Source: an uncultured Thiomicrospira sp. (lineage in GTDB: Bacteria > Pseudomonadota > Gammaproteobacteria > CAKMZV01). Taken from it: a stretch of 64,000 nt of DNA. Location: positions 64,001-128,000 of the forward strand of contig OZ239628.1 of the NCBI GenBank assembly GCA_965195345.1. The letters run 5' to 3'. Positions 1-64,000 of the stretch are shown in pieces; the stretch's first letter is position 1; every line of letters starts with the position of its first letter. The notes below the pieces were generated by a model. It was not told the DNA's origin. It saw only the letters and a list, made by a program, of their open reading frames with translations, and made no database searches. Both the position numbers and the translations under genes were made by a program.

Positions 1-1484
1 AAAAGGCCGACATTGTCGTTTTCCCAGAATTAGCGTTGTGTGGATACCCGCCAGAAGACCTTCTTCTGCGCGATGATTTCAAAAAAAGCATCGAACAAGC
101 AATTGCACAACTAACACAGTCAATCGCAGGGATTACTGCACTCATCGGAACCCCTACATGGTGCGACGGCTGCTGTTACAACAGCGCCGTGATTATTGCT
201 GATGGACAAATCAAAAATGTCTATGAAAAAATAGCCTTGCCGAATTATGGCGTCTTTGATGAATGCCGTTACTTTGAGCCAGGAAAATCACCTCTTTTAT
301 TCACCCTCAATCACACAAAAATTGCAGTAGCCATTTGTGAAGACCTTTGGCAGCCAAAAACCGCTGAAGTAGTGAGCGCAGGGTGTGACATATTGCTTTG
401 CTTAAATGCTTCTCCATATCATCAGGGAAAATACCTCCAACGCATTCAAAGCATTCAAACAATCGCAAAAAACCAGTCTTGTGCCGTCGTGTACTGCCAT
501 TTAGCTGGGGCGCAAGATGGGTTAGTATTTGATGGAGGCTCGTTTGCTATAAATAATAGTGGTGATTTAGTCTTTCAAATGCCTTTTTTTGAATCCAGTC
601 AAAAATGCTTCAATACTTCAAGTACGCAAATTTTGCCTCTTTTTGAAGAAGACGATGGGCATTTGTACAAAGCGTTGGTTTGCGGTCTGCGCGATTATGT
701 TTTAAAAAATGGATTTTCCAAAGTATTACTTGGCTTATCAGGCGGCATTGATTCTGCCTTATGTCTTAGTCTATGCGTTGAGGCATTGGGGGCGAGTAAC
801 GTACAGGCTGTCATGTTAGAACACATCTACACATCGAAACTAAGCAAAGATTTAGCTACAGAACAATGCCAATTGCAAAACGTCCAATTGTTGGAATTAT
901 CTATCAGCAACACCGTTGCTGCACTTGAGCAAGCATTATCGATTGAACCTGACAGAAATCTTTCAGAAATTACTCGTCAGAACATTCAAGCCCGAAGCCG
1001 AGGTGTGTTGCTGATGGCACTGTCCAATGAAAACGGACAATTACTGATTAATACTGGCAATAAAAGCGAAATGTCCGTAGGATATTCCACACTTTATGGC
1101 GACATGTGTGGTGCATTCGCACCCATCAAAGATGTCTCAAAAACAACCACATATCGCTTGGCAAACTACGTTAATAGCATTGAGTATCGAATTCCAAAAG
1201 GCGTTATTGAGCGCCCACCAAGTGCCGAGCTTGCCCAAGAACAAAAAGACAGCGACTCTCTGCCCGAATACAGCGAATTAGATGCAATAATCCACGACTT
1301 TGTCGAATGCGACTCTCAACCTAAAGAGATAAATGCTGTCACCAATAAAGTAATAAATATGATTGTCTCTGCCGAATATAAACGCAATCAATCACCTCTT
1401 GGGGTTAAGGTGACGGAAAAATCTTTTGATCGAGAGCGTCGTTACCCTATCACTCAAGGCTATTTCAAGCAAAAACCGTCTTAA
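1..1484 (+). CDS. nadE: Glutamine-dependent NAD+ synthetase (5' end truncated by window edge)
   Basis: Frame is open from the window start (KADIVVFPELALCGYPPEDLL). Nitrilase-domain motifs LPNYGVFDE and ICEDLW; synthetase motifs LGLSGGIDS, TGNKSE, YGDMCG, PPSAEL. Confidence 0.95.
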   Translation, partial: KADIVVFPELALCGYPPEDLLLRDDFKKSIEQAIAQLTQSIAGITALIGTPTWCDGCCYNSAVIIADGQIKNVYEKIALPNYGVFDECRYFEPGKSPLLFTLNHTKIAVAICEDLWQPKTAEVVSAGCDILLCLNASPYHQGKYLQRIQSIQTIAKNQSCAVVYCHLAGAQDGLVFDGGSFAINNSGDLVFQMPFFESSQKCFNTSSTQILPLFEEDDGHLYKALVCGLRDYVLKNGFSKVLLGLSGGIDSALCLSLCVEALGASNVQAVMLEHIYTSKLSKDLATEQCQLQNVQLLELSISNTVAALEQALSIEPDRNLSEITRQNIQARSRGVLLMALSNENGQLLINTGNKSEMSVGYSTLYGDMCGAFAPIKDVSKTTTYRLANYVNSIEYRIPKGVIERPPSAELAQEQKDSDSLPEYSELDAIIHDFVECDSQPKEINAVTNKVINMIVSAEYKRNQSPLGVKVTEKSFDRERRYPITQGYFKQKPS

Positions 1485-1511
1485 ATTGAACCAAACTCCG
1501 AGTAAATTTTC

Positions 1512-1832
1512 ATGCATTTCTTAGAAACACTACAAACAACTATTGAAGCACGCAAGCATTCTAATGAAAACGATTCTTATGTATCAAGTCTACTAACAAA
1601 GGGTCACCCAGCCATTGCGGAAAAGATACAAGAAGAAGCTCAAGAATGCGTAGATGCATCCAATAATGATGACTCTGATCATTTAGTGCGCGAAGTTGCT
1701 GATTTATTGTTTCACAGCATGATCATGCTTTCGCATCATAATAAATCGATCACCGATGTCGTAGCGGAGTTACATCGTCGACAAGGCATCTCTGGTCATA
1801 AAGAAAAAGCAATGCGTTCAACCAAACCCTAA
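1512..1832 (+). CDS. hisE: Phosphoribosyl-ATP pyrophosphatase
   Basis: SYVSSLL..G...IAEKIQEEA and EVADLLFH..ML motifs; C-terminal EL.RRQGISG; 106 aa. Confidence 0.93.
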   Translation: MHFLETLQTTIEARKHSNENDSYVSSLLTKGHPAIAEKIQEEAQECVDASNNDDSDHLVREVADLLFHSMIMLSHHNKSITDVVAELHRRQGISGHKEKAMRSTKP

Positions 1833-1884
1833 AATAGAGCGCATCCAAACATATAACACACCCTCCTTAAGGCAACAGTAAACA

Positions 1885-3063
1885 ATGGACAAAGCACACG
1901 AAATATTATTGCGCGGTATCGATGAAATCGTCCCCATGCAGGAATTTGAAGAAAAAATAAAATCTGGGAAAAAACTCCGAATAAAAGCAGGTTTTGATCC
2001 AACAGCACCCGATTTACACTTAGGGCATACTGTGCTTATCAATAAGTTGCGTCAATTTCAAGATTTAGGTCACGAAGTGATTTTTCTCATCGGCGACTTT
2101 ACTGCAATGATTGGTGACCCTACGGGCAAAAATGCAACACGAAAGCCACTGTCAAGGGAAGCAATCAATAAAAATGCCTCAACATACAAACAACAAGTTT
2201 TTAAAATTCTTGACGAGAAGAAAACAATCATTGCTCACAACTCTGAATGGAGTGCAAAACTTACTTCAATTGATATGATTCGACTTGCAAGCCAAAAAAC
2301 CGTTGCTCGTATGCTTGAACGAAACGATTTTTCCGAAAGGTATAAAAATAATCAAGATATTGCTATTCATGAGTTCCTTTACCCTTTGATGCAAGGGCAC
2401 GATTCAGTAGTACTTGAGGCAGATATTGAACTGGGGGGAACTGATCAGAAATTTAATCTTTTAGTTGGTCGTGATTTGCAGCGCAACGCAGGACAAAACA
2501 CACAAGTCATCATGACATTGCCTCTTTTAGAGGGATTAGATGGCGTGAATAAAATGTCAAAATCGCTGGGTAACTACATTGGAATTGATGAACCAGCAAA
2601 TATCATGTTTGCAAAAATCATGTCTGTCTCCGATGAGTTAATGTGGCGATATTTTGAGCTGCTTAGCTTTATTGGAAATGATGAGATTGACGCATTGAAA
2701 AAACGTGTAGCCGATGGAGAAAACCCTCGCAATGTCAAAGTACTTCTGGGTCGAGAAATTGTCGCAAGACTATACGATGAACAAACGGCGCAACTTGCTG
2801 AAATTGCGTTTAGCGATCAGTTTAGCAAAAATTTAATTCCTGAGGACATTCCCGACTTCAAACTTGCGCCACAGCCGTTACCTAATTTATTGGTTGAAGC
2901 ACGCCTGTGTTCTTCCACTTCGGAAGCAAGACGAATGATTGAGCAAGGAGCCGTCAAGGTAGATGGTGAAAAGGTATCGTCGATCAGCGCACCAACCAGC
3001 ACAGAAAACAGTGTTTATCAAGTTGGTAAAAGAAAATTTGCACGCATAACGATTTGCACTTAA
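1885..3063 (+). CDS. tyrS: Tyrosine--tRNA ligase
   Basis: [13 protein letters not shown] (HIGH-like), [16 protein letters not shown]-terminal S4 domain (QVGKRKFAR). Confidence 0.97.
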
Positions 3064-3176
3064 ACAACTTACTTGAATCAACGCACCGCCACCGAGCCAT
3101 ACATTTGAAATGATTAGGTATCGCTTGGTATTCTTGCTACAATTAATATCTTCCTTTGACACTGTATAACCCTCTC

Positions 3177-4061
3177 ATGCCTTTGACTCAAAAACGTAAA
3201 GAATTCATTGATTCCGTTCTGCTTGAAATGCCTGAACGCATTCAAAGTTTGCGTGGGAAAACCATTGTGATTAAATACGGTGGCAATGCCATGGTAGATG
3301 AACATTTAAAGCATTCTTTTGCATACGATGTTGTTCAACTTAAACGCATAGGAATGAATCCTATTGTGGTGCATGGTGGCGGTCCACAAATCAACGACAT
3401 GCTAAACCGTTTGGATATAAAGTCAAATTTTATTCAGGGCATGCGTGTGACTGACCAACAAACCATGCAAGTTGTTGAAATGGTGTTGGGTGGGCACGTA
3501 AACAAAGACATCGTCAATTTAATCCTGAACCAAGGAGGGCAAGCGGTAGGTCTAACTGGTAAAGATGGGAACATGATTGAGGCGAAAAAAATGCGCATGC
3601 GCGATGAAAAATCCAACAATTCTCAATTCATTGATCTTGGCTTTGTTGGAGAAGTATTAAAAATCAATCAATCACTGCTCAACGTCCTTTGTGAAAATAA
3701 CTTCATTCCTGTTATTGCTCCTATTGGTCGTAACAGCGACGGCGAAACTTTCAATATTAATGCTGACTTGGTTGCTGGTGAAGTCGCTAAATCAATTTTG
3801 GCTGAAAAGTTACTACTGCTAACAAACACGCCTGGTGTGCTTGATGAGAATGGAAAACTGCTCAGAGAATTGGATGCTCACAAAGTAGAATGTTTAATCA
3901 AATCAGGTGTAATTTTTGGCGGAATGTTGCCTAAAATACATGGTGCTTTAGACGCTATTAAGAACGGAGTACAGAGTGTGCATATTATTGACGGTCGCCT
4001 CGAAAATGCGCTACTCCTTGAAGTACTAACTCCTTCGAAAACAGGAACTCAAATTTACTAA
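3177..4061 (+). CDS. argB: Acetylglutamate kinase (ORF track starts at 3156; ATG 3177 more plausible)
   Basis: [41 protein letters not shown] motifs. Confidence 0.95.
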
Positions 4062-4070
4062 AAAATATAA

Positions 4071-6830
4071 ATGGAAAAAAATTACGATCCAAAAAAAATA
4101 GAATCACCCTTATATCATTTTTGGGAAGAAGGTGGTTTTTTTGAAGCAACCACTGATCCCAGCAAGGAAAATTATTCGATAATGATTCCTCCCCCCAACG
4201 TAACGGGCACATTACACATGGGACACGCCTTTCAAGATACGTTGATGGATGCACTGATTCGCTATCATCGCATGCAAGGAAAAAATACATTGTGGCAACC
4301 GGGTATGGATCACGCAGGCATCGCCACACAAATGGTTGTTGAAAGACAACTTTCTGCCAAAGGCATCAATCGAAAAGAAATAGGACGAGAAGCTTTTGTC
4401 GAAGCCGTTTGGAAATGGAAAGAAGAATCTGGAGGGTCAATTGCACAACAATTACGCCGAATGGGTGCATCTCTTGATTGGTCAAAAGAGTGTTTCACGT
4501 TAGATGATGGATTGTCAGATGCAGTCAAAGAAGTGTTTATTCGACTGTACGAAGAAGGACTAATCTATCGCGGGAAACGTCTCGTAAACTGGGATCCCGT
4601 TCTGCAAACAGCCGTATCTGACCTCGAAGTAGTCAACACAGAGTCCGAAGGCTACATGTACTACGTCCGCTATCCTTTCGTTGACGATGAAAGTGATGGC
4701 ATCGTTATTGCAACCACCCGCCCAGAAACCATTCTCGCTGATGGTGCCATTGCGGTTCATCCTGACGATGAACGATTTAGTGCACTCGTAGGGCAATTCG
4801 TTTGGGTACCGATGGTCGATCGAAAGATTGAAATCATCACCGACTCCCACGTTGATCCTTCTTTTGGATCAGGCTGTGTAAAAATTACAGGAGCGCATGA
4901 TTTCAACGACTTTGAAATGACACAACGACACGCAGATAAAAACATCCCTCTCATTAACTTATTTACCAAGTCAGCACACTTGAATGAGAACGCGCCCAAA
5001 GACTATCAGGGTCTTGATCGTTTCGCTGCTCGAGATAAGATTATCGAAGACCTCAACACAAACAACTATCTAATACAACGCAAAAAACATAAATACGTGT
5101 TGCCCATCGGAGATCGGTCGCAGTCAATTATTGAGCCTTTCCTGACAGATCAGTGGTTTGTAGATGCCAAAGTATTAGCAAAACGTGCCATTGAAGTCGT
5201 CGAGAATGGTGATATTCGTTTCATCCCCAAAAACTGGGAAAACACTTACTTTGATTGGATGCGCAACATACAAGACTGGTGTATTTCAAGACAATTATGG
5301 TGGGGGCACCAAATTCCTGCTTGGTATGGCGAAAATGGTGAATTATTCGTGGCATGTAATGCCGAACAAGCACAAAAAAAAGCGATTGCTGCAGGATACA
5401 CGGGTGCACTCGTACAAGATGAAGATGTGATGGACACTTGGTTTTCATCGGCACTTTGGCCTTTTACGACGCTTGGCTGGCCAAATAAAACAGTTGAACT
5501 TGAACACTTCTATCCAACATCGGTATTAGTGACTGGTTTTGATATTATCTTTTTCTGGGTAGCGCGCATGATCATGTGTGGCGTGAAATTTACCGATGAA
5601 ATGCCATTCAAAGAGGTTTATGTACATGGCTTGGTGCGCGATGCGCTTGGACAAAAAATGTCAAAATCGAAAGGCAACGTACTTGACCCCATAGATATCA
5701 TTGACGGCATAGACCTTGAATCTTTAGTTCAAAAACGCACTGCTGGTTTAATGCAACCACAAAAGGCAAGACAAATAGAAGAGGATACGCGCAAACTTTA
5801 TGCTAACGGCATTCCTCCTTATGGTTGCGATGCATTGCGCTTCACATTCGCCGCAATGGCATCAACGGGTCGAGACATTCGTTTTGAGTTATCGCGCTGT
5901 GAAGGATATAGAAATTTCTGCAATAAACTATGGAACGGTGCTCGTTTTGTTCTAATGCGTGTGGAAGACCAAAGCATCGACACCGCACCATCGGAACATA
6001 TTTTTGATAGATGGATTGAATCTCGATTACAAAAAACCATCGCCATTGTAGATACTAATTTTAATAATTACCGACTTGATTTGGTTGCTGCTGCCTTATA
6101 TGATTTTGTATGGCATGACTTTTGTGATTGGTATTTAGAATTATCAAAGGTAATATTGAAGGACGAGAATCACGCAGGAAAGACAAGATATCATATGATA
6201 AAAATGATCGACACGATATGTCGTCTGTCTCATCCAATAATTCCTTTCCTCACAGAAGAAATCTGGCAATCCGTTAAAAAGCCTTTAGGTAATAAAGGTC
6301 AAACTTTGATGCTTCAAAGCTACCCTAAAAAAGAGCAATTCTCTATTGATGAGCAGGCGGAAGAACAATTGCATTGGATAAAATCGATTGTAAATGCAGT
6401 ACGCAACATTCGATCACAAATGAATGTTCCTCCCTCAACTCAGCTGACGGTATTCCTACAAACACAAGATGATGATGAACAACAGTGGTTAGCAACCCAC
6501 CATTCATCGCTCAACGCGCTTGCACGACTTCAGGAAATAACAATATCCGAAGAAGACATTCCTAAAGCTGCATCGGCAATATGTGGCAATGGCAAACTAT
6601 ACATTCCCTTGCAAGACGTCATAAATACTGATGACGAAAAACAAAGGCTTGAACGTGAAATAGAGCGTTGCAAAAAAATGCTTACACAATTAACGGGCAA
6701 ACTAAACAACGAGGCGTTTATTGCAAAAGCTCCATCTGAAATCGTTGATGACGTAAAGCAGAAAAAAGAGCGACAACAAAGCGTCTTAAATCATCTTGAA
6801 AACCAATATGCGCTTCTATCTGATATGTAA
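4071..6830 (+). CDS. valS: Valine--tRNA ligase
   Basis: PPPNVTGTLHMGHA, DHAGIATQ, DWCISRQLWWGH, KMSKSKGN, C-terminal coiled coil. Confidence 0.98.
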   Translation: MEKNYDPKKIESPLYHFWEEGGFFEATTDPSKENYSIMIPPPNVTGTLHMGHAFQDTLMDALIRYHRMQGKNTLWQPGMDHAGIATQMVVERQLSAKGINRKEIGREAFVEAVWKWKEESGGSIAQQLRRMGASLDWSKECFTLDDGLSDAVKEVFIRLYEEGLIYRGKRLVNWDPVLQTAVSDLEVVNTESEGYMYYVRYPFVDDESDGIVIATTRPETILADGAIAVHPDDERFSALVGQFVWVPMVDRKIEIITDSHVDPSFGSGCVKITGAHDFNDFEMTQRHADKNIPLINLFTKSAHLNENAPKDYQGLDRFAARDKIIEDLNTNNYLIQRKKHKYVLPIGDRSQSIIEPFLTDQWFVDAKVLAKRAIEVVENGDIRFIPKNWENTYFDWMRNIQDWCISRQLWWGHQIPAWYGENGELFVACNAEQAQKKAIAAGYTGALVQDEDVMDTWFSSALWPFTTLGWPNKTVELEHFYPTSVLVTGFDIIFFWVARMIMCGVKFTDEMPFKEVYVHGLVRDALGQKMSKSKGNVLDPIDIIDGIDLESLVQKRTAGLMQPQKARQIEEDTRKLYANGIPPYGCDALRFTFAAMASTGRDIRFELSRCEGYRNFCNKLWNGARFVLMRVEDQSIDTAPSEHIFDRWIESRLQKTIAIVDTNFNNYRLDLVAAALYDFVWHDFCDWYLELSKVILKDENHAGKTRYHMIKMIDTICRLSHPIIPFLTEEIWQSVKKPLGNKGQTLMLQSYPKKEQFSIDEQAEEQLHWIKSIVNAVRNIRSQMNVPPSTQLTVFLQTQDDDEQQWLATHHSSLNALARLQEITISEEDIPKAASAICGNGKLYIPLQDVINTDDEKQRLEREIERCKKMLTQLTGKLNNEAFIAKAPSEIVDDVKQKKERQQSVLNHLENQYALLSDM

Positions 6831-7482
6831 TCTACTATGTAGTCTATTGCTCATGGCGTCCTCTAACGCGCAAGCAGAGAGCAGTCTTTATATTTCTAAT
6901 GCGTTAACTGTCCCCATGCTAAAAGAAAGAGTCGCTGACTCGCCGGTTATTTTTGAACTGCCTTTAACAGCGAAAATACAGGTCATTAGCCAAACAAATG
7001 AGGGCTGGAGTGAAATCCGATATAAAAACAAAAAAGGTTGGATAGAAAGTCGTTATCTATCTGTACAACCAAACAATGCGGTTACTTTGGAAAATTTAAA
7101 AAATGAATTTAAACTTTTCAAACGCGATACTTTGACGCTTGAGAGTGAGCTTGAATACCATCGCAAACAACAGGAAAAATCAGTTAAAGAGCTGAAAGAA
7201 TTGCAAAGAGAAAGTTACATACTACTACACAAGGCAAACCACTTCAAGCAACTAGCAGAAAAACCGCTCTCAGTAGAAAAGAAAAACAAGGCAATACGTC
7301 AACAAGTGGAAGTCTTAAAAATCGAAAACGACTTGTTACGCCATACTGAAGAATTGAAGCAAAAAGGCAAAGAGCGAAATTGGATCGCTCTACTGGTTTT
7401 TTTCAGCATTTTATGTGCTATCATTGGGATATTCATTGGTAGTTATATTTCCACACGTCCTAAACCGTTCAATCAAAAATGA
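6808..7482 (+). CDS. SH3-domain, coiled-coil, C-terminally anchored protein (YgiM/TIGR04211-like)
   Basis: Signal peptide (..SSNAQA), bacterial SH3 pattern GWSEIR...KKGWIESRYL, long coiled coil, C-terminal TM helix. Start at ATG 6808 is inferred. Confidence 0.65.
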   Translation: MRFYLICNLLCSLLLMASSNAQAESSLYISNALTVPMLKERVADSPVIFELPLTAKIQVISQTNEGWSEIRYKNKKGWIESRYLSVQPNNAVTLENLKNEFKLFKRDTLTLESELEYHRKQQEKSVKELKELQRESYILLHKANHFKQLAEKPLSVEKKNKAIRQQVEVLKIENDLLRHTEELKQKGKERNWIALLVFFSILCAIIGIFIGSYISTRPKPFNQK

Positions 7483-7979
7483 AGCTTCAATACTTCCCTC
7501 ACAATGAGTCTATTTTGCGCCAAAAAAGCGCTTCTATCAAAAATGTAGATGGCGACCTTAATAAAAAAATAAAAAGCATGCTAAAACTCATGTATGAGAA
7601 AAAAGGTGTCGGACTTGCTGCCATTCAAGTCGGTATCAAACAACGATTTTTTGTTATGGACATAAGCGCTGAAAACAATCAACCTCTTGTTTTCATCAAT
7701 CCAGTTATTGTCGCTCAAGAAGGTGAGATCGAGTGGGAAGAAGGGTGTTTATCTATCCCTGACATCACCTATCCAACCAAACGCGCTGCACATGTGATTG
7801 TGGAAGGAATTGATGAGAAAGGTAACGCATTCAAGCGTGAGTTAACGGAGCTTGCTTCCGTTTGCGCCCAACATGAAATTGACCACCTGAATGGGAAACT
7901 TTTTATAGATCAACTCTCACGCCTTAAATACAATCGTCTCAAAGCTAAACTACTGAAAGAAGGGAAAATTGACTCCTAA
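7479..7979 (+). CDS. def: Peptide deformylase
   Basis: GVGLAAIQVG, EGCLSIP, QHEIDHLNG motifs. Confidence 0.97.
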   Translation: MKLQYFPHNESILRQKSASIKNVDGDLNKKIKSMLKLMYEKKGVGLAAIQVGIKQRFFVMDISAENNQPLVFINPVIVAQEGEIEWEEGCLSIPDITYPTKRAAHVIVEGIDEKGNAFKRELTELASVCAQHEIDHLNGKLFIDQLSRLKYNRLKAKLLKEGKIDS

Positions 7980-8090
7980 ACATCAGCCGCGACATCGCAG
8001 TTGTTTTAATTATTCCAATTGATCATTCTTTATATTTTTGCCAATTCAATAGATGGCCTTATAAGGTATAATTTCCACGTTTTCATGATA

Positions 8091-8167
8091 GCGCCCGTAG
8101 TTCAACTGGATAGAATACCTGGCTACGAACCAGGCGGTTGGGAGTTCGAGTCTTCCCGGGCGCGCCA
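8091..8167 (+). tRNA. tRNA-Arg (anticodon ACG)
   Basis: 77 nt cloverleaf: acceptor stem GCGCCCG/CGGGCGC, anticodon stem CCTGG-CTACGAA-CCAGG, GTTCGAG T-loop, 3' CCA encoded. Confidence 0.97.
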
Positions 8168-8184
8168 CACACAGGATTGGTTAT

Positions 8185-9297
8185 ATGAATCTACCAGAGA
8201 TCAACCCTACTTATTATTATTCAATTGGGTTACTCCTTACTCTATTCGCATGTATCTGGTTTATAAACTGGCTATTCAAACGCCCTTGGTTACCAGAATG
8301 GTTTGATAGTGATCTTCGAAAACGCTTAAAAACACCCCTTTTAATTGGAATAATGCTAGGTGCTGTCAGCACCTTATTCGAAGCGCAAGTATTCAAAATC
8401 GACGGATGGGCACCCCCAATGTGGCTTTTAAATGCCATGAATGTTGTCATGGTTGCCATACTTTTTTGGGCGTCAAGCGTTATTTTGCGTGTTCTAGCCC
8501 AACTTCTGAAGCATAAAAAGAAAGCCGATAATCAATGGCAAACAAACATATCTGGATTAGAAAAATTTGGTATGGTCGTTATCGCCACCATAGGTTCCAT
8601 CTTCATTCTGAAAACTTTGGATTACGATATTTCAAGTATTCTTGCTCTTGGAGGAATTTCTGGCATCGCTATCGGATTAGCTGCTCGAGATATGCTTGCA
8701 AATATTTTTGGTGGTCTATTTCTTTACTTCGATAAACCTTTCTCCGTTAACGACTGGATAAGATCTCCTGACCGCTCAATCGAAGGAACGGTTCAAAAAA
8801 TCGGACTCCGCCAAACAACTGTGCGCACTTTCAATTCACGCCCAATTTATATCCCCAACGCTTTATTCAACAACATCGTCATAGAGAACCCAACGCGTAT
8901 GCTGAACCGACGCATCTATGAAAAGTTTGGCTTGCGTTACGAAGATTCGCATGTGCTTAGTGCGATCCTTCTTGAAATAGAAAAATCGTTAAAAAACAAC
9001 CCTGAAATTGACAGCACTAAAACCTTAATGGTTAATTTTGATTGCTTTGGAGAAAGTGCGCTTGAATGCTTTATTTATACATTCACCAAAACCACAAACT
9101 GGCAGGAATATCACGCCATAAAACAAAAAGTTATGCTGGATGTTTTAGTAATTATTGCCAAAAACGGTGCTTCCTGTGCATTCCCTACACAAACGTTAGA
9201 TATAAAAGACTCTACACTTTCAGGCTTAAGTACGGCTGACGACGAAAATGCTGCGGCATTGCAGACTTTAATCAAGAAATCCCCTGCCCAAAAATAA
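8185..9297 (+). CDS. mscS: Small-conductance mechanosensitive channel family protein
   Basis: TM helices followed by LALGGISGIAIGLAARDMLANIFGG, DKPFSVNDWI, GTVQKIGLRQT, YIPN. Confidence 0.9.
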   Translation: MNLPEINPTYYYSIGLLLTLFACIWFINWLFKRPWLPEWFDSDLRKRLKTPLLIGIMLGAVSTLFEAQVFKIDGWAPPMWLLNAMNVVMVAILFWASSVILRVLAQLLKHKKKADNQWQTNISGLEKFGMVVIATIGSIFILKTLDYDISSILALGGISGIAIGLAARDMLANIFGGLFLYFDKPFSVNDWIRSPDRSIEGTVQKIGLRQTTVRTFNSRPIYIPNALFNNIVIENPTRMLNRRIYEKFGLRYEDSHVLSAILLEIEKSLKNNPEIDSTKTLMVNFDCFGESALECFIYTFTKTTNWQEYHAIKQKVMLDVLVIIAKNGASCAFPTQTLDIKDSTLSGLSTADDENAAALQTLIKKSPAQK

Positions 9298-9335
9298 ACT
9301 TACCGCTCGATTACAGTTTTTCTCTCAACTTCAAT

Positions 9336-10220
9336 TCAACCCAAAAGCATCTCAAGCAAGGCCTTTTGGGCATGCAATCGATTTTCAGCTTGTTGCCAAA
9401 CTTTTGATTGATTGCCATCAATCACTTCCTTATAAACCTCTTCTCCTCGATATGCAGGTAAACAATGCAGAAAAATGGCCTCCGGACGTGCGCAATGCAT
9501 CACTTCGCCAGTAACTGCAAAGTTTTGAAATCTTTTCTTCCGTTCTTTAGCCTCCTCTTCATGCCCCATGCTTGCCCACACGTCAGTTGTTACCACCTGA
9601 GCCCCGCTAACAGCTTCACGAGCATCACTCAGATATGTCACATTGTTGTTGTTTTTTTCCTCAGCAATCATGCTCGCTGGAGCACCTATGCGCAAATTAA
9701 AATTAAACAACTGTGCCGCTTGAATATAGCTGTTAGTCATGTTGTTAATATCGCCTAACCAAGCAACGTTCAACCCTTCTAACGAATCAAAACATTCAAG
9801 CATCGTTTGCATATCGGCCAATAATTGGCATGGATGATACGCATCAGTTAGGCCGTTAATCACTGCAACCGATGAGTGCTGAGCTAAATCAATTACTTTT
9901 TGATGAGAAGCACAACGAATCATAATGCCATCCGTCATAGAAGAGATAACCCGCGCTGTATCCGCGATGTGTTCACCCCTTCCCAATTGAGAATCGTTGC
10001 TTCGCAAATAAACAGCATCTCCTCCTAATTGAATCATTCCTGCTTCAAAAGACAATCGAGTTCGCGTCGATGGCTTTTCGAAAATCATTGTTAAAATCTT
10101 TCCTTGAAGCGGAAGATGCGTCTTTTTTTCGTTTCTAAAAGACTTCAACTCAATAGCGCGTTGTAAAAGGTTCAACCCTTGCTGTTTAGATACGTCCTCC
10201 AATGATAAAAAATGCTGCAT
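9336..10220 (-). CDS. argF: Ornithine carbamoyltransferase (start likely ATG 10220)
   Basis: FEKPSTRTR, HPCQLLAD, DVWASMG, FLHCLP, QAENR motifs. Confidence 0.96.
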   Translation of the reverse strand: MQHFLSLEDVSKQQGLNLLQRAIELKSFRNEKKTHLPLQGKILTMIFEKPSTRTRLSFEAGMIQLGGDAVYLRSNDSQLGRGEHIADTARVISSMTDGIMIRCASHQKVIDLAQHSSVAVINGLTDAYHPCQLLADMQTMLECFDSLEGLNVAWLGDINNMTNSYIQAAQLFNFNLRIGAPASMIAEEKNNNNVTYLSDAREAVSGAQVVTTDVWASMGHEEEAKERKKRFQNFAVTGEVMHCARPEAIFLHCLPAYRGEEVYKEVIDGNQSKVWQQAENRLHAQKALLEMLLG

Positions 10221-10227
10221 AAAAATT

Positions 10228-11406
10228 CTAGCTTTGCTCTGATTCAAGTTTGATAATCTCATTTGATAACAACTGTGCTACCGTATCCAACTCCTCTTCA
10301 GAAATAGTCAACGGAGGTAATAAACGGATAACATGTCCTTGTGTTACATTAATAAGCAGTCCTTTGCTTAAGCACCTCCCGACCAACTGGGTACATTCGA
10401 CTTCAAGCACAACACCCATCATCAACCCTTTGTGTCTGATGCATTTTAAAATAGACTTATCGCCGAGCATTTGCAGCAGTTTGTTACAAAGATAATCGCC
10501 TTTCTGTTCACTTTTTGTTACCAAGTCCTCCTTAAAAAGTACATCAACAACAACTTGAGCTACAGAGCAAGCAAATGGATTCCCTCCAAAAGTGGAACCA
10601 TGATTCCCTGGGTGATACAACTCCAACGCTGCTTGAGAAACCAAACAAGAACCTATCGGTATACCGTTACCAAGCCCTTTGGCAAGTGTTAAAACATCTG
10701 GTAAAATATTTTCATGCTGATATGCACAGAATTTGCCAGTACGACCATTTCCAGTTTGGATTTCATCAAGTATCATCAATGCGTCGTGATCTTTTGTTAA
10801 CTGTCTAATTTGAGCCAAATAACCTTCATCAGGTATAACAATGCCACCTTCACCTAATATCGGTTCAATCATCACTGCCACAACATTCTTATTTGCTGAT
10901 AAAACGCGCTCTATAGCCTCGATATCATTGTATGGAACACGCACAAAACCTGTAACAAGTGGCTCAAATCCTGCCTGAATCACTCTATTCCCAGAAGCGC
11001 TCAATGTCGCTAACGAACGGCCATGAAACGCATGCTCAGCGACGATAATCGCAGGTGCGTCCACTCCTTTTTTTTGGGCAAACAAACGAGCCGTTTTAAT
11101 AGCCATTTCATTGGCTTCCAACCCTGAATTGCAAAAAAAGGCTTGCTCCATCCCTGTAGCACTGCAAAGTGTATCTGCCAGTTTTCGCTGGCTTTCAATT
11201 TGATACATATTTGTGGTATGCAATAATCTTGCACTTTGATCTTGAATAACTTCAACAACAGCTGGATGCGAATGACCCAGACCTGTCACGGCAATGCCTG
11301 CCAGTGCATCAAGATAACGCTTTCCCTCATCATCCCACAACCAGCACCCTTTACCATGCGTAAAGCCAACAGGTTGACGTGTATAAACAGGCACTAAATG
11401 TTTCAT
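10228..11406 (-). CDS. argD: Acetylornithine aminotransferase
   Basis: Class III PLP aminotransferase (FHGRS, DEIQTGNGRTG, LAKGLGNG, HGSTFGGNP), directly upstream of argF. Confidence 0.92.
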   Translation of the reverse strand: MKHLVPVYTRQPVGFTHGKGCWLWDDEGKRYLDALAGIAVTGLGHSHPAVVEVIQDQSARLLHTTNMYQIESQRKLADTLCSATGMEQAFFCNSGLEANEMAIKTARLFAQKKGVDAPAIIVAEHAFHGRSLATLSASGNRVIQAGFEPLVTGFVRVPYNDIEAIERVLSANKNVVAVMIEPILGEGGIVIPDEGYLAQIRQLTKDHDALMILDEIQTGNGRTGKFCAYQHENILPDVLTLAKGLGNGIPIGSCLVSQAALELYHPGNHGSTFGGNPFACSVAQVVVDVLFKEDLVTKSEQKGDYLCNKLLQMLGDKSILKCIRHKGLMMGVVLEVECTQLVGRCLSKGLLINVTQGHVIRLLPPLTISEEELDTVAQLLSNEIIKLESEQS

Positions 11407-11726
11407 AACCACTCACCAGTATTAGAAAAAAGGTAAGGATTATACAGGTAATCGCTTATTTTCTATCTACTAAAGAGCCATATTAGCACTCTGCTTGTGC
11501 CGTCCCAAAATGCCTCTTAATAATTGATCTGATGTGCTACTCAATTATTCAACACACGCACAAAGCCATTTAAACAGCAAAGCATTCAGATGACATGTGT
11601 ATTTTAAAAATAGAATTATTTGCTATTATTTTCTTGTGTTACAATGGGTTAATTGATTTTACTAAAGTTTTATATTAGATTGATGTTTCCAAACTCTAAT
11701 CCTAAATTTTTACTTCTCATTAAAAT

Positions 11727-14240
11727 ATGAACTTACCCGCATCCACATCGTTCAGAGCAATAGGATATTTAAGCTCTCTATTCTTAGCTATATACATTTT
11801 CCTTGCCATAATCGGTTCAAAATCCAATGGTTCATTTGGAGAGTGGATCGGACATGTAGCTTGGATGTGGCTCGGCAGCTCAGCTTACGTACTCCCCGTA
11901 CTTATTACCCTCAACTTATGCGATCGTATCTGGCGCTGGAGCAAGACCAACAATACCTTGGACATTCCATTGTGGGCGCGTATGACAGGCACTGCGCTGT
12001 TAATATTTTCCATCTCCGGCTTAATTGCACTCCGTTCAGACGCAGACCTCTTATCAGGTGGGATCATTGGTCATTGGATGAACCTGTATTTGCAACACGT
12101 ATTTGGATTAATAGGCACCTTCTTTTTGTTTAGTTTGACATTTTTTGTCAGCATAGCCTTGACTACAGCTTATGATTGGATGAAGCTATTTGAGTCGACA
12201 GGACTGCAAATATTAGCTTTTTTCAAAAAAACGATTAAGAAAAAGGCCGATCCCCTACAAGAGAAAAAAACAACGCCCACGCCCTATCAACTGCGTAAGC
12301 TATCCGAAAAACCCACTCAACATGCTCAGCTGAACCAACTCACTCAATTAAACCAGCCTACTTCGCCCACTCAAAATTCAACCAAAAAGAAATCCTTATT
12401 TAAAGGGCTCCTTACATGGATGCAATTTCCAAAGAAGTCAACAGAGACTTCAAACGATCAGCCCTCTGCAACACACTCCAACACAGCCGTTGAACCTCCT
12501 TTAAGCATTAAGCCTTTAAATAGTTTATCAACAAACACCCAGCCAATGATTGACCCTGTGATCGTAACAGAACCTCAACTTGGACAATCTCTAAACACAA
12601 ATATTTCCCTCAACGATACACCCTCTTTTATTGATTCCCAAGATATTTTTGCTCAACCTATAGATTCCGATCAAGAGCACGAGGAGGAACAAACACCCAT
12701 TGATGTTAACCGAGCAGCAATGGCTGTTTCAGCACCCAAAGTCCTAGAAAATATTTTGCCAAACACTGATTTACTCGATGCTATTCCAGTAAAAGAGCAA
12801 GGATTTTCTGATGAAGAATTGCAAAAAATGGGAACGCTATTACAAGAAAGTTTACGAAACTTCAACATTCAAATAACCGTCGAAGCCGTTCAACCTGGAC
12901 CCGTCGTTACGCTATTTGAGGTACAACCTGCCCCTGGAGTAAAAGTAAATCAAATCAGTCTTCTCGCTAAAGATTTAGCACGTGCCATGTCGGTGCAAAG
13001 CGTTCGAGTGGTTGAAGTTATTCCAGGAAAATCGTGCATTGGTATCGAAATACCGAATGCAGTACGTGAAACAGTCAGTTTCCGTGAAGTCCTAGAATCC
13101 TCAACGTTCCAAGGTTCAAAACACCCAATGGAAATGGTACTTGGCAAAGACATTGCAGGTAATCCTATAGTAGTTAACCTTGCTAAAATGCCTCATCTTT
13201 TGGTCGCTGGAACAACGGGATCAGGAAAGTCTGTGGGCATTAACTCAATGATTCTAAGCTTGATATTTAAAGCAGACCCCAAAGAAGTTAAGATGATTAT
13301 GATTGATCCAAAAATGTTGGAACTTTCAATTTATGAAGGCATTCCCCATTTACTAACCCCTGTCGTTACAGACATGAGTAATGCCGCCAGTGCTTTGAAA
13401 TGGAGCGTCGCTGAAATGGAACGCCGTTATCGACTTATGTCGTTGCTCGGTGTGCGCAACATAGCAGGACTTAATGAAAAAATAGTCGCTGCTCAAAAAG
13501 AAGGAAAACCAATAAAAGATCCTCTGCATAAGCCTACGGCGGCGTATGGACATGAACTTGCTGAAGATGCCCCGCTTTTGGAAAAAATGAGTTTTATCGT
13601 AATCATCATTGATGAATTTGCAGATTTAATGATGGTGGTTGGTAAACAAATTGAAGAACTCATTGCTCGACTGGCACAAAAAGCGCGTGCAGCAGGCATT
13701 CACTTAGTACTTGCAACTCAAAGACCATCGGTTAACGTAATAACAGGACTAATCAAAGCAAACATACCAACACGCCTATCTTTTCAAGTTTCTACCAAAA
13801 TTGATTCACGCACCATACTGGATCAAGGCGGAGCTGATCAATTACTTGGGATGGGCGACATGCTGTATTTGCCACCCGGTTCAGGTATGCCAATACGTGC
13901 GCATGGCGCTTTTGTTTCCGACAATGAAGTCCATCGTGTTGTTGAATTTGTCAAAGAAAACCAAACTCCCCCTGAGTATATAAATGATTTATCCGAAGAA
14001 ATTAAAACGTTAGGTGGTGTTTCTGGCTTGAGTGGTGATAACACAAAATATGATGATGAAAATGATGATTTATATCAACAAGCGGTGCTCGTTGTTCTCG
14101 AATCAGGAAAAGCATCCATATCAAGAGTACAACGTGAACTGCGTATTGGTTATAATCGTGCTGCAAGAATCATTGAAGATATGGAAAGAAATGGTCTAGT
14201 TAGTTCAATGAATGCACAAGGACAGCGCGAAATACTTTAA
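11727..14240 (+). CDS. ftsK: DNA translocase FtsK
   Basis: N-terminal TM segments, low-complexity linker, [30 protein letters not shown], gamma domain [16 protein letters not shown]. Confidence 0.96.
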
Positions 14241-14364
14241 TTTTAAAATAAATTTTCATGCCTGCCCTCGTGGTTGTTATCTATTCTCGCGTTAGTCATT
14301 AGAAAGTAGATGAACTATTTGGACTTTATACCACCGTGATACCCTCTAATTGGTTGGTTTTAAA

Positions 14365-15747
14365 ATGAAAATTATCATAATCGGGGCTGGTAGAGTAGGG
14401 CGTGGATTGGTGCGCCATCTTGATGCAGAAGACGATAACATCACCGTTATTGACTCCAACCCCACACGACTTGATCTTTTACGCTCATCTTTTGATGTGC
14501 AACTTATCCAAGGCATTGGATCAGATCCCAAAACACTAAGAACTGCAGGCGTTGAAGAAACAGATCTGGTTATTGCCGTCACTCGAGAAGACGAGGTAAA
14601 CATTCTTGCCTGTCATGTTGCTCATCGCCTGTCAAAACACGCCCAAAAACTCTGCCGAGTCCGACTACCTGGCTATTGGACTTATCGAGGAATCATTGCT
14701 ACCGATGTGAACGATGAGACTGTTATCGATCACTTCATTAGCCCTCAAAGAGTGGTTACTCGGCATATCCGACGCTTGCTTGAAACACCTGGCTCTCTTC
14801 AGGTCATTGACTTTGCCGATGGTGCTGTACGATTAGTTGCCATAAAGGCTTACTTTGGAGGTCTATTAGTAAACAAGCGTATTAACGTGTTGAAAGATCA
14901 CCTCCCTGCTAATATTGACACACGCATCGTTGCCATATACCGCGACGGCAAAGCGCTTATTCCCAGTGGGAATACCGTGTTACAAGTCAACGATGAAGTT
15001 TTCTTCATAGCAAAAACCGAACATATTCGCCTAATTTCAAGCGAACTACGCCGCACAGAAAAACCATATAGCTCAATCATAATTGCGGGAGGTGGACACG
15101 TTGGTCATCGCCTTGCACAGACGATGGAAGACCAAATTCGACTTGTTAAAATCATTGAATCAAGCAAAGAACGTTGCCGATACATTGCTGAACGATTAGA
15201 CCACTCTGTTGTTCTACAAGGAGACTGCACTGACCGCACGTTACTCAGCCAAGAAGAAATAGGAAATACTAATGTGTTTATGGCTCTCACCAACAATGAC
15301 GAAGCCAATATTATTTCTTCGATGATGGCAAAAGAAATGGGCGCGAGTAAAGTAATGACATTGATCAACAACGCCGACTATGCGCCCTTGCTTGAAAATT
15401 CACAAATTGATGTCACAATTGCCCCTGATTTAATAACCATATCAAGCATGTTGGCTTTTGCTCGCCAAGGTGACACTACTTCTGCCCATACCTTAAGACG
15501 TGGTGCTGCTGAAGCATTAGAAATCGTTGTCCATGGAGACAGTGCATCTTCTAAAGTCATTGGGCGGCGCATAGACGAAATAAGTTTGCCTATGGGCGTA
15601 TCCCTCGGTGCAATTGTGCGCGATGAGGAAGTCATCATAGCACATGGCGACACGTTTATTTTTGACATGGATCACATCATTGTATTCATTACTGATCGCA
15701 GATTAATACCAGTAATAGAAAGTTTATTCGGATCGACTATCCTATAA
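14365..15747 (+). CDS. trkA: Trk potassium uptake NAD-binding subunit
   Basis: Two RCK domains with GAGRVG and GGGHVG; C-terminal LRRGAAEALE; adjacent to trkH. Confidence 0.95.
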   Translation: MKIIIIGAGRVGRGLVRHLDAEDDNITVIDSNPTRLDLLRSSFDVQLIQGIGSDPKTLRTAGVEETDLVIAVTREDEVNILACHVAHRLSKHAQKLCRVRLPGYWTYRGIIATDVNDETVIDHFISPQRVVTRHIRRLLETPGSLQVIDFADGAVRLVAIKAYFGGLLVNKRINVLKDHLPANIDTRIVAIYRDGKALIPSGNTVLQVNDEVFFIAKTEHIRLISSELRRTEKPYSSIIIAGGGHVGHRLAQTMEDQIRLVKIIESSKERCRYIAERLDHSVVLQGDCTDRTLLSQEEIGNTNVFMALTNNDEANIISSMMAKEMGASKVMTLINNADYAPLLENSQIDVTIAPDLITISSMLAFARQGDTTSAHTLRRGAAEALEIVVHGDSASSKVIGRRIDEISLPMGVSLGAIVRDEEVIIAHGDTFIFDMDHIIVFITDRRLIPVIESLFGSTIL

Positions 15748-15754
15748 AGATGTC

Positions 15755-17218
15755 ATGAATTTTCAATCTATCTCTCGTGTTTTAGGCAAATTGCTCGCCC
15801 TTTACAGCATGACCTTTTTAGTTCCGCTCGCTGTTGCTTTTATTTACCAAGAAGACGAACTACTTCCCTATCTGGTCGCATCGCTGGTTACCTTCGCTAC
15901 TGCATTGATACTGTACTTGCCATCAGCAAACAATCGTGAGATCCAACCCCGTATAAAAGATGGCTACATCATAGTTGTTCTGTATTGGGTTGTTCTTGGG
16001 GTATTTGGCACGATCCCTTTTCTGCTGCTTCAAGAAACATCCCATGAATCATTTACAAATGTACTGTTTGAATCCTTCTCTGGATTAACTACAACGGGCG
16101 CAACTATATTCCCCAACCTTGATTCTCTCCCGCGCTCCATACTTTTTTATCGCCAACAATTGCAATGGTTGGGGGGGATGGGGCTCATCATTCTCGCTAT
16201 GGCAGTCTTACCCACCCTTGGTGTTGGCGGACAAATATTATTTAAAGCAGAAATCGCCAGCCCATTGAAGGACGAAAAATTATCTCCAAGAATCTCCAGT
16301 ACAGCAAAGGCTCTTTGGAGCATTTATCTCACATTGACCATTGTCTGCGCAATTGCGTATCGGATCGCTGGCATGGATTGGTTTGATGCTATCGCTCACA
16401 GTTTCTCAACCGTCTCAATTGGCGGATTTTCAACACACGACGCTAATATCGGCTACTTTAATAGCCCACTAATCGAAAGCATAGCGATGATTTTCATGCT
16501 CATTTCTGCCGTTAATTTTGCTTTGCACTTCAACACTTGGCACAGGCGCGACCTTGGCAGCTTAAAAAGCTATTGGCTGGATACAGAAACGCGCGCCTTT
16601 TTCTATATCATCGCAAGCATGTGTTTACTTGCCGTTCTTTTACTCACTTTTTACGATGTTTTTACGTTCGATAAAGCGCTTCGATACGGTCTTTTTCAGA
16701 CGGTCTCCATCATCACCACTACAGGTTTTACAAATGCTGAGTGGTATAACTGGCCTGGAGGTATTCCTTGGATGCTCCTATATTTTAGCTTTGTTGGTGC
16801 TTGTGCAGGTTCCACTGGTGGCGGCATGAAAGTCATTCGATTTTTATTATTAGTAAAACAAGGTTTACGAGAAATCACCATGCTGGTACACCCTAGAGCA
16901 ATCCATCCATTGCGTTTAAACCATCAAGTTATTCCTGAACGCATAATCAATACAATTTGGGGATTCTTTGCGCTCTATGTATCCGTTTTTCTTATACTAC
17001 TGATGCTGATGCTGATCGTGGGAGAGTCGCCTATTACCGCATTTTCTGCCTTATCTTCATGTATCAATAATCTCGGTCCTGCTATGGGTGATGCCCACAA
17101 TAACTATGCCAGTCTATCAACCGCAGCTAAAAGCATACTAACCTTCGCAATGCTCGTTGGACGTTTGGAGTTTTACTCATTAGTTATAATATTAACTCCC
17201 ATCTTCTGGCGTACGTGA
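15755..17218 (+). CDS. trkH: Trk potassium uptake membrane subunit
   Basis: SGLTTTGAT, QWLGGMG, SIGGFST, TTTGF, GACAGSTGGG, NNLGP, MLVGRLE pore motifs. Confidence 0.96.
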   Translation: MNFQSISRVLGKLLALYSMTFLVPLAVAFIYQEDELLPYLVASLVTFATALILYLPSANNREIQPRIKDGYIIVVLYWVVLGVFGTIPFLLLQETSHESFTNVLFESFSGLTTTGATIFPNLDSLPRSILFYRQQLQWLGGMGLIILAMAVLPTLGVGGQILFKAEIASPLKDEKLSPRISSTAKALWSIYLTLTIVCAIAYRIAGMDWFDAIAHSFSTVSIGGFSTHDANIGYFNSPLIESIAMIFMLISAVNFALHFNTWHRRDLGSLKSYWLDTETRAFFYIIASMCLLAVLLLTFYDVFTFDKALRYGLFQTVSIITTTGFTNAEWYNWPGGIPWMLLYFSFVGACAGSTGGGMKVIRFLLLVKQGLREITMLVHPRAIHPLRLNHQVIPERIINTIWGFFALYVSVFLILLMLMLIVGESPITAFSALSSCINNLGPAMGDAHNNYASLSTAAKSILTFAMLVGRLEFYSLVIILTPIFWRT

Positions 17219-18246
17219 ATACTTCTGATTTTTACTTCGACCTCCCCCAAAACTTAATAGCCACACACCCCTCAAAAGAACGTGGAATGAGTCGATTGCT
17301 ATACGCTGGACAAGAACTATCTGACAAATGCTTCACCAATCTGCCTGAATTTCTTAATTCTGGTGATGTGCTTGTTTTTAATAACACTAAAACCATACCA
17401 GCAAGACTGTATGGTGAAAAAACAACAGGCGGCAAAGTAGAAGTTACTATAGAACGAATACTGCCTAAAAATAAAGCCAGAGCATTAGTAAAATCAAACC
17501 GTGGTCTGCAAACTGGCAGCGAAATAATTTTAGCAAAAGGAAATATTAAAGCAGTCGTAATCAGCAAAGAGAAACAGCTTTACTTGTTGCAATTTGAATC
17601 ATCCATGAACTTGCTACAAGCGTTGGAAAAATGGGGTGAAATTCCGTTGCCCCCCTACTTACACCGTCCAGCCGAAACCATTGATAGTACACGCTATCAA
17701 ACCGTCTTTGCCCGTCATGCTGGCTCCGTTGCCGCACCTACTGCAGGGCTGCATTTCAATGAAAAATTATTAGAAAAAATTCGCCAAAAAAACATCATCT
17801 GTGCAGAACTCACCTTACATATTGGCGCAGGGACTTTCCTGCCGGTACAAACTGAGAAAATCGAAGACCATAACATGCACTATGAATATTTTGAATTACC
17901 TCAAAAAACCGTAGATGTCATCTTAGAAGCAAAAAAGCGTGGCAATCGCGTTATAGCTGTTGGTACAACCTCTGTCCGCACACTGGAGAGTGCTTGGCGT
18001 TTGCTTGACGGGCAACTAAAACAAACATCCGCTGAGACCAATCTTTTCATTAGCCCTGGATTCTCATTCAAATTAGTTGACGCTCTACTAACAAACTTCC
18101 ACCTACCCTCATCAACCCTGATTATGCTTGTATCGGCATTTTATGGACTTGATAACACGATGAAAGCCTATCAATATGCTATTGAAAAAGAATATCGCTT
18201 TTTTAGCTATGGCGATGCTATGTATATTCCTTCTCACGCTCGATAG
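17215..18246 (+). CDS. queA: S-adenosylmethionine:tRNA ribosyltransferase-isomerase
   Basis: GEIPLPPY, YQTVFA, GSVAAPTAGLHF, TNFHLP, YRFFSYGDAM. Confidence 0.97.
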   Translation: MNTSDFYFDLPQNLIATHPSKERGMSRLLYAGQELSDKCFTNLPEFLNSGDVLVFNNTKTIPARLYGEKTTGGKVEVTIERILPKNKARALVKSNRGLQTGSEIILAKGNIKAVVISKEKQLYLLQFESSMNLLQALEKWGEIPLPPYLHRPAETIDSTRYQTVFARHAGSVAAPTAGLHFNEKLLEKIRQKNIICAELTLHIGAGTFLPVQTEKIEDHNMHYEYFELPQKTVDVILEAKKRGNRVIAVGTTSVRTLESAWRLLDGQLKQTSAETNLFISPGFSFKLVDALLTNFHLPSSTLIMLVSAFYGLDNTMKAYQYAIEKEYRFFSYGDAMYIPSHAR

Positions 18247-18360
18247 AAAATAGTTTACAATAAATTTATGAATAAAAAGGGCTTTCACTCTTATATTCAA
18301 TTAAATTCCAAATTGATAAACAGGTTTGCACAGCAAGTCTATACTTAGAAGGATTCTCAT

Positions 18361-19701
18361 ATGAATAAAAAAGTAGCCATCATTGGCGCGGGTCCGAGCG
18401 GACTGGCTCAGTTGCGTGCTTTTCAATCGGCACAGACTCAAGGCGTGGATGTTCCAGAAGTTGTTTGTTTTGAAAAACAGGAAAATTGGGGCGGATTGTG
18501 GAATTATAGCTGGCGCACAGGGCTCGACGGGCATGGTGAACCAGTGCACAACAGCATGTACCGTTACCTATGGTCCAACGGTCCCAAAGAGTGTTTAGAG
18601 TTCGCTGACTACACCTTTGAAGAGCATTTTGGCAAGCCTATCGCTTCCTACCCTCCACGCGCAGTGCTTTGGGACTATATCAAAGGACGGGTTGAAAAAG
18701 CGGGCGTGCGCGATAAAATCCGATTTAACACAATCGTTCGTAATGTGCAGTTCAACGAAAAAACCAACCAATTTACACTCACTGCTCAAGACATGAAAAA
18801 AGACTCCATGAGCGATGAAGTTTTTGATTATGTCATCGTCGCCAATGGGCATTTCTCTACCCCAGCCGTCCCCTTTTATCCTGGATTTGAGTCATTCAAT
18901 GGTCGCATCATGCACGCGCACGACTTCCGCGATGCTCTGGAATTTAAAGATCAAGACATCCTCATTGTCGGCAGTAGCTACTCAGCAGAAGACATCGGTT
19001 CACAATGCTTTAAATACGGTTGCCGCTCTATTACCAGTAGCCATCGTTCTGGACCCATCGGCTACCATTGGCCAGATAACTGGACTGAAAAACCTGCTAT
19101 CAGCCATGTAGATAATCGCACCGTGCATTTTGTTGATGGAACAACAACGGATGTCCATGCGATTGTTCTGTGTACAGGATACCTGCACCACTTCCCATTT
19201 CTTCCCGATGAACTGCGCTTAAAAACCGCCAATATCCTCTATCCTGAAAACTTATATAAAGGCGTCGTTTGGGAGGGTAACACCAAGCTTTTTTATCTTG
19301 GAATGCAAGATCAATGGTACACATTCAACATGTTTGATGCACAAGCTTGGTATGCGCGTGATGTCATTTTAGGACGCATTAACCTACCATCACAAAGCGA
19401 AATGCAAGCGCACACCAAAGCATGGATGGAACGCGAAGGCACATTGGTTGAAAACAAAGACATGATCTATTTTCAAGGCGATTACGTGCAGATGCTCATT
19501 GATGAGACCGATTACCCAAGTTTCGATGTCAAAGGCGTTAATGAAACCTTCCTTGAATGGAAACACGATAAACACGATGACATTATGGGATATCGAAATA
19601 AATCCTATAAGTCATTGATGACAGGCAATCAATCCCCCCCGCACCACACAGAATGGCTTAAAGAATTGGATGATTCGATGGAGTCTTATCTGCGTATCTG
19701 A
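18361..19701 (+). CDS. tmm: Bacterial flavin-containing monooxygenase, trimethylamine monooxygenase type
   Basis: GAGPSG FAD motif, [23 protein letters not shown] fingerprint F.G...[16 protein letters not shown]. Closely resembles the Methylophaga-type mFMO/Tmm as recalled; tdm and tmoXWV lie in the same window. Confidence 0.92.
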
Positions 19702-19713
19702 GTAACCACGCAT

Positions 19714-19752
19714 AGCCAATAACTTATAGCACCGACGATTAAGTTATTGGCT
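19714..19752 (+). terminator. Inverted repeat downstream of tmm (terminator or stability hairpin)
   Basis: AGCCAATAACTTA (19714-19726) and TAAGTTATTGGCT (19740-19752) form a perfect 13-bp stem; there is no strong U-tract. Confidence 0.55.
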
Positions 19753-19862
19753 TAAGCTGTGAGCGATTACTTTAATCGATTGCTTTGAATGATTACTTTG
19801 AGAAAGTATGATTTGCGAATTATATTTCTCAGCTCGATCCGTCCTTTGCCGAAAGCCACAAA

Positions 19863-20588
19863 ATGTCGCAGCAAACATTAAACCTTTTAGAATCTATAGG
19901 ACTTTCCATAGAAATCATTCGCACAGATCGAAAGCGATCCGTCTCTATGCAATTAGAGGGGGAAAAGCTAAGAATACGCGTGCCAAAAACGCTGGAAGAT
20001 AAGGTCATACAAGACCTCATCATCAAAAAATCCACATGGATTAAAAAAAAACTTGCCCAAAACAAAAACAAGCCTCTGATTGTCCCGCCAAAATATGCGG
20101 ATGGGGAATATTTTAAGTACCTTGGTGAGGATTACATACTAACAATCAATACCAATGAAGGTATACCTTATTTGATATTACAAGATAACAGTTTCCAAGC
20201 ATTCATACCAGAAAAAACGGAAAAAATAGAATCCACCATTAACGACTTATTCATAAAATGGTATCAACAAAATGCGTCCTTAATACTCGAGGAAAAAACC
20301 AACCACTTTGCCAAAGTGATTGGCGTGTACCCTAAATCAATCACAATAAAGAACTACAAATCCAGATGGGGTGCTTGTTCAATCGAAGGCAACATATTTT
20401 ATAACTGGCGTCTCATCCTCACACCGATCGCTATTATTGACTATGTGGTCGTTCACGAACTTTGTCATATGCTGGAACACAACCACTCAAAACGTTATTG
20501 GCAACACGTCATGCGCTACCTCCCCGACCACAAAGAACGCCGCAAGTGGTTACGAGAAAATGCCATCCACATCAGCCATTACGAATAA
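19863..20588 (+). CDS. M48/YgjP-like (DUF45) zinc metallohydrolase
   Basis: KSRWGACS, YNWRLI, IDYVVVHELCH (HEXXH), NHSKRYW. Confidence 0.88.
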   Translation: MSQQTLNLLESIGLSIEIIRTDRKRSVSMQLEGEKLRIRVPKTLEDKVIQDLIIKKSTWIKKKLAQNKNKPLIVPPKYADGEYFKYLGEDYILTINTNEGIPYLILQDNSFQAFIPEKTEKIESTINDLFIKWYQQNASLILEEKTNHFAKVIGVYPKSITIKNYKSRWGACSIEGNIFYNWRLILTPIAIIDYVVVHELCHMLEHNHSKRYWQHVMRYLPDHKERRKWLRENAIHISHYE

Positions 20589-20740
20589 TCGGTAATACGC
20601 CTTAATAAACTTAGATGATTAACTGAGAAATCCCTACTTTTGAGTGTGCCATATCGGAGACAACTTACATAAAGACGGTGGGTGCTTTAGGGATTTTTGC
20701 GGAAATAACGCTTATGCTCGCTGGATTTATTTAAGAATAG

Positions 20741-22057
20741 CTAACTTTCAGTTGTAAATGAACTCATGAGAACTGCATATTCTGAGATTACATCATCTCT
20801 ATTTCCTCGAAAATAATGCCGTATGAGTGATAAAGCGTTAGAAATAAAATCGTCTATAGGGCTAAGCTCATTATCACTCATTAAAATGCATTTCAGGAGG
20901 GCGTGCAAGCGATGACGATCAAAGTTAACAATCGCTAATTTTTCAATTAATTCACTAAATGAAATATCTTTATGCTTCAGTCTGTTAAACAAAGGAGGAT
21001 CACAGACTTTAACCATTGCAAGAAAAACCACAATCTCTGTCAAGTAATCCTTATTAGAAAGTCCTAAACCCACAATCACAATATTTGTATATACCTTCTC
21101 CAATTGTCTTAATGATAGATCATAGTGTTTAGATAAAATTACTATATTTTCATAAAACACAGAATGTTCTTGCTTTGGTTCAGTAAAGCCATGTAATTCA
21201 AATAACCTTTGAGAGTATTTTTTAATATCATAAACATGAGATTCTTTCTTGTTTTGGGGCAATGATGACTCTATAGTTATAAACTTTTGTAAATAAGTAT
21301 GAGCATCAATATCTTGTCCATAAACTTTTTTTACAGCCACCTCCAACTGTTTTTTATTCATAACTAAGACAAATACAACGTTTTTAACTGAAAATAAATG
21401 TTTGATTTTTTCAATGACTTGAACGGCAAAGGGTGGTCTGCATCGATCGAGCTCATCAATGATGATTACTAAAGGAGTGTCTTTATTTTCGTTTAACTTA
21501 GATGGGAGTTTTGAGAGATCTTCTCTAAAGGATTGAACGAAATTTACTTCCTCTTCATGCGATTTCACTCGATCTTTAACATACTGATCAACGAGCTCTG
21601 CCGCACCATTTGACCATAAGTTTTTGAAACTTTCACTTTCTGTATCTCCAAACGTATTTAAAGTCACCGCCTTGATGCCCATTTTCGTCAACACTGGCAT
21701 TACCGTACGAGCAACGTTTGTTGCTTTTTTTATAAATTCATCAGTGTTTACATTAGAATTTTTACTAACATAATTGTTAATAGCACTTACTATTGGAATA
21801 AAGGCATCATCTGCATAATCAATTGAAAAAGCGTCAATGTAAATGTTTGAAATGTTGTTTTTTGTCAGCATTCCTTGCCACATCTTTACAAAGGTTGTCT
21901 TTCCCTCTCCCCAATCAGCATCAATTGAAATGACTAATTCGTGCTCAACATCGCGAACTATATTTCGAAGAAACTCTCCATACGCCTTCCTATTAAGAAT
22001 ATCTTTCTCAAACCCCTCTTGCTCATCAATATCCAGTGGTGGAATAACCAGTTTCAT
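20741..22057 (-). CDS. KAP family P-loop NTPase
   Basis: Walker A ISIDADWGEGKT, Walker B LVIIIDELDRC.P, EKIKHLF, YLQKFI..., SLRQLEK. Confidence 0.85.
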   Translation of the reverse strand: MKLVIPPLDIDEQEGFEKDILNRKAYGEFLRNIVRDVEHELVISIDADWGEGKTTFVKMWQGMLTKNNISNIYIDAFSIDYADDAFIPIVSAINNYVSKNSNVNTDEFIKKATNVARTVMPVLTKMGIKAVTLNTFGDTESESFKNLWSNGAAELVDQYVKDRVKSHEEEVNFVQSFREDLSKLPSKLNENKDTPLVIIIDELDRCRPPFAVQVIEKIKHLFSVKNVVFVLVMNKKQLEVAVKKVYGQDIDAHTYLQKFITIESSLPQNKKESHVYDIKKYSQRLFELHGFTEPKQEHSVFYENIVILSKHYDLSLRQLEKVYTNIVIVGLGLSNKDYLTEIVVFLAMVKVCDPPLFNRLKHKDISFSELIEKLAIVNFDRHRLHALLKCILMSDNELSPIDDFISNALSLIRHYFRGNRDDVISEYAVLMSSFTTES

Positions 22058-22529
22058 ATCGCTCCATATTAAAAACTACTAAGAATTAAACGTCCTTTTC
22101 GTCCAGTATAACAATTAACTGCAGCAAGTGCTGTTTCTTGGGCTAATGCCCGCTTTAACTTAGATTTGCTAACCCCTTATAAAATAAGGTTTTGCAAGAG
22201 ATTAAAAGAGATAAATTGATCGAATGCTTAATACACCTAAACCATAAATAGTTGTTATGCTAAAACTGTTGCAAAAAAAATCACTCCACAGTAACTGAAT
22301 AAACTGGAACGGCAATTATAATTAGACCGTTCTTCTTCCCCCTATTTTAAGACTTTTTTAACTCTACCCTTCTGTAAATCTACAGCTTAAGTAGTGGGTT
22401 TACTTACCAAATCTTTGACAGAGTATCCCTCATCCTTATCGTTCTTATCGTTGTAGACCAACTTGTCCCGAAAAGAAGTTCTTAGATATCCTCACTTTCT
22501 AAATCTCTGATACTTGCTTGCAGTAAAAT

Positions 22530-22733
22530 GTGGTTGAGGACATTTCTGGGTCAGACTCTGTAATGGGAGAAGTTAGGCAGGGTGAAAGAAAAGGTTCTCA
22601 GTTTCTTGTATGCAGCCGTTACCCGAGATGTCGCTTCACAAAGGATATAAAACAAGAAAGCGGTAGCACTTGGCGTTTCACAATCATTGTTATTTTGATT
22701 ATAATCGGAATCATTTGGTGGGTTTTATACTGA
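22530..22733 (+). pseudogene. Remnant carrying half a topoisomerase-type C4 zinc ribbon plus a C-terminal TM helix
   Basis: G..KGSQFLVCSRYPRCRFT matches the second half of zf-C4_Topoisom. The first CxxC is absent in frame, but TGC AGT AAA (A) TGT GGT just upstream reads CSKCG with a 1-nt shift. Confidence 0.45.
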
Positions 22734-22734
22734 T

Positions 22735-22881
22735 ATGGAGTTCTTACTGTTATGTTTCGTGGTTGGTGTAATCATCCTCTATCCTAAACCCATAATGAAA
22801 GGTATTTGGGCGACGATAGTGGGGGGAGCAGTAATCTTTGGTGTATCCATTCTTCTGATAATTATAGTCGGTTCTGGTTAA
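22735..22881 (+). CDS. Putative 48-aa two-helix membrane protein (not in ORF track)
   Basis: MEFLLLCFVVGVIILYPKPIMKGIWATIVGGAVIFGVSILLIIIVGSG*. ATG lies 1 nt after the previous stop codon. Confidence 0.4.
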   Translation: MEFLLLCFVVGVIILYPKPIMKGIWATIVGGAVIFGVSILLIIIVGSG

Positions 22882-22977
22882 TGAGAGTTTGAACGGTGAG
22901 GTGGTGCAAGTGGTGTGATATCGGATAAGCAGAAGTATTAGATAATTAGTATCCAATTGAAATAACGAGGTTTTTAC

Positions 22978-23592
22978 ATGGCGATTGTTTATATTTTAAC
23001 TAATGAAAGTATGTCGGACATTATCAAGATTGGTATCACCGACAACTTGTATAGAAGACTTAAAGACTTAGACAACACATCAACTCCGCTTCCTTTTGAG
23101 TGTTTCTATGCCGTTGAGGTTAATGATGCGAAAGCAATTGAAAATCTTCTCCATGAGGCATTTGACGATAAAAGAATTCGTCAAAATAGGGAGTTCTTCG
23201 ACTGCGCACCAGAACAAGCAAAATCCGCACTAAAAATTGCAGAGAAAATGGGAGGCAGAGATGTAACTCCTAAAGAAATGGTTTTTGAAAATCAGCAAGA
23301 CAAACAAGCATTAGATAATGCAAAGAAACGCAAAGGGAGAGTGGACTACTTTGGAATTCTTGGAATCAATGTAGGGGAGATTCTTACTTTCTCAAAAGAC
23401 AGTTCTATCACTTGTACGGTTAGAGGCAATAAACAAGTTCTTTTCAGAGATGAACTGACAACACTGTCTGGTTCTGCATTAATCATCGTTACTGAGATGG
23501 GTTACAACTGGGCACAAGCCAGAGGTGCGGCATATTGGTGTTATAAGGGCACCACTCTTTTGGATTTATCTCAACAAGCACAAGATGGGTAG
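22978..23592 (+). CDS. GIY-YIG (T5orf172-like) nuclease with a RAMA-like C-terminal domain
   Basis: IVYILTN..M..IIKIGIT...RRLK.L..TSTPLPF..E..LH..F...R....REFF. C-terminus G..L...V.F....TLSGSA...RGAAYW.Y.G..L. GAGG RBS upstream. Confidence 0.8.
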   Translation: MAIVYILTNESMSDIIKIGITDNLYRRLKDLDNTSTPLPFECFYAVEVNDAKAIENLLHEAFDDKRIRQNREFFDCAPEQAKSALKIAEKMGGRDVTPKEMVFENQQDKQALDNAKKRKGRVDYFGILGINVGEILTFSKDSSITCTVRGNKQVLFRDELTTLSGSALIIVTEMGYNWAQARGAAYWCYKGTTLLDLSQQAQDG

Positions 23593-23725
23593 AAGCAGAA
23601 GAATATTATTATGCGATACCTAATCTAACAAAGTAATTAATCAAGTCGCGATTGCGTTGCTGCACTTCAGTCCAGTTCCTTGTTGATTAACCTGTGAGTG
23701 GGGTTAAACGAGGAAAAAGTTACTC

Positions 23726-23755
23726 AAAAACAGAGAAACTATTGCCAGTTCTCTG
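23726..23755 (-). terminator. Rho-independent terminator of glmS
   Basis: CAGAGAAACT/AGTTCTCTG stem (one bulge) followed by T5 on the minus strand, about 20 nt after the glmS stop. Confidence 0.6.
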
Positions 23756-23776
23756 AAAAATAATCACCGTTCCGAC

Positions 23777-25651
23777 TTACTCAACTGTAACCGATTTTGC
23801 AAGATTACGCGGTTGATCGATGTCCGTTCCTCTAATCAAGGCGACATGATAGGCTAACAATTGCAACGGTATGGCAAAAATAATCGGTGCGGTAATACGC
23901 CCAACACCAGACGTTATTGGAATAACGTTGCTCCATCCGTCTGTCGAAATGTTCGACTTCTCATCTTCAAACACAATGAGATTGCCCCCTCGAGCATGCA
24001 CTTCCTGCAAATTTGACCGCAACTTTGCTAATAACTCATCATGCGGCGCAACCACTATCACCGGTGTGTTTTCATCAACCAACGCAAGTGGTCCGTGCTT
24101 GAGCTCTCCTGCAGGATATGCTTCAGCGTGGATATAGGCTACTTCTTTAATTTTTAATGCGCCTTCCAACGCAACAGGGTACATGCTCCCTCTGCCTAAA
24201 ATAAGCGCGTTGTCAAACTCAGCTATGATAGTCGCTACTTTAGCAATTTCTTTTTCACAATTAAGCACACGTTTTATCAAGCTTGGGAGGTGCCTCAGCC
24301 CTTGTGCTATACGCATTTCTTGATCTTCTTGGATGCGTTTTTGTACTTTCCCTATAACAACAAGTAACAAAGCCAGCGCAACCAATTGTGTTGTGAATGC
24401 CTTGGTTGAGGCAACACCAACCTCAACCCCTGCATGCGTCAAAAAAACCATGTCTGCACTACGTGTGATGGTGGAATCTGGCGTGTTACAAATCGTTAAG
24501 ACGGGAATGTTTTTAATTTTACGTTGCTCATCTATCAGTTCAAGGGCAGCTCTTGTATCTGCCGTTTCTCCAGATTGTGAAACGACTACGTACAAAGTGT
24601 TATTTAAAATAACAGGGTTGCGATAACGAAATTCACTGGCAATTTCAACATTAACAGGAATATCCAAAATATCTTCAAACCAGTATTTGGAAACCATCCC
24701 AGCATAATAACTTGTGCCGCAAGCAAGTACCGTCACTTGTGATATGCTTTTGAGCGTTTCAGGCGCTTGTGCTCCAAAAGCATCCGTAAGAATCGAATCA
24801 CCCACTAAAGCGTTTTGCAAAGTTTGAGTTACTGCATCGGGTTGCTCATATATTTCCTTGAGCATATAGTGCCTGTAATCACCCTTTCCTTCGATATTAC
24901 TAAATACTCTAATCGTTGATATAGTACGTTTTTCATTGATCTCATTTTTGGAGTCAAAAACGTTTTCACCATTCAAATCAAAAATTTGTAAATGTTGTTT
25001 TTCGATGTAAACAATGTCGCCATCTTCGAGGGGTATGTAGCTCTGAGTTACTGGCGTTAAAGCATGCGGATCCGAGGCAATAAAATATTCCCCAATCCCA
25101 ACACCCACCACCAACGGGCTACCGCAACGCACAGCCACTAAGCTATCAGGATGATGCACATCGATAATGCCTAAGGCATACGCGCCCTCAAACATCTTCA
25201 ACGATTCTTGAACACAAGATATGAGACTATTCCCGTTCGCTTCTAAATTGCGATTTAAAACATGTGCGATTACTTCGGTGTCCGTCTCACTGGTAAATAC
25301 TTGCCCCTCCTTCTTCAGCGACTCTCTTAATTCATGGAAATTTTCAAGTATGCCGTTATGTACTACTGCTAATCGACTTCCACTGATGTGAGGGTGCGCA
25401 TTATCTTCAGAAGGCGCGCCATGCGTTGCCCAACGAGTATGGGCTATTCCTGTAGTGGAGGAAGGTTTTTCCTGTTCAATTTTATTAACCAGTGCTTGTA
25501 CTTTTCCTAATGCACGTATCCTTTCCAAAGTGCCATCAGCGATTATAGCAACCCCAGAAGAATCGTAACCTCTGTACTCAAGACGACGTAATCCTTCTAA
25601 TAAAATAGGAACAACATTGCGTTCTGCAACCGCACCAATAATTCCGCACAT
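23777..25651 (-). CDS. glmS: Glutamine--fructose-6-phosphate aminotransferase
   Basis: N-terminal MCGI, LEYRGYDS, HTRWATHG, SQSGETAD, ELKHGPLAL, C-terminal PRNLAKSVTVE. Confidence 0.98.
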   Translation of the reverse strand: MCGIIGAVAERNVVPILLEGLRRLEYRGYDSSGVAIIADGTLERIRALGKVQALVNKIEQEKPSSTTGIAHTRWATHGAPSEDNAHPHISGSRLAVVHNGILENFHELRESLKKEGQVFTSETDTEVIAHVLNRNLEANGNSLISCVQESLKMFEGAYALGIIDVHHPDSLVAVRCGSPLVVGVGIGEYFIASDPHALTPVTQSYIPLEDGDIVYIEKQHLQIFDLNGENVFDSKNEINEKRTISTIRVFSNIEGKGDYRHYMLKEIYEQPDAVTQTLQNALVGDSILTDAFGAQAPETLKSISQVTVLACGTSYYAGMVSKYWFEDILDIPVNVEIASEFRYRNPVILNNTLYVVVSQSGETADTRAALELIDEQRKIKNIPVLTICNTPDSTITRSADMVFLTHAGVEVGVASTKAFTTQLVALALLLVVIGKVQKRIQEDQEMRIAQGLRHLPSLIKRVLNCEKEIAKVATIIAEFDNALILGRGSMYPVALEGALKIKEVAYIHAEAYPAGELKHGPLALVDENTPVIVVAPHDELLAKLRSNLQEVHARGGNLIVFEDEKSNISTDGWSNVIPITSGVGRITAPIIFAIPLQLLAYHVALIRGTDIDQPRNLAKSVTVE

Positions 25652-25718
25652 TTTCAGCTTCTCACCTGTTATTATATTCAGCTACAAATTTTAGCACGAT
25701 GTAAGCATATTTATCCCT

Positions 25719-26720
25719 ATGCAGACCTTTCTTGGCATTGAATCATCTTGTGATGAATCCAGTATCGCCCTTTACTCTAAAGCAAAGGGCTTGCTTGATT
25801 TAAAAGTCTATTCTCAACAAGTACATAGTAAATACGGCGGTGTCGTTCCTGAACTTGCAGCACGAGAACATTCAGTTAAGCTATTGCCTTTGCTCCAATC
25901 CTCTTTGAATGATACTGGGCTGGGACTCACTGATATCGATGGAATTGCCTATACTCAGGGGCCAGGTTTACCAGGTGCATTGCTTTGTGGAGCGGCTTTT
26001 GCTCAATCCTTGGCTTGGTCATTGAACATTCCAGCCATCGGCGTCCACCATATGGAAGGGCATTTATTGTCTCCGCTGATTGATCAAAACATTACTTTGC
26101 AATTTCCATTCTTGTGTTTACTGGTTTCTGGAGGACACACTTTAATAGCTAAAGTGCACGCTATTGGTAATTATGAAATCTTGGGTCAAAGTATTGATGA
26201 TGCGATCGGAGAAGCTTTTGATAAAACAGCGAAACTCTTAGGACTCGGCTACCCCGGAGGAGCTGCACTCGAAACGCTGGCAAAGCAAGGCAACCCAATG
26301 CGCTTTGAACTGCCAAGGCCCATGACGAAAAAACGAACGCTTGACATGAGCTTTAGTGGATTAAAAACGCACGTCCGTAATCTCTGGTTCACGCAAGAAA
26401 AAACAGAGAAAAATAAAGCCGACCTTGCTGCGAGTTTCCAATTAGCAATTACTGATACCCTACAAATTAAAATTCGCCTGTTACTTGAACAACACGCAAG
26501 CAAACAATTGATTTGTGCTGGAGGTGTTGCTGCAAATAAGAGTATTGCTAAAGCCATTAGCGACACGTGTAACAACTTTGGATGTCAAGCGATTTTCCCC
26601 CCTCAACATCTTTGCGGCGATAATGCTGCCATGATTGCTTATGCTGGCTCCATCCGTATTAGTAACGGGCAGACTACGCCCAATCATTTCGATGTTAAAC
26701 CACGCTGGTCATTAGCGTAA
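25719..26720 (+). CDS. tsaD: tRNA N6-adenosine threonylcarbamoyltransferase
   Basis: LGIESSCDE, GGVVPELAAREH, HHMEGH, VSGGHT, DDAIGEAFDK, GGVAAN, DNAAMIA. Confidence 0.97.
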   Translation: MQTFLGIESSCDESSIALYSKAKGLLDLKVYSQQVHSKYGGVVPELAAREHSVKLLPLLQSSLNDTGLGLTDIDGIAYTQGPGLPGALLCGAAFAQSLAWSLNIPAIGVHHMEGHLLSPLIDQNITLQFPFLCLLVSGGHTLIAKVHAIGNYEILGQSIDDAIGEAFDKTAKLLGLGYPGGAALETLAKQGNPMRFELPRPMTKKRTLDMSFSGLKTHVRNLWFTQEKTEKNKADLAASFQLAITDTLQIKIRLLLEQHASKQLICAGGVAANKSIAKAISDTCNNFGCQAIFPPQHLCGDNAAMIAYAGSIRISNGQTTPNHFDVKPRWSLA

Positions 26721-26748
26721 TGCACAGGCTCTAATAATAAATCAAAAT

Positions 26749-27270
26749 ATGTCAATAAAAATGTGCGGAAAAATCGCTCTCATTGGTCCGATGGGAGCAG
26801 GGAAATCGTCTATTGCCTCTCCTTTAGCTGCTGCGCTTGGTTGGCAACATATTGATATAGACAGCCTTGTGGTCAAAAATCAGGGAAAAAGCATTTCGCA
26901 AATATTTCAAGAGAACGGAGAAGCGCAGTTTAGATTATATGAATCGGATGCTCTAAAAAATGTTATAGAGTCAAATAACAATATCATCATCGCAACTGGG
27001 GGAGGAATTGTCACGCAAAAGATCAATCTCACGATGCTTGCTAAAATATGGGTCGTGTATTTAAGATGTAATCTCGATACGCTTTATAATCGCGTAAAAT
27101 TCGATGATAGCCGCCCATTACTACAAACAGAAAACCTTTATGAAACGCTCAAAGAAATTGTGGAAGAAAGAGAATCACTCTATAACCAATGCGCCAACCA
27201 AATCATTCACACCGATCAAATGAGCATTCCTCAAATCGTTCACCATATCCAAACATCTATTCATGAATAA
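26749..27270 (+). CDS. aroK: Shikimate kinase
   Basis: LIGPMGAGKS, GE..FR..E, ATGGGIV, RPLL; upstream of aroB. Confidence 0.95.
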   Translation: MSIKMCGKIALIGPMGAGKSSIASPLAAALGWQHIDIDSLVVKNQGKSISQIFQENGEAQFRLYESDALKNVIESNNNIIIATGGGIVTQKINLTMLAKIWVVYLRCNLDTLYNRVKFDDSRPLLQTENLYETLKEIVEERESLYNQCANQIIHTDQMSIPQIVHHIQTSIHE

Positions 27271-28363
27271 CCGCAATGTTACCGTCAATTTAGGCGATCG
27301 TTCCTACCCCATAATAATTGAACAGTCTCTATTAGGTGGTATTGACTGTTCGCCTTATGTTCGGGGACATCAAGTGTGCATCGTCAGTAATTCCCATATT
27401 GCAGAGCTCTATTTACCTGCGGTAGAACAATTATTTTCCAACTACGAAGTGTGCTGCTGTTTCATTGGTGATGGTGAATCATTTAAGTCTCTCGAAAGTG
27501 CTCAAAAAGTGTTTGATGTCCTGATACAAAAACAATTCTCCCGTCAATGCACCATCGTTGCGCTTGGGGGTGGTGTCGTTGGTGACTTGGCAGGGTTTGT
27601 TGCTGCCACGTGGATGCGTGGCGTGTCATTCATTCAAATACCCACTACTTTGCTTGCTCAAGTTGATTCATCCGTTGGTGGTAAAACTGCCGTCAACCAT
27701 GCTCGTGGCAAGAACATGATTGGGGCTTTTCATCAACCAACAGCCGTTTTAGCCGACATTTCGACTTTAGCAACTTTATCCGACCGTCAACTTCGTGCTG
27801 GGTTGGCTGAAGTCATTAAATATGGCTTAATTACTGATTGCAAGTTTTTTGATTGGATTGAAAATAATATCGAAGCGCTTCTCAATAGGGATGCAGGGAC
27901 ACTTGGCTTTGCAATTCAGCGCAGTTGTGAAATTAAAGCATCAATCGTTGCCCAAGATGAGCGCGAGCAGAATGTACGTGCTCTGCTTAATTTAGGGCAC
28001 ACCTTTGGACATGCCATAGAGGCGCATACTGGCTATAGCAGCTGGTTACACGGTGAAGCTATTTCCGCAGGCATGGTCATGGCATGCGATTTATCACGCC
28101 TCTTAGGACACATATCAGCAAGCGATCTGCAACGAATCACCAATCTATTCGTGCACGCGGGACTGCCCGTAAAAGGCCCCAAATCAATGGGAGTTTCACA
28201 CTACTTAGAAAAAATGTCCAACGATAAAAAAGTAATCAATAACTGTATTCGACTCATATTGTTGCAATCAATAGGGCAAGCATTTGTCAGTAATGATTAC
28301 CCTGATGAATTACTTAGGAAGACGATTGAAGATAATACCGGCACACAAGGAAATACACTATGA
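27263..28363 (+). CDS. aroB: 3-dehydroquinate synthase
   Basis: GGGVVGDLAGF, PTTLLAQVDSSVGGKT, LNLGHTFGHAIE, HGEAI. Confidence 0.97.
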   Translation: MNNRNVTVNLGDRSYPIIIEQSLLGGIDCSPYVRGHQVCIVSNSHIAELYLPAVEQLFSNYEVCCCFIGDGESFKSLESAQKVFDVLIQKQFSRQCTIVALGGGVVGDLAGFVAATWMRGVSFIQIPTTLLAQVDSSVGGKTAVNHARGKNMIGAFHQPTAVLADISTLATLSDRQLRAGLAEVIKYGLITDCKFFDWIENNIEALLNRDAGTLGFAIQRSCEIKASIVAQDEREQNVRALLNLGHTFGHAIEAHTGYSSWLHGEAISAGMVMACDLSRLLGHISASDLQRITNLFVHAGLPVKGPKSMGVSHYLEKMSNDKKVINNCIRLILLQSIGQAFVSNDYPDELLRKTIEDNTGTQGNTL

Positions 28364-29316
28364 CAAAAAATAATTACGAGACAGGACGTTTGAATTTACC
28401 GTTTGTTGGTCATTGTACTTTTGGTAAATACCCAGTTTGTGATATTGAAAATGTTAACGCCGACATTGCCATACTCGGCGCGCCTTTTGATTGCGGAGCG
28501 CAATACAGAGCAGGCGCACGATTTGGGCCAAGAAGTGTTCGTGAAGCCTCCACCTTATTCTCATTTGGACATGCTGGAGCATATGATATGGACGATGATG
28601 TTTTATATCTTGCCGACTCAACACGAATCGTTGACGCTGGCGATGCCGACATCATTCACACTAATACAGATATGAGTCATGAAAATATCAAATATGGTAT
28701 AGAAAAAATTCTTGAAGCAGGCGCTTTACCTATCTTAATAGGCGGAGATCACTCGGTGAACATACCGTCTGTACGCGCATTCGCTAACCACTGTAACGGT
28801 GAGAAAATACACATTGTACAAATTGATGCGCACTTGGATTTTGTTGACGAGCGTCATGGGGTACGTTATGGGCATGGGAATCCTATGAGAAGAGCCATGG
28901 AGCTAGATTATGTCGGTGGCATGACACAAATTGGTATCCGCAATGTCTCCTCTTCAAATCGCAGCGATTACGACGATGCACGCAAGGCAGGATCGCGTAT
29001 TATTTCTTTGCGCGAAGCGCGACGAATAGGCGCACAAGGCGTTATTGATGAAATCCCAAGTAATGTCCCTGTTTATATCACAATTGACATTGATGCTTTT
29101 GATCCTTCTATTGCTCCAGGCACGGGTACTCCTTCACATGGAGGCTTCTATTATTGGGAAGTGTTGGACATTCTTGCACTGCTTTGTAAAAAAAATCGCA
29201 TCATTGGAGCGGATTTGGTTGAGGTTGCGCCTGCCTATGACCCAAGTGATGTTACCTCAACGCTGGCTGCTCAACTGTTGTTAAATTTGATCGCTCGAAT
29301 AATACACAATAAATAA
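28360..29316 (+). CDS. speB: Agmatinase/ureohydrolase family protein
   Basis: GARFGPRSVR, GGDHSV, DAHLD, DIDAFDPS.APGTGTP, DLVEVAP.YD. Exact substrate uncertain. Confidence 0.8.
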   Translation: MTKNNYETGRLNLPFVGHCTFGKYPVCDIENVNADIAILGAPFDCGAQYRAGARFGPRSVREASTLFSFGHAGAYDMDDDVLYLADSTRIVDAGDADIIHTNTDMSHENIKYGIEKILEAGALPILIGGDHSVNIPSVRAFANHCNGEKIHIVQIDAHLDFVDERHGVRYGHGNPMRRAMELDYVGGMTQIGIRNVSSSNRSDYDDARKAGSRIISLREARRIGAQGVIDEIPSNVPVYITIDIDAFDPSIAPGTGTPSHGGFYYWEVLDILALLCKKNRIIGADLVEVAPAYDPSDVTSTLAAQLLLNLIARIIHNK

Positions 29317-29374
29317 TAAAGAGCGCGAAAGATGGACAATAGATAGAAGCCAGAAAGTCAAACTTCCACACTAA

Positions 29375-30253
29375 TCAATCACGCTTTGTCTTATAAGAGT
29401 TGATGATTTGGATAGCATTAAAAAGCAGCAATGTTGAAACGATAATTGTGCCTCCAATCAATGCGTGAACAGTTGGTTCTTCTTCCAATACCAACCACAC
29501 CCAAAAAGGGCCAAGCACCGTTTCAACCAGAAGCATCAATCCAACTTCTGGGGTTGGAATGTATTTAGGACCAATAAAAATCATAATATAGCTAATAGGA
29601 ACAACAACGCAAGCCATCAAAATCATCGGCAACCATCCAGATGATTGCAGAACAAGCGTCGGTGCAAAAAATACCGATATAAATGCTAATAAAAGACCCG
29701 CAATTCCTATGGTAGGAATTGCATCGTAATCAGGGTCTGCACGCGCAATATTCAAATTTGCAGCAAAACAAATCGCACCAACCAATGCGCTAAGGTCTCC
29801 TAAAAAAGAAGATTCTTGACCTTCACCAAGGCTCCCCATTCCCACAATACCTACCCCGATAAACGTAAGGAAAAGAACCAATAGTGTTGCAAGACTTAAT
29901 TTGTCTTTGAAAAAAAACCATGAAAACAACGCCGAAAACTTTGGAATAGTCGCCAGTATCACCAAAGCATGTGAGACTAATGTGTTATTAATCGCATAAA
30001 CAAATCCAATCGTTCCTATTACATAAAATACAATGGCAAGGAAGCCTAATTTTCCTGTTGATCGACAGTATTTAATAAAATTACCACGATGTACGATGAC
30101 TAAATACCCAAATAGTAAAATGCCACTGCACAAACCCCTCCAAAATGCGACAGTCCAATGGTGGGCATCCATCATTCGCACAAGCAAGCTATCAGGTGTT
30201 AAGATTAACACACCAATAAAAGTGATTAGTATGCCTTTAAGATAATTGTTCAA
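29375..30253 (-). CDS. EamA/DMT family transporter
   Basis: About 10 hydrophobic segments in two repeats; C-terminal LLVETVLGPFWVWLVLEEEP typical of EamA. Confidence 0.85.
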   Translation of the reverse strand: MNNYLKGILITFIGVLILTPDSLLVRMMDAHHWTVAFWRGLCSGILLFGYLVIVHRGNFIKYCRSTGKLGFLAIVFYVIGTIGFVYAINNTLVSHALVILATIPKFSALFSWFFFKDKLSLATLLVLFLTFIGVGIVGMGSLGEGQESSFLGDLSALVGAICFAANLNIARADPDYDAIPTIGIAGLLLAFISVFFAPTLVLQSSGWLPMILMACVVVPISYIMIFIGPKYIPTPEVGLMLLVETVLGPFWVWLVLEEEPTVHALIGGTIIVSTLLLFNAIQIINSYKTKRD

Positions 30254-30423
30254 AACGTTTTACTGAAAGTACTATTAAGAGGGTTGATACGTTTGATCGA
30301 TGCTTGTCGCACCATTTTTTGTCGACTATTATACGTGCTATTTAGTAGCATAAATATATTTGCACGTTAAAATAGCCTGTTCTAAAATTAAACATCTTCA
30401 TACCGTTCACAATATATAAAACA

Positions 30424-31425
30424 ATGACTACTTCAACACACAATCTTAATGAAATCTTTCAAATAACTTACGACACATTGGTTGCTAACGGGTGCAATGA
30501 TATTAACGCCAAAGCGGTTGCGAACAATATCACACATGCTGAACGAGACGGCAGTCATTCTCATGGGCTGTTTCGATTACCTGGCTATGTAGCCTCTTTG
30601 CGTAGTGGGAAAATGAATGGAAACGCACAACCGAGTGTTGAGAAAGTTGCACCTTCCATGCTCCGAATAGATGGCGACAATGGCATGGCCCCCGTTGCAT
30701 TAGAATATGCGTCCAGCCATGCTATTCAATGCGCTAAAAAACAAGGAATTGTTGCAGTCGCAATCGTTAATACTTATCATTTTTCTGCCTTGCGCAATGA
30801 AATAAGCATGTATACAGATAACGACTTATGTGCTATTGCGTGCACTGCTTTCATGTCTTCGGTCGCTCCTGCTGGAGGGAAAAAACCTTTTTATGGCACT
30901 AACCCACTTGCTTTTGGCTGGCCTAGAAAAGACAAACCAGCAATGATCTTTGACATGGCAACCGCCACCATGGCAAAAGGCGATGTGCAAATTGCGGCGC
31001 GTGACGGTAATAAAGTCCCAATTGGCGTAGGTGTTGACGCTGATGGAAAAGACACCACCGACCCTCATGCCATTCTAAATGGCGGCTGCCTACTGCCCTT
31101 TGGCGGCTATAAAGGAGCCAGCATTGCCTTAATGATTGAACTCTTAATTGGACCTCTCATAGGTGAGCGTTGCAGCTTTGAAGCTACTCAGCTTGATAAT
31201 AAAGATGGTGGTCCTGCTCGTGGTGGTGAATTACTACTTATTATTGACCCTATGAAGTTTAGCGCTGATCCTTTTGACCATGCGGAACGCCTTTTTCAAG
31301 CGTTGCTCGGTATTGAGGGGACACGACTACCAGGTAGTGTTCGAGCTAACTATCGCGAACAAAAAGGCGATGATTTAGTTGAAGTTCCCACAACACTTAT
31401 TGAAAAAATAACAAGCCTAAGCTAA
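30424..31425 (+). CDS. Ldh_2 family NAD(P)H imine/keto reductase, DpkA-like (delta1-piperideine/pyrroline-2-carboxylate reductase)
   Basis: RDGSHSHGLFRLPGYV, HFSAL, GTNPLAF, FDMAT, GDVQIAAR, LLPFGGYKG resemble Pseudomonas DpkA as recalled. Confidence 0.8.
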   Translation: MTTSTHNLNEIFQITYDTLVANGCNDINAKAVANNITHAERDGSHSHGLFRLPGYVASLRSGKMNGNAQPSVEKVAPSMLRIDGDNGMAPVALEYASSHAIQCAKKQGIVAVAIVNTYHFSALRNEISMYTDNDLCAIACTAFMSSVAPAGGKKPFYGTNPLAFGWPRKDKPAMIFDMATATMAKGDVQIAARDGNKVPIGVGVDADGKDTTDPHAILNGGCLLPFGGYKGASIALMIELLIGPLIGERCSFEATQLDNKDGGPARGGELLLIIDPMKFSADPFDHAERLFQALLGIEGTRLPGSVRANYREQKGDDLVEVPTTLIEKITSLS

Positions 31426-31467
31426 AACTTAATATAAAGCATTTCATGAACAATAAAAATAGTTCAG

Positions 31468-31497
31468 AAAAAAGGCGCGAAATTCGCGCCTTTTTTT
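31468..31497. terminator. Bidirectional rho-independent terminator
   Basis: A6-GGCGCGAA-A-TTCGCGCC-T7, between convergent genes. Confidence 0.9.
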
Positions 31498-31519
31498 GAG
31501 ATTTCAAAACGACATCTAA

Positions 31520-31690
31520 TTACCTATAGGTGTCGTATCGTTTTTTCTCGCTAGTATTTCCGTACCAAAGCGCCGCAATACAAATAGCAGCACCTATTAA
31601 AGTGTACAACCCAGGAGCACTTCCTCCCGCACCAATATACATTGCATCGGTCAGTACGTTCCAAGTTGCTTGATCAAATGGATATCCCAT
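31520..31690 (-). CDS. 56-aa single-TM small protein directly downstream of amt (not in ORF track)
   Basis: MGYPFDQATWNVLTDAMYIGAGGSAPGLYTLIGAAICIAALWYGNTSEKKRYDTYR*. AAGGAG RBS upstream; starts 17 nt after the amt stop and ends just before the terminator. Confidence 0.8.
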   Translation of the reverse strand: MGYPFDQATWNVLTDAMYIGAGGSAPGLYTLIGAAICIAALWYGNTSEKKRYDTYR

Positions 31691-31707
31691 AATGTTTACT
31701 CCTTATC

Positions 31708-33066
31708 TTAATTATTTGCTCTGGGTGATTCTGGAATGCCTTCAGGGTAAGCCATCGCAGGTACTTTAACTGGATCAAGTCCTTCAATTTGAGCTTTTTC
31801 AGGCACGCGCAACATATCAAACTTATCGAGAATGAATGCTGTTATATAGCCTGGTACAAAGCCTAAGAGGAAGAACACTGCCGCACCAATTATTTGTCCA
31901 ATCAAACTGATTGTTGGAACGCCTACGTCGCCTTGTAAAGCTGGGTACCCTGAAGCGAACACACCCAACATGATAACGCCGTACAGACCAATTGTCCCAT
32001 GAACAGTTACGGCACCTACTGCGTCATCAATGCCCCATTTTTCTAATAAATCAGCAGCAGGTTTCAATAAAATACCAGCCGAGAAAGAAATAATGAATAC
32101 ATGCGATGGGAAGTAAATGTCTAATCCCGATGCAACCGATATGATACCAGCCAGAGCACCAGACATCATCCAGAATGGATCTTTAGTTAGAATCCATGCG
32201 CCAATTATTCCACCAGACACCGCCATTACAATATTGAAAGCGAGTGATGACAATGTAATTGGTGTGCCATAGATTGTTGCTGCTTTATCTGCGAACCAAC
32301 TCCAAGCTTCACCCGGAACGATGATACACGCCATAAGAAAGCCAAAAAAGCCAACAATGATAAGCATTAAACCTACTACTGTAAGTGGCATGTTATGTCC
32401 AGGGAGATGGTTAGCTGAACCATCAGCATTGAATTTTCCAACACGTGGACCTAAAGGAATCAACACTCCAAGTGCAAAAAATCCAGCAACAGCATGCACT
32501 AAGCCAGCCGCTCCAAAATCATGAACTCCGAACTTTGTAACCAACCATCCGTCAGCGTGCCATCCCCAAGCCGCAGCCACTACCCAAGCAAACGATCCCA
32601 ATACGATAGCACAAATGACAAAACCAGTTGTTTGAATTCTTTCAATCACGGCTCCTGACATTATTGATGCTGTCGTTGCGGCAAATAAAGCGAATGCACC
32701 CCAGAAAACACCTGAAGCAGTATCTGCGATATTTGGTCCCATGTACTGAGCGGACTCACCCCAAGCTAAAGCAATAGAGCTTGCATAGGCTGCTCCCGAG
32801 ATTCCTGCCGCACCTTCTGAAAAAGTAAGACCTGTAGGAAATGCCCAATATACCCACCAGCCGAAAAAGTAAAAAGTAACAATCACAAAAGCGAATGCCA
32901 ATAAATTTTTAATACCTGAAGATAATACATTTTTAACACGCGTAGCGCCCATTTCATAGGCTAAAAACCCTGCATGTATTATCATCATTAAAGGTATCGT
33001 TAAGTAGTAGTACGTTTCAGCAAACATCCTGTTCGTAGTTTTTGCTAAAAGCATTAATTCTTCCAT
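31708..33066 (-). CDS. amt: Amt/Rh family transporter, divergent (probable methylated-amine or ammonium channel)
   Basis: About 11 TM helices; SGAVIER, HDFGAAGLVH, LGPRVGKF, PGHN, IDDAVGAVTVHG; AAGGAG RBS. Confidence 0.88.
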   Translation of the reverse strand: MEELMLLAKTTNRMFAETYYYLTIPLMMIIHAGFLAYEMGATRVKNVLSSGIKNLLAFAFVIVTFYFFGWWVYWAFPTGLTFSEGAAGISGAAYASSIALAWGESAQYMGPNIADTASGVFWGAFALFAATTASIMSGAVIERIQTTGFVICAIVLGSFAWVVAAAWGWHADGWLVTKFGVHDFGAAGLVHAVAGFFALGVLIPLGPRVGKFNADGSANHLPGHNMPLTVVGLMLIIVGFFGFLMACIIVPGEAWSWFADKAATIYGTPITLSSLAFNIVMAVSGGIIGAWILTKDPFWMMSGALAGIISVASGLDIYFPSHVFIISFSAGILLKPAADLLEKWGIDDAVGAVTVHGTIGLYGVIMLGVFASGYPALQGDVGVPTISLIGQIIGAAVFFLLGFVPGYITAFILDKFDMLRVPEKAQIEGLDPVKVPAMAYPEGIPESPRANN

Positions 33067-33544
33067 AGTCTCTCCTTTTTGATAACTACATATGATATTT
33101 AAGGTGGATACACTTACCCCACCATCTAAAAACCATTATGCCTTTAATCTAAAAAAAATGCAAATTGAAATATTCACCAAACAAATAAGTAGGTATTTAA
33201 ATACTTTTGCCTTTGCAAGGTTCTATTGCTTATTTACTTTCCTAAAGCGGCCCTCTAAAACAAAAGGCAGAAATAATTATTTATGAAATAATAATTTCAA
33301 AAAAGGCTTCTGCAGAAATCATTGCTCATCGAAATAAGGAAAACTTATTATATATATAAATAAAACAAATATTTAATGGCATACTAACAACCATCTAAAA
33401 ACTTTTATCTATAATTAAGTACAACACCCTTCTAAATAACTTATTTTATGATAAAGTGGTTAGCTTGGATTTTATTGGTACATCTCAAATGCGCGCTAGA
33501 TACAACAGATTACTTGCCAGTCAATTACAGGTGCAATAACCACC
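33067..33544. promoter_or_regulatory. AT-rich divergent amt/tdm control region with a 13-bp direct repeat
   Basis: ACCATCTAAAAAC occurs at 33121-33133 and 33390-33402. Confidence 0.5.
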
Positions 33545-35842
33545 ATGATTGACTTTTCTCAAACAAACGAAAAGCGCTTAAGCGAGAGAAAAATGCTCAT
33601 TGGTGGGCAAGTTCGTTTGTTTTTTCTCGGCGAAGGCGACTCCATTGAAATAATTGATGTAGAAGGATCACAACCGTGCTCTATTTTCGCATTCAAAGAT
33701 AATGAATCTTCTTTGAACGCCCTATCTCTTCAACCAACAAAAGAATCTATTTTTGACATTGAAGGAGATCATGCGGCAGCATTTGAGGCGCTTTCAAGCA
33801 CGCAATCTATAGACGTTAAATTGCTTGAAGAGTCGGCTTTCTTCAACAAAAAAACATCTGCAAATAGCAGAAAAGTTTTAATTGCCAAGTGGGCTGTTCA
33901 GTGCATTCTTGTAGCGGCTGGAAAGTCGATGAGCGTGAGTGAAAGTGACCCTCCAACGGGTATAGAAACACGTATATTCCGCACCGATGAAAACAGAATG
34001 CTAAGTCCTGAAGTACCCGAACCACTTGCCCAACCATTAGTTGACGTACGCATTGAAAGTGCAACAGCACACGCTTATAAAGTCAAAGCTGGGCAATACA
34101 TTCAAATAATAGACGTCGAAGGACAACAATGCGCTGATTTTCAAGCATTCGCGCAAAGTGATGTGAATAACGGAAACGATTTTGCAATAGATCCAACCGT
34201 AACACGCACTTTTATGGGTTCATGTTACCCGCATCCAGGTTTATTTAACAAATTCTACAATGCAAATTCTGTGCCTTTAGCCGAAATCATTCAAGACACT
34301 GTAGGCAGACACGACACATTTGGTCTTGCTTGCAATGCGAAGTATTATGAAGACATGGGCTATCCAGGCCATGCAAACTGTACCGACAATTTCAATAACG
34401 TGCTGGCAAAGATGAACGTTCCTAGTCGTCGAAATTGGGCAACAATAAATTTATTTTTCAATACCAACGTAACCGATCAATCGAGCATTGAGGCGGACGA
34501 ATCTTGGTCTCGACCTGGCGATTTTATTTTGATAAGAGCCCTTACCGACCTTGTTTGTGTTACCTCAGCGTGTCCAGATGATATTGACCCTGCCAACGGG
34601 TGGAATCCCACCGACATTCATTTGCGCGTTTATTCTGAAGAAAATAATTTTGCTCCAGCTACTGTATTTAGATCAACTCCCGACGCTATTCCTACCATGA
34701 CAAAACCTACCGCTTTCCACGAAGAATTTTCCAAGTACACAAGGAACTTTTCAGAATATAACGGATATTGGCTAGCACAAGACTTTACAAACTACGGTGC
34801 TATTAAAGAGTATTGGGCATGCAGAGAGCGGGTTGCAGTAATGGATTTATCACCGTTGAGAAAATTTGAAATTTTCGGACAAGATGCCGAAGAATTGATG
34901 CAATACGCTATTACCCGCAACGTTAAAAAACTTGCCGTTGGGCAAGTCGTCTATTCGGCAATTTGCTATGAGAACGGCGGAATGATTGATGATGGCACGC
35001 TGTTTCGACTAGATGAAAATAACTTCCGCTGGGTTTGTGGCAATGACTATTCTGGCATTTGGATGCGTCAGCTGGCAAAAGAAAAAGGCTTAAAAACATG
35101 GGTGAAAACATCCACCGATCAACTGCATAACCTTGCCGTACAAGGACCAAATAGTCGCGATCTATTGAAAGAAATCATTTGGACGCCGAGCACACGAACA
35201 AAAATAGAAGAACTTGCATGGTTTCATTTTAGTGTTGGCCGTATTGGAGGCGAGCAAGGCATACCTATCATGGTTTCTCGTACTGGTTATACTGGCGAAC
35301 TTGGATACGAGATCTGGTGCCATCCTACACACGCCTCCAATGTCTGGCAAGCCATTTGGCACGCAGGACAAGCGTTTGATATTGCACCTCTCGGATTGAA
35401 TGCCTTGGATATGTTGCGCATTGAGGCTGGACTTATTTTTGCAGGGTATGAGTTTTGTGATCAAACCAACCCTTTTGAAGCAGGTATTGGTTTTTGTGTC
35501 CCATTAAAAACAAAAGAAGATGACTTTATTGGTAAAGATGCTTTGATGCAACGCAAGGAGCACGCCGAACGGAAATTAGTTGGATTAGAGTTAGAAGGTA
35601 ATGAAGTTGCTCAGCACGGTGAGGGGGTTTATATAGGTCGCCAACAGATTGGAATCATTACCAGTGGCACACGCTCACCAATTTTACGGAAAAATATTGC
35701 TTTGTGCAAAATCGACATTCTATCAAGTGAAACGGGAACGCATGTTGAGGTTGGGAAGTTAGATGGTCATCAAAAACGTCTTGGGGCTATTGTTTGCCCA
35801 TTCCCATTTTATGATCCTCAAAAATTGAAAGTTAGAGCATGA
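33545..35842 (+). CDS. tdm: Trimethylamine N-oxide demethylase (DUF1989 + GcvT-like domains)
   Basis: QIIDVEGQQCADF, RHDTFGLAC...YY..MGYPGHANCTDN, SACPDDIDPANGW (Zn/Fe ligands), then the THF-binding domain SRTGYTGELGYE. Adjacent to tmoXWV. Confidence 0.92.
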   Translation: MIDFSQTNEKRLSERKMLIGGQVRLFFLGEGDSIEIIDVEGSQPCSIFAFKDNESSLNALSLQPTKESIFDIEGDHAAAFEALSSTQSIDVKLLEESAFFNKKTSANSRKVLIAKWAVQCILVAAGKSMSVSESDPPTGIETRIFRTDENRMLSPEVPEPLAQPLVDVRIESATAHAYKVKAGQYIQIIDVEGQQCADFQAFAQSDVNNGNDFAIDPTVTRTFMGSCYPHPGLFNKFYNANSVPLAEIIQDTVGRHDTFGLACNAKYYEDMGYPGHANCTDNFNNVLAKMNVPSRRNWATINLFFNTNVTDQSSIEADESWSRPGDFILIRALTDLVCVTSACPDDIDPANGWNPTDIHLRVYSEENNFAPATVFRSTPDAIPTMTKPTAFHEEFSKYTRNFSEYNGYWLAQDFTNYGAIKEYWACRERVAVMDLSPLRKFEIFGQDAEELMQYAITRNVKKLAVGQVVYSAICYENGGMIDDGTLFRLDENNFRWVCGNDYSGIWMRQLAKEKGLKTWVKTSTDQLHNLAVQGPNSRDLLKEIIWTPSTRTKIEELAWFHFSVGRIGGEQGIPIMVSRTGYTGELGYEIWCHPTHASNVWQAIWHAGQAFDIAPLGLNALDMLRIEAGLIFAGYEFCDQTNPFEAGIGFCVPLKTKEDDFIGKDALMQRKEHAERKLVGLELEGNEVAQHGEGVYIGRQQIGIITSGTRSPILRKNIALCKIDILSSETGTHVEVGKLDGHQKRLGAIVCPFPFYDPQKLKVRA

Positions 35843-35882
35843 GAGCACAATCAATGATAACTTTGGCGAAAGGGGATAAAAG

Positions 35883-36016
35883 TTTTAAGCGATGCTTGAA
35901 AATTGCATGAAACCATGGGGTTATGCAATGATATTGCCAGAAATGGCAATGAAATAAACCATTTGGAATTATTTCGGTAATGTTTATTTGTAAATTCATA
36001 ATTCTATGAATTTACA
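35883..36016 (+). other. Array of five abutting stem-loops in the tdm-tmoX intergenic region (putative structured RNA element)
   Basis: Stems at 35883-35901, 35902-35929, 35933-35950 (GAAA loop), 35952-35989 and 35989-36016 (perfect 12 bp). Confidence 0.55.
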
Positions 36017-36060
36017 GGTTATACCAAAATAATTCTAAAACTAAAAGAAGGAGATAAGCA

Positions 36061-37008
36061 ATGAAAAATATTTTTTCAAAACTTTTTACAGCACTCTTTT
36101 GTGCTGCAGCGTTAGGATTTTCGGGAATATCTTTAGCTAAGGATTCCTCAAGTCCTATTATCATTCCAACGCATAACTGGTCAAGTCAGATCGTTATGTC
36201 GCATGTTGTCGGCAAACTTTTTGAAAAAATTGGCGATAACGTTGAGTACAAACCAGCAGACAGTCAAGCGGTCTACGAATCAATTCGAAGAGGAGACGTG
36301 ACCATTTCTGTTGAAGTTTGGAAATCAACATTCGGCAATGCTTTTTATGCGGCCATGAAGAAAGGCGGAGTAATTGACGCTGGAACGCATGCTGCTGAAA
36401 CACGTGAAGAATGGTGGTATCCAGCTTATGTCGCAGATCTTTGTCCTGGATTGCCTGACTGGAAAGCACTGGATGCTTGTGCTGCTAAATTCGCCACTCC
36501 AGATACAGCTCCTAAAGGGCGCTATCTTGATGGACCTTTAGATTGGCATGGACAAGAAACGCTTGACCGTATTAAGGCGCTTGACATGAACTTTAAGGCA
36601 GTTTTTGCAGGTTCTGCTGCGGCTTTATGGGCTGAATTAGAATCAGCCAAAAAATCCAATCGTCCTGTTGTAGTCTTCAACTGGTCACCAAACTTCACTG
36701 ATGCACTCTATGGTGGTGATTTTGTTAAGTTCCCTGATTACTATGATGGTTGTAAATTATCTGACGGCGGTGATGGAAAGTGTGGAAGCCCTCCAGCGGC
36801 TTGGCTGAAAAAAGCGGCAAACTATCAAATGCCTAAAAAATGGCCTGCTGCTTATTCGCTGTTCTCTCTTGTTAGCTTCAACAACTTGCAAATTGCCACC
36901 ATGGCAAAATTGGTCGATGTTGATGGTCTAAGTCATGCTAAAGCGGCTGATAAATGGCTCGCTGATAACAAAAGCACTTGGAAACCATGGGTAGACGCGG
37001 TTAAATAA
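36061..37008 (+). CDS. tmoX: TMAO ABC transporter substrate-binding protein
   Basis: Signal peptide; HNWSSQIVMS, DSQAVYES, TREEWWYP, CPGLPDWKAL, GRYLDGP.DW, AGSAAALWAE resemble Ruegeria TmoX as recalled; follows tdm. Confidence 0.9.
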   Translation: MKNIFSKLFTALFCAAALGFSGISLAKDSSSPIIIPTHNWSSQIVMSHVVGKLFEKIGDNVEYKPADSQAVYESIRRGDVTISVEVWKSTFGNAFYAAMKKGGVIDAGTHAAETREEWWYPAYVADLCPGLPDWKALDACAAKFATPDTAPKGRYLDGPLDWHGQETLDRIKALDMNFKAVFAGSAAALWAELESAKKSNRPVVVFNWSPNFTDALYGGDFVKFPDYYDGCKLSDGGDGKCGSPPAAWLKKAANYQMPKKWPAAYSLFSLVSFNNLQIATMAKLVDVDGLSHAKAADKWLADNKSTWKPWVDAVK

Positions 37009-37015
37009 CCCAATC

Positions 37016-37054
37016 AAAGAGCGCTTGCGATGAACTGCAAGCGCTCTTTTTTTT
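37016..37054 (+). terminator. Rho-independent terminator/attenuator after tmoX
   Basis: AAAGAGCGCTTGC / GCAAGCGCTCTTT 13-bp stem with T8 tail. Confidence 0.85.
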
Positions 37055-37082
37055 AATTTTTAATATTTAAATTGCATAAAAA

Positions 37083-38132
37083 TTGGAGAAAATCTTGAAT
37101 CCTCAATCTTCAACTGCCGTTATTGAGTGTCAATCGGTATACAAAATTTTTGGTGAAAATGCCAAAAAGTTGCTTGAGCAATCCAACGGCTCTTCAATCG
37201 AGGATGTTTTAAAAAAGACAGACTGTGTCATTGGTGTCGATAATGTTTCTTTTCAAGTTTTTAATGGAGAAATCCTTGTTGTTATGGGTCTTTCTGGCTC
37301 AGGAAAATCAACATTAATTCGTTGTATTACACGCCTCATTGACCCCACCGCAGGAAAAGTCTTTATTGATGGCGAAAATATTCTTGACATGGACGACAAA
37401 AAACTCATTGAAATACGCCGTCACAAAATGGGAATGGTATTTCAAAATTTTGCACTACTACCACATAAAACAGTGCTCGAAAATATTGCTTTTCCTTTAC
37501 AAGTTCGTGGCATACCCAACGCTGATAGTTTCAAGCGTGCGCAAGAGATGATCGAACTGGTTAGTTTACAGGGTCGAGAGAATAGCTTCCCTCGGGAATT
37601 ATCGGGAGGTCAACAACAACGTGTCGGGATAGCGCGCTCGCTTGCGGCAGAGCCTGATATTTGGTTTTTAGATGAACCCTTCTCCGCACTTGATCCACTT
37701 ATTCGTCAAGAAATGCAAGATGAGTTTTTACGCTTGCAAAAAATGTTGAAAAAAACCATCGTATTCATTACCCATGACTTTCAGGAAGCGCTTCGACTTG
37801 CTGATCGTATTGCCATTATGTATCATGGACGTATTGAACAAATTGATACACCTGCCAATATTGTTTTAAATCCAGCAACTGAATACGTTCGCAAATTCAC
37901 TCAAAGCGTACCTCGTGAACAAGTTCTTAAGACAAGCGATGTTATGGAGAAGCTGGATAGCACCGCCGATTTTTCAGACGCAAGCGTTCAAGCTAATGTA
38001 ATTATTGAGTCGGTTGCTCATCAAATCCTTTCTTCAACCAAAGCCGTTAAAGTTATCGATCAAGGCGAAGTAGTTGGAATGCTTAATCCACGTAACATAT
38101 TACAAGTTCTTTTCGATAAGTCCAATCATTAA
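37083..38132 (+). CDS. tmoW: Betaine/TMAO ABC transporter ATP-binding protein (ProV-like)
   Basis: GLSGSGKST, LSGGQQQRVG, DEPFSALDPLIR, ITHD. Confidence 0.88.
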   Translation: MEKILNPQSSTAVIECQSVYKIFGENAKKLLEQSNGSSIEDVLKKTDCVIGVDNVSFQVFNGEILVVMGLSGSGKSTLIRCITRLIDPTAGKVFIDGENILDMDDKKLIEIRRHKMGMVFQNFALLPHKTVLENIAFPLQVRGIPNADSFKRAQEMIELVSLQGRENSFPRELSGGQQQRVGIARSLAAEPDIWFLDEPFSALDPLIRQEMQDEFLRLQKMLKKTIVFITHDFQEALRLADRIAIMYHGRIEQIDTPANIVLNPATEYVRKFTQSVPREQVLKTSDVMEKLDSTADFSDASVQANVIIESVAHQILSSTKAVKVIDQGEVVGMLNPRNILQVLFDKSNH

Positions 38133-38133
38133 T

Positions 38134-40116
38134 ATGTCAAAACTACTAATGCATAGAGGAATTCAGTTTGGAATATTACTTATTGCTTTTTTCACCCTGC
38201 TATTAAGTTCTAATCTACTCCCTGAGTGGGCGCGTCTATATCCGCATGCCTTGATAATTCCTTTTGCAGATTGGATTAATGCCTCAATGATATTTTTACA
38301 GGATGACTTTTGGACGTTCATTGTTGTTGATGAGGATGATTTTGAAGAAGAGACAACTGCGGTTATGTTTGCTTCTCGAAGTCTATCAGACTCAATCCAA
38401 TTTGCTATAGATATCTTCCGCAATTTATTACTTGGAGGCAATAAAGGGCTCGGGCTTCCCGCCATTCCATGGGTTGCCTTGGCAGCAGCTGCTTTCATCG
38501 CCGGATACGCCCTTAAAGGATGGCGATTGTCTTTGCTCGCTGGGCTAAGTGTTATTTACCTTGCAATTATGGGTCAATGGTACGAATCGATGCGTACACT
38601 TTCACTGTTGTTTGTCGCAGTACCTTTGTCCATTTCTATTGGTTTATTTTTTGGTATCGTCGCCTATAAAAATAAATCGTTTGAACTAACACTAGCTCCA
38701 TTGCTTAACATTGCCCAATCGTTACCGCATTTTTCATACCTCATTCCAGTGGTTGTTTTTTTTGGCATAGGTGATCACGCTGGAGCGATCGCTACCATTG
38801 TTTTTGCAACGCCTCCGATGATTCGCTTAACTTTGCTTGGCTTGAAAAAAGTGTCTCCTGAAGTCGTTGAGGCTGGTGTGATGAACGGGTGCAACAATAA
38901 ACAATTATTATTTAAAGTATTAATCCCCTCCGCCCGTCACGACATTATGATTGGCGTAAATCAAGTGATCATGTCATGCCTCGCTATGGTTGTTATAGCC
39001 TCTTTTATTGGTGCATCGGGGCTTGGCTATAGCCTATTAGTAATGCTCAACGGTTTGAAAATAGGAAAAGCGTTTGAATTCGGGGTTTCCATCGTGCTAA
39101 TCGCAATTGTGCTTGATCGTCTATCGTTAGCATGGGCGGAACATCAACGCGATTACTTGGCGAATCTTCCTTTTCATAAACGTTATCGCTTTTGGATATA
39201 TCTATTAACCGCTCTGATAGTTAGCATTGTACTGTCTTCATTCTTCCCAATTCTTTACTTGGTTCCAGAAGAGCTCGCGCTAACCACAGCTCCTTTTTGG
39301 GATGCTATTGTTGATTGGATCATTACGAACTGGTCGGATACGTTGCAAGTTTTTCGAACGTTTATGCTCGTAGAGATTCTTATCCCTATGCGCAATGCAT
39401 TCATTGCTATTCCTACCGTTGCTTTGTTGCTTTTAGTCTCTGGAGTAGGATATCTGCTCGGTGGGATACGTTCAGCGATTATTGTCTTTTTATTCATAGC
39501 TTTTATCGCCGTTACTGGTTGGTGGGAAAAAGCGATGATAACCCTCTACATGACAACATTCTCTGTAATCGCATCGGTAATCATCGGGCTAAATGTTGGC
39601 ATTTGGGCATCAAGAAAAACGGGTCGCGCCAAATTCATGCTTTTGATCTGTGATACTTTTCAAACTTTCCCATCATTCATTTACCTCATCCCAGTAATAA
39701 TGCTTTTTCAAGTCAATGATGTGTCAGTTATCACTGCTGTGATTATTTACGCAACCATTCCTGTAACACGCTATACCATTGAAGGATTAATGAGCGTGCC
39801 TCAATCACTACAAGAAGCAGCAACGATGTCTGGTGTTAACAAGATTCAACGATTGTTGGGTGTTGAATTGCCTATTGCATTTCCACACATAATGATCGGG
39901 GTAAATCAAACAGTTCTTTTCGCACTGTTTATGGTTATTATCGGTGCTTTTATTGGCACCCAAGATTTGGGGCAAGTCATTATGCAATCTTTATCTGAAA
40001 GCAATATGGGTAAAGGTCTTGTATTAGGTCTATGCGTTGCGTTCATAGGGCTTACAATTGATCATTTAATCAATCAATGGGCTGTTAAACGCAAACGAGA
40101 GCTGGGAATTAGTTGA
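38134..40116 (+). CDS. tmoV: Betaine/TMAO ABC transporter permease, tandem-duplicated ProW-like domains
   Basis: Two ProW-like repeats (QSLPHFSYLIP...EAG; QTFPSFIYLIP...EAA). ATG 38134 follows the tmoW stop. Confidence 0.88.
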   Translation: MSKLLMHRGIQFGILLIAFFTLLLSSNLLPEWARLYPHALIIPFADWINASMIFLQDDFWTFIVVDEDDFEEETTAVMFASRSLSDSIQFAIDIFRNLLLGGNKGLGLPAIPWVALAAAAFIAGYALKGWRLSLLAGLSVIYLAIMGQWYESMRTLSLLFVAVPLSISIGLFFGIVAYKNKSFELTLAPLLNIAQSLPHFSYLIPVVVFFGIGDHAGAIATIVFATPPMIRLTLLGLKKVSPEVVEAGVMNGCNNKQLLFKVLIPSARHDIMIGVNQVIMSCLAMVVIASFIGASGLGYSLLVMLNGLKIGKAFEFGVSIVLIAIVLDRLSLAWAEHQRDYLANLPFHKRYRFWIYLLTALIVSIVLSSFFPILYLVPEELALTTAPFWDAIVDWIITNWSDTLQVFRTFMLVEILIPMRNAFIAIPTVALLLLVSGVGYLLGGIRSAIIVFLFIAFIAVTGWWEKAMITLYMTTFSVIASVIIGLNVGIWASRKTGRAKFMLLICDTFQTFPSFIYLIPVIMLFQVNDVSVITAVIIYATIPVTRYTIEGLMSVPQSLQEAATMSGVNKIQRLLGVELPIAFPHIMIGVNQTVLFALFMVIIGAFIGTQDLGQVIMQSLSESNMGKGLVLGLCVAFIGLTIDHLINQWAVKRKRELGIS

Positions 40117-40160
40117 GAAAAAATCGAATAAACACACTAAATTAGTAAAGGAGTAAATAG

Positions 40161-41828
40161 GTGAACGATATTGAAATTGCACAACAGGCAAAACTTGTAA
40201 ACATCTCGGATGTGGCTGAAAAAATAGGCATCCCCGAAGATGCTTTGATTCCATACGGGAAAACAAAAGCTAAAATCGATTTAAAGTACGTTGATAGTTT
40301 AAAAGATAAAAAAGATGGCAAGCTGATCTTAGTCACAGCCATTTCTCCAACACCCGCAGGAGAAGGAAAAACAACCACGTCAGTCGGCTTAAATGATGGG
40401 TTGAATCGCATTGGTAAAAAATCCATCGTTTGTTTACGCGAACCCAGTCTTGGTCCTTGCTTTGGTATGAAAGGAGGTGCTGCTGGTGGTGGGTATGCAC
40501 AGGTGGTGCCAATGGAGGATATAAACTTACATTTTACTGGCGATTTTCATGCCATCGGTATTGCTCATAATCTGCTTTCAGCACTACTTGATAATCATAT
40601 TCATTGGGGTAATGAAGCAGGAATTGATTGCCGTCGTATTCCTTGGAAGCGTGTGGTAGATATGAACGATAGGGCATTGCGTAACATCACTTGTGCATTA
40701 GGTGGTCCAGGGAATGGTTTTCCACGAGAAGATGGTTTTGACATTACCGTTGCATCCGAAGTAATGGCAATCTTTTGCTTATCATCTAGCATGGAAGATT
40801 TACAAAACCGACTGAGTAAAATCGTCATCGGTTACGATCGAAATAAAAAACCCATAACCGCCGAAGCCCTTAGTGCTCCCGGTCCCATGGCTGTATTATT
40901 AAAAGAAGCTTTACAGCCCAATCTGGTGCAAACGCTTGAGCATAATCCTGCGATTATTCATGGGGGACCTTTTGCGAATATTGCCCACGGTTGTAATTCA
41001 GTTATTGCTACGACTACCGCTTTAAAAATGGCTGATTACGTGGTGACTGAAGCTGGATTTGGCGCTGACCTTGGTGCTGAAAAATTCTTTGACATTAAAT
41101 GCCGATCCGCCAACCTTAATCCAGTCGCAGTTGTGTTGGTTGCAACGGTACGAGCACTCAAAATGCATGGTGGTGTACCAAAAACAGAACTTGGTCCTGA
41201 AAATGTCAAAGCAGTACGTGCTGGTTCAACCAACCTCGCAAGACACATCGAGAACTTAAAACAATTCGGTGTTCCTGTGGTGGTTGCTATCAATCATTTT
41301 TCTCTTGATACTGAAGCGGAATTAGCCGTTATTCATGAAGTAGCAAAAGCCAACGGCGCTAAAGCAGTTAATGCAACACACTGGGCACATGGTGGTGCAG
41401 GCACTGAAGAGCTCGCAAAGGAAGTCATTAAGATCGCCGATAGTGGTGTTTCTGAGTTTGCTCCACTTTATCCAACGGACATGCCTATTTGGGAGAAAAT
41501 TAAAACCGTAGCAACACGCATCTATCGCGCTGGGGATGTGATTGCTGATAAGAAAGTACGCATGCAGATAAAGGAATTGGAAAACGAGGGATTTGGAAAT
41601 CTTCCTGTGTGTATTGCCAAAACGCAATTTAGCTTTTCAACCGACCCAAATCTTATAGGAGCTCCTACCAATCATACTATTCCCATACGAGAAGTACGCT
41701 TATCAGCGGGTGCAGGTTTTATAGTTGTAGTATGCGGTGATATTATGACAATGCCTGGGTTACCACGCGTTCCCGCGGCAAATAAAATAAAGATGAGTGC
41801 TTCTGGTCAAATTGAAGGTCTTTTTTAA
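40161..41828 (+). CDS. fhs: Formate--tetrahydrofolate ligase
   Basis: [45 protein letters not shown]; GTG start with AAGGAG. Confidence 0.97.
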
Positions 41829-41974
41829 TTTAATTCTTGCATTAGCTTTTATTTGGTTTGAACATAAGTTTATTTAATAATTAAAAGTTACAGGATGCCT
41901 GAAAATAAAAAGACGTTTCCATTTTTTAAATCAAATGCTTAATTTTTTAGCAACTAACATGATGGAGATTTATT

Positions 41975-43282
41975 ATGAATTTAGAAAAAATAGCAAAATC
42001 GGAAGGAATTAAATATTTTCTAATCAGCTTTGTTGATTTATTCGGTGTGTTACGGGCAAAAATGGTGCCCGCTGCTGCCATAGCCGACATGCAGGAGAAT
42101 GGTGCGGGGTTTGCGGGATTTGCTGCTTGGATGGATATGACACCAGCGCATCCAGACACCCTCACAATGCCTGATGCTAATTCACTCATCCAGTTGCCTT
42201 GGAAGCCTGAAATTGGTTGGCTGAGTGGCGACTTATGGATGGATGGCAAACCTGTTGAATCTTGTCCACGCGTGGCTTTAAAGCGTCAAATAGAGAAATG
42301 TGATAAATTGGGAATGCGCCCTAAAACCGGCGTTGAATGCGAGTTTTTCCTCGTTGATCCTTCAGGCACAGTATTGGCTGACCCTGCTGACGTCCAAGAG
42401 AAACCTTGCTACGATCAACAAGCATTGATGCGCCGATATGACATTATCAGTGAAATTTGTGATGCGATGCTCTCATTGGGTTGGGAGCCTTATCAAAACG
42501 ACCATGAAGATGCCAACGGGCAATTTGAAATGAATTGGGCATTTGATGATGCTTTGGTTACTGCAGATCGGCATACGTTTTTCAAGTACATGGCAAAATC
42601 AATCGCTGAAAAACATGGTCTAAGGGCCACATTTATGCCAAAACCATTTGCTAATTTAACGGGCAATGGTTGTCATGCACACATTTCTATGTGGAATAAG
42701 AATGGCAGCAAAAATGAATTTCTGGATTCTAAAGACAAACGCAAGCTCGGTTTATCTACGACCGCCTATCAATTCCTCGGCGGAATTATGGATAATGCGC
42801 AAGCACTCTGTGCATTCTTCAATCCAACAGTCAACAGCTATAAACGCATTAACACGTCAACTAGTTCTTCAGGCGCATCGTGGTCGCCTTCGACTATTAC
42901 TTACAGTGGCAACAATAGAACACATTTAGTACGTGTGCCGGGCGATGGTCGTTTTGAGTTGCGTTTGATGGATGGCGCAGCCAATCCATTTTTAATGCAA
43001 GCAGGTGTTATTGCTGCAGGTCTTGATGGTATTTCCAAAAAGACTAACCCAGGTGACCCTCTGCATATCAACATGTATACTGACCCTTATGAGGCTAAAG
43101 AGTCCGAAAAACTGCCACTAAACTTGCTTGATGCTCTGCGCTTACTTGATAAAAATAAAATCATCCGTGCGCAACTTGGTGATGAATTGGTTGATGGATT
43201 TCTAAAGCTAAAGCACCAAGAATTAAATCGATTTAATGCCAGCGTTTCCGATTGGGAACGCATTAACACTTTGGATTGTTAA
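41975..43282 (+). CDS. gmaS: Gamma-glutamylmethylamide synthetase (GlnT-type glutamine synthetase homologue)
   Basis: KYFLISFVDLFG..RAKMVP, GAGFAGFAAW, KPCYDQQALMR, YQNDHEDANGQFEMNW, SGASWSP. Confidence 0.92.
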   Translation: MNLEKIAKSEGIKYFLISFVDLFGVLRAKMVPAAAIADMQENGAGFAGFAAWMDMTPAHPDTLTMPDANSLIQLPWKPEIGWLSGDLWMDGKPVESCPRVALKRQIEKCDKLGMRPKTGVECEFFLVDPSGTVLADPADVQEKPCYDQQALMRRYDIISEICDAMLSLGWEPYQNDHEDANGQFEMNWAFDDALVTADRHTFFKYMAKSIAEKHGLRATFMPKPFANLTGNGCHAHISMWNKNGSKNEFLDSKDKRKLGLSTTAYQFLGGIMDNAQALCAFFNPTVNSYKRINTSTSSSGASWSPSTITYSGNNRTHLVRVPGDGRFELRLMDGAANPFLMQAGVIAAGLDGISKKTNPGDPLHINMYTDPYEAKESEKLPLNLLDALRLLDKNKIIRAQLGDELVDGFLKLKHQELNRFNASVSDWERINTLDC

Positions 43283-43283
43283 C

Positions 43284-44531
43284 ATGCCTATTGGTCTTCT
43301 AAAATACGGACTTTCAGGTAAGTATTACCCAGTTAAGAAACATTTTACCCCGAGCAGCACCCCGCTTAAAAAACATTACGATGTTGTCATTATAGGTGGT
43401 GGTGGGCACGGTGCTGCAATTGCCTATTATTTATCAAAATATCATGGGATAAAGAATGTTGCGATTCTGGAAAAAAATTACCTTGGCGGTGGCAATACAG
43501 CAAGAAATACCGCCGTATTGCGCGCGAACTATCTAACGGAAGAAGGCATTACTTTTTATCGCGAATCAATGAAACTTTATCGAAGCTTGAGCGATGAGTT
43601 TGATTACAACATTCTATGGGAAAACCGTGGGCAACTTACTTTGGCGCACTCGGATGCCGCAATTCGCAGTTTCCGTTGGCGTGCTGAAATGAACAAAGAG
43701 TTTGGCGTTGGATCGGAAATGATTGACTTAAAGGAAATTAAAAAACTCGTACCTCTATTAAATACACGTGATGATGTCCGTTTTCCTGTCTTAGCAGGAC
43801 TATGGCACTATGATGGCGGTACAGCGCGCCATGACGCTGTAGCATGGGGATTTGCAAAAGGCGCTTGTGAACGTGGCGTTGAGTTGCACCAATGCACCGA
43901 AGTACTTGGCATGGAAGTCAAAAACAATAAAGTCACTACGGTAAAAACTAATCGCGGTGACATATCTTGCTCTCAAGTAGTGCAAGCGGTTGCTGGTATG
44001 AGTTCCCCTGTTGCTAAAATGGTTGGAATCTCCTTGCCCATCCACACCTACCCCTTGCAAGCGATGGTTACCCAACCTTACAAACCAATTATTTCTCCAT
44101 TAGTGAGCTCGCCGCATCTGCATGTATATATTCAACAGACTTCTCGAGGAGAGATGGTTATCGGTGGTGGCTCTGATCCATACCCTCTTTATAGCACACG
44201 CTCTTCACTTGAACTAAAAGAGACACTCGCTTCTGCCGCATGTGAATTATTCCCATTCTTTAAGGAATTAAGAGTTCTGCGTCAATGGGCAGGAATTACT
44301 GATATGACTCCTGATTACAGCCCAATAATGGGCAAAAGCCCTATCGATAACTATTACCTTGATGCAGGTTGGGGAACGTGGGGTTTTAAAGCAACGCCCA
44401 TCTCAGGAAAAACCATTGCGGAATTAGTCGCAACAAATAAAGTCCCAGACTTGATCGCGCCCTTTGCATTATCAAGATTTGATAATTATGCGCTGGTCAA
44501 CGAAGCGGGTGCAACAGCTGCCAGTCACTAA
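43284..44531 (+). CDS. mgdA: N-methylglutamate dehydrogenase / sarcosine oxidase beta subunit (SoxB-like)
   Basis: GGGGHG, GGGNTARNT..LRANY, GGTARHDAVAWG, GWGTWGFKATP, C-terminal E.GATAASH. Start at ATG 43284 is inferred. Confidence 0.88.
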   Translation: MPIGLLKYGLSGKYYPVKKHFTPSSTPLKKHYDVVIIGGGGHGAAIAYYLSKYHGIKNVAILEKNYLGGGNTARNTAVLRANYLTEEGITFYRESMKLYRSLSDEFDYNILWENRGQLTLAHSDAAIRSFRWRAEMNKEFGVGSEMIDLKEIKKLVPLLNTRDDVRFPVLAGLWHYDGGTARHDAVAWGFAKGACERGVELHQCTEVLGMEVKNNKVTTVKTNRGDISCSQVVQAVAGMSSPVAKMVGISLPIHTYPLQAMVTQPYKPIISPLVSSPHLHVYIQQTSRGEMVIGGGSDPYPLYSTRSSLELKETLASAACELFPFFKELRVLRQWAGITDMTPDYSPIMGKSPIDNYYLDAGWGTWGFKATPISGKTIAELVATNKVPDLIAPFALSRFDNYALVNEAGATAASH

Positions 44532-44546
44532 ATTTTAAGGAGAAAA

Positions 44547-45884
44547 ATGCAAACACACAATCTGCCTTCATCCATTGACTACCTAATTATTGGAGCAGGA
44601 ATGCATGGCTTGTCAACTGCTTATCATTTAGCAAAATTGCAGCCAAACAAGTCAATCGCCATTGTTGATAAAAATGAGCTCGGAAAAGGAGCCACAAGCA
44701 TCGCTTGTGGTGTCGTACGTAATAACTATTTTCAGCCCGCTATGCGTAAACTAATGGCGCACTCCGTTGGTTTGTGGGAAAAGCATGCTAAAGAACTGTA
44801 CTACCATTCTGTTGGCTATATGCAAATTAGCATGGAAAGCATGCATGAAGATATTGCCTCAATTTATCAACAGCAGAAAGAAATTGGCTATGAGTCTGTT
44901 TTTATTGAAGGCGAGAAAGCGTCGATGGACTACATGAAAAATATGTTCAGCGATTGGCAAGCTCCATCAATCACCTCAGTACTGCACGAAAAAAGAGGCG
45001 GTTTCTCCCACAATACTTTAGCTATTAACGGTTTGGCAAAAATGGTACGCGATGCTGGTGTTGACATTCATACGAATGTAGAAGTCACATCAATGAAACG
45101 TGAAAGTTCGAGCAACGCAATTAAATCTGTAGAAACCTCTCAAGGAAATATTGAAGTTGGAGAGGTCATTGTAGCGCCCGGTCCTTGGGTTCGATCTTTT
45201 TGGAAAATGCTTGATTTGCCAGAGACTATTCAGATAAAAGGGAGAGATGGTCAAATGTATGACTCCCAAATGTGGCACTATTGGATGTTGCAAGAAGGTG
45301 TACTCAATATGCCTCCTTCATCGCTGTATACAAATGACAATCGTGTCCCTCCTGTGCTACACGTTGATTCCGATGCACCACTGTATTCTGATTCGACTGG
45401 AAAACGCCTCACTGCCGAAGGAGAGTCTTGGGGCATATACTACAAGCCTGACGAACACTTTGGCGGTATACAAGGGGGCTATGCTCCGTATCGCTTGGAG
45501 GAAGATAATGATAAGGTGGCAATTGAACCTTACGGAAAGCATTCGAAAAAATATCTTGTTACCGACCACTTTGTTGATGTATGGTGTTCTGCTTTAGCAG
45601 CCTGCATGCAACGTTTTGAAGGAAAGTCAGGTTTGTATAAACGTGAACCTTCTGGAGGCTTGGGTTGTTTGACTCCTGATAACTTTCCTATATTTGATCG
45701 CTACAGCGACAATGTCTATATCATTGCGGACGCTAACCATGGCTACAAAATGCTTGGAGTAGGTCAATTGGTTGCACAAGAGATTTCTGGAGAGCCCGCT
45801 GAATTACTTAAACCATTCCGTTTTGATCGTTATGAAAAGGGTGAACTTCATCCATTAAGTAACTCTCCATTTCCATGGAGTTAA
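44547..45884 (+). CDS. FAD-dependent DAO/SoxB-like oxidoreductase of unknown substrate
   Basis: GAGMHGLSTAYHLA dinucleotide fold, GATSIACGVVRNNY, TPDNFPIFD, HGYKM; AAGGAG RBS. Confidence 0.8.
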   Translation: MQTHNLPSSIDYLIIGAGMHGLSTAYHLAKLQPNKSIAIVDKNELGKGATSIACGVVRNNYFQPAMRKLMAHSVGLWEKHAKELYYHSVGYMQISMESMHEDIASIYQQQKEIGYESVFIEGEKASMDYMKNMFSDWQAPSITSVLHEKRGGFSHNTLAINGLAKMVRDAGVDIHTNVEVTSMKRESSSNAIKSVETSQGNIEVGEVIVAPGPWVRSFWKMLDLPETIQIKGRDGQMYDSQMWHYWMLQEGVLNMPPSSLYTNDNRVPPVLHVDSDAPLYSDSTGKRLTAEGESWGIYYKPDEHFGGIQGGYAPYRLEEDNDKVAIEPYGKHSKKYLVTDHFVDVWCSALAACMQRFEGKSGLYKREPSGGLGCLTPDNFPIFDRYSDNVYIIADANHGYKMLGVGQLVAQEISGEPAELLKPFRFDRYEKGELHPLSNSPFPWS

Positions 45885-45953
45885 GCAAAACGAAGGTATA
45901 TGCTATAAACTGTATTTTATTGTTTTTTATTTTTAATAATCGAAGGAGAATGT

Positions 45954-47420
45954 ATGACAGACCTAGACAAACACGTTAATCAGCCTGGTCGTGCTGATTT
46001 AGTAAAACAAGTTCGTGAAAAAATAAATGAGCTGGGCATAACTTATGTGTATTTCCAATTCATTTCAGTTACTGGACGCATCGTTGGTAAAGGCATTCCT
46101 GCCGATCACTGGGAACGCGTCGCTGAAAAAGGATTCCAACTTGTATATGGCTCAACCGCCAACTTATATGTAGATAGACATGGCGAATATATCGGCTATG
46201 GTCCTGAGTCTTCAGAGTTAGTAGGTATTCCCGACCCTGAAACATTTTGTCAACTACCTTGGGACAAACGTATTGCCCGTGTTTTTTGTACTTGTTTTCG
46301 CAATCGCGAAGAAAAAGTCAATCCAGGTGGACATCTAACCTCTGACTGTCGCGGTAACCTACGTCAGCACATGCGTGAAATGGAAAACGAGCATGGCTTG
46401 CACATGCGTTGCGGCACAGAGCCAGAAATGATGTGGTTAAAACGCGATGAAAATGGAAAACTTGCTGGTATAACCAAACCTAATTGCTATCATATAGATC
46501 AATTTGAAGAATTGCGTAAACCTTTTATGCGCGTTGTTGAATATTCTCAAGCAATGGGTCTCGATATGATTCAAGGAGATCATGAAGACGCACCTGGGCA
46601 ACTCGAATTAAACTGGATGTTTGATGATGTCCTACGCAATGCCGATCGCTTATCCACCTACCGTCAAATATGTGCACAAGTAGGTCGTGAATTTGGTCTA
46701 GTTGCTTGTTTTATGACAAAACCATTCGTTGGTGTTTCTGCTTCAGGATGCCACCATAATATGTCTCTTTGGAAAGGCGGCAAAGACATTGTTAATCGCC
46801 TTCACAATGATGTTCTACCAGGACTTGAAGGCGTTTTCACTTATTCCGAAGGTGGTGAAAATACTTTTATGCCTGACCCAAGTATCGATAAATACAAACC
46901 CGGACCTGTAGGGTTAAAATCGATTGGAGGCGTTCTTAAAAACATTCGCGCTCTAACTGCCATCGGATCGTCCACTGTCAACTCTTATCGTCGTCTATGG
47001 GATACCGGTTTCTGGGCTCCAGTTTTTGCTGATTGGGGTTATCAAAATAGAACTTGTGGATTACGTGTATCGGCGCCCGGTCGCTTCGAATATCGTTCAG
47101 TCGATTCCATGGTTAATCCATATTTAATGGGTAGTGCTTTAATAAAAAGCTTTGCTGATGGCATCACAAATGATCTGGATCCAGGCGAGCCTGAAGAACG
47201 CAACATCTATGAAGCACAGCAAGCGGGTAAAAACGTTGAACGCTTGCCTATGTCATTAGGCGAGGCTTTGGACGCACTGGAAGCAAACGAAGTGATTAAA
47301 TCTGCTATGCCCGATGAGATGTATACCGTCTTTTCTCACTACAAGCGCAATGAGTGGGAAATGTTTAACCATACGGTTACTGATTGGGATTTGGAAACTT
47401 ATTGGGATTACCTCCCATAA
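45954..47420 (+). CDS. Second glutamine synthetase-like (gamma-glutamyl-amine ligase) protein
   Basis: GTEPEM, DHEDAPGQLELN, KPF....SGCHHNMSLW, NSYRRL, WGYQNRT, RFEYRSVD. Lacks the FDGSS and GYEAP residues of true GlnA. Confidence 0.85.
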   Translation: MTDLDKHVNQPGRADLVKQVREKINELGITYVYFQFISVTGRIVGKGIPADHWERVAEKGFQLVYGSTANLYVDRHGEYIGYGPESSELVGIPDPETFCQLPWDKRIARVFCTCFRNREEKVNPGGHLTSDCRGNLRQHMREMENEHGLHMRCGTEPEMMWLKRDENGKLAGITKPNCYHIDQFEELRKPFMRVVEYSQAMGLDMIQGDHEDAPGQLELNWMFDDVLRNADRLSTYRQICAQVGREFGLVACFMTKPFVGVSASGCHHNMSLWKGGKDIVNRLHNDVLPGLEGVFTYSEGGENTFMPDPSIDKYKPGPVGLKSIGGVLKNIRALTAIGSSTVNSYRRLWDTGFWAPVFADWGYQNRTCGLRVSAPGRFEYRSVDSMVNPYLMGSALIKSFADGITNDLDPGEPEERNIYEAQQAGKNVERLPMSLGEALDALEANEVIKSAMPDEMYTVFSHYKRNEWEMFNHTVTDWDLETYWDYLP

Positions 47421-47436
47421 CAACAGGTGTTTTCTT

Positions 47437-47468
47437 CATTATTGAGCGTGCTTTCACGCTCAATAATG
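47437..47468 (+). other. Perfect 14-bp hairpin between the GS-like gene and the mgsA-like gene
   Basis: CATTATTGAGCGTG-CTTT-CACGCTCAATAATG; no long U-tract. Confidence 0.7.
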
Positions 47469-47503
47469 TTAACTAAAATTTATCTACAATCTAAGGAGAG
47501 AAT

Positions 47504-48439
47504 ATGTGCGGAATCGCAGGAATTATTCATAGAGGCGGTCCTTCCAAAAGTCTTGGAAAGGAGATGACTGCAATGTTGCAATCTCTGAAACATAGAGGAC
47601 CAGACTCTACTGGTTTTGCAATGTATGGGAGTGATCGAACCAACTATATTGTTCGTTTCAAAACCGCTGAACAAGAAGACATGGCAAAAGGATTTGAAAT
47701 AGGTGACAAAGTCAAACTACGAAAAGCAGAAGTTAATAGTCGTTTGAACACTTTGGGAGCTCAAATCATTGCTGAAGAAAGCCCTACTGAATATGCGCAT
47801 CGATATGAGGTCGCTTTTAGCGGAGATTTGAAAAAGATGGCAGACTACATTGAGGATATTGAAGGCGTTGAAATCATGTCAATAGGCAATACTCTTGAAC
47901 TTATAAAAGACTTGGGTGATTCGGCTGATGTGGCTGGAGCATATGAGATTGCATCGTTTGCTGGAACACATGCTATTGGACACACACGCATGGCTACTGA
48001 ATCAGACGTTGATATGCGTTCTGCCCACCCATATTGGGCATATCCATTCAGTGATGTTTCGGTGGTACATAACGGACAACTCACTAACTATTGGACTAAT
48101 CGCCGTGATCTTGAACGTAGTGGTCATCGTTTTTCATCAGACTGTGATTCCGAGTTAATTGCGGTCTATATTGCTGACCGGATGAATCAAGGAGATGACC
48201 TTGAGTCCGCGATGAAGCGCTCTATTGACTTTCTTGATGGCGTATTTACTTATATTATCGCAACACGTGATCAAATGGGTATGGCCAAAGATGTTATGGC
48301 AGCAAAACCAATGGTTCTGCACGAGAGCGAAAATCTGATTGTAATGGCTTCTGAAGAAATAGCCATTCGTCAGGTGTTCGATCACGATGTAGACACCTAT
48401 GATCCTTACCATGGAGAGGTAAAAGTATGGGCCAATTAA
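47504..48439 (+). CDS. mgsA: N-methylglutamate synthase subunit A-like (class II glutamine amidotransferase, GlxB)
   Basis: N-terminal MCGIAG nucleophile, HRGPDS, GHTRMATES, HNGQL, DSE. Confidence 0.8.
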   Translation: MCGIAGIIHRGGPSKSLGKEMTAMLQSLKHRGPDSTGFAMYGSDRTNYIVRFKTAEQEDMAKGFEIGDKVKLRKAEVNSRLNTLGAQIIAEESPTEYAHRYEVAFSGDLKKMADYIEDIEGVEIMSIGNTLELIKDLGDSADVAGAYEIASFAGTHAIGHTRMATESDVDMRSAHPYWAYPFSDVSVVHNGQLTNYWTNRRDLERSGHRFSSDCDSELIAVYIADRMNQGDDLESAMKRSIDFLDGVFTYIIATRDQMGMAKDVMAAKPMVLHESENLIVMASEEIAIRQVFDHDVDTYDPYHGEVKVWAN

Positions 48440-49269
48440 ATCAAGATAAATCCCAATTGATGGGTCTGCACGGCGAACAACTGTCAGGACGAACACAGCA
48501 ACAATTTTTTTCAGTGGATGAAAGTGCTAATCTAACGTACCCGTTTTCATTCGATGTTGATTTCAATAAAAAAGAAGTTATTGATGCTGAAGACCTTACG
48601 CCCACTGAGATTAACTTACAAATTCGAAAATTGATGGAAAATGGTATCGGTTCTATCACAGTGAAAAATCCCAAAGCACGCCATGGTTTAGGCGTTGGAA
48701 TCCTCAATCGTTTAAACCTTACTTTTGAAGGCAGCCTCGGGTATTTTGGTTGTGGCTTGGTTGATGGAGCTAACATTCATATTACAGGTCGTGTTGGTTG
48801 GTCATGCGCCGAAAACATGATGGCTGGCACGGTGGTCATTGAGAAGAATGGCGGTTCTACTTTCGGAGCAGCAATTCGTGGTGGCGACCTTGTTTGTAAA
48901 GGATCTGTTGGAGCTCGGACTGGGATCGACCAAAAGGGTGGAACTATCATTGTCGGTGGCAAAACAGGTGCATTTTCTGGATTCATGATGCAACGTGGTC
49001 GCATGATTATTTGTGGCGATGCAGGAATAAACCTTGGCGACTCCATGTACGATGGAACAATATATGTTGGTGGCGATATTGAGGGATTGGGGGTTGATGC
49101 TGTTGAGGCAGAAATAACCGACCTAGATATTGCTTGGCTTGAAGGGAAACTCTCCTTGTATGCCATTGAAGCACCTTGTGGTGTGAAAAACATGAAAAAA
49201 ATCGTTTCTGGAAAACAGCTGTGGAATTACGACAGTCTTGAACCCAGTGAGAAAAAACTCGTTCTGTAA
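48427..49269 (+). CDS. mgsB: N-methylglutamate synthase subunit B-like (GXGXG/FwdC beta-helix, GlxC)
   Basis: GXGXG repeats; AENMMAG, GGTIIVGG..GAFSGFMMQRG, LGDSMYDG. Confidence 0.82.
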   Translation: MGQLNQDKSQLMGLHGEQLSGRTQQQFFSVDESANLTYPFSFDVDFNKKEVIDAEDLTPTEINLQIRKLMENGIGSITVKNPKARHGLGVGILNRLNLTFEGSLGYFGCGLVDGANIHITGRVGWSCAENMMAGTVVIEKNGGSTFGAAIRGGDLVCKGSVGARTGIDQKGGTIIVGGKTGAFSGFMMQRGRMIICGDAGINLGDSMYDGTIYVGGDIEGLGVDAVEAEITDLDIAWLEGKLSLYAIEAPCGVKNMKKIVSGKQLWNYDSLEPSEKKLVL

Positions 49270-49307
49270 AGGAACTTGATACACCGTTAAATATTAGAGG
49301 TATATAT

Positions 49308-50645
49308 ATGAGTACAAATGACGATCGATATCGTTTAGGAAAAAGTTTCATGTTCCCCAAAGAGGTGATGAATGACATTCATATCAAATCCGAATTGGGC
49401 CGTTATAGAATGCGTGGATTCTCGCTTTTCAAAAAAATCCCTACTTGGGATGATCTAACATTCATGCCAGGAACGTTAACGCGTTTTGTAATCGAAGGTT
49501 ATCGTGAGAAATGCGAAACAAAAACCATTATTGGTCCTAATGCTAAAAAACCATTAGAACTCGACATTCCTATTTACGTTACTGGAATGAGCTTTGGCGC
49601 TTTAAGCTACGAGGCAAAAGTAGCACTTGCTCGTGGTGCAACCATGGCAGGAACAGCTACTTGTTCAGGCGAAGGCGGTATGATTCCTGATGAACGCCGT
49701 TATTCAAGTAAGTGGTTCTACCAATGCATCCAATCACGTTATGGCTTTAACCCGAATCACTTGCGCTTAGCTGATGCTGTTGAATTTTTCATCGGTCAAG
49801 GGTGTAAAGTCGGTTTAGGAGGGCATTTAATGGGACAGAAAGTAACCGATCAAGTTGCTGAAATGCGTTCACTTCCAGCAGGTATTGATCAACGATCTCC
49901 TGCGCGCCATCCTGATTGGTTAGGCCCAGATGATCTGGCGCTGAAAATCGAAGAAATTCGTGAAGCAACCGATGGTCAAATTCCCATTCAGTTAAAACTT
50001 GGGGCAGCACGTGTATACGATGATGTGCGTATGGCTGCTAAAACTGGTGCTGATAGCATTTATATTGATGGCATGGAAGGTGGCACAGGTGCAGGGCCTC
50101 ACCTTGCAACTGAAGAAACAGGAGTACCGGGTATTGCTGCCATCCGTCAAGCCAGACGCGCGCTGGAAGATGTGGGGAAATCAGGTGAAATCACTCTTAT
50201 CTACGCAGGTGGTATTCGCAATGGCGGTGATGTTGCCAAAGCATTAGCACTGGGCGCTGATGGTGTCGCTATTGGACATTCCGCTCTTATGGCATTAAAC
50301 TGCAATAAAGACATCCCTGAAGCGGATTATGAAAAAGAAATGGGCGTTAAAGCAGGAGAATGCTATCACTGTCACACGGGTCGTTGCCCTGTGGGCGTTG
50401 CTACGCAAGACCCTGAGTTACGTAAACGCCTTGATCCCGATGCCGCCGCTGAACGCGTGTACAACTTTCTACATTGCCTTGCCATTGAATGTCAAATGAT
50501 GGCTCGTGCTTGTGGTAAAACAAATGTTCACTCACTGGAGCCCGAAGATTTATCTGCTTTAACAATGGAAGCTTCTGCCATGGCAGGTGTTCCACTGGCA
50601 GGTACGCAACACACGGTCGGCCATCCAGACATGAAACGCTTTTAA
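49308..50645 (+). CDS. mgsC: N-methylglutamate synthase subunit C-like (FMN-binding glutamate synthase domain, GlxD)
   Basis: GMSFGALS, GEGGM, GQGCK.G.GG.L.GQK, DQRSPARHPDW.GPDDL, CYHCHTGRCPVGVATQD (3Fe-4S). Confidence 0.87.
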   Translation: MSTNDDRYRLGKSFMFPKEVMNDIHIKSELGRYRMRGFSLFKKIPTWDDLTFMPGTLTRFVIEGYREKCETKTIIGPNAKKPLELDIPIYVTGMSFGALSYEAKVALARGATMAGTATCSGEGGMIPDERRYSSKWFYQCIQSRYGFNPNHLRLADAVEFFIGQGCKVGLGGHLMGQKVTDQVAEMRSLPAGIDQRSPARHPDWLGPDDLALKIEEIREATDGQIPIQLKLGAARVYDDVRMAAKTGADSIYIDGMEGGTGAGPHLATEETGVPGIAAIRQARRALEDVGKSGEITLIYAGGIRNGGDVAKALALGADGVAIGHSALMALNCNKDIPEADYEKEMGVKAGECYHCHTGRCPVGVATQDPELRKRLDPDAAAERVYNFLHCLAIECQMMARACGKTNVHSLEPEDLSALTMEASAMAGVPLAGTQHTVGHPDMKRF

Positions 50646-50659
50646 ACAGGAGAAACACA

Positions 50660-51052
50660 ATGACTGACAAAAAACAAGATGCTGATTATTTCTTAAAATC
50701 TGATGGACTTGATTCCAATCGCGAAAAAGAGATTGGTCAGCACATCGGTTATCGTTATGATGTTAACCTCGTGCCTGATATGAAGTATATCACGCCGTTT
50801 TTACAATCTTATATTGAAAAAATGGGCTGGTCTGACTTAAATTGGTTAGAAGATGTTCATATGGGCTATGAGGAAAATCGTGCAGCCGTATTTGATCGAA
50901 ATATTAATGGTTGGGTTACCGTTCCAGATAGTATAACGCTGCCCGATAATCAGCAAGAGCGTGATATGATCGCCCGTGAATTGCTTATTAAATTTCAAAT
51001 GTCTGGGAAACACCCTCTTGTTGATTTAATCAAAGCATACCGCAAGTTCTAA
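50660..51052 (+). CDS. Hypothetical 130-aa soluble protein within the mgs/mgd operon
   Basis: AGGAG RBS; stop overlaps the mgdB start (TAATG); no recognisable motif. Confidence 0.8.
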   Translation: MTDKKQDADYFLKSDGLDSNREKEIGQHIGYRYDVNLVPDMKYITPFLQSYIEKMGWSDLNWLEDVHMGYEENRAAVFDRNINGWVTVPDSITLPDNQQERDMIARELLIKFQMSGKHPLVDLIKAYRKF

Positions 51053-51327
51053 TGAAACAAATGCCCTGTCCTCTAAATGGTCTGCGCAACATTTCCGAAT
51101 TCAATTATGGTGGTGAAGTAGAAATGATGCCAGACCATACAAAGGTTGATAATAAACAGTGGTCTCAATATGTCTTCTATCATGAAAACCCTTTAGGAAT
51201 AGTGCGTGAATGGTGGTGCCATGCGCCTACCAGCTATTGGTTTATCGCAGAACGTAATACATCAACCGATGAAATAGTAAAAACCTATGACGCTGGTAAG
51301 ATATATGATAAACGCGTTGATTTTTAG
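51052..51327 (+). CDS. mgdB: N-methylglutamate dehydrogenase / sarcosine oxidase delta subunit (SoxD-like)
   Basis: CPLNGLRNISEF.YGG, N..G.VREWWCH.PT.YWF.AERNT..DE. Confidence 0.9.
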   Translation: MKQMPCPLNGLRNISEFNYGGEVEMMPDHTKVDNKQWSQYVFYHENPLGIVREWWCHAPTSYWFIAERNTSTDEIVKTYDAGKIYDKRVDF

Positions 51328-51359
51328 ATCAAAATTCCGATAAAAATAAGAGATTTATT

Positions 51360-54269
51360 TTGAAACAGCAACGATTGAAAGCGCCTTTCGGGACGCTAGT
51401 TAACACCAACAATGCCATTGAATTTACCTTTGAAGGGCGTAGTTATACTGGTTATGAGGGAGATACTATTGCTAGCGCATTGTGGGCAAATGGGCAAAAA
51501 ATGATTTCCCGATCATTTAAGTACCACCGTCCCCGTGGCATTTTAAGTATGACTGGGCAAGATGCAAACACCTTCGTGCAACTCAAGGGGGAAAGCAACG
51601 TTCCAGCGGATACTTACAAACTTTCTAGACATCTTGAAGTGAAGGGACAACACTACATTGGTTCCCTTGAAAAAGATCGTATGGCATTCGCTGGAAAATT
51701 ATCTCGCTTTTTACCTGTCGGCTTTTACTACAAGGCTTTTTACCGTTTCAATTTATGGGAAAAATGGTGGCATAGAATCTTTAGAAAGCTCACTGGACTT
51801 GGTACCATAAACCCTGAAAATATAGGTTCTGCATACGACAAGCAGTATTTGTTCTACGATATTGTTGTTATTGGCGCAGGACTGTCTGGAATGCAAAGTG
51901 CCATTGAAGCTACTAATGGTGGTGCTAAAGTGTTACTTGTTGATGAGAACGTGATGCTTGGTGGTTCACTCAACTATTCGCGCATGGATGCCGAAGGAAC
52001 TGCTGCCCAAAAGTTAAAAACTAATCTTATTGCTCAGGTCACAAACAACAAAAATATCACTGTAATGCTTGATACGGTTTGTAATGCTTTCTATGCCGAT
52101 AACTGGTTAGCGATCATTAAAGACTTGCGCCTCTATAAAACACGTGCAAAACAAATTATTGTAGCTGCGGGAACATTTGAGCAACCACTGGTATTTCACA
52201 ATAATGACCTTCCGGGAATAATGCTTGGTACCGCTGCCCAACGGTTAATGTGGAACTATGGAATAAAGCCCGGAACCAGAGCAGTGATTACAACCACCAA
52301 TAATCGTGGCTATGAAGTTGTTCTTGATTTGCTTGACGCTGGTGTTGAAGTCGCAGCCGTCGTTGATTTACGAACCAACGTTTCAACCGATTCCATTGTG
52401 CAAGCGGTTATTGAAAAAAAGGTGGAAGTTTTACAGAACCATACCGTTTTTAGTGCAAATTCCTCAGAGAACGTTCTTGTTGGCGTTGAAATTCGAGCCA
52501 TTACGGGTAGTGGACAATGTTCTACTGAGCATCAATATATAGACTGCGACTTGCTGTGCATGAGTGGAGGGCACATGCCCGCCTACCAGCTACCATGTCA
52601 TGTTGGGGCGCATCTTAACTACAATGAAAACACCAATCAATTTATTATAGAGAATCTGTCAAAAGCGATCCATTTGACAGGTTCAATGAACGGCGCTAAC
52701 TGCATTGAAGGCAAAATTGAACAAGCAAAGATAGCCGCTTTTCACGCATTATCGGATCTTGGCATGGCTAGTGGAAAGCTCGCAAAAATAAAGCATAGTA
52801 CCCCCATCAGCAATGATTTTGTCCTTCCCATATTCAATCACGATGACGGTAAAGAATTTATAGATTATGACGAAGATTTACAAATAGCCGATATTATTAA
52901 TGCTGTACGCGAGGGCTATGAAGACATTCAATTAGTCAAAAGATTCTCAACGCTCGGAATGGGACCGTCTCAAGGTCGCTATGCTGCTTTTATGAGTGCT
53001 TTACTGGTGGCTAGTTTAGAGGAAAACCGCAGCATAGGTAAAGTAGGTGTAACCACTGCACGTCCTCCATTTGCCGCTGAAAAGCTGGGCCATATGGCAG
53101 GTCGTAGCTTCTTCCCAGAGCGACACAGCAATATGCACTACCGTCATGTTGAAATCAATGCACAACCTCTTATTGCAGGAGCATGGATTCGTCCTGCCTA
53201 TTATGGACCTAAAGGGACATTACAAGAATGCGTCAATAAAGAATGTCTCAACGTGCACAACAATGTTGGTGTCGTTGACGTTTCTACATTAGGCGGGTTA
53301 GAAATTCGTGGACCAGATGCGGCGGAATTTATTAATCGTGTGTACACTTGGAACTTTATAAAACAACCTGTTGGAAAAGCACGCTATGCATTACTTACCA
53401 ATGAAGCAGGAGTTGTAATTGATGACGGTGTTGCTTGCCGATTTAGTGATCAGCACTTTTATGTAACAGCTACTACTGGAGGCGTTGATAATGTGTACCT
53501 GCAATTTTTGCGATGGAATGTTCGCTGGCGTTTAGATGTAGATATTGCTAACGTAACTTCTGCATGGTGCGGGGTAAATATTGCTGGACCAAATTCACGT
53601 AAAGTCCTCGAGAAAATTTGTACAGACGTTGACCTCTCCTCTCAAGCATTTCCTTACGTTGGTGTACGTGAAGGCACCATTGCAGACATGCCTGCTCGCA
53701 TCATTCGTGTTGGTTTCGTTGGGGAACTGGGTTATGAAATTCATGTCCCACAACACTACGGTGAGGCGTTATGGGACGCCGTTATCGAAGCTGGTAAGGA
53801 ATTCGACATAATGCCATTTGGGATTGAAGCTCAGCGCGTATTACGCTTGGAAAAAGGTCATGTGATAATCAGTCAAGATACTGATTCAATGACATACCCT
53901 GAAGAAATAAACATGTCATGGGCAGTAAGTGACACAAAGCCATTCTTTGTAGGTAAACGCTCTATTGACATTGTTAGGGACAATAAGCTCATCCGTAAGT
54001 TGATAGGCTTTGAAATCCCAGATGAAAAAGGCATAAAACCTCAAGAAAACCACTTACTATTTGATCAAAACAACAAATTAATTGGGCGTGTTACCTCTTG
54101 TGCATACTCTGCTTTCCTCAACAAGACTATTGGTCTGGCCTATATTGACCCAACATTTAGTGAAGTAGGTCAAGCCTTTAAAATTCGTTGCGACGGCAAA
54201 CAAAATGCGCAAGCAAAAGTAGTTTCTCTACCCTTTTACGACCCGAACAATCAACGACAAAAAATCTAA
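51360..54269 (+). CDS. mgdC: N-methylglutamate dehydrogenase / sarcosine oxidase alpha subunit (SoxA-like)
   Basis: GDTIASAL.ANG...SRSFKYHRPRG, GAGLSG, GMGPSQGR, TTARPP, DVSTLG, RVGFVGELGYE, LRLEKGH. Confidence 0.92.
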   Translation: MKQQRLKAPFGTLVNTNNAIEFTFEGRSYTGYEGDTIASALWANGQKMISRSFKYHRPRGILSMTGQDANTFVQLKGESNVPADTYKLSRHLEVKGQHYIGSLEKDRMAFAGKLSRFLPVGFYYKAFYRFNLWEKWWHRIFRKLTGLGTINPENIGSAYDKQYLFYDIVVIGAGLSGMQSAIEATNGGAKVLLVDENVMLGGSLNYSRMDAEGTAAQKLKTNLIAQVTNNKNITVMLDTVCNAFYADNWLAIIKDLRLYKTRAKQIIVAAGTFEQPLVFHNNDLPGIMLGTAAQRLMWNYGIKPGTRAVITTTNNRGYEVVLDLLDAGVEVAAVVDLRTNVSTDSIVQAVIEKKVEVLQNHTVFSANSSENVLVGVEIRAITGSGQCSTEHQYIDCDLLCMSGGHMPAYQLPCHVGAHLNYNENTNQFIIENLSKAIHLTGSMNGANCIEGKIEQAKIAAFHALSDLGMASGKLAKIKHSTPISNDFVLPIFNHDDGKEFIDYDEDLQIADIINAVREGYEDIQLVKRFSTLGMGPSQGRYAAFMSALLVASLEENRSIGKVGVTTARPPFAAEKLGHMAGRSFFPERHSNMHYRHVEINAQPLIAGAWIRPAYYGPKGTLQECVNKECLNVHNNVGVVDVSTLGGLEIRGPDAAEFINRVYTWNFIKQPVGKARYALLTNEAGVVIDDGVACRFSDQHFYVTATTGGVDNVYLQFLRWNVRWRLDVDIANVTSAWCGVNIAGPNSRKVLEKICTDVDLSSQAFPYVGVREGTIADMPARIIRVGFVGELGYEIHVPQHYGEALWDAVIEAGKEFDIMPFGIEAQRVLRLEKGHVIISQDTDSMTYPEEINMSWAVSDTKPFFVGKRSIDIVRDNKLIRKLIGFEIPDEKGIKPQENHLLFDQNNKLIGRVTSCAYSAFLNKTIGLAYIDPTFSEVGQAFKIRCDGKQNAQAKVVSLPFYDPNNQRQKI

Positions 54270-54270
54270 C

Positions 54271-54951
54271 ATGCTTGACCCTACAAAATATCCCTTAAGA
54301 AGCCCTCTCTACAGACAGCATATCGAAAAAGACGCTACCTTCTGTGCTCTTGGAGAAACGACGCTGATTGTTGAAAAATTCAGCGAGGACGATACGAGCG
54401 CTTTCAAAAACTTAAGTATCATTGATCTTTCTCCGCTTCCTCGCGTTGGTTTCAAAGGGAAAAACACCCCCGAGTGGCTTCAGCAGCAAGCGATTGAATT
54501 GCCCCCAAATCCTAATGAAGCCATTCGACTAAATGATGGCACTTTAGTTGCTCGTTTATCCAGCAATGAATTTTTGTTTTTAAGCGACATTCAGGCGCAC
54601 GCCGAAACGAATGCAAAATTGCGCCAGTGGACGTTAACGGATAATCAACTTTGCTACATTCTTAATCGTGACCATAGCCACAGCTGGTTTGCCCTTACTG
54701 GACAATTTGCTTGTGCAACGTTATCAAAGGTTTGTGGAATTAATTTTCATGATGACGCCTCCGTTATTGGTTCCCTTGCACAGACTTCAGTTGCACGCAT
54801 AACCAGCATCATCATTAAAGATGAAATAAAAAACACGCCCGTATTTCATATACTAAGCGACAGCGCCAGTGCTGAGTACATGTACGCTTGCTTGCTGGAT
54901 GCAATGGCTGAGTTTTCAGGAAAACCAGCAGGGGTAAGCGTCCTAACCTAA
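54271..54951 (+). CDS. mgdD: N-methylglutamate dehydrogenase / sarcosine oxidase gamma subunit (SoxG-like)
   Basis: DLSPLPRVGFKG, ARL...EF, LSKVCG, AQTSVARI, LLDAMAEF; directly follows the alpha subunit. Confidence 0.85.
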   Translation: MLDPTKYPLRSPLYRQHIEKDATFCALGETTLIVEKFSEDDTSAFKNLSIIDLSPLPRVGFKGKNTPEWLQQQAIELPPNPNEAIRLNDGTLVARLSSNEFLFLSDIQAHAETNAKLRQWTLTDNQLCYILNRDHSHSWFALTGQFACATLSKVCGINFHDDASVIGSLAQTSVARITSIIIKDEIKNTPVFHILSDSASAEYMYACLLDAMAEFSGKPAGVSVLT

Positions 54952-54994
54952 TATTGATTGATATTGATCTCTTAAACGAAACGCTCTTAAACTT

Positions 54995-55990
54995 CTAACC
55001 TGAAGGTTTTTGAGCACGTGCATAGATTCCATTGTGTCCAAAAAAAGTCTCGATATTCTCAAGCTTACTCTCCATCAACCATCTATTAACATCTTCAAGC
55101 GTTTTTGGGTAGTCATGCACAGGAGCGAGCATATCAAAAGTATCGAGTATTGCCCATTGTAATAATAGATCATCGCTAAGGTTGTAAGATCCACGATAGT
55201 CCGCAATCAACATCCTCCAAACAATGCTTTTCCCAAAAGGCAGTTTATTCAGTACACCGCATATTGGCCACATAAAACTAACATAAGCTTTAACAAACTT
55301 ATACAATTTTTCGGGAGAAATTCTTTTTGTCAAAGGTCTAATCATATAGCGCGTGTTGATTAGCCTTTTGTACCAAACTTCTTTTTTATAAACATCAATT
55401 GCAAGATGCCCGGACGGTTTTACAAATTGAGGTAATTGTTGAAATGCCGCTTCAACGTTGGGTGTATGTTGAAGCACTCCCAAACAACAAACCTTATCAA
55501 AATAATCAACATGCAGGGGCATCTTATAAATATCTCCTTGAATAATAAGAAGGTTTTTATGACTACCCAAAGAAGCATAGCATACATCTACTGCCTGACT
55601 ATAATCCATTGAAATGACAAGTGCATTTGTCTTGATAATTTGCTCAGTGAATCGACCCGCACCACAACCTACCTCGAGTACTCTTTCTCCTGAAAGATCA
55701 AAATCCCAGCCAGTAGTCTCATGAAATCTGTCTTTAGTTATCGTTGTATTTGTATAACTATCAAATTGTGTTTTAGCATGAATCTTCCACTGCAAACCAA
55801 AATTATCAGCGTAATTGCTTTCTGGAACAAAACGAGGAATAGAATTAGTTATTAGGTATTTACTACTACAGCTTTGACAAACCAACTCACCAGTAATAAC
55901 ATTTTCATCTTCAACATGTGTTTCATTATATAAACTCAAACTGCCTTTGCATTCTGGGCATGCAAGGATTGATAAATATTTTCTTTCCAT
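54995..55990 (-). CDS. Trm112-like zinc-ribbon fused to a class I SAM-dependent methyltransferase
   Basis: ILACPECKG.L....GELVCQSC...Y.I...IPRF, then VLEVGCGAGRF and GVLQHTP. Confidence 0.82.
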   Translation of the reverse strand: MERKYLSILACPECKGSLSLYNETHVEDENVITGELVCQSCSSKYLITNSIPRFVPESNYADNFGLQWKIHAKTQFDSYTNTTITKDRFHETTGWDFDLSGERVLEVGCGAGRFTEQIIKTNALVISMDYSQAVDVCYASLGSHKNLLIIQGDIYKMPLHVDYFDKVCCLGVLQHTPNVEAAFQQLPQFVKPSGHLAIDVYKKEVWYKRLINTRYMIRPLTKRISPEKLYKFVKAYVSFMWPICGVLNKLPFGKSIVWRMLIADYRGSYNLSDDLLLQWAILDTFDMLAPVHDYPKTLEDVNRWLMESKLENIETFFGHNGIYARAQKPSG

Positions 55991-56292
55991 AAAGTCTCTA
56001 AAAATAAGAAGGATTGGTTAAATATAAGGTTAATCTAATATTAGAGTGCTGTAGGATAACCATTTAAAATCAAAATTGTAACAGAATTATTTTCAGAAAC
56101 ATTCTGTTATCGAATTATTCTAAAAAAATCAATAATCATTTTCTTAGCAAGAGATAAAAACAAGTTGATCTTTGCATGAAAATATATTGGTTTGATCTTG
56201 TTAGAATCTCCAAAAACCAGTCGTTAAAACCGTGTTGATTGATTTATCCTGATTGGATTATTGATGCAATTGTATTTTACATTCGCTGTAAT

Positions 56293-57120
56293 TTACATAG
56301 GTGATAGCGCTCTGGTAGCTCGTGCTGAATTGCCGCTTGGACGATCAAAAGATGTGAAATAACGACCCATATAGTCAGAACACTGCTTATATGAGAAATC
56401 AAATCCGTTGGCTTCTGTCATGTCATCTTCGGAGGAAAGCTCCTTATACAAATCAGTTTCTTTAAACTTATCGAAATAAATTTGAGCCAATTGCTGACCT
56501 GCTGATGAATCACTTTTGTAATGAACGCCCACAATTTCCCTATGTCTGGCTACGTCATTGCTGTACTCTATAAATTGCGCTCTTCTCTCTGGGAAAAACT
56601 CTGCTAGCAATAAAGCCAGCATACGACTATTGGTTGCATGTCCACTCGGATACGCGGGATGCGGTGGATTGGGTAGTGCTGTTTCCAATTTTTCTTCAAG
56701 GAAGCTTGGTCTAACTCGGTCGAAATGGATTTTTGCAAGATAAACGTGATAGTTTAAATCAACAAAAGCACGTTGAATGATTGCATCAATTTTAGGATAT
56801 ACGCCAAACTCAAACCCTGGCATTTCAAAATTACAAAATGGGCGCTGATTTTTTGTGCGTTCAATCTGATTTTGCGTTCTATTGCCTTGCAATACCAATA
56901 AAGTATCTAACTCTTTTCTTGTTTGTATGGAGTCATTTTCACCTGGTTGCGGAATAGCATTTAATTCACTTTCGCTTATTTCAAAAAATGGCTCATACGT
57001 CTCAATAAATTCATAAATTGCACGCCCTAAAGTTTGAGTATTTGTGAATCTTAAATCATTCGTATCCGATAGTGCAAGCGTCGACACTCCCATTAATAAT
57101 AGTACTAAAAACTTTTTCAT
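56293..57120 (-). CDS. Secreted PAP2-family (class A acid phosphatase-like) protein
   Basis: Signal peptide; K.HFDRVRP, YPSGH, REIVGVHYKSD motifs. Confidence 0.85.
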   Translation of the reverse strand: MKKFLVLLLMGVSTLALSDTNDLRFTNTQTLGRAIYEFIETYEPFFEISESELNAIPQPGENDSIQTRKELDTLLVLQGNRTQNQIERTKNQRPFCNFEMPGFEFGVYPKIDAIIQRAFVDLNYHVYLAKIHFDRVRPSFLEEKLETALPNPPHPAYPSGHATNSRMLALLLAEFFPERRAQFIEYSNDVARHREIVGVHYKSDSSAGQQLAQIYFDKFKETDLYKELSSEDDMTEANGFDFSYKQCSDYMGRYFTSFDRPSGNSARATRALSPM

Positions 57121-57318
57121 TTCTTATCATCCATCTTATGTTTTTTAAAGCAATAATCGCCTAAAATTTAGACGTTAGCACTTGTTTTATCCCTCATAAT
57201 TAAAGAGTCACCATCATTTGATTTCCCGATGAATCAACAATATTTTTTTATTCTCAAATAAAAAAAATTGTGTTTTAATTTTACCCCGTAATTTAGCCGA
57301 ACGCGTAGGGGAAAATTT

Positions 57319-58479
57319 ATGATCGCTAACACTCTTGAAAAAATCATGCAGCCGATTAACAAAGCAGGAGGTTTGAGCAACGAGTTCTATGTCAGTGACG
57401 AGCGCTTTAAACAAGAGCGAGATACTGTGTTTGCTCCTAATTGGACCGCCTTAATGTTCACCAGCCAGCTTCCTGCCAATAATCATGCAAAACCTGTTGA
57501 ATTTATGGGTCTACCGCTATTAATCACTAATTACAACGATGAGATTAGCGTTTTTCACAACGTTTGCAGACATCGTGGGCACAAATTAGTAGAAAAAGAA
57601 AAGCCTCTAACCAGCGCAATATCATGCCCTTACCACAGCTGGACATACAAACCCAGTGGAGAGCTTATTGGTACACCTCATATTGGCGGAGTTAATATCC
57701 ATCAAGTAAATGGGTTTGACAAGAAACAATATGGTCTGAAAAAAGTGGCGCATGGAATATTCATGAACGTCCTTTACATTAATTTAAATAATCAAGCCCT
57801 CCCCTTACAGGAATATCTTAAGCCTGTTTATGACCGCTGGCATGAATTCCTCGGGGACGATGGATTGCAAAAAATGCAAAAAGGAGCAACTGGAGGAGAG
57901 TGGTCAATCACCGCTCAAAGTAATTGGAAATTAGCTGTTGAGAATTACTGCGAAGCATATCATCTTCCTTTTGTGCATCCCGAGCTTAATCACTACTCCC
58001 CCATTGACGTGCACTACAACATAGAAATTGGAAACAATTTTTCTGGTCAAGGTACTATGAACTACAGCCCTTCATTAGCAATGGTTGACGGGAAAGAAGC
58101 GACTATGCCCTCCCTAAAAAGTTGGAATACAGAGAAAATGAAATACGGTGAATATCTTTCGTTTTATCCTAATGTTCTAATGGGCATCCAATCAGACCAT
58201 GCCTTTTCCATTATCCTCACACCAATCAGCCCTAAGGAGACACTTGAGCAACTTGAAATATTCTATGTTGGTGACGGTGCTAGTAATGCTAAATACGAGG
58301 CATGCAGACAAGAAACCGTCAACAATTGGGAGTTAGTTTTTAAACAGGACATTCCACCCATTGAAAGCATGCAAAAAGGTCGTGAATCATCGGGTTTTGA
58401 TGGTGGAGTCTTTTCCCCTGCACTCGATGTTGCTACGCATCATTTCCACAAATGGATTGCTTCTCAGTGGATGCGTTAA
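57319..58479 (+). CDS. Rieske non-heme iron oxygenase alpha subunit (choline monooxygenase / quaternary-amine oxygenase-like)
   Basis: Rieske ligands CRHRG...CPYHSW; mononuclear Fe motif NWKLAVENYCEAYHLPFVH; QD...ESMQKG. Confidence 0.88.
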   Translation: MIANTLEKIMQPINKAGGLSNEFYVSDERFKQERDTVFAPNWTALMFTSQLPANNHAKPVEFMGLPLLITNYNDEISVFHNVCRHRGHKLVEKEKPLTSAISCPYHSWTYKPSGELIGTPHIGGVNIHQVNGFDKKQYGLKKVAHGIFMNVLYINLNNQALPLQEYLKPVYDRWHEFLGDDGLQKMQKGATGGEWSITAQSNWKLAVENYCEAYHLPFVHPELNHYSPIDVHYNIEIGNNFSGQGTMNYSPSLAMVDGKEATMPSLKSWNTEKMKYGEYLSFYPNVLMGIQSDHAFSIILTPISPKETLEQLEIFYVGDGASNAKYEACRQETVNNWELVFKQDIPPIESMQKGRESSGFDGGVFSPALDVATHHFHKWIASQWMR

Positions 58480-58486
58480 GGTCTTT

Positions 58487-59578
58487 ATGAATAGTGTCAA
58501 CATCCCAGCAACTATGTCTGCTGTGTTGCTCAAAGGACACGGTGGCTTTGAACAATTAGAATTGTGTAACGATGTGCCCGTGCCCAAAGTTGGTCCCAGT
58601 GAAGTTCTTATACAGGTTAAGGCTGCTGGGATAAACAATACCGATATAAATACACGCATAGGCTGGTACTCTAAATCGGTAAGCAAAGATACGCACTCTA
58701 CAGCCTCTTCAAATTCTGATGATGTCAATAAAAATGATGCAAGCTGGGCAGGGAAATCCTTACAATTTCCTCTTATTCAAGGCGCTGATTGTTGTGGAAT
58801 AATTGTCTCTGTAGGCAACAATGTTTCGAAAAATCGCATCGGTGAAAGAGTATTAGTGCGTCCTATGATGAGAAGCTTTGTTGACGATGAGCCTTGGCAA
58901 TGTTGGACCCTTGGTTCAGAATGTGATGGCAGTTTCGCACAATACATCAAAGCACCTGCTGTTGAAGTTCATAAAATTGAATGCTGCTGGAGTGATGCCG
59001 AATTGGCGACGATACCTTGTGCATATTCCACCGCTGAAAACATGCTCCATCGTGGAAAAGTAGGCGCTGAAACAGTATTCGTTACAGGTGCCTCTGGCGG
59101 TGTAGGATCTGCTGTCGTTCAATTAGCTAAAAGACGGGGGGCAACAATAATTGCCCAAGCCGCCCAAAACAAACACGCGGATTTAGAGCATCTTGGCATT
59201 ACAAAAATCATCGACCGAAATGACAATATCGTTGAAACTTTAGGAGATAGTTCTGTTGATGTAGTAATTGATTTGGTCGCAGGAAGTCAGTGGGGACAAC
59301 TTCTTAAAGTACTCAAGAGAGGTGGTCGATATATTACTGCAGGTGCAATCGCCGGACCACTTGTTGAGCTGGACGTACGAACCCTGTATTTAAAAGATCT
59401 GTCACTTTTAGGTTGTACCTTCCAAGAAGATATCGTTTTTAAAAATCTTATCCAATACATCGAAGCGAGTGAAATTAAGCCACTGCTTGCTAAAACCTAT
59501 CCGTTGAGAGAAATTGTTCAGGCACAAAAAGACTTCATTAATAAAAAATATACAGGCAAATTAGCACTTATTCCTTAA
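58487..59578 (+). CDS. MDR-superfamily (alcohol dehydrogenase/quinone oxidoreductase-like) protein
   Basis: EVLIQVKAAGINNTD, QGADCCG, TGASGGVG, GKLALIP. Start at ATG 58487 is inferred. Confidence 0.85.
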   Translation: MNSVNIPATMSAVLLKGHGGFEQLELCNDVPVPKVGPSEVLIQVKAAGINNTDINTRIGWYSKSVSKDTHSTASSNSDDVNKNDASWAGKSLQFPLIQGADCCGIIVSVGNNVSKNRIGERVLVRPMMRSFVDDEPWQCWTLGSECDGSFAQYIKAPAVEVHKIECCWSDAELATIPCAYSTAENMLHRGKVGAETVFVTGASGGVGSAVVQLAKRRGATIIAQAAQNKHADLEHLGITKIIDRNDNIVETLGDSSVDVVIDLVAGSQWGQLLKVLKRGGRYITAGAIAGPLVELDVRTLYLKDLSLLGCTFQEDIVFKNLIQYIEASEIKPLLAKTYPLREIVQAQKDFINKKYTGKLALIP

Positions 59579-59643
59579 GAGAAGAACATCCATCAAACGC
59601 CTCTTTGCATTTTTAGTCAGAATATTTTTGATAAGTTTATATG

Positions 59644-60546
59644 CTAATAGTCAATGACATTCTTGAAACGCTTATGTGCCCATAAATATTGTTCAGGATA
59701 TTCTCTAATATGGGATTCATACAGATCATAATACCGCTGAGTATCTGCCACGTCGTCCCCACTCGGAAAATTATCTAACGGTTCGAGAAAACGAACTTTA
59801 TAGCGCAACCCCTCTCGATGAAACAATGCGATAACGGCTGCTGCTTTTCCTAATCTGGCAAGGTCTGCCAATGCAGTAGGGGATTTTACAGAATGCCCAA
59901 ACACACGAACATCCCCACTCATTCCTCCTGCATGATATTGATCTGGGGCGTACCATAGATTGCCACCTGTGCGCAAATAACGAATCATCCATCTTAAATT
60001 TTCTTTTGGCTGCACATGATCAAAATACTTCTGTCGTCCTCGCTTCGATACATACTCCATAACGGGATTATTACTTACTCGATAATTGATGCTGACAGGC
60101 ATGTGGAACGTTGCCGCGATGCCTACTAATTCCATAGGCAACATGTGCATGCCCAAAATAACAACCCCTTTCCCTTGAGCATTGGCTTTATGGATTACGT
60201 CAATATTTTCAAAATCTACCCATTGACTGATAACTTGACCTCGAGACCAGCTCAGCATTGATTCAAATAGGAACAATGCCAAATTCTGCCACTGCTTCCG
60301 CTCAATTTCAGCGCGTTCAAAAACCGATTTCTCAGGAAATACAAGTTGCAAATTCTTCTTTATCACAAGGCTTCTGGAATGCACAAATTTCTGCATAAGC
60401 CAGCCTAATCCTTTGGATAAATTGATTTGCCAAGAAAAAGGCAATAAAACCAGCACTCTAAAAAGCCCAAAGAAAACCCAAAAAAGCCACCATTTGGGAT
60501 GGATCAACGAAAGAAAAATTGAAGAAGTACTTGCTATATTAGGCAT
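59644..60546 (-). CDS. lpxL: Lipid A biosynthesis acyltransferase (LpxL/HtrB family)
   Basis: HPKWW N-terminus, H....E catalytic motif (HMLPME), WYAPDQ, PEQYLWAHKRFK. Confidence 0.9.
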   Translation of the reverse strand: MPNIASTSSIFLSLIHPKWWLFWVFFGLFRVLVLLPFSWQINLSKGLGWLMQKFVHSRSLVIKKNLQLVFPEKSVFERAEIERKQWQNLALFLFESMLSWSRGQVISQWVDFENIDVIHKANAQGKGVVILGMHMLPMELVGIAATFHMPVSINYRVSNNPVMEYVSKRGRQKYFDHVQPKENLRWMIRYLRTGGNLWYAPDQYHAGGMSGDVRVFGHSVKSPTALADLARLGKAAAVIALFHREGLRYKVRFLEPLDNFPSGDDVADTQRYYDLYESHIREYPEQYLWAHKRFKNVIDY

Positions 60547-60733
60547 TCGTTGTCAATACAATTTGTACCACAAAAATCACGATGAGTACAAATGCAACAG
60601 CCAAAATGATTCCTGATATAACGAAAGGTATCGCACTTTTCGACGAAAAGTCCTTTACCAGTTTATCTCTTTTTTGGACACCTATAAAAGCTGATAAAAC
60701 ACTTTGCATTATCGAAAATATTTCTTTAATCAT
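60539..60733 (-). CDS. DUF2970-like small membrane protein
   Basis: SVLSAFIGVQ......DF......F..GI....FV pattern; overlaps both neighbours. Confidence 0.75.
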   Translation of the reverse strand: MIKEIFSIMQSVLSAFIGVQKRDKLVKDFSSKSAIPFVISGIILAVAFVLIVIFVVQIVLTTNA

Positions 60734-61656
60734 TCAATCTTCTTAAATTCGTACGTGGAATAGCTGCCTGAAAATATATCATAGAGAGAAATTGTAAAGT
60801 AGTGGTCAACTAAAAAAAACAAAAACAACCCTAATAGATACCAAATTGAATAACCAAACGTCATCATAGGCAATTTTTTGTTATCAGGATATTTTATTAA
60901 AGCGCAGGCATAATAAATAAAGACACCGCCCAATACTAATGCCCCAGTTAAATAGAGCAATCCGCTCATACCAACCAAAAATGGCAACACCGTTGCTACT
61001 ACCAGAAGTATGGTGTAAAGCAGAATCTGTAACCGGGTAAAGTCTGTCCCGTGAGTAACGGGTAACATAGGTACGTTCACTTTTGAATACTCGTCTTTTC
61101 GATGAATGGCTAAAGCCCAAAAATGTGGCGGCGTCCACACAAAAATAATTAATAACAGTAACAACGCATGCGCTTCAACGGTCCCTGTTACTGCCGTCCA
61201 TCCAAGCAGAGGTGGCGCAGCACCACTAGCACCACCAATAACAATATTCTGCGGTGTCGCTTTTTTTAGATACATGGTATAGATGATTGCGTATCCAATG
61301 AGTGCAAAAAAAGTCAACCACGCTGTTAATGGGTTAACTAAGATAAATAACGTTGCAAGACCAATTAATCCTATAACCACACCGAAAATGATTGCATTGA
61401 TAAGCGGAATCGTTCCCTGTACCAATGGTCTTTTTTCTGTGCGGCGCATGTGTTCATCCGTATGGCGTTCAACAACTTGATTAAATACGGCGGCTGAAGC
61501 CGATGATAGGGTGATGCCAATCGTTCCAAAAACCAACGGTTGCCAAGGAACCATTCCTGGCACCGACAAGAACATTCCCACCAATGCGGTCATAACCAAT
61601 AACATGACTACTCTGGGTTTGGTTAATTCGTAATACTCTTTGATCACAGTAATCAT
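60730..61656 (-). CDS. cyoE: Protoheme IX farnesyltransferase (heme O synthase)
   Basis: LTKPRVV.L, D..M.RT..RPL, LKKATPQNIVIGG, WTPPHFWALA. Confidence 0.96.
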   Translation of the reverse strand: MITVIKEYYELTKPRVVMLLVMTALVGMFLSVPGMVPWQPLVFGTIGITLSSASAAVFNQVVERHTDEHMRRTEKRPLVQGTIPLINAIIFGVVIGLIGLATLFILVNPLTAWLTFFALIGYAIIYTMYLKKATPQNIVIGGASGAAPPLLGWTAVTGTVEAHALLLLLIIFVWTPPHFWALAIHRKDEYSKVNVPMLPVTHGTDFTRLQILLYTILLVVATVLPFLVGMSGLLYLTGALVLGGVFIYYACALIKYPDNKKLPMMTFGYSIWYLLGLFLFFLVDHYFTISLYDIFSGSYSTYEFKKIE

Positions 61657-62219
61657 CCTATCCTCGAATATTTAAGTAGCCGTTTTAAGTCCCGCAACAT
61701 CTGCTTTACATCTCGCTTATCGGATCGATATACCATCATAGCCATACCACTTGGGTCAACCAAAAAAATCAAATCGCCTTGCTCGGCAAACTTTTTCTCA
61801 AGTTGTGCGTACTGCGTTGCATCGACAACGACACTCTGAATATCTGAAATACCTGTGTTGTTTGGTACATATTGTTCAGCTAAAGGCTCTGTTGTAACAA
61901 AAATTGTTTGCACCCTACGCATGTTTTTATGGGCGAGGACGCGCACTGTTTCCGCAGTCTTTAATTGTTCAGCACAACGCTTTGAGCACTGTTTCGCAAA
62001 TACAACATAGCTCCACTTACCTCTAAAAAGAGGGCGATTATCATCCGATGTTGAAACGGTTCGTAAAGGCGAAATGAGATCGCCATAATTAGTGGTTGAA
62101 CCAGGACCAAAATTCAATACCCATTGAAAAAAGAACATCGCCAGCACGAGCGGAAGAATAAAGGCGAACGTTACTCCCCAAATAGTCTTTTTATTCTTAT
62201 TTAACTTAGCATCATCCAT
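61653..62219 (-). CDS. Cytochrome oxidase-associated membrane-anchored thioredoxin-like protein
   Basis: N-terminal TM, TTNYGDLI.P, C...C, LVDP.G..M..Y, DLKRLLKYSRIG; typical neighbour of SURF1 and cyoE. Confidence 0.72.
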   Translation of the reverse strand: MDDAKLNKNKKTIWGVTFAFILPLVLAMFFFQWVLNFGPGSTTNYGDLISPLRTVSTSDDNRPLFRGKWSYVVFAKQCSKRCAEQLKTAETVRVLAHKNMRRVQTIFVTTEPLAEQYVPNNTGISDIQSVVVDATQYAQLEKKFAEQGDLIFLVDPSGMAMMVYRSDKRDVKQMLRDLKRLLKYSRIG

Positions 62220-62396
62220 AATTTCATTATCCTCAAATCAAACCGCATTCTACCCTAATAACAGCAACAGTTTAAAACGCTATCGAAAAAAACAGTTTCC
62301 TCAAAAATCACAGGCATAATGCTCATCTGAAACAACGACTCAACTGAAAAAGTCGAAAGAACAGTCTATATATACCCGTTTGAATATTTTTAACCA

Positions 62397-63290
62397 ATGA
62401 AATTAAACGCACCCAGTAGTACTTTTGCCTCCAGTGTGGTATTCCTTTCTTCTGCTCTTTGGGGGTTATACTGGTTACCTTTGCGACACCTTGAAAAACA
62501 AGGCATTGATTCAGGCTGGGCTATTCTTTTGATAAATGCTCCTGCAGCCATCGCAGCTGCATTTTACCTTTTGTGGCACTTTAAACGCTATAAAGCAGAA
62601 TTATTGCGCGCATTCCTCATCGGTTTATTTACTGGATTAGGTCTTGCATTATACGCTTCAGGACTGATCCACTCTTCTGTAGTGCGTGCCACACTCCTCT
62701 TTTATTTGACTTGTGTCTGGTCTACGTTAATTGGTTTCATCTGGTTAGCAGAGCGTGCAAACTGGCAAAGATGGGCCGCTATTTTTTCTGGACTGGCGGG
62801 CTTAGCGCTCATTGCCTCCGGTGGATCGAACGCCGCCGCCTTAAACATTGGTGATCTCTTCGCTCTTTTCTCTGGAATATCTTGGGCAATTGGAGCAGCA
62901 ATGATCAAGCGTTTCAACCAAACACCCGTTCCTAGTATTGTCACCTTTCAAATCTTTTTCACTTGTATCTTCGCTCTTTTATTAGCGAGCTTAGTAGGCA
63001 AAGTAGCACTTCCTGCTGTCTCCACAATCGTTGATCTTTCTCCAATAATATTAAGTTTTTCTTTCATCGTTGTCTTACCTACTTCTGCAGCAATTTTCTG
63101 GGCACAAAAGTTTCTATTCCCTGGGCGAGTTGGACTTTTAATGATGTCCGAAGTTTTAGTCGCCATTGTTAGCGCGAGCATTCTGCTCCCTGAAGAGTCA
63201 ATGAGTACTATTGAATGGGCTGGTGCAACACTCATAATATGCGCTTGCCTTATTGAAGTATTTTCAAACTCCAAAAAACACGCATCATAA
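62397..63290 (+). CDS. EamA/DMT family transporter
   Basis: About 10 TM helices; LWGLYW.PLR, ATLLFYL..VW, GLLMMSEVLVA. Confidence 0.85.
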   Translation: MKLNAPSSTFASSVVFLSSALWGLYWLPLRHLEKQGIDSGWAILLINAPAAIAAAFYLLWHFKRYKAELLRAFLIGLFTGLGLALYASGLIHSSVVRATLLFYLTCVWSTLIGFIWLAERANWQRWAAIFSGLAGLALIASGGSNAAALNIGDLFALFSGISWAIGAAMIKRFNQTPVPSIVTFQIFFTCIFALLLASLVGKVALPAVSTIVDLSPIILSFSFIVVLPTSAAIFWAQKFLFPGRVGLLMMSEVLVAIVSASILLPEESMSTIEWAGATLIICACLIEVFSNSKKHAS

Positions 63291-63389
63291 TTAAAAACAA
63301 ACAACAGCAAATAACCATTTTAACTAATGCTTCTGTTTGCTTTCCTCATAGACCACTTCTAAGCCTCTCTTCTCGTTGAGTAATATATA

Positions 63390-64000
63390 TCAGTTAGGGT
63401 GGGCTTTTTTGCTGTTTAAAGCAACGAACAATACCATCAGTACTAAAGCAAAGGCAAACCATTGCAAAGCATACCCTCTGTGTTTACGTGTATCCCCATA
63501 AACCACCTTCCATTGCCGAAGTAGACCATCGTTTTGGCTTGATTCCAAGTGGATGATACTTGCAGCCAGAGGCTTTGAAAAATATTTTTGTAAATCCTTT
63601 GTATCAACGACCTGCATTATCTTTGGCCATGCTGCGCTCTCTATATCACCACTCAAAGAGAAACGCCTAAGTGGCAGTGCCGTTCTACCTGCTATCTCTA
63701 CTATCCCAGATGACAAAGGAGGTAAATCGGGCAACGTTTTTGATCCTATTCCCCATGCTTTCCACCCCCTATCAACTAAAACAACTTGATTCGACAACAG
63801 TTCAAAAGCGCTCAAAACACTAAAACCACTCACGCCGTTTTGCAAAACATTATCTTGTATAAACAATCGCTTCTCAAGCCAACGGCCTTTTGCAATGACT
63901 TGCCTATTAATATCCTTGCTTGATAATTTTTCAAAAGATACAGGAGCATATTGACTTTCACGTTGATACTGCTCAATTCTCTGCTCTTTTTCCTTGGCGC
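63390..64000 (-). CDS. SURF1 family cytochrome oxidase biogenesis protein (5' end beyond window)
   Basis: Frame appears open to the window end (RAKEK...); VLVDRGW and H.GYALQWFAFA motifs. Confidence 0.88.
   Translation of the reverse strand, partial: AKEKEQRIEQYQRESQYAPVSFEKLSSKDINRQVIAKGRWLEKRLFIQDNVLQNGVSGFSVLSAFELLSNQVVLVDRGWKAWGIGSKTLPDLPPLSSGIVEIAGRTALPLRRFSLSGDIESAAWPKIMQVVDTKDLQKYFSKPLAASIIHLESSQNDGLLRQWKVVYGDTRKHRGYALQWFAFALVLMVLFVALNSKKAHPN

What the first reader, a model, noticed from the sequence alone, without database searches (positions are those of the whole stretch)
44547..51052. Six-gene block splitting mgdA from mgdBCD: candidate glutamylation-based dimethylamine pathway
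Seen: the order is gmaS-mgdA-[second SoxB-like flavoprotein, second GS-like ligase, mgsA/B/C-like, 130-aa unknown]-mgdB-mgdC-mgdD, all co-oriented and tightly spaced. The operon thus has two amine:glutamate ligase homologues and two beta-type flavoproteins but one alpha/delta/gamma set, and no dmm genes are in the window. Known: the N-methylglutamate route (GmaS, MgsABC, MgdABCD) handles MMA with one ligase and one beta subunit; Tdm releases DMA. Inference: the second ligase makes gamma-glutamyl-dimethylamide. That product, or N,N-dimethylglutamate formed by the Mgs-like complex, is then demethylated by the second flavoprotein, possibly docking on MgdBCD to pass C1 to THF. This would be a monooxygenase-independent DMA route that I do not know to have been described.
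Basis: partly seen in the sequence, partly recalled or inferred. Interest (0 to 1): 0.88.

Follow-up and report, generated by a model that had tools for sequence, protein, structure and literature searches.

The report
Candidate monooxygenase-free dimethylamine pathway cassette
A tightly conserved six-gene block in marine bacteria turns up almost exactly where the known dimethylamine-degrading enzyme is missing, so it may be the unknown route by which much of the ocean's dimethylamine is consumed.

Summary
The order is gmaS-mgdA-[DAO flavoprotein fp2, GS-like ligase gs2, mgsA'B'C', 130-aa ORF]-mgdBCD, co-oriented, with gaps of -47 to 83 nt.

The block is a self-contained cassette. With enough flank, 58 of 58 loci keep mgsA'B'C' after gs2 and 57 of 58 keep the 130-aa gene. 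gs2 is 76-84% identical across the 80 loci kept.

- Of 54 tdm-positive genomes from two class-wide samples, 38 carry gs2. Only 2 of these hit the Dmm marker PF11927.
- 13 of the 16 tdm-positive genomes without gs2 hit PF11927.
- The window's 99.7%-complete genome has tmm, tdm, gmaS and a second mgsABC, but no Dmm marker.
- fp2 travels with gs2: 44 of 52 against 1 of 16.

gs2 carries the GmaS-type catalytic motif at 28% identity. fp2 folds like N-methyl-amino-acid oxidases.

I read the cassette as a Dmm-independent, glutamate-mediated DMA route (confidence 0.55). No substrate was tested. Docking of fp2 on MgdBCD is not supported. PF11927 co-occurs with gs2 in 7 of 64 genomes.

The parts
44547..45884 (+). 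fp2: stand-alone DAO-fold flavoprotein, the proposed N-methyl demethylating oxidase or dehydrogenase of the cassette
   Evidence: Pfam DAO. soxB model 99 bits against a cut-off of 529. AF2 pLDDT 89.9. Best Foldseek match is heterotetrameric SoxB 3ad9_B, E 1e-29, TM 0.72/0.80, 20% identity, followed by proline DH beta, MSOX, DMGDH and DMGO. Co-occurs with gs2 in 44 of 52 genomes against 1 of 16.
45954..47420 (+). gs2: GmaS-like gamma-glutamyl-amine ligase with an insertion of about 40 aa, the proposed DMA ligase
   Evidence: TIGR03105 305 bits against a cut-off of 469.6. 28% identical to the window's gmaS, but shares the motif QxDHEDAxGQxExNW and the flap Trp. Homologues are 76-84% identical in the 80 best of at least 596 genome loci.
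47504..48439 (+). mgsA': class-II (Ntn) amidotransferase subunit
   Evidence: GATase_6 and GATase_7. N-terminus MCGIAG. Follows gs2 in 58 of 58 loci with enough flank.
48427..49269 (+). mgsB': GXGXG subunit
   Evidence: PF01493. Conserved in the cassette.
49308..50645 (+). mgsC': FMN (glutamate-synthase-type) subunit with four invariant Cys
   Evidence: PF01645, 304 bits. 86-95% identical across classes; C332, C352, C355 and C360 are invariant in 24 of 24 sequences. C332, C355 and C360 align with the C-x5-C-x4-C motif of the genome's own GltB.
50660..51052 (+). unk130: cassette-specific 130-aa protein of unknown fold
   Evidence: No Pfam or NCBIfam hit. 54 invariant columns in 36 sequences. 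AF2 pLDDT 79 with no PDB fold match at E<=1e-3. 304 hits at E<=0.001, many of those listed covering only part of the profile, among 1.84 billion representatives.
41975..43282 (+). gmaS (gamma-glutamylmethylamide synthetase)
   Evidence: TIGR03105 653 bits, above the cut-off of 469.6. E 1.9e-178 to PDB 7cql.
43236..44531 (+). mgdA: beta subunit of a heterotetrameric Sox/Mgd-type dehydrogenase. The true start is probably near 43284.
   Evidence: soxB family 468 bits. Alignment with other beta subunits.
51052..54951 (+). mgdB, mgdC and mgdD: delta, alpha and gamma subunits
   Evidence: SoxD; SoxA-like (825 bits on TIGR01372); SoxG-like.
33545..35842 (+). tdm: TMAO demethylase, the DMA producer
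   Evidence: NF053776 1161.7 bits, above the cut-off of 1100.
18361..19701 (+). tmm: TMA monooxygenase
   Evidence: NF058570 817.5 bits, above the cut-off of 675.
36061..41828 (+). tmoXWV-like ABC transporter and fhs (formate-THF ligase)
   Evidence: OpuAC, ABC_tran, BPD_transp_1 and FTHFS.
31708..33066 (-). Amt-family transporter
   Evidence: PF00909. Amt relatives lie beside the cassette in 29 of 80 loci.

Best explanation
The six genes fp2-gs2-mgsA'B'C'-unk130 form a self-contained, widely distributed cassette. It is a paralogue of the N-methylglutamate (NMG) pathway. It most likely takes the place of dimethylamine monooxygenase (Dmm) in bacteria that make DMA from TMAO with Tdm.

Proposed mechanism; every chemical step is inferred:
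1. GS2, a GmaS-like ATP-dependent ligase, joins DMA to the gamma-carboxyl of glutamate.
2. The Ntn-amidotransferase MgsA' releases the amine inside the MgsA'B'C' complex. The FMN subunit MgsC' then adds it reductively to enzyme-bound 2-oxoglutarate, giving N,N-dimethylglutamate.
3. fp2, a dimethylglycine-oxidase-like flavoprotein, removes one methyl group to give N-methylglutamate.
4. MgdABCD removes the second methyl group as methylene-THF.

A variant is that fp2 demethylates gamma-glutamyl-dimethylamide to gamma-glutamylmethylamide, which Mgs and Mgd then process.

No free MMA and no O2-dependent monooxygenase are needed. In genomes that lack the gmaS-linked mgsABC, MgsA'B'C' probably also handles the GmaS product. 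unk130 is an essential-looking accessory protein of unknown role.
For: SHOWN
1. Module status. mgsA'B'C' follows gs2 in 58 of 58 loci, and unk130 follows in 57 of 58. fp2 lies directly upstream in 35 of 71 loci. gs2 is 76-84% and mgsC' 86-95% identical across classes, over loci of 34-69% GC.
2. It is not the canonical pathway. gs2+ genomes also carry gmaS in 42 of 52 cases. The gmaS-adjacent mgsC type is a different paralogue, about 50% identical. The streamlined genomes G000, G435 (1.41 Mb) and G775 (1.3 Mb) keep both sets.
3. Link to TMAO and C1 genes. tdm lies within 10 kb in 20 of 80 loci, with amt, tmoXWV, fhs and folD nearby. gs2, mgsA'B'C', tdm and tmoX/tmoW lie one after another in L062, L067, L069 and L075 (with unk130 called in L067 and L075; L081 ends before tdm), all co-oriented except tmoX in L069. 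tdm-fp2-gs2-...-amt are co-oriented in G775.
4. Complementarity with Dmm among tdm+ genomes. Gamma sample: gs2+ 0 of 15 with PF11927, gs2- 6 of 7. Alpha sample: gs2+ 2 of 23, gs2- 7 of 9. In the gamma sample the 15 gs2+ genomes fall in 8 families and the 6 Dmm genomes in 4 other families.
5. PF11927 is a valid proxy. In G363 it sits in a cluster of reductase (DmmA-like_N), PF11927, GcvT, purU, tmm and tdm.
6. fp2 travels with gs2 even when the two genes are unlinked: 44 of 52 against 1 of 16.
7. gs2 shares the GmaS catalytic motif (equivalents of D177, E186 and W189) and the flap Trp in place of the GS flap Glu (residue roles from passages of PMC7948447).
8. A GS-fold ligase can turn over with DMA: RhGmaS has Km 16 mM and kcat 2.6 s-1 (PMC7948447, Table 1, passage read).
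9. The predicted fp2 fold matches sarcosine and dimethylglycine oxidases and dehydrogenases.
10. A Sox/Mgd-type beta-subunit gene (and in some loci other subunits) lies within 10 kb of the cassette in at least 7 of 80 loci and in G741 (L092).
11. The own genome has tmm, tdm, gmaS, mgsABC and mgd but no Dmm marker.

INFERRED: the identity of the amine, both intermediates, and the order of the steps.
Against: - No biochemical or expression data were available. No RNA run holds the locus.
- PF11927 co-occurs with gs2 in 7 of 64 genomes: G017, G202, G285, G299, G351, G741, and a weak partial hit in G435. In G202 a Dmm-like gene sits beside gmaS and mgsC while the full cassette lies on another contig.
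- 22 of 60 gs2+ genomes in the two samples lack tdm.
- fp2 was not found in 8 of 52 gs2+ genomes.
- In 12 of 24 gamma gs2+ genomes MgsA'B'C' is the only Mgs, so it cannot be DMA-exclusive.
- Physiological glutamylation of a secondary amine and reductive amination with one are, to my knowledge, unprecedented for these families.
- Genomes in the samples are related, so the Fisher p-values overstate the case. Lineage or ecology could produce part of the complementarity.
- PF11927 is a proxy for Dmm, not a test of all four dmm genes.
- The alpha-sample handles came without completeness figures.
Confidence: 0.55

Rival explanations
1. The cassette is a second, non-redundant module for a primary amine. 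Candidates are high-affinity scavenging of MMA, or of ethylamine, ethanolamine or a similar amine. It would run in parallel to GmaS-MgsABC, with fp2 as an alternative oxidase for N-alkylglutamate. DMA would not be metabolised, and the 'bottleneck' would be real.
For: - The known GS-like amine ligases named by the searches here act on ammonia or primary amines: GmaS (PMC7948447 passages) and the polyamine, ethanolamine and 1-naphthylamine ligases (titles and abstracts only).
- gs2 carries the GmaS catalytic motif.
- MgsA'B'C' is the sole Mgs in 12 of 24 gamma gs2+ genomes that mostly still have gmaS, so it probably accepts the MMA-derived amide.
- 22 of 60 gs2+ genomes lack tdm.
Against: - It does not explain why gs2 and PF11927 are nearly exclusive among tdm+ genomes: 2 of 38 against 13 of 16.
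- It does not explain why 1.3-1.9-Mb streamlined genomes keep both gmaS and gs2, and in three cases both mgs sets.
- It does not explain why the cassette is co-oriented with tdm and tmoXW in several lineages.
Confidence: 0.22
2. The cassette acts on an N-oxygenated product of DMA, such as N-methylhydroxylamine or N,N-dimethylhydroxylamine made by Tmm, rather than on DMA itself. GS2 would trap it as a gamma-glutamyl hydroxamate. The Cys-cluster-bearing MgsC' would take part in its reduction.
For: - RhGmaS accepts hydroxylamine with Km 0.21 mM (PMC7948447, Table 1 passage).
- MgsC' keeps four invariant Cys that align with the Fe-S motif of GltB.
- tmm is in the window.
- That FMO-type enzymes N-oxygenate secondary amines is recalled, not checked here.
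Against: - tmm lies within 10 kb of the cassette in only 4 of 80 loci.
- The genome-wide co-occurrence of tmm with gs2 was not tested.
- The same Cys set occurs in a gmaS-linked-type MgsC, in G435.
- Nothing in the calls points specifically to hydroxylamines.
Confidence: 0.06
3. The cassette is an archaeal-type split GS-GOGAT system for ammonium assimilation that merely sits among methylamine genes.
For: - GS-like ligase plus GATase, GXGXG and FMN subunits.
- An Amt-family gene is nearby in 29 of 80 loci.
- The best PDB sequence match of gs2 is an archaeal GS.
- MgsC' retains GltB-like Cys ligands.
Against: - gs2 has Trp where GS has the catalytic flap Glu, and it shares the GmaS-specific motif.
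- mgsC' is 50% identical to the gmaS-linked MgsC but gives only 133 bits on the GltB model.
- The obligate partner fp2 is an amine-oxidase-fold protein.
- The gene context is C1/THF and TMAO.
- The genome already has a full-length GltB.
Confidence: 0.05

Closest known systems
N-methylglutamate pathway (GmaS, MgsABC, MgdABCD) for monomethylamine
   Same: It has the same three enzyme families and the same logic: an ATP-dependent gamma-glutamyl ligase, then a GATase/GXGXG/FMN synthase, then a flavoprotein demethylation to methylene-THF. gs2 keeps the GmaS catalytic motif. MgsA' keeps the N-terminal Cys.
   Different: - gs2 is 28% identical to GmaS, scores below the GmaS model cut-off (305 against 469.6), has an insertion of about 40 aa and has a GS-like Asp50' loop.
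- mgsA'B'C' are 32/35/50% identical to the gmaS-linked set and travel with gs2, not with gmaS.
- There are two extra conserved genes, fp2 and unk130.
- Its distribution complements Dmm.
Dimethylamine monooxygenase DmmDABC, a haem-dependent oxidative N-demethylase type
   Same: It is proposed to occupy the same pathway position, taking DMA onward after Tdm. The two are nearly mutually exclusive among tdm+ genomes.
   Different: There is no homology. Dmm is an O2/NAD(P)H-dependent enzyme that yields free MMA (PMC5520151, passages). The cassette would use ATP and glutamate conjugates and would yield no free MMA.
Dimethylglycine oxidase and dehydrogenase, sarcosine oxidases (MSOX, heterotetrameric SoxB), L-proline dehydrogenase beta
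   Same: The predicted fp2 fold matches them at TM 0.68-0.73 (by query length) and Foldseek E 1e-22 to 1e-29. The proposed chemistry, oxidative N-demethylation of an N-methyl amino acid, is theirs.
   Different: - Only 17-20% identity.
- fp2 has no THF-binding GcvT domain, unlike DMGO and DMGDH.
- It lacks the N-terminus of beta subunits.
- The His of the beta-subunit ARHD motif is not conserved.
- It has two insertions and a family-specific C-terminus, NSPFPWS.
Other gamma-glutamylation routes for amines (polyamines GlnA2/GlnA3 and PuuA, ethanolamine GlnA4, 1-naphthylamine and aniline)
   Same: A GS-like ligase activates an amine as a gamma-glutamyl amide before oxidation. For PuuA this is followed by a DAO-family oxidase (recalled). 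The papers were seen only as titles and abstracts.
   Different: Those act on primary amines. They have no Mgs-type synthase and no unk130, and they are not linked to tdm or THF genes.

Membership tests
GmaS (NCBIfam TIGR03105, gamma-glutamylmethylamide synthetase) - for gs2 | Score at or above the curated cut-off of 469.6 bits | tested here: not met
   305 bits for gs2. The window's gmaS scores 653.4.
GmaS (NCBIfam TIGR03105, gamma-glutamylmethylamide synthetase) - for gs2 | Catalytic Asp177 and Glu186, Trp189, and Trp in place of the GS flap Glu (RhGmaS numbering, PMC7948447) | tested here: met
   gs2 QGDHEDAPGQLELNW against gmaS QNDHEDANGQFEMNW. The flap Trp aligns. gs2 GFWAP against GS GYEAP.
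GmaS (NCBIfam TIGR03105, gamma-glutamylmethylamide synthetase) - for gs2 | Shortened Asp50' loop without the Asp (Ala48' in RhGmaS) | tested here: not met
   gs2 keeps a GS-length loop with Asp aligned to the GS 'FDG'. The window's gmaS has a 9-residue gap there.
GmaS (NCBIfam TIGR03105, gamma-glutamylmethylamide synthetase) - for gs2 | Preference for MMA as the amine substrate | not testable with these tools
   Needs an enzyme assay.
N-methylglutamate synthase MgsABC - for mgsA'B'C' | Three subunits: class-II GATase with N-terminal Cys, GXGXG, and an FMN glutamate-synthase domain | tested here: met
   Pfam hits. MCGIAG start.
N-methylglutamate synthase MgsABC - for mgsA'B'C' | Orthology and synteny with gmaS, as in the co-transcribed gmaS-mgsABC of R. 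pomeroyi (PMC13390433, passage) | tested here: not met
   The mgsC type next to gmaS is the L001 type, at least 73% identical to L001 (for example G144, G109, G064, G406, G775). The cassette type is about 50% identical and follows gs2.
Heterotetrameric sarcosine oxidase / NMG dehydrogenase beta subunit (TIGR01373) - for fp2 | Score at or above the cut-off of 529 bits, full-length match | tested here: not met
   99 bits, covering residues 9-210 only.
Heterotetrameric sarcosine oxidase / NMG dehydrogenase beta subunit (TIGR01373) - for fp2 | Conserved ARHD histidine (recalled as the FMN attachment site) and the N-terminal extension of beta subunits | tested here: not met
   All 4 of 4 beta subunits aligned have ARHD. 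fp2 has His at that position only in the window and L003, and N or P in the 3 others. The N-terminal extension is absent.
Heterotetrameric sarcosine oxidase / NMG dehydrogenase beta subunit (TIGR01373) - for fp2 | Two-domain DAO/GR2 fold | tested here: met
   Foldseek 3ad9_B, E 1e-29, TM 0.72/0.80.
Dimethylamine monooxygenase DmmDABC | Presence of the HODM-alpha-like subunit (PF11927) and a DmmA-like reductase (PF22290) | tested here: not met
   0 hits for each in the 99.71%-complete genome. PF11927 rang in other genomes with the same search.
Glutamine synthetase / GOGAT ammonium assimilation | Catalytic flap Glu of GS; GlnA and GltB model scores above their cut-offs | tested here: not met
   Trp at the flap position. 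GlnA model 248 against 429. GltB model 133 against 1047 for mgsC'.

The most novel reading that the evidence does not exclude
The cassette is the predominant route of dimethylamine turnover in the ocean. It would be an ATP-driven, glutamate-conjugate pathway that does not use O2 as a substrate, running through gamma-glutamyl-dimethylamide and N,N-dimethylglutamate. It includes a new accessory protein (unk130) and an Fe-S-bearing Mgs-type synthase. In the samples searched it occurs in about 70% (38 of 54) of Tdm-encoding alpha- and gammaproteobacterial species, and the 80 loci kept also include records titled SAR324, Acidimicrobiia, SUP05 and sponge-symbiont lineages. The reported 'metabolic bottleneck' at DMA would then largely be an annotation gap.
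Probability: 0.4. Interest if true: 0.93.

Novelty: new variant of a known kind. Interest (0 to 1): 0.86.

Why it matters
DMA is a climate-relevant marine amine. Lidbury et al. 2017 (PMC5520151, abstract and passages read) found dmmDABC missing from SAR11 and from abundant marine Gamma- and Deltaproteobacteria that carry tmm, tdm and gmaS. They concluded that there is a genetic and metabolic bottleneck at DMA.

If this cassette consumes DMA, several things follow:
- The bottleneck would be filled for many of those lineages.
- Estimates of marine DMA sinks, and of nitrogen and C1 flux from TMAO, would change.
- gs2 and fp2 would become functional gene markers.
- The list of GS-like and Mgs-type enzyme chemistries would gain secondary-amine substrates.
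- unk130 and a 190-aa neighbour family found in other genomes would get a first functional context.

The question is directly testable. At least one complete genome record not labelled as a MAG (L060, Arenicellales) carries the cassette, and a dmmA mutant of R. pomeroyi exists (PMC13390433, passage).

Tried and rejected
- Expression: the look-up of sequencing runs listed no RNA holder of the locus.
- Operon signals: the promoter and terminator scan was not above shuffles.
- unk130: there was no Pfam or NCBIfam hit even at E<=1. The ESM Atlas gave no usable hit. Foldseek against PDB gave no match at E<=1e-3. The profile search found only the family itself. Complex prediction of MgsC' with unk130 returned 'no answer'.
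- The 190-aa neighbour family (c10/c15): no Pfam hit and no Atlas hit.
- 'fp2 is an alternative beta subunit that docks on MgdBCD' was rejected as a general feature.
- 'The Cys cluster of MgsC' sets the cassette apart from canonical MgsC' was rejected. The own-genome canonical MgsC lacks all four Cys, but the canonical-type MgsC of G435 keeps them and that of L080 keeps two.
- 'The block merely holds the genome's only mgsABC' was rejected.
- Literature: searches for dimethylglutamate, dimethylglutamine and glutamyl-dimethylamide, dimethylamine with dmmDABC and gmaS, dimethylamine with Pelagibacter and N-methylglutamate, SAR11 with gmaS and mgsABC, Thioglobus with tdm and dimethylamine, and dimethylamine with gamma-glutamyl and GS-like found no description of such a route in the held library. 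Subscription journals are not covered, and supplements were closed. Supplementary tables of PMC5520151 and of the UBA868 preprint may list these genes.
- Genome G240 could not be scored.
- G285 is unpublished. It contributes one of the 24 gamma gs2+ genomes and one of the 7 gs2+/PF11927+ cases.

Full report
OBSERVATION

The window lies at 64001-128000 of a single 1.92-Mb contig with 39.8% GC and 99.71% completeness.

Pfam and NCBIfam give this map, all on the + strand unless marked:
- tmm, 18361-19701: NF058570 817.5 bits, cut-off 675.
- An Amt-family gene, 31708-33066, minus strand.
- tdm, 33545-35842: NF053776 1161.7 bits, cut-off 1100.
- A tmoXWV-like transporter, 36061-40116.
- fhs, 40161-41828.
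- gmaS, 41975-43282: TIGR03105 653 bits, cut-off 469.6.
- mgdA, 43236-44531.
- The block: fp2 (DAO fold, 445 aa), gs2 (GS-like, 488 aa), mgsA' (class-II GATase), mgsB' (GXGXG), mgsC' (FMN glutamate-synthase domain) and unk130 (no family).
- mgdB, mgdC and mgdD, 51052-54951.

Gaps between successive genes from gmaS to mgdD are -47 to 83 nt. A consensus promoter and terminator scan was no better than shuffles, so the operon reading rests on spacing and orientation.

THE BLOCK IS A CONSERVED CASSETTE

The best 80 are 76-84% identical to gs2. By their record titles they come from Gamma- and Alphaproteobacteria, SAR324/'Deltaproteobacteria', Acidimicrobiia bins, SUP05/Thioglobus, Arenicellales and sponge-symbiont lineages.

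Counts from the tblastn maps of these loci:
- mgsA'B'C' follow gs2 in 58 of 58 loci with at least 3.8 kb downstream.
- unk130 follows in 57 of 58.
- fp2 lies directly upstream and co-oriented in 35 of 71 loci with at least 1.5 kb upstream.

ORF clustering added further frequent neighbours: a divergent GntR/FCD regulator in 47 loci, Amt-family genes, tdm, tmoXWV, fhs, folD, pdxJ, and an unannotated 190-aa family in 21 loci. tdm lies within 10 kb in 20 of 80 loci and amt in 29 of 80.

In four SUP05-type loci (L062, L067, L069, L075) the order is an XRE-cupin regulator, gs2, mgsA'B'C', tdm and tmoX/tmoW, with unk130 called between mgsC' and tdm in L067 and L075; all are co-oriented except tmoX in L069, and a fifth locus, L081, ends after mgsB'. 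In G775 (1.3 Mb) the order is tdm, fp2, gs2, mgsA'B'C', unk130, amt.

The arrangement seen in the window, with the cassette between mgdA and mgdB, recurs only in its own family: L003, and the coordinates of G001, G003 and G004.

A FastTree of 74 gs2 proteins shows a tight clade on a long branch from GmaS. The alpha rows mostly group together. A few SAR324, Acidimicrobiia and Parasphingorhabdus bins nest among the gamma rows, which could reflect transfer or binning error.

IT IS A PARALOGUE OF THE CANONICAL PATHWAY, NOT THE PATHWAY ITSELF

The window's genome has a second mgsABC set, 32/35/50% identical, at 1.844-1.847 Mb. It lies beside pgi and a bona fide soxBDAG, whose soxB scores 672.8 bits against a cut-off of 529. 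That second type is the one found next to gmaS in other genomes, for example G144, G109, G064, G406, G730 and G775. This matches the co-transcribed gmaS-mgsABC of R. pomeroyi (PMC13390433, passage). I therefore call it canonical by synteny.

gs2-bearing genomes also carry gmaS in 42 of 52 cases: 19 of 24 gamma, 18 of 23 alpha and 5 of 5 extra genomes.

The canonical mgsC type is present in only 12 of 24 gamma gs2+ genomes. The same-genus genomes G003 and G004 lack it although they have gmaS and mgd. Where it is missing, MgsA'B'C' must also serve the MMA branch if that branch works.

Three streamlined genomes (G000; G435, 1.41 Mb; G775, 1.3 Mb) keep both sets. This argues against simple redundancy.

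THE PROTEINS

gs2
- It is 28% identical to the window's GmaS. The best PDB sequence matches are an archaeal GS (207 bits) and a glutamate-methylamine ligase (189 bits).
- It shares the motif that holds the RhGmaS residues Tyr174, Gln175, Asp177, Glu186 and Trp189. gs2 reads QGDHEDAPGQLELNW and gmaS reads QNDHEDANGQFEMNW.
- It has Trp where GS has the catalytic flap Glu. The residue roles come from passages of PMC7948447.
- Unlike GmaS, it keeps a GS-length Asp50' loop with the Asp, and it has an insertion of about 40 residues after the CHHNMSLW segment.

MgsA' and MgsC'
- MgsA' starts with Met-Cys, the Ntn nucleophile.
- MgsC' is 86-95% identical across classes and has four invariant Cys. Three of them align with the C-x5-C-x4-C motif of the genome's own GltB.
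- The own-genome canonical MgsC has D/Y/Y/D at these positions. The Cys are nevertheless kept in the canonical-type MgsC of G435, so this is not a cassette-specific mark.

fp2
- The model has pLDDT 89.9. The best matches are heterotetrameric SoxB (E 1e-29, TM 0.72/0.80, 20% identity), then L-proline dehydrogenase beta, monomeric sarcosine oxidase, DMGDH and DMGO.
- In alignment with four beta subunits it lacks their N-terminal roughly 40 residues, carries two insertions, and ends in a family-specific NSPFPWS. The His of the beta-subunit ARHD motif is present only in the window and L003, and is N or P in the three other fp2 sequences.
- It has no THF-binding domain.

unk130
- It has 54 invariant columns in 36 sequences. 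Its model has pLDDT 79 with no PDB fold match.
- It has no relatives outside its own narrow family among 1.84 billion representatives.

PHYLOGENETIC PROFILE

Gamma-class sample: 401 genomes drawn evenly from the window's class, each at least 80% complete.
- tdm at E<=1e-100 in 22 of 400 scored genomes; G240 could not be scored.
- gs2 at E<=1e-150 in 24 of 401.
- 15 genomes have both, 9 have gs2 only and 7 have tdm only.
- PF11927 was searched in these 31 genomes. Hits: 0 of 15 among tdm+gs2+, 6 of 7 among tdm+gs2- (not G292), and 5 of 9 among gs2+tdm-.

PF11927 is the haem N-demethylase alpha-like subunit. In G363 it lies in a cluster of a reductase with a DmmA-like_N domain, PF11927, GcvT, purU, tmm and tdm, so it is a reasonable proxy for Dmm.

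Alpha-class sample: 401 genomes.
- tdm in 32 and gs2 in 36, with 23 sharing both.
- PF11927 among tdm+gs2+: 2 of 23. G741 is a strong hit; G435 is a weak partial hit at 5.6e-14.
- PF11927 among tdm+gs2-: 7 of 9. Four are strong, G652 and G766 are intermediate, and G727 is weak.
- PF11927 among gs2+tdm-: 0 of 13.

Pooled over the 54 tdm+ genomes:
- 38 (70%) have gs2. Of these, 2 have PF11927.
- 16 lack gs2. Of these, 13 have PF11927.
- 3 have neither: G292, G679 and G790.
- Fisher p = 4.6e-8. This overstates the case because related genomes are not independent.
- In the gamma sample the 15 gs2+ genomes span 8 families and the 6 Dmm genomes span 4 other families.
- Over all gs2+ genomes tested, PF11927 occurs in 7 of 64.

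fp2 at E<=1e-60:
- Present in 23 of 24 gamma gs2+ genomes, 17 of 23 alpha gs2+ genomes and 4 of 5 extra gs2+ genomes.
- Present in 1 of 16 gs2- genomes.
- It is often at a distant site, as in G064, G255, G066 and G405.

All 68 genomes examined have at least one Sox/Mgd beta subunit.

The window's own genome has no PF11927 and no PF22290.

INTERPRETATION

The cassette is genetically tied to TMAO and C1/THF genes. It coexists with the MMA pathway, and it fills the gap left by Dmm. DMA is the substrate that explains all three facts.

The enzyme families suggest this sequence:
1. GS2 makes gamma-glutamyl-dimethylamide. A GS-fold ligase can turn over with DMA: RhGmaS has Km 16 mM (PMC7948447, Table 1).
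2. MgsA' hydrolyses the amide within the complex.
3. MgsC' makes N,N-dimethylglutamate by the FMN ping-pong chemistry known for NMG synthase. That chemistry is recalled, not checked here.
4. fp2 demethylates N,N-dimethylglutamate to N-methylglutamate.
5. Mgd finishes the demethylation.

The alternative, in which fp2 demethylates the amide to gamma-glutamylmethylamide, fits the genomics equally well. It is chemically less likely for a DAO-fold amine oxidase; that judgement is inference.

Both versions bypass free MMA. This is consistent with the 10 of 52 gs2+ genomes in which gmaS was not found.

All chemical steps are inferred. Only gene content, conservation, motifs, predicted fold and distribution are shown.

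CAVEATS
- The 7 co-occurrences with PF11927, four of them in a 64-67%-identity gs2 subclade that lacks tdm.
- 22 of 60 gs2+ genomes without tdm.
- 8 of 52 gs2+ genomes without a detected fp2.
- The dual role implied for MgsA'B'C'.
- Lineage effects.
- Use of a single-family proxy for Dmm.
- The alpha-sample handles came without completeness figures.
- One genome, G285, is unpublished.

LITERATURE
- Lidbury et al. 2017 (PMC5520151; abstract and passages) report dmmDABC absent from SAR11 and from abundant marine Gamma- and Deltaproteobacteria, and call this a bottleneck.
- Sun et al. 2011 (PMC3160333; passages) list one glxBCD and one glnT in HTCC1062, and a 'monomeric sarcosine oxidase' next to the gene now known as tdm.
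- A 2026 preprint on a cultured UBA868 (Arenicellales) strain (passages) states that genes for DMA oxidation are present but does not say which.
- Six full-text searches found no description of a glutamyl route for DMA in the held library. Supplements were closed, and subscription journals are not covered.

VERDICT

This is a new variant of the NMG / gamma-glutamylation kind of pathway, of high interest and directly testable.

Noticed in passing
G000:C1:1837883-1847333 (L001 3297-13393, minus strand): A second locus in the same genome holds a bona fide soxBDAG (soxB 672.8 bits, above the cut-off), pgi on the opposite strand, and the gmaS-type (canonical) mgsABC. This mgsABC is unlinked from gmaS, which sits in the window instead.
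   Followed up: partly
window 49308-50645 (MgsC' residues C332, C352, C355, C360): Four invariant Cys in MgsC' align with the 3Fe-4S-type C-x5-C-x4-C motif of the genome's own GltB. The own-genome canonical MgsC has lost all of them (D/Y/Y/D). The canonical-type MgsC of G435 keeps them and that of L080 keeps two. Mgs-type synthases thus come with and without a probable Fe-S cluster.
   Followed up: partly
e.g. L015:15192-15794, L060:6978-7544, L090:4555-5094, L098:14571-15113: A conserved protein family of about 190 aa (motif LGWQCR[IV]RQ) has no Pfam or Atlas hit. It lies just after unk130 or just before the regulator in 21 of 80 loci and in G435, G202, G299 and G246. It is absent from the window's genome (tblastn).
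   Followed up: partly
e.g. L004:3152-3898 (minus strand); L009:4832-5446: A divergent GntR/FCD regulator precedes the cassette in 47 of 80 loci, and an XRE-cupin regulator precedes it in SUP05-type loci. Neither was found in the window's genome by tblastn at E<=1e-5, where the cassette is embedded in the gmaS-mgd array.
   Followed up: partly
window 57319-58479 (+): A Rieske/ring-hydroxylating-type oxygenase alpha subunit is only distantly like glycine betaine monooxygenase GbcA (128 bits against a cut-off of 670). It lies 2.4 kb downstream of mgdD, beyond two opposite-strand genes. It may be an N-demethylase of unknown substrate.
   Followed up: no
G486, G728, G607, G730, G452, G097, G290: Several genomes hold a second gs2-like gene 54-61% identical to gs2. 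In addition, a 63-67% subclade exists (G017, G202, G285, G322, G336, G351, G166). The GS2 family has diversified, perhaps toward other amines.
   Followed up: no
G405:C63:93719-96301; G777:C6; L052, L080, L023: Besides the window-type MgdA (at least 52% identical) and SoxB (43-48%), a third class of beta subunit (40-42%) often lies beside fp2 or the cassette. Which heterotetrameric enzyme handles which N-methyl amino acid is unresolved.
   Followed up: no
window 43236-43284: The longest mgdA ORF overlaps the end of gmaS by 47 nt. Alignment with other beta subunits suggests the real start is the second Met (MPIGLLKYG), about 16 codons downstream, right after the gmaS stop.
   Followed up: partly
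G679, G652, G766, G495: Some alphaproteobacterial 'tdm' hits cover only residues 155-765 at 44-47% identity. They may be a Tdm paralogue with a different N-terminus. All four genomes are gs2-negative.
   Followed up: no
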